Assembly: GCA_001563915.1 (NCBI GenBank)
Contig: LKMP01000016.1
Span: forward strand, 1 to 15,782
DNA length: 15,782 nt
Reading direction: 5' to 3'
Source of the DNA: Nanohaloarchaea archaeon B1-Br10_U2g21
GTDB taxonomy: Archaea; Nanohalarchaeota; Nanosalinia; Nanosalinales; Nanosalinaceae
In this document: positions 1 through 15,782 of the stretch, in pieces
How positions within the stretch are numbered: position 1 is the first letter of the stretch
How the letters are laid out: every line of letters begins with the position of its first letter
Notes under the pieces: generated by a model
Told to the model about the DNA's origin: nothing
Databases searched by the model: none
The model's input: the letters and a program-made list of their open reading frames with translations, nothing else
Translations under genes and position numbers: made by a program

Positions 1-1
1 C

Positions 2-40
2 GGCGGAATAATTCTCATACTCAAAAAAACAGCCAACTAA
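2..40 (+). CDS. Possible 3' end of an upstream CDS (...GGIILILKKTAN*), membrane-anchor-like
   Basis: Open frame 2-37 ends in TAA at 38-40. A hydrophobic stretch is followed by KK, and it converges on the next gene. Too short to be sure. Confidence 0.3.
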   Translation, partial: GGIILILKKTAN

Positions 41-60
41 CCAGAGTTACCGCCTAAAAT

Positions 61-648
61 TCAATACTTTGATTGATGTTTTTCTGCTTCCTCTAGAGAT
101 TTCTCAATCCATTCTGATGCATTTTCCTCTACTACATCCCCATGACCAGGATAAAATTCCTCTACCTCTAGAGCCAATAACTTCTTAATTGAAGCAATAA
201 GCATATCTCGACTCCCTTCTGCTAGATCAGTTCTCCCAAATCCGGCCTCAGGAAATATTAAGTCTCCTGTGAAAAGAATGCCGTTTCTCTTGTTATAGAT
301 ACATATAGAGTCATTTTTGTGACCTGGCGTATGAAAAACTTTAAACTCTAAACCTAAAATTTTGATTTCGTCTCCATCCCTAAGTTTTTCCGCATCTACA
401 TCCAAATTAGAAGGCTCATATGCATACACATCAGGAGAAAACTTCTCTATTATTTTAGAGAGATTATCAATATGATCATAGTGACTATGCGTTATAACCA
501 CTTTTTCAAGTGAATCTAAATTTTTAACAACGTCCCAAGTATCTCCTGTACCTGCATCAACGAGACAAACCTCACCTTTTTCCATCTTCCACACATTACC
601 AGTAAAATCTTCTGCTTCAGAAGCCAGATTTTCGATTTCCATGTACAT
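61..648 (-). CDS. MBL-fold metallo-hydrolase (glyoxalase II-like family)
   Basis: Motifs LVDAG, THSHYDH (HxHxDH), HTPGH, LFTGD, GRTDL and YPGHG. The second ATG at 642 fits TATA spacing better. Confidence 0.9.
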   Translation of the reverse strand: MYMEIENLASEAEDFTGNVWKMEKGEVCLVDAGTGDTWDVVKNLDSLEKVVITHSHYDHIDNLSKIIEKFSPDVYAYEPSNLDVDAEKLRDGDEIKILGLEFKVFHTPGHKNDSICIYNKRNGILFTGDLIFPEAGFGRTDLAEGSRDMLIASIKKLLALEVEEFYPGHGDVVEENASEWIEKSLEEAEKHQSKY

Positions 649-660
649 AGAGTAGAAAAG

Positions 661-673
661 CTATATTTTTAGG
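661..673. promoter_or_regulatory. Shared/bidirectional TATA-like element between two divergent MBL genes
   Basis: The 48-bp intergenic gap has one central AT element (CTATATTTTTAGG) about 25-30 nt from both start codons. Confidence 0.45.
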
Positions 674-696
674 CCTAACTATCCTCTGTATAAACA

Positions 697-1479
697 ATGA
701 AGCTGCACTTTTTAGGAACTGGAGGAGGCCGATTTGTCACAGGAACACAGAAAAGAAAAACTGGCGGCATGATATTAGAAACAAATGAAACTGCACTACA
801 CATTGACCCGGGACCTGGCGCTCTTATAGGCCTCAATGCAAATTCAAGTTATCCTAGAGAAAAACTTGAAGGCATAATTGTTTCGCACTCTCACCTAGAC
901 CATTACAACGATGCAGAAGCCTTGCTAGAAGTAATAACGCAATGCGAAAAAAACTACTGTCAGCTGATGGCTCCAGAATCAGTACTGAAAGGATTCAGCG
1001 ATACTGAGCAGACTATAACAAACTACCATCAAAACATGTGTAACAAAATAGTTCAGCTGGAAAACGATGGAAAAACAAAGTTCCAAGGCCTAGAAATTGA
1101 AACTCAAGAGATGTTCCATACAGATCCTAAGTGCGTAGGTTTCAAAGTATCTAATGGCGAGAAAAAATGGGGATTCTGGACAGACACACAGTATGGTGAA
1201 GAATTAGTAGGGTTCTACGACGACTGCGACGTTATCGTGATCTATTGCTCAAGACCGTGGAAAGAACCTTACAAAGGCCATACAGATTTAAGTGACGTGC
1301 CTAAAATACTCGGAAATTCAGAGGCCTCAACCGTTATAATCACTCACCTGGGGTACAAATTCCTAGAATCTGATCTAGAAAAACAGAAAACATTGCTACA
1401 AGATGAAATTGATCAAAAAGTTGTATTTGCAGAAGACGGAATGACTTTCCCAGGTAACAGAAGCTTAGGGGACTTCTAG
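697..1479 (+). CDS. MBL-fold metallo-hydrolase, RNase Z/PhnP-like (phosphodiesterase-type) archaeal family
   Basis: N-terminal LHFLGTGGGRF, then HIDPGPG, SHSHLDH, FH, WTDT, HT and ITH motifs. Confidence 0.85.
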   Translation: MKLHFLGTGGGRFVTGTQKRKTGGMILETNETALHIDPGPGALIGLNANSSYPREKLEGIIVSHSHLDHYNDAEALLEVITQCEKNYCQLMAPESVLKGFSDTEQTITNYHQNMCNKIVQLENDGKTKFQGLEIETQEMFHTDPKCVGFKVSNGEKKWGFWTDTQYGEELVGFYDDCDVIVIYCSRPWKEPYKGHTDLSDVPKILGNSEASTVIITHLGYKFLESDLEKQKTLLQDEIDQKVVFAEDGMTFPGNRSLGDF

Positions 1480-1516
1480 AAAACTTAGAGAGAATAATTG
1501 AACTAGTAGGAAATAC

Positions 1517-1522
1517 ATTAAA
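1517..1522 (+). promoter_or_regulatory. Putative TATA box (ATTAAA, preceded by purine-rich GGAAA) for a leaderless uORF/valS transcript
   Basis: Lies -29 to -24 from the ATG at 1546, the same spacing seen for other leaderless genes in the window. Confidence 0.4.
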
Positions 1523-1545
1523 GGCTAGGCCTCTACTGTGTTTAT

Positions 1546-1608
1546 ATGAACGGCGTCTATTCAATTAAGGGTGAATATTTTGTATCGGCAGCCGTTTCAC
1601 TACTTTGA
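1546..1608 (+). CDS. Putative 20-aa leader peptide (uORF) of valS: MNGVYSIKGEYFVSAAVSLL
   Basis: Runs from ATG 1546 to TGA 1606-1608 with three Val codons (GTC, GTA, GTT). It has an appropriately spaced TATA-like box, and the stop codon lies in a hairpin arm. Confidence 0.4.
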   Translation: MNGVYSIKGEYFVSAAVSLL

Positions 1609-1626
1609 AACGGTTTTAAAACCGTT
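1590..1626 (+). promoter_or_regulatory. Overlapping inverted repeats in the valS leader
   Basis: GCCGTTTCA (1591-1599) pairs with TGAAACGGT (1606-1614). A perfect 18-bp palindrome AACGGTTTTAAAACCGTT (1609-1626) overlaps the 3' arm. Confidence 0.65.
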
Positions 1627-1649
1627 GAACTTTCTAGTTGATCTAAACC

Positions 1650-1654
1650 GGAGG
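1650..1654 (+). promoter_or_regulatory. Shine-Dalgarno-like GGAGG for valS
   Basis: GGAGG lies 11 nt before ATG 1666. Confidence 0.55.
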
Positions 1655-1665
1655 AGTATAATTTA

Positions 1666-4218
1666 ATGGAAGGAAATTACAATCCAGACCAAGTTGAATC
1701 CAAGTGGACTGAAAAATGGCAGCAAAAAGGAGTATATGAATACAGAGAAAGAGGTGACCAAGTATTTTCAATAGACACTCCGCCTCCAACGGTGTCGGGA
1801 AGTCTTCACTTCGGCCACACTTATGGGAACACGTTAGCAGATTTCAAAGCCCGGTTTGAGAGAATGAGAGATCAAGATGTTTTCTACCCGTTTGGTTATG
1901 ATAATAATGGTATTGCTTCTGAAAGGCTTACTGAAAGAGAATTAGATGTAAGACATCAGGACTATGAACGATTTGAGTTCCAGAAAATGGTTAGAGAAGT
2001 CTGTGAAAAGTATGAAGCAGAGTTCGAGGAAATAATGAAGGAATTCGCGTTTTCTATGGACTGGAATAATACTTACAAGACCATCCAACCGGAAGTACAG
2101 AGGATTTCTCAGCTATCTTTCCTAGAACTTTATGAAAAGGGAAGAGAATACCGTGAAAAAGCTCCTGCAATTTGGTGTCCGGACTGTGAGACGGCCATTT
2201 CACAGGTAGAAACTGAGGACATGGAGAAAAACTCGCATTTCAATGATATAGAGTTCGATTTAGCTTCAGGGAATGGAACTATTACTATTGCTACAACAAG
2301 GCCTGAACTAATCCCTGCATGTGTCGCAATATTTGTACATCCTGAAGATGAGGCCAATGAAAATCTAGTAGGAGAAAAAGCAGTCGTACCTCTCTTTGGA
2401 CAGGAAGTACCGATTCTTGAAGATGAACGCGTAGACATGGAAACAGGTACAGGAATAGTAATGTGCTGTACGTTCGGAGACCAGAATGATATTGAATGGT
2501 ATCAGGCTCATGATCTAGACCTGAAACTTGCGATCGATAGAGATGGTACAATGACAGATGAGGCTGGAGAATATGAAGGCCTAACAACGCATGAGGCACG
2601 TGAAAAAATAGTAGAAGATCTAGAAATCGAAAACAAGTTGCTTGACAGGCGAGGAATAACACATACTGTAAAAGTACACGAACGTTGTGACCACGAAATT
2701 GAGTTTATGGTAGCAGAACAGTGGTATATTAAAGTCCTTGACAAGAAGGAAATTTACCTAGATGCAGGGAAAGATATGAACTGGTACCCTGAGAAAATGT
2801 TTACACGTTACAAAAACTGGATCGAAGGTCTTGAATGGGACTGGTGCATATCAAGACAGAGAGATTCTGGAATTCCTTTCCCAGTTTGGTACCATAAAGA
2901 AACAGGTGAACCTGTCTTTGCGAATAAAGAGGATTTACCAGTTGATCCTATGGAGGACGAACCTCCAGTCGATAATCCAGAAGACTACGAACCAGAAACT
3001 GATGTATTTGATACATGGGCAACAAGCAGCTTGACTCCACTTATCAATGCCGACTGGAACGGAAAAGAAATCAAGAGGCCTGAACTTTACCCAATGAACT
3101 TAAGGTATCAAGGCCACGATATTATTTCTTTCTGGTTGTTCCACACATTAGTCAAATGTTACGAACATACCGGCGAAGTACCGTTCAAAGACGTTATGAT
3201 CCACGGTCACGTACTCGACGAGAACAGAGAGAAAATGAGTAAATCTCGGGGCAACGTCACATCGCCTAAGGAAGTTATTGATGAGTACCCAGTTGACGCA
3301 GCCCGTTACTGGTGTGCAGGCGCTAAGGTCGGCGATGACCTTGCGTTAAAAGAAAAAGACCTTATAGGCGGAGAAAAACTTTTACGTAAACTATGGAACG
3401 CCTCTAAACTCGTCGATAGTTTGACAGAAAAAAAGGCGGACGAGAAAGACGTCAAGTTGGAGTCCGTTGACAAATGGATGGTAGCAAAAACTGATGAAGT
3501 CGTAAAACAAGTTACAGAAAACTTCAAGGCTTATGAATTTTCAAAAGCTAGAGACACACTTAGAAGTTTCTTCTGGAATACATTCTGCGATGACTACCTA
3601 GAAATCTGTAAACAAAGACTTGAAGACGAAAACCCTAGTGCAGAAAAGGCCTTGAGACAGACTCACAAAAAGATTTTGCAAATGTTCGCGCCGTTCACGC
3701 CACATATTACTGAGGAAATTTGGAGAGAAATGTACTTATCCAGCTCAGTACATAGGTCTAACTGGCCTAAACCGCAAAAAGTGAAAACTGACCTGAAAAA
3801 AGGAGAAAACGCGATGGAAACAATCTCCCTTATCAGAAAATACAAGACAGATGAAAGAAAGGCCTTGAACACAGAACTAGAAGAAGTAGAGGTATTTGGA
3901 AAAATCGAAGGCTTTGAAAAAGCAATTAAAGAAGTAATGCACGTCAAAGAACTAGAAATCTCCGATAAATCTCCTGAACTAGAGACTAAAATCAAAGAAA
4001 TTAAACTAAACTACGGTCAAGCCGGACCTGAATACGGAGAAAATGTGCCTGAGATAGAAGAAGCACTTGAACAGAATGATTATCAATTTGAGTCAGGACA
4101 TTTAGAAGTCGCCGGTCATCTTTTGAAACCTGAAATGTTTAAGGTCATAGATGAAAAGGTCTACACTGGAGAAGGGACTTTCGTTGAAGGCGAAAGCATT
4201 TCAATAGTCGTAAGGTAG
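1666..4218 (+). CDS. valS: Valine--tRNA ligase (archaeal type)
   Basis: IDTPPPTVSGSLHFGH (HIGH), ATTRPE and GTGIVMCCTFGD editing-domain motifs, WDWCISRQR, QGHDIISFW and KMSKS; 850 aa. Confidence 0.97.
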   Translation: MEGNYNPDQVESKWTEKWQQKGVYEYRERGDQVFSIDTPPPTVSGSLHFGHTYGNTLADFKARFERMRDQDVFYPFGYDNNGIASERLTERELDVRHQDYERFEFQKMVREVCEKYEAEFEEIMKEFAFSMDWNNTYKTIQPEVQRISQLSFLELYEKGREYREKAPAIWCPDCETAISQVETEDMEKNSHFNDIEFDLASGNGTITIATTRPELIPACVAIFVHPEDEANENLVGEKAVVPLFGQEVPILEDERVDMETGTGIVMCCTFGDQNDIEWYQAHDLDLKLAIDRDGTMTDEAGEYEGLTTHEAREKIVEDLEIENKLLDRRGITHTVKVHERCDHEIEFMVAEQWYIKVLDKKEIYLDAGKDMNWYPEKMFTRYKNWIEGLEWDWCISRQRDSGIPFPVWYHKETGEPVFANKEDLPVDPMEDEPPVDNPEDYEPETDVFDTWATSSLTPLINADWNGKEIKRPELYPMNLRYQGHDIISFWLFHTLVKCYEHTGEVPFKDVMIHGHVLDENREKMSKSRGNVTSPKEVIDEYPVDAARYWCAGAKVGDDLALKEKDLIGGEKLLRKLWNASKLVDSLTEKKADEKDVKLESVDKWMVAKTDEVVKQVTENFKAYEFSKARDTLRSFFWNTFCDDYLEICKQRLEDENPSAEKALRQTHKKILQMFAPFTPHITEEIWREMYLSSSVHRSNWPKPQKVKTDLKKGENAMETISLIRKYKTDERKALNTELEEVEVFGKIEGFEKAIKEVMHVKELEISDKSPELETKIKEIKLNYGQAGPEYGENVPEIEEALEQNDYQFESGHLEVAGHLLKPEMFKVIDEKVYTGEGTFVEGESISIVVR

Positions 4219-4219
4219 G

Positions 4220-4225
4220 TTAAAA
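4220..4225 (+). promoter_or_regulatory. Putative TATA box (TTAAAA) of leaderless aRF1 gene
   Basis: Lies -28 to -23 from ATG 4248, and no SD is present. Confidence 0.45.
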
Positions 4226-4247
4226 GAATTCAATTCAAGGCAGAGTT

Positions 4248-6983
4248 ATGACACAGCAAAAACACCAGGAAATGTCGAAGTATCAGTTAAAAAAACTGAT
4301 AAAAAAACTGGATGACATCAGAGGTAGAAATACTGAACTAGTTTCAGTATATATCCCAGCAGGCTACGACATGGCAAAAATGGGGGACTTCATAACCAGT
4401 GAGGCCTCAGAAGCAGAAAACATTAAATCAAAGCATACGAGGAAAAATGTTCAAGCTGCGCTTGATAAAATAGGTCGCAAACTGAAGGAAGAACAACAAA
4501 CGCCTGAAAACGGGGTGGCGTTTTTTGCAGGAAATGTTTCTGAAAGAGAAGGCAGACCCGATATTCAGGTATGGGAAGTAATCCCGCCTCAACCTATCGA
4601 GTCACGGCATTACCGCTGCGACAAAGAATTTGTTCTTGAACCCTTGAAACAAATGATTGTAGACGACAAAGTCTACGGGCTTGTAGTAGCGGATAAAAAC
4701 GAGGCCGCAATAGGATTCTTGCAAGGAAACTCTGTCAAAACAGTTCAGACAATGTCCTCTAATGTTCCGGGAAAAACTAAGGCAGGGGGTCAATGTCTTG
4801 ATCCTGATACTATAGTTCAAATGTCTAATGGTGAATTACGTAGGATAGATGATGTTGAGGTAGGAGATTGTGTAAAGAGCGCAGATTTTGTGGAAATGAG
4901 GATAAAGGATTCAGAGGTAATTGATAAATGGGAAAATGAAAAAGAACTCTATAAAATAGAAACAAAACATCCTAAAAAAATTATTAAGGCTTCAGCAGAT
5001 CACGAGTTGTTTAGAACTGATAGAGGGGTAGAAAGTGTTGCAGTAAAGAATTTGGAAGAGGGCGATAAACTAATCTTTCCTGAGTCGATACAAACTTCTG
5101 AACAAGAAGAGCTTCTGATGTCACAAGACTGTTATAACTCCTTTATAATTTCAAATAGCGGGCGGCATAAATTAAAACAGAGAAGAAAAGAGAAAAGTCT
5201 CTCTCAGAAGAAGCTCAGTAGAAGAATAGATGCAACGCAAGCATCAATATCTAAAATTGAGTTAGGTGAGAGAAATGCGGGACAGGAGTTCTTGAGAAAT
5301 ATTTGTAACGAGTTAGGTTTAGATTTTATGGACTTCACAGCAAAGTACTGTATTGGTAAGAATTACAAATTGCCGAAAAGTATGGATAGAGATCTTGCAG
5401 AAATACTAGGTTACTTTATCGGAGACGGTAGTTTTGACTCAGAAAGATTAAATTTCCATGAATCTGATAGAGAAGTTGCTGAAAAATATCAGGAAAAACT
5501 AGAGTCAGTATTTGGCTGCGATACCTCAATTAGGTTTAGGGAGGATAAAAACTACTATCTGCTACGAGCGTTCGGGAAGCCGTTAGTCAAATTTGTCAAA
5601 AAGCATTTTCCAGAAATTAAAAAATCTAGAACTACTCAAATTCCTGCTAAAATATTGAGAGACGATGAAGAAGTGCTGAAAGGATTTATTACCGGTTTTT
5701 ATGATGCAGAAGGATCCTGTTCAGAAAACAGGAAACGTATCAGTATTTCAACTAACAATGAAGTATTAATGCATCAACTCCAATCAAGTCTTTTGAGAAT
5801 AGGAATAATATCTTCATTAACTACTTACAACAACTCAAAGAACCCTTACAGTAGCAATACTAAGTACACTGTAAGTGTTTCAGATCAAGAATCCATTGAG
5901 AAATTCGCAGAGTCTATAAAGCTTAAAGCGCCAAGGAAACAGAAAGAACTTGACGCAATATGCAATAATAAAAAATCCAAAAATAACAACCGCCAAATAG
6001 TTAAAAACGGTAAAGAAGTCAGAAATATATTAGAAGATCATGATTATCTAATGGAAGACTTCAAATCTGCCAATACCTATCTACAAGGCAAAAGAGAAAT
6101 TAGCAAGAAGGTATTTGAGGAAAGATTTGTCAAGAACTCAAAGGGAGATCTCAATAAACAGTTTAGAGATATTCAAAACTCTCAACTACTGCCCACAAAA
6201 ATAAAATCAATAGAAAAAATTGGGAATCGAAAAACAATTGATATCTCAGTAGAATCAAGAAATTTTATAGCCAACAACTTAGTGGTTCATAATTCAGCAC
6301 AGCGATTTGAGCGTTTTAGAAAGGAAATGTATCAAACGTTCATGAGAGAGATATCGGATAAGGCTAAACGGGCTTTTCTACCTAAGAAAAGAGAAGAGAA
6401 GCTTTTAGGAGTGATTGTTGGAGGCCCAGGATTCACAAAGGATAAGCTGATTGAGGATGATTACTTACATCAGGAGATACAGGAAAAAATAGTTGCAAAA
6501 GAGTCTACAAACTACTCTGGAGAAGAGGCCTTAGAAGAACTTGTTGCGAAAGCTGAAGACGCTATCGAAGATTCGCAGGTTATTAAGGAGAAAAATCTGG
6601 TTAAAGAGTTCTTTGAGAACCTGAAGAAAGAGAATGGTAAATCTGAGTATGGTCCTGAACAGGTGAAAAAGGCCTTAGATATGGGGGCAGTTAAAACTGT
6701 CTTGATATCGGAGTCGACAGAACTATACTATGCAGAGTTTGAGTCTAAATCCGGGGAGAAAAAGCATATATTCGAGAGTAAAGCTGAAATACCTGAAAAT
6801 ATGGAGTCTAGTAGCGGAGAAGAAATGGATTTAGTAGAACTGGCTGATATTGTAGATGCATTTGGTAAGACTGCTGAAGAAATGTCGAGCGAACTAGAAA
6901 TAATTGGGAATGATCACGAAGAAGGCCGTAGACTCGAAAACTTTGGAGGAATCGCAGCAATTCTTAGATACAGAATAAGATAG
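4248..6983 (+). CDS. prf1: Peptide chain release factor aRF1 (eRF1 family) precursor containing an intein; spliced product 411 aa
   Basis: Domain 1 has GRNTELVSVYIP, NIKS and YRCDKEF (YxCxxxF). KTKAGGQ|SAQRFER is restored after removing residues 183-682. Also GGPGFTK and the C-terminal FGGIAAILRY. Confidence 0.97.
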   Translation: MTQQKHQEMSKYQLKKLIKKLDDIRGRNTELVSVYIPAGYDMAKMGDFITSEASEAENIKSKHTRKNVQAALDKIGRKLKEEQQTPENGVAFFAGNVSEREGRPDIQVWEVIPPQPIESRHYRCDKEFVLEPLKQMIVDDKVYGLVVADKNEAAIGFLQGNSVKTVQTMSSNVPGKTKAGGQCLDPDTIVQMSNGELRRIDDVEVGDCVKSADFVEMRIKDSEVIDKWENEKELYKIETKHPKKIIKASADHELFRTDRGVESVAVKNLEEGDKLIFPESIQTSEQEELLMSQDCYNSFIISNSGRHKLKQRRKEKSLSQKKLSRRIDATQASISKIELGERNAGQEFLRNICNELGLDFMDFTAKYCIGKNYKLPKSMDRDLAEILGYFIGDGSFDSERLNFHESDREVAEKYQEKLESVFGCDTSIRFREDKNYYLLRAFGKPLVKFVKKHFPEIKKSRTTQIPAKILRDDEEVLKGFITGFYDAEGSCSENRKRISISTNNEVLMHQLQSSLLRIGIISSLTTYNNSKNPYSSNTKYTVSVSDQESIEKFAESIKLKAPRKQKELDAICNNKKSKNNNRQIVKNGKEVRNILEDHDYLMEDFKSANTYLQGKREISKKVFEERFVKNSKGDLNKQFRDIQNSQLLPTKIKSIEKIGNRKTIDISVESRNFIANNLVVHNSAQRFERFRKEMYQTFMREISDKAKRAFLPKKREEKLLGVIVGGPGFTKDKLIEDDYLHQEIQEKIVAKESTNYSGEEALEELVAKAEDAIEDSQVIKEKNLVKEFFENLKKENGKSEYGPEQVKKALDMGAVKTVLISESTELYYAEFESKSGEKKHIFESKAEIPENMESSSGEEMDLVELADIVDAFGKTAEEMSSELEIIGNDHEEGRRLENFGGIAAILRYRIR
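4794..6293 (+). mobile_element. Class 1 intein (500 aa) with XRE-type HTH and LAGLIDADG homing endonuclease, inserted between GGQ and Ser of aRF1
   Basis: Block A CLDPDTIVQMSNG (Cys1 at 4794), block B IKASADHELF, block C LAEILGYFIGDGS (5394-5432), block E GFITGFYDAEGS (5682-5717), block H ISTNNEVLMHQLQSSLLRIGI, block F TIDISVESRNFIAN and block G LVVHN, followed by Ser+1 (6294). Exactly 1500 nt, in frame. Confidence 0.97.
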
Positions 6984-6984
6984 C

Positions 6985-7009
6985 TTTTTTGAGCCACTAT
7001 AGGTGTGGC
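6985..7009 (+). terminator. Putative terminator after aRF1 (T6 tract followed by a small GCCAC/GTGGC hairpin)
   Basis: TTTTTT at 6985-6990 follows the TAG. An inverted repeat (6993-6997/7005-7009) lies between the convergent genes. Confidence 0.4.
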
Positions 7010-7345
7010 CTAACTATAAGGAGACTGCATAGCCTGAGATATGGACTTCAAGAATGCTGTGTAATGTCTGCCAGAGGAAGTTTCTATTGGGTCAAAACCT
7101 ATAGCTTGGTGCTGCGTATTTAGCATGACTCTAATCTGCAGAGACTGATTATTAACCGTAAGCTCGTAAAGCCTCATATTTTCATCATATGCCTCTTCAG
7201 AAAAAAGCATCTCTAAAGAAACATCTTTGCCGGTATCATCACTGAAATTTTCTTCCGATTTGGATAAGATTTCTTCAGCAGCACTCCAAGAAAGATTTGA
7301 GCTAAAATAATCTCCTAATGTAGAATAACTAGCCATTACTAACAA
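7010..7345 (-). CDS. Hypothetical acidic protein (probable start ATG at 7336)
   Basis: Fills the gap between aRF1 and sufB and has host-like acidic composition. No motif recognised. Confidence 0.7.
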   Translation of the reverse strand: MLVMASYSTLGDYFSSNLSWSAAEEILSKSEENFSDDTGKDVSLEMLFSEEAYDENMRLYELTVNNQSLQIRVMLNTQHQAIGFDPIETSSGRHYTAFLKSISQAMQSPYS

Positions 7346-7430
7346 TTCTTACGATATTAAGATATTTATTGCTTTTTCTCTTTGAAATCAAGAATTTATT
7401 GAGTTCTATATGTTAGAAAAATGCACCACA

Positions 7431-7437
7431 TTTTAAA
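7431..7437 (+). promoter_or_regulatory. Putative TATA box (TTTTAAA) of sufB
   Basis: Lies -30 to -24 from ATG 7461. Confidence 0.5.
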
Positions 7438-7460
7438 GATTCAAATTCGACTTATGACAC

Positions 7461-8861
7461 ATGACTAAAGAAAATATTGATAAGAACCAGGAAAGGTTTG
7501 AACACAGAGTAGACACGAACGAAGGGTATAAAGCGGGAAAAGGACTTACCGAAGATTTGATTAAGGCAATTTCTAAGGATAAAGACGAACCAGAATGGAT
7601 GCTTAAAAGAAGGCTGAAAGCGTTTAGACACTTCGAAAAACGACCGATGCCTAATTGGGGTCCAGACCTATCAGGACTTGACTTTGAAGAAATAACACAT
7701 TACTTAAGGCCTGACGCTGAACAGAGCGATGACTGGAACGAAGTACCTGAAGAAATCAAAGAGACATTTGATAAACTAGGCATACCTGAAGCAGAAAAAG
7801 AGGCCTTGTCAGGCGTAGGAGCCCAGTTTGAGTCACAAGTAGTCTACCAGAACATGAAAGAAGAATGGGAAGAAAAAGGAGTAATATTTTGCGACATGGA
7901 CAAAGCAGTTCAAGAACACCCAGAACTAGTAAAAGAATATTTCATGACTAAGTGTGTGCCTGCACAAGATAACAAGTTTGCAGCACTCCATGGGGCAGTA
8001 TGGAGCGGAGGTAGCTTCGTATATGTGCCGGAAGGTGTAGAAGTCGAGATACCTGTACAGGCTTACTTCAGAATGAACTCAAAAGGAATGGGGCAGTTTG
8101 AACACACATTAATTATTGCTGAGGAAAATAGCCAAATCCACTACATAGAGGGCTGTTCAGCGCCTATGTATACAAGAAATAATTTACACGCAGGATGTGT
8201 AGAGGTTTTTGTCAATGATAATGCTCATGTACAGTATTCTACAGTTCAAAACTGGAGCAAGAACACCTACAATTTAAACACCAAACGAGCTAAAGTACAA
8301 AGCGATGGAGTAATGGAGTGGATCTCAGGATCAATGGGATCTAAGGTTACTATGCTCTATCCTTCTTCACATCTCAATGGAGAAGGTGCACGAGCTAACC
8401 ATATTACGATCGGTTTTGCGGGAGACGGCCAAGATATAGATACAGGAGCAAAAATCGTTCACAATGCTCCAAATACTAAGTCTACCATAGAATCTAAATC
8501 TATTAGTCAAGGAGATGGACGAACTAACTACAGAGGACTAATCAGAATACCTAAGGGTAGTCATGGCAGTAAGACCTCTATTGAATGCGATGCCTTAATG
8601 TTCAGTAAGGAAGCTACGTCAGATACTGAACCATATATTGAAATCAAAGAAGATGATGTTGAAATGGCTCATGAAGCAACAGTCGGAAGAATAGGTGATG
8701 AAGAAATACATTATTTGATGAGCCGAGGTCTTGAAGAGGAAGAAGCCAAGGAAATGATTGTAAGAGGGTTTATTGAACCGATCGCTAAAGAACTGCCAAT
8801 GGAATATGCTGTTGAACTTAACAGACTGATCCAATTGGAAATGGAAGGCAGTCTAGGATAA
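7461..8861 (+). CDS. sufB: Fe-S cluster assembly scaffold SufB
   Basis: KLGIPEAE, FAALHGAVWSGGSFVYVP, GQFEHTLII, YIEGCSAP, YSTVQNWS, DTGAKI, ECDAL, HEATVG, YLMSRGL and C-terminal EYAVELNRLIQLEMEGSLG. Confidence 0.97.
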   Translation: MTKENIDKNQERFEHRVDTNEGYKAGKGLTEDLIKAISKDKDEPEWMLKRRLKAFRHFEKRPMPNWGPDLSGLDFEEITHYLRPDAEQSDDWNEVPEEIKETFDKLGIPEAEKEALSGVGAQFESQVVYQNMKEEWEEKGVIFCDMDKAVQEHPELVKEYFMTKCVPAQDNKFAALHGAVWSGGSFVYVPEGVEVEIPVQAYFRMNSKGMGQFEHTLIIAEENSQIHYIEGCSAPMYTRNNLHAGCVEVFVNDNAHVQYSTVQNWSKNTYNLNTKRAKVQSDGVMEWISGSMGSKVTMLYPSSHLNGEGARANHITIGFAGDGQDIDTGAKIVHNAPNTKSTIESKSISQGDGRTNYRGLIRIPKGSHGSKTSIECDALMFSKEATSDTEPYIEIKEDDVEMAHEATVGRIGDEEIHYLMSRGLEEEEAKEMIVRGFIEPIAKELPMEYAVELNRLIQLEMEGSLG

Positions 8862-9338
8862 GTCTTTTTTGTTTTCTTTTATTAGTTGCTTCAGCTCCAT
8901 ATTGTCTTCTAGCTTAGGAGCAGTCAGTATAACGTTAGTTTCAGTTGATTGAATTCCTTTTGTTTGTTGCAGTTCTTTGAGAAAGGCATTCATGTCTTTT
9001 CGGCCTAGAAATCTGCTTATTACTATCATGTCTGTTTCTCCTGTAACTTCAAAGAAGGAAATCACTCTTGTGTGTGATTTAATTTTGTCTGCAGTCTCAA
9101 CAATCTGTTCTGCTTTAGCTTTTATGGCTATCATGGCAGTAAGTTCAAATCCTATCTTCTCATAATCTACTGAGGTTGTAAAACCAGTTATAATGCCTTT
9201 TTCTTCTAGTTTTTGAACTCTTCCGGCAACAGTAGATGTAGCTAATCCTATTTCATTGGCTATATCGCTGAACGCAGCTCTACCATCTTGCCTGAGAAAC
9301 TCTAAAATCTTTAAATCAGTCTCATCCACAGTAGTCAA
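8853..9338 (-). CDS. Lrp/AsnC (FFRP) family transcriptional regulator
   Basis: DETDLKILEFLRQDGR and an HTH (FSDIANEIGLATSTVAGRVQKLEEKGII), then VDYEKIG and a RAM domain with VTGETD. GTG at 9329 is a plausible alternative start. The 3' end overlaps sufB by 9 nt. Confidence 0.95.
   Translation of the reverse strand: MTTVDETDLKILEFLRQDGRAAFSDIANEIGLATSTVAGRVQKLEEKGIITGFTTSVDYEKIGFELTAMIAIKAKAEQIVETADKIKSHTRVISFFEVTGETDMIVISRFLGRKDMNAFLKELQQTKGIQSTETNVILTAPKLEDNMELKQLIKENKKDLS
8865..8880 (+). terminator. Oligo-T tract after sufB (archaeal-type terminator, inside the antisense Lrp 3' end)
   Basis: TTTTTTGTTTTCTTTT begins 3 nt after the sufB stop. Confidence 0.4.
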
Positions 9339-9362
9339 ATATTATTTTCTAAAACTTAAATA

Positions 9363-9381
9363 TTTCGAATAAGTTTCGAAA
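9363..9381. promoter_or_regulatory. Inverted repeat TTTCGAA-N5-TTCGAAA, candidate Lrp/FFRP operator
   Basis: Perfect 7-bp arms in the divergent Lrp/9418 intergenic region, between the two TATA-like elements. Confidence 0.45.
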
Positions 9382-9417
9382 CCTATGTATTTAAACTCTA
9401 AATATTTCTGAATAGGC

Positions 9418-9774
9418 ATGGACTTACACAATGAAATGGCCTTTGAAGACGATTTAAACCTTGATTTTCCTACTTATGCGAGACACTTCGTAGCAAACGA
9501 AGAAAGATATACCGAGGAAGGATTCTATTTCTATCAAATTCAGACAGGCCTTGAAGAATCTCCGAGAGCAAGTGAAGTAGTAGAAGATTTAGAAACTCTA
9601 GTTGAAGCCGGTATTCTTGAAAAAGATGAAGTAGATATATCATCTAAATTCCCAGATCAATACGTGTTAGCACATGATGAAGAAACAACAATAATGCAGA
9701 ACTATGCCGAAAAGACTCGTGAATGGACGGAAGAATACATTGAATCATTGAGATATGCTATTCCGAGAATATAA
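9418..9774 (+). CDS. Hypothetical acidic protein, possible winged-helix fold
   Basis: TATA TTTAAA at 9390-9395. SEVVEDLETLVEAGILEK...QYVL resembles a wHTH recognition helix plus wing. Confidence 0.7.
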   Translation: MDLHNEMAFEDDLNLDFPTYARHFVANEERYTEEGFYFYQIQTGLEESPRASEVVEDLETLVEAGILEKDEVDISSKFPDQYVLAHDEETTIMQNYAEKTREWTEEYIESLRYAIPRI

Positions 9775-9833
9775 GTCTTAAGGGTTGGTAAGGGTAATGC
9801 GTTTTTATGATTTAACTAAGAAATACTAATTTC

Positions 9834-10916
9834 ATGTTGCATCAAAAAATATCGGAAAGAGCCTCACAACTATTTAGAGAATTAGAAGGTCCTGAAAGTA
9901 TCAGGACACCGGGAAGAACATGGACACGATTCCCAAAAGTTGAATTAGAAGAAACAGAAAGTTACACGCCTGAAATAAGCGAGAATGGTGATGTAGAAGT
10001 ATTCACAGGAGAAGAAGCAGTAGAAGAAGCTGGCGATAAATTAATGGATGCAGTAAAACTTGAAGAGAATTGGCTGACAGCGCTACACGCCGCATCGATG
10101 AACTCCATAGTTTTTGTCAAGGCCTCAGGCAGTTCAAAAGTAAATGTTACCTACAAAAATGATGGGAGGCTACACTCACACATAGTTGCAGTTTTAGAGG
10201 AAGGCGCTGAACTTTCTCTAGTGGAAGAGTTCCGAGGATCCTCAGACGTGGATACTTCAATTGATGAATTCTACGTTGGAAAAAACGCCAATCTGGAGTA
10301 TGGGGCCATCGAATCCTCAGATACAGAAGTAAGGTACTCTGTTAGGAAAGCAATTCTAGACAGAGACTCTCACATCAACTGGTTGAACGGAATATTCAAT
10401 GGAAAACTTTCAAAGACTCGTGTCGAAACAGTTCTAAAAGGGGATAACTCCTCAACAGAAAAAACTGGAGTATGGTATCCTATAGAGGATCAACATTTTG
10501 ACATCTCACTAAAGACATACCATATTGGAGAGTATACAAAATGCGACATGGACTCCAGAGCAGTAGTTGACGATACTTCAAGATCTCTGTATGAAGGATT
10601 ACAAAAAGTAAAAGAATCTGCTGAGAATACAAAGAGTTTCCAAGATCAAGAAACACTTCTTCTATCTGATAAAGCGGAGGCAGATGCATCGCCAAAACTA
10701 ATGATTGAAAATCCTGAAGTTGAAGCATCACACGCTGCAGCAGCAGGAAATATACAGGAAGAAAAAAGACATTATCTTGAATCTAGAGGACTTTCAGAGA
10801 AAGCAGCAGAAAGACTAGTTGTAAAAGGATACTTTGAACCGGTCATGGAGAATATTGATAACCTAGGTTTAAAGGAAAAGATTAGAGAAGAAGTACAGAA
10901 AAAGATTGAGCACTAA
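9834..10916 (+). CDS. sufD: Fe-S cluster assembly protein SufD
   Basis: SufBD beta-helix family, with LLLSDKAEADASPKLMIENPEVEASHAA, YLESRGL and LVVKGYF. Confidence 0.92.
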   Translation: MLHQKISERASQLFRELEGPESIRTPGRTWTRFPKVELEETESYTPEISENGDVEVFTGEEAVEEAGDKLMDAVKLEENWLTALHAASMNSIVFVKASGSSKVNVTYKNDGRLHSHIVAVLEEGAELSLVEEFRGSSDVDTSIDEFYVGKNANLEYGAIESSDTEVRYSVRKAILDRDSHINWLNGIFNGKLSKTRVETVLKGDNSSTEKTGVWYPIEDQHFDISLKTYHIGEYTKCDMDSRAVVDDTSRSLYEGLQKVKESAENTKSFQDQETLLLSDKAEADASPKLMIENPEVEASHAAAAGNIQEEKRHYLESRGLSEKAAERLVVKGYFEPVMENIDNLGLKEKIREEVQKKIEH

Positions 10917-10926
10917 GAATTTTCCA

Positions 10927-12147
10927 CTACTTTTTTAGTTCTGATAATTTTGCCTTCATTAAAGGTATTCTCATCTCCTCTTCATGTAGGCCTCCATGAA
11001 CTCCTATGTCTTCTAATTCGCTAGTTTCTCCCCAGTGGAGTTTTTCTTTATCAGATATAATTACTATATCTCCTGCACGTTTGTCAAAGTCTTCTGCTTT
11101 TTCCCCTTGCCCAAAGTACCCTTCTTCCAGAGCTTCTTCTGTTTTAAGGACCTTTGCATCTAATTTTTGATTTAAGAACCGGTAGATATCATTCACTCTA
11201 CCATCTTTTACATGTAGAAAAACAGATCTTCCAGCGTTTCCACTAGGAGTTATAAGCTCTCCATCAATATCGGTTTCAATACACTCTGTTACTTCATCAA
11301 AGCTGAATAAATCTATTTTCTCACCGTGTTTAATCTGCCCATGATCTGCAGTAATCAGAATTAATGTATCCTCAGCTATATCATCGCTTATATTCTCTAC
11401 CAGATTGCGTTTTAAAGCATTTGAAATCATTTCTAACTGATTTGCTTCATCTTCTGTTTTTGGACCTCTAATATGAGCTATAGAATCTATGTCTGCAGTG
11501 TAAGCATAGATATATTTTCTGCCCTTGCGTTCTTCCAAAGTTTTCCTAATCTGTAAAGCCATATCTGCGGTATTGTGATAAGATACTTTTTCTGATCCGT
11601 AGGCGGTCAGTTCAGTATATTCGCCATCAATAATTTCTCTTTTAATTATTGAGAAACAATTTATTCCGTTATCTTTTAGTTTGGGATAAATAGGCTCTCC
11701 TTCAAAAAGCATTCTTGAATCAGCTTCGGTAAACGCTTCTTGAGCCCTTTCTCCGTCTACTGTGATAAAAGGAAGCGTGAAAAGTTTAGAGTCAATCTCT
11801 TCATAATACATTTCCCATCCAAGCAAACCATGCTCTTTTGGAGTTTTACCTGTATTTATACTTGTTAGTGTGGCAGGTGTTGCAGATGGAAACACGCTTG
11901 TAATTGATTCTAAGCCGCCAATATCCCTAATTTCTTCGAAAATTCCTGAAGAAAAATTTTCTAACTGGCTAGTACCTAGACCATCCACTAAAATCAATAT
12001 AACATTCTGGTAGTCTTTCTCAACATCAATAATATCTTCATTTAGTTCTGATAACTCCGAGTCTATATCAAATAGCGAAAATATTGTTCCGGGGATATCA
12101 GCTAGAGATCCGCCATCATAATTGGGAAAAACCATTCTACTCTCCAT
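10927..12147 (-). CDS. Alkaline phosphatase superfamily protein (nucleotide pyrophosphatase/phosphodiesterase-like)
   Basis: LILVDGLG, SVFPSAT (Thr nucleophile region), TGKTPKEHG, DSIAH, TADHG and HGG. Confidence 0.9.
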   Translation of the reverse strand: MESRMVFPNYDGGSLADIPGTIFSLFDIDSELSELNEDIIDVEKDYQNVILILVDGLGTSQLENFSSGIFEEIRDIGGLESITSVFPSATPATLTSINTGKTPKEHGLLGWEMYYEEIDSKLFTLPFITVDGERAQEAFTEADSRMLFEGEPIYPKLKDNGINCFSIIKREIIDGEYTELTAYGSEKVSYHNTADMALQIRKTLEERKGRKYIYAYTADIDSIAHIRGPKTEDEANQLEMISNALKRNLVENISDDIAEDTLILITADHGQIKHGEKIDLFSFDEVTECIETDIDGELITPSGNAGRSVFLHVKDGRVNDIYRFLNQKLDAKVLKTEEALEEGYFGQGEKAEDFDKRAGDIVIISDKEKLHWGETSELEDIGVHGGLHEEEMRIPLMKAKLSELKK

Positions 12148-12172
12148 ATAAAATGTTTATTGAGACCCATCT

Positions 12173-12239
12173 TTTTTTGAATTGCCATAGATTCAAAAAA
12201 TTCTATTTCTAAGATGAACTCTGGAAGAAAACTTAGAAA
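12173..12239. repeat. Two consecutive inverted repeats in a divergent intergenic region
   Basis: TTTTTTGAAT (12173-12182) pairs with ATTCAAAAAA (12191-12200), and TTTCTAAG (12206-12213) pairs with CTTAGAAA (12232-12239). Confidence 0.55.
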
Positions 12240-12270
12240 GAATTAAAAAATAAGCCGTTTCCATATTTTT

Positions 12271-12837
12271 ATGGATGGAAAGAGGTTAGAACACGCAATT
12301 TCGCTTTTAGGATATATTCTGCTTTTCGGAACGGTATTGATAATTCCTGTATACATTTCGACATTTTTACTTACAATCTTAATCGGATATGCTGTAGGCA
12401 TAGACTTTTCAAGCTTTATGCCAATGTCCGCATTCTTAGGTTCATACGTTAGTGTAACTATATTTCTAAATTCGTCTAGAGGCCAAAATATTGTTAAGTC
12501 AATGAAGGATTTAGAGGCAGTTATTATTCCGGCAGGAGGGTTCTTATTTATGGCAGCATCCAGCTTTGTAATGTTAAATTTATTTGGCAGAGAAGTCTGT
12601 GGAGGAGGGCCGTGTATGAACGTCCCTGATTTTGAAAATTATGCTTACCTATTAGGTATAGGCGCATCATACGTCCTCTCCAGTCTAACGGTATATCCTA
12701 GTTTAAAAAGACGAAGGACGAGTTTTAAACTGCTAATACTCTCTGCACACCAAATAGCAATAATTTTTATGTATATATTACTTTCTGGACCTTCGACGTG
12801 GATGGCGCCACTAATTATAGTAGGTTTAATACTCTAA
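12271..12837 (+). CDS. Hypothetical multi-pass membrane protein
   Basis: About 5-6 hydrophobic segments, a CGGGPC loop and TATA TTAAAA at 12243-12248. Confidence 0.8.
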   Translation: MDGKRLEHAISLLGYILLFGTVLIIPVYISTFLLTILIGYAVGIDFSSFMPMSAFLGSYVSVTIFLNSSRGQNIVKSMKDLEAVIIPAGGFLFMAASSFVMLNLFGREVCGGGPCMNVPDFENYAYLLGIGASYVLSSLTVYPSLKRRRTSFKLLILSAHQIAIIFMYILLSGPSTWMAPLIIVGLIL

Positions 12838-12888
12838 AGCCTTGAAGACTAGAGTTCAAATCATAAAATTTCTGGGTAAATAGCAGTT

Positions 12889-14070
12889 ATGGATCCAGAA
12901 AAAATTAGAAAGGACTTCCCTATATTCAGAGAAAGGCCTGACTTTGCTTATTTAGATAACGCAGCCACAACTCAGAAACCGGAGCAGGTAATAGATTCAG
13001 TCTCAAACTTCTACAGAAAAAATAATGCTAATACTGGTCGGGGCCTCTATAAGTTGGCTAATGATGCCACAAAAATCTATGAGGCCTCAAGAGAAAAAGT
13101 CGCAGATTTCATCGGCGCAGAAGCTGGTGAAGTAATATTTGTAAGAAACACTACTGAAGCCGAAAACTTGTTGGCCTCAAGTCTGGAATTTGAAGGGGGT
13201 ATAGTTCTGAGCGAAATGGCGCATCATAGTGAGCAGTTGGCTTGGAGAAGAGAAGCTGGTAAAGAGGGAAAAGAGCTAAAGTATATTGAAACTAAGAATG
13301 GGGAGATTTCTCTAGAAGATGCCGAGATAAAAATAGATCAGAATACGGGAGTGGTTGCAGTTTCTCATATATCCAACGTTTTTGGAGCAAAAAATCCTAT
13401 AGAAGGTATAATAGAGCTTGCGCATGAAAATGGTGCATTAGTAATACTGGATTGTGCGCAGTCAGTACCGCATATGTCTATTGATGTTAAGGAATTGGAT
13501 GTTGACTTTATCGCTTTTTCAGGTCACAAAATGTTAGGGCCGACAGGAGTAGGAGTTTTGTATGGGAAGAAAGATTTACTTAGAGGCTTGAATCCTTATC
13601 AGGTTGGGGGCGGAATGGTAAAATCGGTGAAAAAAGAGAGAGTAAGGTATTCAGATCCTCCTCACAGGTTTGAAGCAGGAACGCAAAATATTGCAGGGGC
13701 AGTAGGATTGTCTGCTGCTATAGATTATATCAAAAAATTAGGTTTGGAAGAAATCCATGCGCATGATCTGCGCTTAACAGGGAAAATCAAAAAAGGCCTT
13801 CGAGAAATTGAAGGCGTAAATGTACTTTCTTCTGAAAAGTCTATCCTCGTGTCTTTTGAAGTCTGTGGCGTGCATCCACACGACGTTGCAGAGGTACTCA
13901 GTCAAAAAAGTGTAGCTGTAAGAGCAGGCAACCATTGCGCACAGCCGCTACATGAGGAACTTGGTATGTCTGGCACAGTAAGGGTTGCGCCTTACATCTA
14001 TAACACTGAAAAGGATGTAGAAAAACTACTAGAAGGAGTAAAAGAGGTGTTAGAAGTCTTTGATGTATAG
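12889..14070 (+). CDS. sufS: Cysteine desulfurase SufS (group II, PLP-dependent)
   Basis: YLDNAATTQKP, SGHKMLGPTG (PLP Lys), FEAGT and RAGNHCAQP (catalytic Cys, group II signature). Confidence 0.96.
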   Translation: MDPEKIRKDFPIFRERPDFAYLDNAATTQKPEQVIDSVSNFYRKNNANTGRGLYKLANDATKIYEASREKVADFIGAEAGEVIFVRNTTEAENLLASSLEFEGGIVLSEMAHHSEQLAWRREAGKEGKELKYIETKNGEISLEDAEIKIDQNTGVVAVSHISNVFGAKNPIEGIIELAHENGALVILDCAQSVPHMSIDVKELDVDFIAFSGHKMLGPTGVGVLYGKKDLLRGLNPYQVGGGMVKSVKKERVRYSDPPHRFEAGTQNIAGAVGLSAAIDYIKKLGLEEIHAHDLRLTGKIKKGLREIEGVNVLSSEKSILVSFEVCGVHPHDVAEVLSQKSVAVRAGNHCAQPLHEELGMSGTVRVAPYIYNTEKDVEKLLEGVKEVLEVFDV

Positions 14071-14419
14071 GGATGAAATACTCGACCTCTATAAAAACCC
14101 GCGGAACTCCGGTAAAATAGAAGCGGCAGACATAGAAGAGAAAGGAGATAATCCTAGCTGTGGAGACAGACTTAAAATCTACGCTGATATAGAAAATGAA
14201 AAATTAAAGGATTTAAAACATGAAACAGATGCATGCGCGATCTGCACAGCTGCTACATCAATACTCACTGAAGAAGCAAAAAGCCTTACAACCAGTGAGC
14301 TAGAGGAGCTAGACGGCGATTGGATCATAGAAAAACTAGGTATTGATATTTCTCCTATGCGCATGAAATGTGCGCTTTTAGGTCTTGAGACATTGAAAAA
14401 AGGATTAGAAAAAGTTTAA
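14063..14419 (+). CDS. sufU: SufU/IscU-family sulfur transfer/scaffold protein
   Basis: MYRDEILDLYKNPRN, NPSCGD, ACAIC and RMKCAL. SD GAGGTG at 14044-14049 favours ATG 14063 (the ORF track starts at TTG 14060). Overlaps the sufS stop. Confidence 0.92.
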   Translation: MYRDEILDLYKNPRNSGKIEAADIEEKGDNPSCGDRLKIYADIENEKLKDLKHETDACAICTAATSILTEEAKSLTTSELEELDGDWIIEKLGIDISPMRMKCALLGLETLKKGLEKV

Positions 14420-14423
14420 CCGT

Positions 14424-14666
14424 TCATTTAGGAATTGATAACTTATAAGTGTCCTTATCTTTTATCTCAGCCACAGATATGGCGTCTAAGGCGTTCCCAG
14501 CTACGGTTATATCATGTAACTCTGAGTCTCTAGATTCTAGTGTTAGATACTGGAAATCTTCGTCCTCTTCTATATCAGCAGAATCAACGCTTATACCATA
14601 ACTTTCAACTTCTTGGATTAACTCATCATAACTTTCTACTCTTGAATCATACATCATGCTTGACAT
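14424..14666 (-). CDS. Small acidic hypothetical protein
   Basis: 80 aa with host-like D/E-rich composition, filling the intergenic space convergent with sufU. Confidence 0.65.
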   Translation of the reverse strand: MSSMMYDSRVESYDELIQEVESYGISVDSADIEEDEDFQYLTLESRDSELHDITVAGNALDAISVAEIKDKDTYKLSIPK

Positions 14667-14787
14667 TTCAATCTGCCTCTGGGAACAACTAGAGGAATGA
14701 TAAAAAATTTAAACCAACTCATTTTCTGAAGTTTAATTAAATAACTCTCCTCATCCAAAAATGAATTATTAGGAGGGTTTTCAAAAC

Positions 14788-15318
14788 ATGAAGGAGCTTA
14801 ACTACTGCTGGCGGTGTGGATCAAAACTCAGCACCAAAAAATATGAGGGACGAGAAAGGTACTATTGCAGTAAATGCGAGGAAATCGTATACAGAAACTC
14901 TGTTCCAGTTGCAGGAGTCTTTGTAGTCAGAAATAGAGAAGTACTTCTAATTAAGAGAGGAGGACAGCCTCATAAAGGAAAATGGAGCTATCCGGCAGGA
15001 TATCTAGAATATGATGAGAAGCCTGAGACAGGAGCAGTTAGGGAGCTGTCAGAAGAAACTGGACTCAACGCTCCTGAAGAAAAATTAGAACTTGTTGCCA
15101 CAATACATCTAGAACACCCTGACAAATATGTTGTAGGAAACGCATATACAGTGAGCTTAGATCTTACTGAGGGCCGTTTAACTCCTGGAGATGATGCTCT
15201 TGATGCAAAATTCTGGACACTTGACGAAATGAGAGAGAACTTAGAAGAAGTAGAGTCAGAGAAAATTATTGATGCTGCAGAAAAGGCGATAAATATGATT
15301 CTAAAGAGCAATAATTGA
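14788..15318 (+). CDS. Nudix hydrolase with N-terminal zinc ribbon (ADP-ribose pyrophosphatase-like)
   Basis: CWRCG...CSKC ribbon and Nudix box GYLEYDEKPETGAVRELSEETGL. SD GGAGG at 14772-14776. Confidence 0.93.
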   Translation: MKELNYCWRCGSKLSTKKYEGRERYYCSKCEEIVYRNSVPVAGVFVVRNREVLLIKRGGQPHKGKWSYPAGYLEYDEKPETGAVRELSEETGLNAPEEKLELVATIHLEHPDKYVVGNAYTVSLDLTEGRLTPGDDALDAKFWTLDEMRENLEEVESEKIIDAAEKAINMILKSNN

Positions 15319-15375
15319 ATATATTATTTTGTTTTATATGAAGTTAATAAGAAAGTTAACATTCACACCAATAAT

Positions 15376-15782
15376 ATGAGCCTTGAAGTCAAAGACCTTA
15401 AAGTATCCGTTGAAGATGAAGAAATCGTTAAAGGAGTTAGCCTAAAGGTAAATACTGGCGAAATACACGCGATAATGGGGCCCAATGGCTCTGGAAAATC
15501 TACGTTCTGCAAGGCATTAATGGGCAACCCGGAATACAAAATTGAATCAGGGAGAATAATGCTTGATGGAAAAGAAATAACTGATGAAGAAACAGATGAA
15601 AGAGCACGAAAAGGCCTTTTCCTTGGTTTTCAATACCCAGCAGAAATATCTGGAATCTCAGTCGCAGAATTTTTAAGAGAAGCGTTAAATGCGAAGAGAG
15701 AAGAGCAAGGAGAGGATCCAGTGAAGACTTCGGAATTCAGAGAAATTGTAGAAAACGCGCTTGAGATGTTAGAAATGGATGA
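15376..15782 (+). CDS. sufC: Fe-S cluster assembly ATPase SufC (5' part, runs off the window; not in the ORF track)
   Basis: MSLEVKDLKVSVEDEEIVKGVSLKVNTGEIHAIMGPNGSGKST (Walker A) followed by DERARKGLFLGFQYPAEISG (SufC Q-loop region). Confidence 0.95.
   Translation, partial: MSLEVKDLKVSVEDEEIVKGVSLKVNTGEIHAIMGPNGSGKSTFCKALMGNPEYKIESGRIMLDGKEITDEETDERARKGLFLGFQYPAEISGISVAEFLREALNAKREEQGEDPVKTSEFREIVENALEMLEMD

What the first reader, a model, noticed from the sequence alone, without database searches (positions are those of the whole stretch)
4785..6296. Intein inserted directly after the catalytic GGQ glutamine of release factor aRF1
The sequence reads KTKAGGQ|CLDPD...LVVHN|SAQRFER. Removing nt 4794-6293 restores the canonical GGQSAQRF loop and a normal-size 411-aa aRF1. 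The -1 residue is the universally conserved Gln that enters the peptidyl-transferase centre and is N5-methylated (PrmC/Mtq2-Trm112 type). The precursor should therefore be unable to release peptides or be methylated until spliced, making translation termination dependent on protein splicing. Inteins mostly sit in replication/recombination and nucleotide-metabolism proteins, with a few in translation factors such as IF2/aIF5B. I do not recall a characterised class I release-factor intein. Some halophile inteins splice salt-dependently and Cys1 inteins can be redox/metal-sensitive, so this could act as a conditional switch on termination/readthrough (inference).
Basis: partly seen in the sequence, partly recalled or inferred. 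Interest (0 to 1): 0.9.

Follow-up and report, generated by a model that had tools for sequence, protein, structure and literature searches.

The report
Homing intein inside aRF1 GGQ loop
A self-splicing, mobile protein insert (an intein) sits exactly at the catalytic GGQ loop of the only translation-termination factor of a tiny salt-lake archaeon; it is real and turns out to be common among such small archaea, but it looks like a selfish homing element, not a regulatory switch.

Summary
ORF 4248-6983 (+) encodes a 911-aa aRF1 precursor. A 500-aa intein (nt 4794-6293) lies between Gln182 of GGQ and Ser683, and removing it gives a 411-aa aRF1 reading GGQSAQRF, as in intein-free aRF1s of the same genus.

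The intein has every class-1 splicing residue, two LAGLIDADG motifs with their acidic residues, and an XRE-type helix-turn-helix domain. It is not a one-off. 115 of 120 listed database homologues carry an intein at the same site. It occurs in 12 of 62 judgeable genomes of the window's phylum and in 27 of 147 sampled genomes of the phylum holding a Woesearchaeota MAG. It also occurs in Aenigmatarchaeota, Micrarchaeota, Iainarchaeum-type and Thaumarchaeota records.

Several features point to a homing element: it is present or absent within five genera, mini-intein derivatives exist, the endonuclease motifs are conserved, and its GC is lower than the exteins'. The interrupted gene is the only aRF1 found, so splicing has to work. 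The "conditional termination switch" has no support here, though it is not excluded. Ten literature searches found no description of a release-factor intein. I file it as a new member of a known kind, of moderate interest.

The parts
4248..6983 (+). aRF1 precursor gene (911 codons plus stop): N-extein, intein, C-extein
   Evidence: ORF. TIGR03676 scores 409 bits, cut-off 234.7. eRF1_1, eRF1_2 and eRF1_3 in Pfam.
4248..4793 (+). N-extein, aa 1-182: aRF1 domain 1 (NIKS at aa 58-61, YRCDKEF at aa 122-128) and the first part of domain 2, ending in GGQ
   Evidence: TIGR03676 profile 2-174 at nt 4278-4796.
4785..4793 (+). GGQ codons (Gly180 Gly181 Gln182). Gln182 is the -1 residue of the intein
   Evidence: G180 and G181 are invariant and Q182 is at least 90% conserved in 54 aligned precursors.
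4794..6293 (+). Intein, 500 aa (precursor aa 183-682)
   Evidence: Intein_splicing PF14890 66.6 bits, LAGLIDADG_3 80.5 bits, Hom_end, HTH_3. Fold match to the TliVMA intein 7qss, E 3.2e-22, TMt 0.76.
4794..4835 (+). Splicing block A, starting with the nucleophile Cys183 (CLDPDTIVQMSNGE)
   Evidence: C183 is invariant in 54 of 54. Cys1 is present in 108 of 108 full-size homologues. TIGR01445 intein_Nterm covers 183-255 at 22 bits, below its 24.5 cut-off. The block name is recalled nomenclature.
4974..5021 (+). Splicing block B (KKIIKASADHELFRTD) with His252
   Evidence: H252 is invariant in 54 of 54. Coordinates.
5148..5357 (+). XRE/Cro-type helix-turn-helix domain (aa 301-370; Pfam HTH_3 on aa 309-360), inserted between the N-terminal Hint lobe and the first LAGLIDADG helix
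   Evidence: HTH_3 E 2.3e-10, 40.8 bits, cut-off 23. Five helices at 303-367 with block pLDDT of about 90 or more. pI 9.93.
5385..5441 (+). LAGLIDADG motif 1 (DRDLAEILGYFIGDGSFDS) with the acidic residue Asp393
   Evidence: G388, Y389, G392 and G394 are invariant and D393 is at least 90% conserved. G-D-G is present in at least 106 of 108 full-size homologues.
5667..5723 (+). LAGLIDADG motif 2 (EEVLKGFITGFYDAEGSCS) with the acidic residue Glu488
   Evidence: G483 and G489 are invariant; D486, A487 and E488 are at least 90% conserved. The motif is found in 106 of 108.
5928..6182 (+). Helical region between the endonuclease core and the C-terminal Hint lobe, in the position of the 'accessory domain' of solved archaeal inteins
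   Evidence: Helices 562-573, 588-597, 602-612, 620-628 and 633-643 in the model. The position is as described for accessory domains in PMC8966425 (passages). The assignment is inferred.
6225..6278 (+). Splicing block F (NRKTIDISVESRNFIANN) with Asp665
   Evidence: D665 and F673 are invariant in 54 of 54.
6279..6296 (+). Splicing block G (LVVHN: His681, Asn682) and the +1 nucleophile Ser683 (nt 6294-6296)
   Evidence: H681, N682 and S683 are invariant. HN and Ser+1 are present in 108 of 108.
6294..6983 (+). C-extein, aa 683-911 plus stop: the rest of aRF1 domain 2 (SAQRF...) and domain 3
   Evidence: TIGR03676 profile 174-402 at nt 6294-6974. eRF1_2 on 682-775 and eRF1_3 on 778-910.

Best explanation
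The insert is a canonical class-1 intein carrying a LAGLIDADG homing endonuclease. It sits in the single aRF1 gene of a nanohaloarchaeon, between Gln182 of the GGQ loop and Ser683.

Shown here: the in-frame insertion, all splicing residues, two LAGLIDADG motifs with their acidic residues, an extra XRE-type HTH domain, the fold, and a patchy distribution among related genomes.

Inferred from the established class-1 mechanism: the 911-aa precursor undergoes an N-S acyl shift at Gln182-Cys183, transesterification to Ser683, Asn682 cyclisation and an O-N shift. This yields a 411-aa aRF1 with an intact GGQSAQRF loop and a free 500-aa endonuclease.

Inferred from how homing endonucleases work: the free protein recognises the uninterrupted GGQ|SAQRF coding DNA of intein-free alleles, aided by the HTH and the helical accessory region. 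It cuts that DNA and is copied in by repair. The site is attractive because its DNA is conserved by function and an imprecise deletion would be lethal.

Since this is the only aRF1 found, splicing must be efficient under the cell's normal conditions. I read the element as a tolerated parasite, not a control device.
For: Anatomy. TIGR03676 is split at profile position 174. Pfam finds Intein_splicing, LAGLIDADG_3 (two stretches), Hom_end and HTH_3. C183, H252, D665, H681, N682 and S683 are invariant in 54 aligned precursors, and D393 and E488 are at least 90% conserved. Of 108 full-size homologues, 108 have Cys1, HN and Ser+1, and 106 or more have each LAGLIDADG acidic motif.

Fold. The AF2 model has pLDDT 87.4. 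It matches aRF1 4af1 (E 3.4e-23), the TliVMA intein 7qss (E 3.2e-22, TMt 0.76), PI-PkoII, PI-PfuI and PI-SceI.

Same site elsewhere. 115 of 120 listed homologues have the same junctions.

Patchiness. In the window's phylum, 12 genomes are split at position 174 and 50 are uninterrupted, out of 70 searched. Five genera are polymorphic, and in the window's own genus it is 1 of 5. The intein-free aRF1s of that genus are 81-92% identical to the window's exteins and read the same across the splice junction. In the second phylum, 27 of 147 genomes with aRF1 are split, 17 by full-size and 10 by mini inteins.

Decay forms. Seven of the 115 are mini-inteins, and P0019 keeps the start of the HTH before a deletion.

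Composition. Intein GC is 0.340 against 0.408 for the exteins, and it is lower in 9 of 10 genomes of the phylum.

Tree conflict. 14 of 47 well-supported intein splits conflict with well-supported extein splits.

Sole copy. There is no other aRF1 in this genome, nor in two complete genomes whose aRF1 carries the intein.

Genome background. This genome holds four more inteins.
Against: Neither splicing nor DNA cleavage has been shown for any member, so everything about activity is inferred from conserved residues.

The intein and extein trees agree in broad outline. The same 17 nanohaloarchaeal rows form a clade in both, and the window pairs with P0002 in both. Much of the history may therefore be vertical or within-lineage.

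The AU test did not reject a single clade of all 21 nanohaloarchaeal inteins (p 0.058), and that group was named after the tree had been seen. Transfer between phyla is therefore not demonstrated.

Lower GC could reflect the Lys/Asn/Ile-rich make-up of endonuclease domains, not foreign origin.

The trees are 'quick' trees with some long branches.

A patchy distribution does not exclude that some hosts have come to use the splicing step.
Confidence: 0.85

Rival explanations
1. The intein is a conditional switch. Splicing, and with it the supply of active aRF1, depends on salt, redox state or metals, so that termination and readthrough are tuned after translation.
For: The insertion is at the -1 catalytic Gln, so the precursor cannot present a free GGQ loop (inference). 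This is the only aRF1 found. The N-terminal Hint lobe is acidic (pI 4.55; 28 acidic against 16 basic residues in 118 aa), as expected of a protein that folds in high salt. Salt-dependent splicing of haloarchaeal inteins and redox traps of Cys1 inteins are recalled from the literature and were not checked here.
Against: The intein is absent from 50 of 62 judgeable genomes of the phylum, including four species of the same genus with 81-92% identical exteins. Those relatives manage without any such switch. Mini-inteins and intact endonuclease motifs are the marks of a homing cycle. Only C124 and C183 are invariant cysteines, so the intein holds no conserved partner for a disulfide trap. The same intein family sits in non-halophilic DPANN and in Thaumarchaeota. 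An obligate halophile is always at high salt, so salt dependence would be an adaptation and not a signal.
Confidence: 0.07
2. The intein is domesticated. The excised HTH-LAGLIDADG protein has a host function, such as XRE-like transcriptional regulation or protection of the aRF1 locus, and is kept for that reason.
For: An XRE-type HTH_3 domain scores above its Pfam cut-off. An HTH motif is found in 73 of 77 homologous inteins of 450 aa or more. The endonuclease part is the best-conserved part of the intein apart from the C-terminal Hint lobe (0.65 mean identity within the clade).
Against: 31 inteins of 400-449 aa and 7 mini-inteins at the same site lack the HTH, so it is dispensable. HTH-like accessory domains are described as DNA-recognition modules of homing inteins (PMC8966425, passages). 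Related HTH-bearing inteins sit in unrelated hosts: GlmS, a DHH-family protein, a metallo-beta-lactamase-fold protein, and the beta-CASP protein of this genome. That fits a portable targeting module. The patchy distribution argues against a needed function.
Confidence: 0.05
3. It is an artefact or a dead gene: a chimeric assembly, or an aRF1 pseudogene interrupted by a decayed element that no longer splices.
For: The window is a metagenome-assembled contig. The C junction is not bridged, by the tool's 31-letter rule, in the two runs that were laid.
Against: The ORF is uninterrupted over 911 codons. Every splicing residue is intact. More than 100 independent assemblies show the same architecture, among them two complete genomes. 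Contigs bridge the N junction. No other aRF1 exists to take over.
Confidence: 0.01

Closest known systems
Archaeal V-ATPase subunit A inteins with a nested LAGLIDADG endonuclease (TliVMA 7qss/7qsu, PhoVMA 7qst; PMC8966425)
   Same: Best sequence match among solved structures (E 1.1e-16 over the endonuclease part). Best intein fold match (7qss, E 3.2e-22, TMt 0.76). Same modular plan of Hint, LAGLIDADG endonuclease and a helical accessory region before the C-terminal Hint lobe. Also inserted at a catalytic loop of an essential protein (the P-loop; passages).
   Different: The host protein and site differ (aRF1 GGQ loop). The window's intein has an additional XRE-type HTH between the N-terminal Hint lobe and the first LAGLIDADG helix. 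In the VMA inteins that connection is described as an unstructured loop of 28-32 residues.
PI-PfuI (1dq3), PI-PkoII/PI-TkoII (2cw7) and PI-SceI (1vde, 1lws)
   Same: Hint plus LAGLIDADG fold (E 2.0e-16, 6.9e-17 and about 1e-11 to 1e-13). These are the characterised homing inteins with extra DNA-binding modules (the DRR in PI-SceI, an HTH-like accessory domain in PI-TkoII; passages).
   Different: Sequence identity is only 12-18%. Their hosts are RNR, DNA polymerase and the V-ATPase. The position and type of the accessory domain differ.
Inteins in other translation factors (aIF2/IF-2 inteins listed for archaea in Novikova et al. 2016, PMC4760082)
   Same: An intein in a core translation protein. 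That paper's table lists aIF2 with 15 inteins and states that core translation components contain few inteins (passages).
   Different: The factor differs (class-1 release factor, not an initiation GTPase), as does the motif (GGQ, not a P-loop). 'Release factor' does not occur in that paper's main text. Its supplements could not be seen.
Ordinary intein-free archaeal aRF1 (for example 4af1, 3agk)
   Same: The exteins are a full aRF1. TIGR03676 scores 409 bits, and NIKS, YxCxxxF and GGQ are present. 4af1 is the top fold hit. Congeners have the same gene without the insert.
   Different: There are 500 extra residues in the GGQ loop. The window's C-terminal domain also has only one extein cysteine, where close relatives have four.

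Membership tests
Class-1 intein (Hint-domain protein-splicing element) | In-frame insertion in a host gene whose removal restores the uninterrupted host protein | tested here: met
   TIGR03676 is split at profile position 174 with about 1.5 kb between the halves. Intein-free congeners read GGQSAQRF across the same point.
Class-1 intein (Hint-domain protein-splicing element) | N-terminal nucleophile (Cys/Ser at position 1) and a block B His | tested here: met
   Cys183 and His252 are invariant in 54 of 54. Cys1 is present in 108 of 108.
Class-1 intein (Hint-domain protein-splicing element) | C-terminal His-Asn followed by a +1 Cys/Ser/Thr, and a block F Asp | tested here: met
   His681, Asn682, Ser683 and Asp665 are invariant. 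HN and Ser+1 are present in 108 of 108.
Class-1 intein (Hint-domain protein-splicing element) | Hint fold | tested here: met
   PF14890 scores 66.6 bits, above its 35.8 cut-off. The model matches solved inteins 7qss, 2cw7, 1dq3 and 1vde.
Class-1 intein (Hint-domain protein-splicing element) | Actual protein splicing (precursor converted to ligated exteins plus free intein) | not testable with these tools
   No proteomic or biochemical data are available. It is inferred from the intact residues and from this being the only aRF1 found.
LAGLIDADG homing endonuclease (two-motif, intein-nested) | Two LAGLIDADG helices, each with a catalytic acidic residue | tested here: met
   LGYFIGDGS (Asp393) and FYDAEGS (Glu488). 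Both are at least 90% conserved and present in 106 or more of 108. PF14528 matches in two stretches at 80.5 bits.
LAGLIDADG homing endonuclease (two-motif, intein-nested) | Mobility: sporadic presence at one site among close relatives | tested here: met
   12 genomes split against 50 uninterrupted in the phylum, with five polymorphic genera. 27 of 147 in a second phylum. Transfer between phyla is not established (AU p 0.058).
LAGLIDADG homing endonuclease (two-motif, intein-nested) | Site-specific cleavage of the intein-free allele | not testable with these tools
   This needs an in vitro cleavage assay.
aRF1/eRF1 class-1 release factor (TIGR03676) | Full-length match above the curated cut-off, with NIKS, YxCxxxF and GGQ motifs | tested here: met
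   409.1 bits against 234.7. ENIKSK, YRCDKEF and AGGQ are present.
Conditional (redox-trapped) intein | A conserved second cysteine placed to form a disulfide with Cys1 | tested here: not met
   Only C124 (in the YxCxxxF motif of the extein) and C183 are invariant. The other intein cysteines are conserved in 1 to 40 of 54 rows. Distances in the model were not measured.
Conditional (salt-dependent) halophile intein | Splicing that occurs only at high salt | not testable with these tools
   Only composition could be examined: the N-terminal Hint lobe has pI 4.55 and the whole intein pI 8.78.

The most novel reading that the evidence does not exclude
aRF1 is an undescribed intein hot-spot of small-genome archaea. 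About one species in five of two DPANN phyla makes its only termination factor through protein splicing at the GGQ loop, and some Thaumarchaeota add a second intein at the stop-codon-reading YxCxxxF motif. In at least some hosts the splicing step has become a post-translational gate on termination capacity, set by salt or redox state. The XRE-type HTH gives the excised protein a second DNA-binding role.
Probability: 0.1. Interest if true: 0.75.

Novelty: new member of a known kind. Interest (0 to 1): 0.42.

Why it matters
The finding adds a class-1 release factor to the list of intein hosts, and at the residue that performs peptide release. In these organisms every termination event depends on an earlier protein-splicing event. 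Core translation proteins are reported to hold few inteins (PMC4760082, passages).

The family is large and diverse, with full-size, HTH-less and mini forms at one site. That makes it a good natural series for studying the homing cycle and the role of accessory DNA-binding domains.

For annotation, public records call these genes 'LAGLIDADG family homing endonuclease' or 'helix-turn-helix domain-containing protein'. Such labels hide the only aRF1 of the genome and can make a MAG look as though it lacks a termination factor.

It does not, on present evidence, reveal a new regulatory principle.

Tried and rejected
Regulatory switch. I looked for a conserved disulfide partner and found none. I looked for fixation in a clade and found none at genus level in five genera. 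I did not measure cysteine distances in the model.

Transfer between phyla. In the quick trees, four nanohaloarchaeal inteins fall with Aenigmatarchaeota and Micrarchaeota inteins. The AU test gave p 0.058 and the group was chosen after seeing the tree, so I do not claim transfer between phyla.

Expression. No RNA holder was listed by the look-up of sequencing runs, so nothing can be said about transcription.

Reads. The two runs laid (one sample, contigs only) leave parts of the intein without cover. At the C junction a contig has only 25 letters on the intein side, under the tool's 31-letter rule, so I do not count that junction as bridged.

Second aRF1 copy. The third TIGR03676 match in the genome (C10:10049-10234, 25 bits, profile 138-199, 298-aa frame) is too weak and too short to be an aRF1. 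By analogy with the 40-63-bit matches in the other genomes I took it for pelota, but I did not verify this.

Literature. All ten searches found no paper describing a natural aRF1/eRF1 intein.
- PMC5871332 mentions a viral eRF1 and inteins separately (passages).
- PMC4760082 has no 'release factor' in its main text.
- PMC6514570 has no 'intein'.
InBase and subscription journals were not searchable. 'Not described' therefore holds only for the library searched.

No earlier findings were seen.

Not done: dN/dS, because the nearest available DNA relatives are only 56-62% identical in the intein; complex prediction; the Atlas search.


Full report
OBSERVATION. The window holds one long ORF at 4248..6983 on the + strand, 911 aa. 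The DNA reads ggg ggt caa|tgt ctt gat cct gat at the N junction and gtg gtt cat aat|tca gca cag cga ttt at the C junction. That is KTKAGGQ|CLDPD and LVVHN|SAQRF, with the insert at nt 4794-6293 (500 aa, precursor residues 183-682).

NCBIfam TIGR03676 (aRF1_eRF1) scores 409 bits against a cut-off of 234.7, in two stretches. On the DNA they are profile 2-174 at 4278-4796 and 174-402 at 6294-6974. Pfam places Intein_splicing, two LAGLIDADG_3 stretches, Hom_end and an HTH_3 domain between the eRF1 domains. Four intein-free aRF1 genes of the same genus read PGKTKAGGQSAQRF(E/Q)RFRKE across the site. Over the splice junction this is the window's sequence with the insert removed.

ANATOMY. I aligned 54 homologous precursors (A1).
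- Invariant positions include Cys183 (position 1 of the intein), His252 (block B), Asp665 and Phe673 (block F), and His681-Asn682 followed by Ser683 (+1).
- In the two LAGLIDADG motifs, G388, Y389, G392, G394, G483 and G489 are invariant. The acidic residues Asp393 and Glu488 are at least 90% conserved.
- Among 108 full-size inteins at this site, 108 have Cys1, the terminal HN and Ser+1. 106 have the motif-2 acidic residue and at least 106 the motif-1 G-D-G. One, P0117, has GGG instead.

Between the N-terminal Hint lobe and the first LAGLIDADG helix lies an XRE/Cro-type HTH (Pfam HTH_3 on aa 309-360, 40.8 bits, cut-off 23). It is basic, pI 9.93. A second helical stretch, aa 561-645, lies between the endonuclease core and the C-terminal Hint lobe.

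STRUCTURE. An AlphaFold2 model of the whole precursor, built from the 54-row alignment, has mean pLDDT 87.4 and pTM 0.60. Most 10-residue blocks of the intein are at 90 or above, and the GGQ approach (residues 176-179) is below 50. Foldseek against the PDB returns these matches:
- aRF1 4af1, E 3.4e-23;
- the endonuclease-bearing TliVMA intein 7qss, E 3.2e-22, TMt 0.76;
- PI-PkoII 2cw7;
- PI-PfuI 1dq3;
- PI-SceI.

By sequence the nearest solved chains are the same VMA inteins (E 1.1e-16). Beyer et al. 2022 (PMC8966425; passages read) describe 'accessory domains' between the endonuclease and the C-terminal Hint part, some of them HTH-like, that modulate DNA recognition. They describe the link from Hint to the first LAGLIDADG helix as an unstructured loop of 28-32 residues. 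In the window's intein that link is replaced by a folded XRE-type HTH. I read this as a further accessory DNA-binding module; this is inference.

HOW COMMON IT IS. The word-index search returned 153 relatives of 501-1595 aa.
- Of the 120 listed, 115 could be parsed with both junctions, GG[QWM]|C and HN|S. The other five are truncated.
- Source names include Nanohaloarchaea, Nanohalobium, Woesearchaeota, Nanoarchaeota, Aenigmarchaeota, Micrarchaeota and 'ainarchaeum'.
- NCBI calls most of them 'LAGLIDADG family homing endonuclease' or 'helix-turn-helix domain-containing protein'. One JGI record reads 'peptide subunit release factor 1 (eRF1)/intein/homing endonuclease'.
- Size classes are 77 inteins of 450 aa or more, 31 of 400-449 aa and 7 under 200 aa. 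An HTH pattern is found in 73 of 77, 0 of 31 and 0 of 7 of these classes.

A scan of species-representative genomes found 443 relatives, of which the best 80 were kept. Intein-size matches lie in Woesearchaeota/Nanoarchaeota, Aenigmatarchaeota, Micrarchaeota (including the complete Ca. Fermentimicrarchaeum limneticum genome), the complete Ca. Forterrea multitransposorum genome, Iainarchaeum, and two Thaumarchaeota/Nitrososphaerales records.

PRESENCE AND ABSENCE. With TIGR03676 I searched all 70 genomes of the window's phylum.
- 50 have an uninterrupted aRF1 (49 full-length, and one cut at a contig end but running across the site).
- 12 are split at profile position 174. The nine read in full besides the window have gaps of 1491-1560 nt; two are seen only in part.
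- One is undeterminable.
- Seven show no aRF1: four have no match and three only a pelota-like one.
- Five genera are polymorphic: g1 1 of 5, g12 1 of 3, g15 1 of 4, g17 1 of 3, g21 1 of 5.

The window's genus is g1, and its four other species lack the intein. Their aRF1s are 81-92% identical to the window's exteins. That is as close as the exteins of the nearest intein-bearing homologue, P0002, at 83%.

I also searched an evenly drawn sample of 151 genomes of the phylum that holds the Woesearchaeota MAG of L005. 147 have aRF1. Of these, 118 are uninterrupted, 27 are split at position 174 (17 full-size; 10 with open frames of only 498-516 aa, that is mini-inteins) and two are fragmentary. The 118 is derived as 128 matches over the cut-off minus the 10 that reach it only when summed with their neighbours.

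ONLY COPY. In the window's own genome (0.82 Mb, 24 contigs, 92% complete) the interrupted gene is the only aRF1. The one further match scores 25 bits. The same holds in two complete genomes with the intein, and in three further intein-bearing genomes whose completeness the tool did not report. Splicing must therefore deliver enough aRF1 for life.

SIGNS OF A MOBILE ELEMENT.
- The patchy distribution described above.
- Decay forms. Mini-inteins occur at the same site, and P0019 (184-aa intein) keeps the start of the HTH and then jumps to the C-terminal Hint lobe, as a deletion derivative would.
- Conserved endonuclease residues.
- Composition. The intein's GC is 0.340 against 0.408 for the exteins and 0.384 for the window. 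It is lower than the exteins' in 9 of 10 genomes of the phylum, for example 0.434 against 0.581 in G037.
- Tree conflict. Quick ML trees of 108 exteins and of their inteins share 15 well-supported splits, but 14 of 47 well-supported intein splits conflict with well-supported extein splits.

Against over-reading the trees: the same 17 nanohaloarchaeal rows form a clade in both, and the window pairs with P0002 in both. An AU test did not reject one clade for all 21 nanohaloarchaeal inteins (p 0.058; the group was named after the tree was seen). Homing within lineages is well supported. Transfer between phyla is not shown.

The genome carries four more inteins, in ribonucleotide reductase, the PolII large subunit, a DEAD-box helicase and a beta-CASP protein.

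MECHANISM (inferred from the class-1 pathway, which is established knowledge). The Gln182-Cys183 peptide bond becomes a thioester. The N-extein is passed to Ser683. Asn682 cyclises and releases the intein. An O-N shift then leaves a normal Gln-Ser peptide bond, which restores GGQSAQRF.

Until then the tip of the GGQ loop carries a 500-aa domain, so the precursor should be unable to place the Gln in the peptidyl-transferase centre. This is inference and was not tested. A HemK-related archaeal methylase gene is present (TIGR00537, 138 bits, cut-off 87), so methylation of the Gln after splicing is plausible.

The free intein is expected to cut intein-free GGQ|SAQRF alleles. Among 14 alleles of the phylum the coding DNA around the site varies at third positions.

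THE SWITCH IDEA. I could not test conditional splicing. What I could test gives it no support. The closest relatives lack the intein. No cysteine other than Cys1 is conserved in the intein. The family also lives in non-halophilic hosts. The acidic N-terminal Hint lobe (pI 4.55) fits folding at high salt. For an obligate halophile that is adaptation and not signalling. I give the switch about 7%.

NOVELTY. Ten full-text searches found no paper describing an intein in aRF1 or eRF1.
- The large intein survey PMC4760082 lists aIF2 among hosts and says core translation components hold few inteins. 'Release factor' does not occur in its main text (passages).
- The release-factor evolution paper PMC6514570 never uses the word intein.

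The sequences themselves are public and partly auto-annotated. I therefore file this as a new member of a known kind: a new host and site for an otherwise canonical homing intein.

SEEN IN PASSING.
(a) Ten aRF1s of DPANN archaea read GGW or GGM instead of GGQ. Eight have the intein and two (L051, L054) do not. All ten have Ser-Gln next, giving GG(W/M)SQ. In five such genomes this is the only aRF1 match. [quoted passage not shown]
(b) Two Thaumarchaeota records and P0154 carry a second intein in aRF1. In the two records it is read directly before the Cys of the YxCxxxF-type motif; in P0154 a second Intein_splicing stretch lies at about residues 119-367.
(c) Related inteins, some with an HTH, sit in GlmS, a DHH-family protein, a metallo-beta-lactamase-fold protein, RadA and Top6B.

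LIMITS. There are no RNA, protein or biochemical data. The trees are quick searches. Genome completeness is unknown for genomes reached through loci. The literature check covers only the open library.

Noticed in passing
P0107, P0110, P0114, P0117; L031, L039, L040, L045 (with intein); L051, L054 (without intein): aRF1 genes of some DPANN archaea read GGW or GGM in place of the 'universal' GGQ. All ten have Ser-Gln next, giving GG(W/M)SQ. In the five genomes checked (G070-G074) this is the only TIGR03676 match at E <= 1e-8. The register resembles the GGxSQ motif reported for aVLRF-1 and acVLRF-1 (PMC6514570, passage). The catalytic Gln may have moved two places; this is untested.
   Followed up: partly
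L025:1099-5466 and L028:1-3999 (Thaumarchaeota / Nitrososphaerales records); P0154: These aRF1 genes carry two inteins. In L025 and L028 one lies directly before the Cys of the YxCxxxF-type stop-codon-recognition motif (...YLYM|C...LVHN|CDDHYH...) and one, with an HTH, at GGQ|C...HN|SARRY. TIGR03676 is matched in three pieces in G076. P0154 shows two Intein_splicing stretches inside an aRF1; its junctions were not read.
   Followed up: partly
G000:C16:96006-97079, C18:8327-9721, C15:9830-11344, C12:9217-9444 (loci L110-L115): The same 0.82-Mb genome has four more intein-bearing genes: the ribonucleotide reductase large subunit, the DNA polymerase II large subunit DP2, a DEAD/DEAH-box helicase, and a beta-CASP/RMMBL protein. 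The last intein also contains an HTH_3 domain.
   Followed up: partly
P0199, P0191, P0186, P0170/P0230, P0253, P0208/P0255: The intein alone finds 3830 representative proteins at E <= 1e-3 and 69 at E <= 1e-30. Full-length relatives lie in GlmS (with HTH_31), a DHH/DHHA1 protein (with HTH_3), a metallo-beta-lactamase-fold protein (with HTH_3), RadA, Top6B and other DHH proteins. The Hint-HTH-LAGLIDADG plan is therefore not special to aRF1.
   Followed up: partly
window 6294-6980 (C-extein, about aa 826-870): The window's exteins hold one cysteine, where close relatives hold four. Relatives such as P0019 and P0037 show a C...C-x-x-C pattern in the C-terminal domain (YECDNGHE...CDECG) that the window lacks. 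A small zinc-ribbon-like insert seems to have lost its cysteines here.
   Followed up: no
window 4794-6293 against 4248-4793 plus 6294-6980: Intein GC is 0.340 against 0.408 for the exteins. The gap is much larger in GC-richer relatives: G037 0.434 against 0.581, and G038 0.430 against 0.567.
   Followed up: yes
window 61-4218 and 7461-14070: The neighbours are ordinary housekeeping genes: two metallo-beta-lactamase-fold proteins, a class-I aminoacyl-tRNA synthetase (850 aa) directly upstream, and SufB-type and SufD-type SUFBD proteins with a class-V aminotransferase. An Lrp/AsnC regulator and a type-I phosphodiesterase lie among the Suf-type genes. Nothing suggests a mobile island around the aRF1 gene.
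   Followed up: yes
table (names given by sources): Public annotation labels most of these precursors 'LAGLIDADG family homing endonuclease' or 'helix-turn-helix domain-containing protein'. The only aRF1 of those genomes is therefore easy to miss in gene inventories.
   Followed up: no
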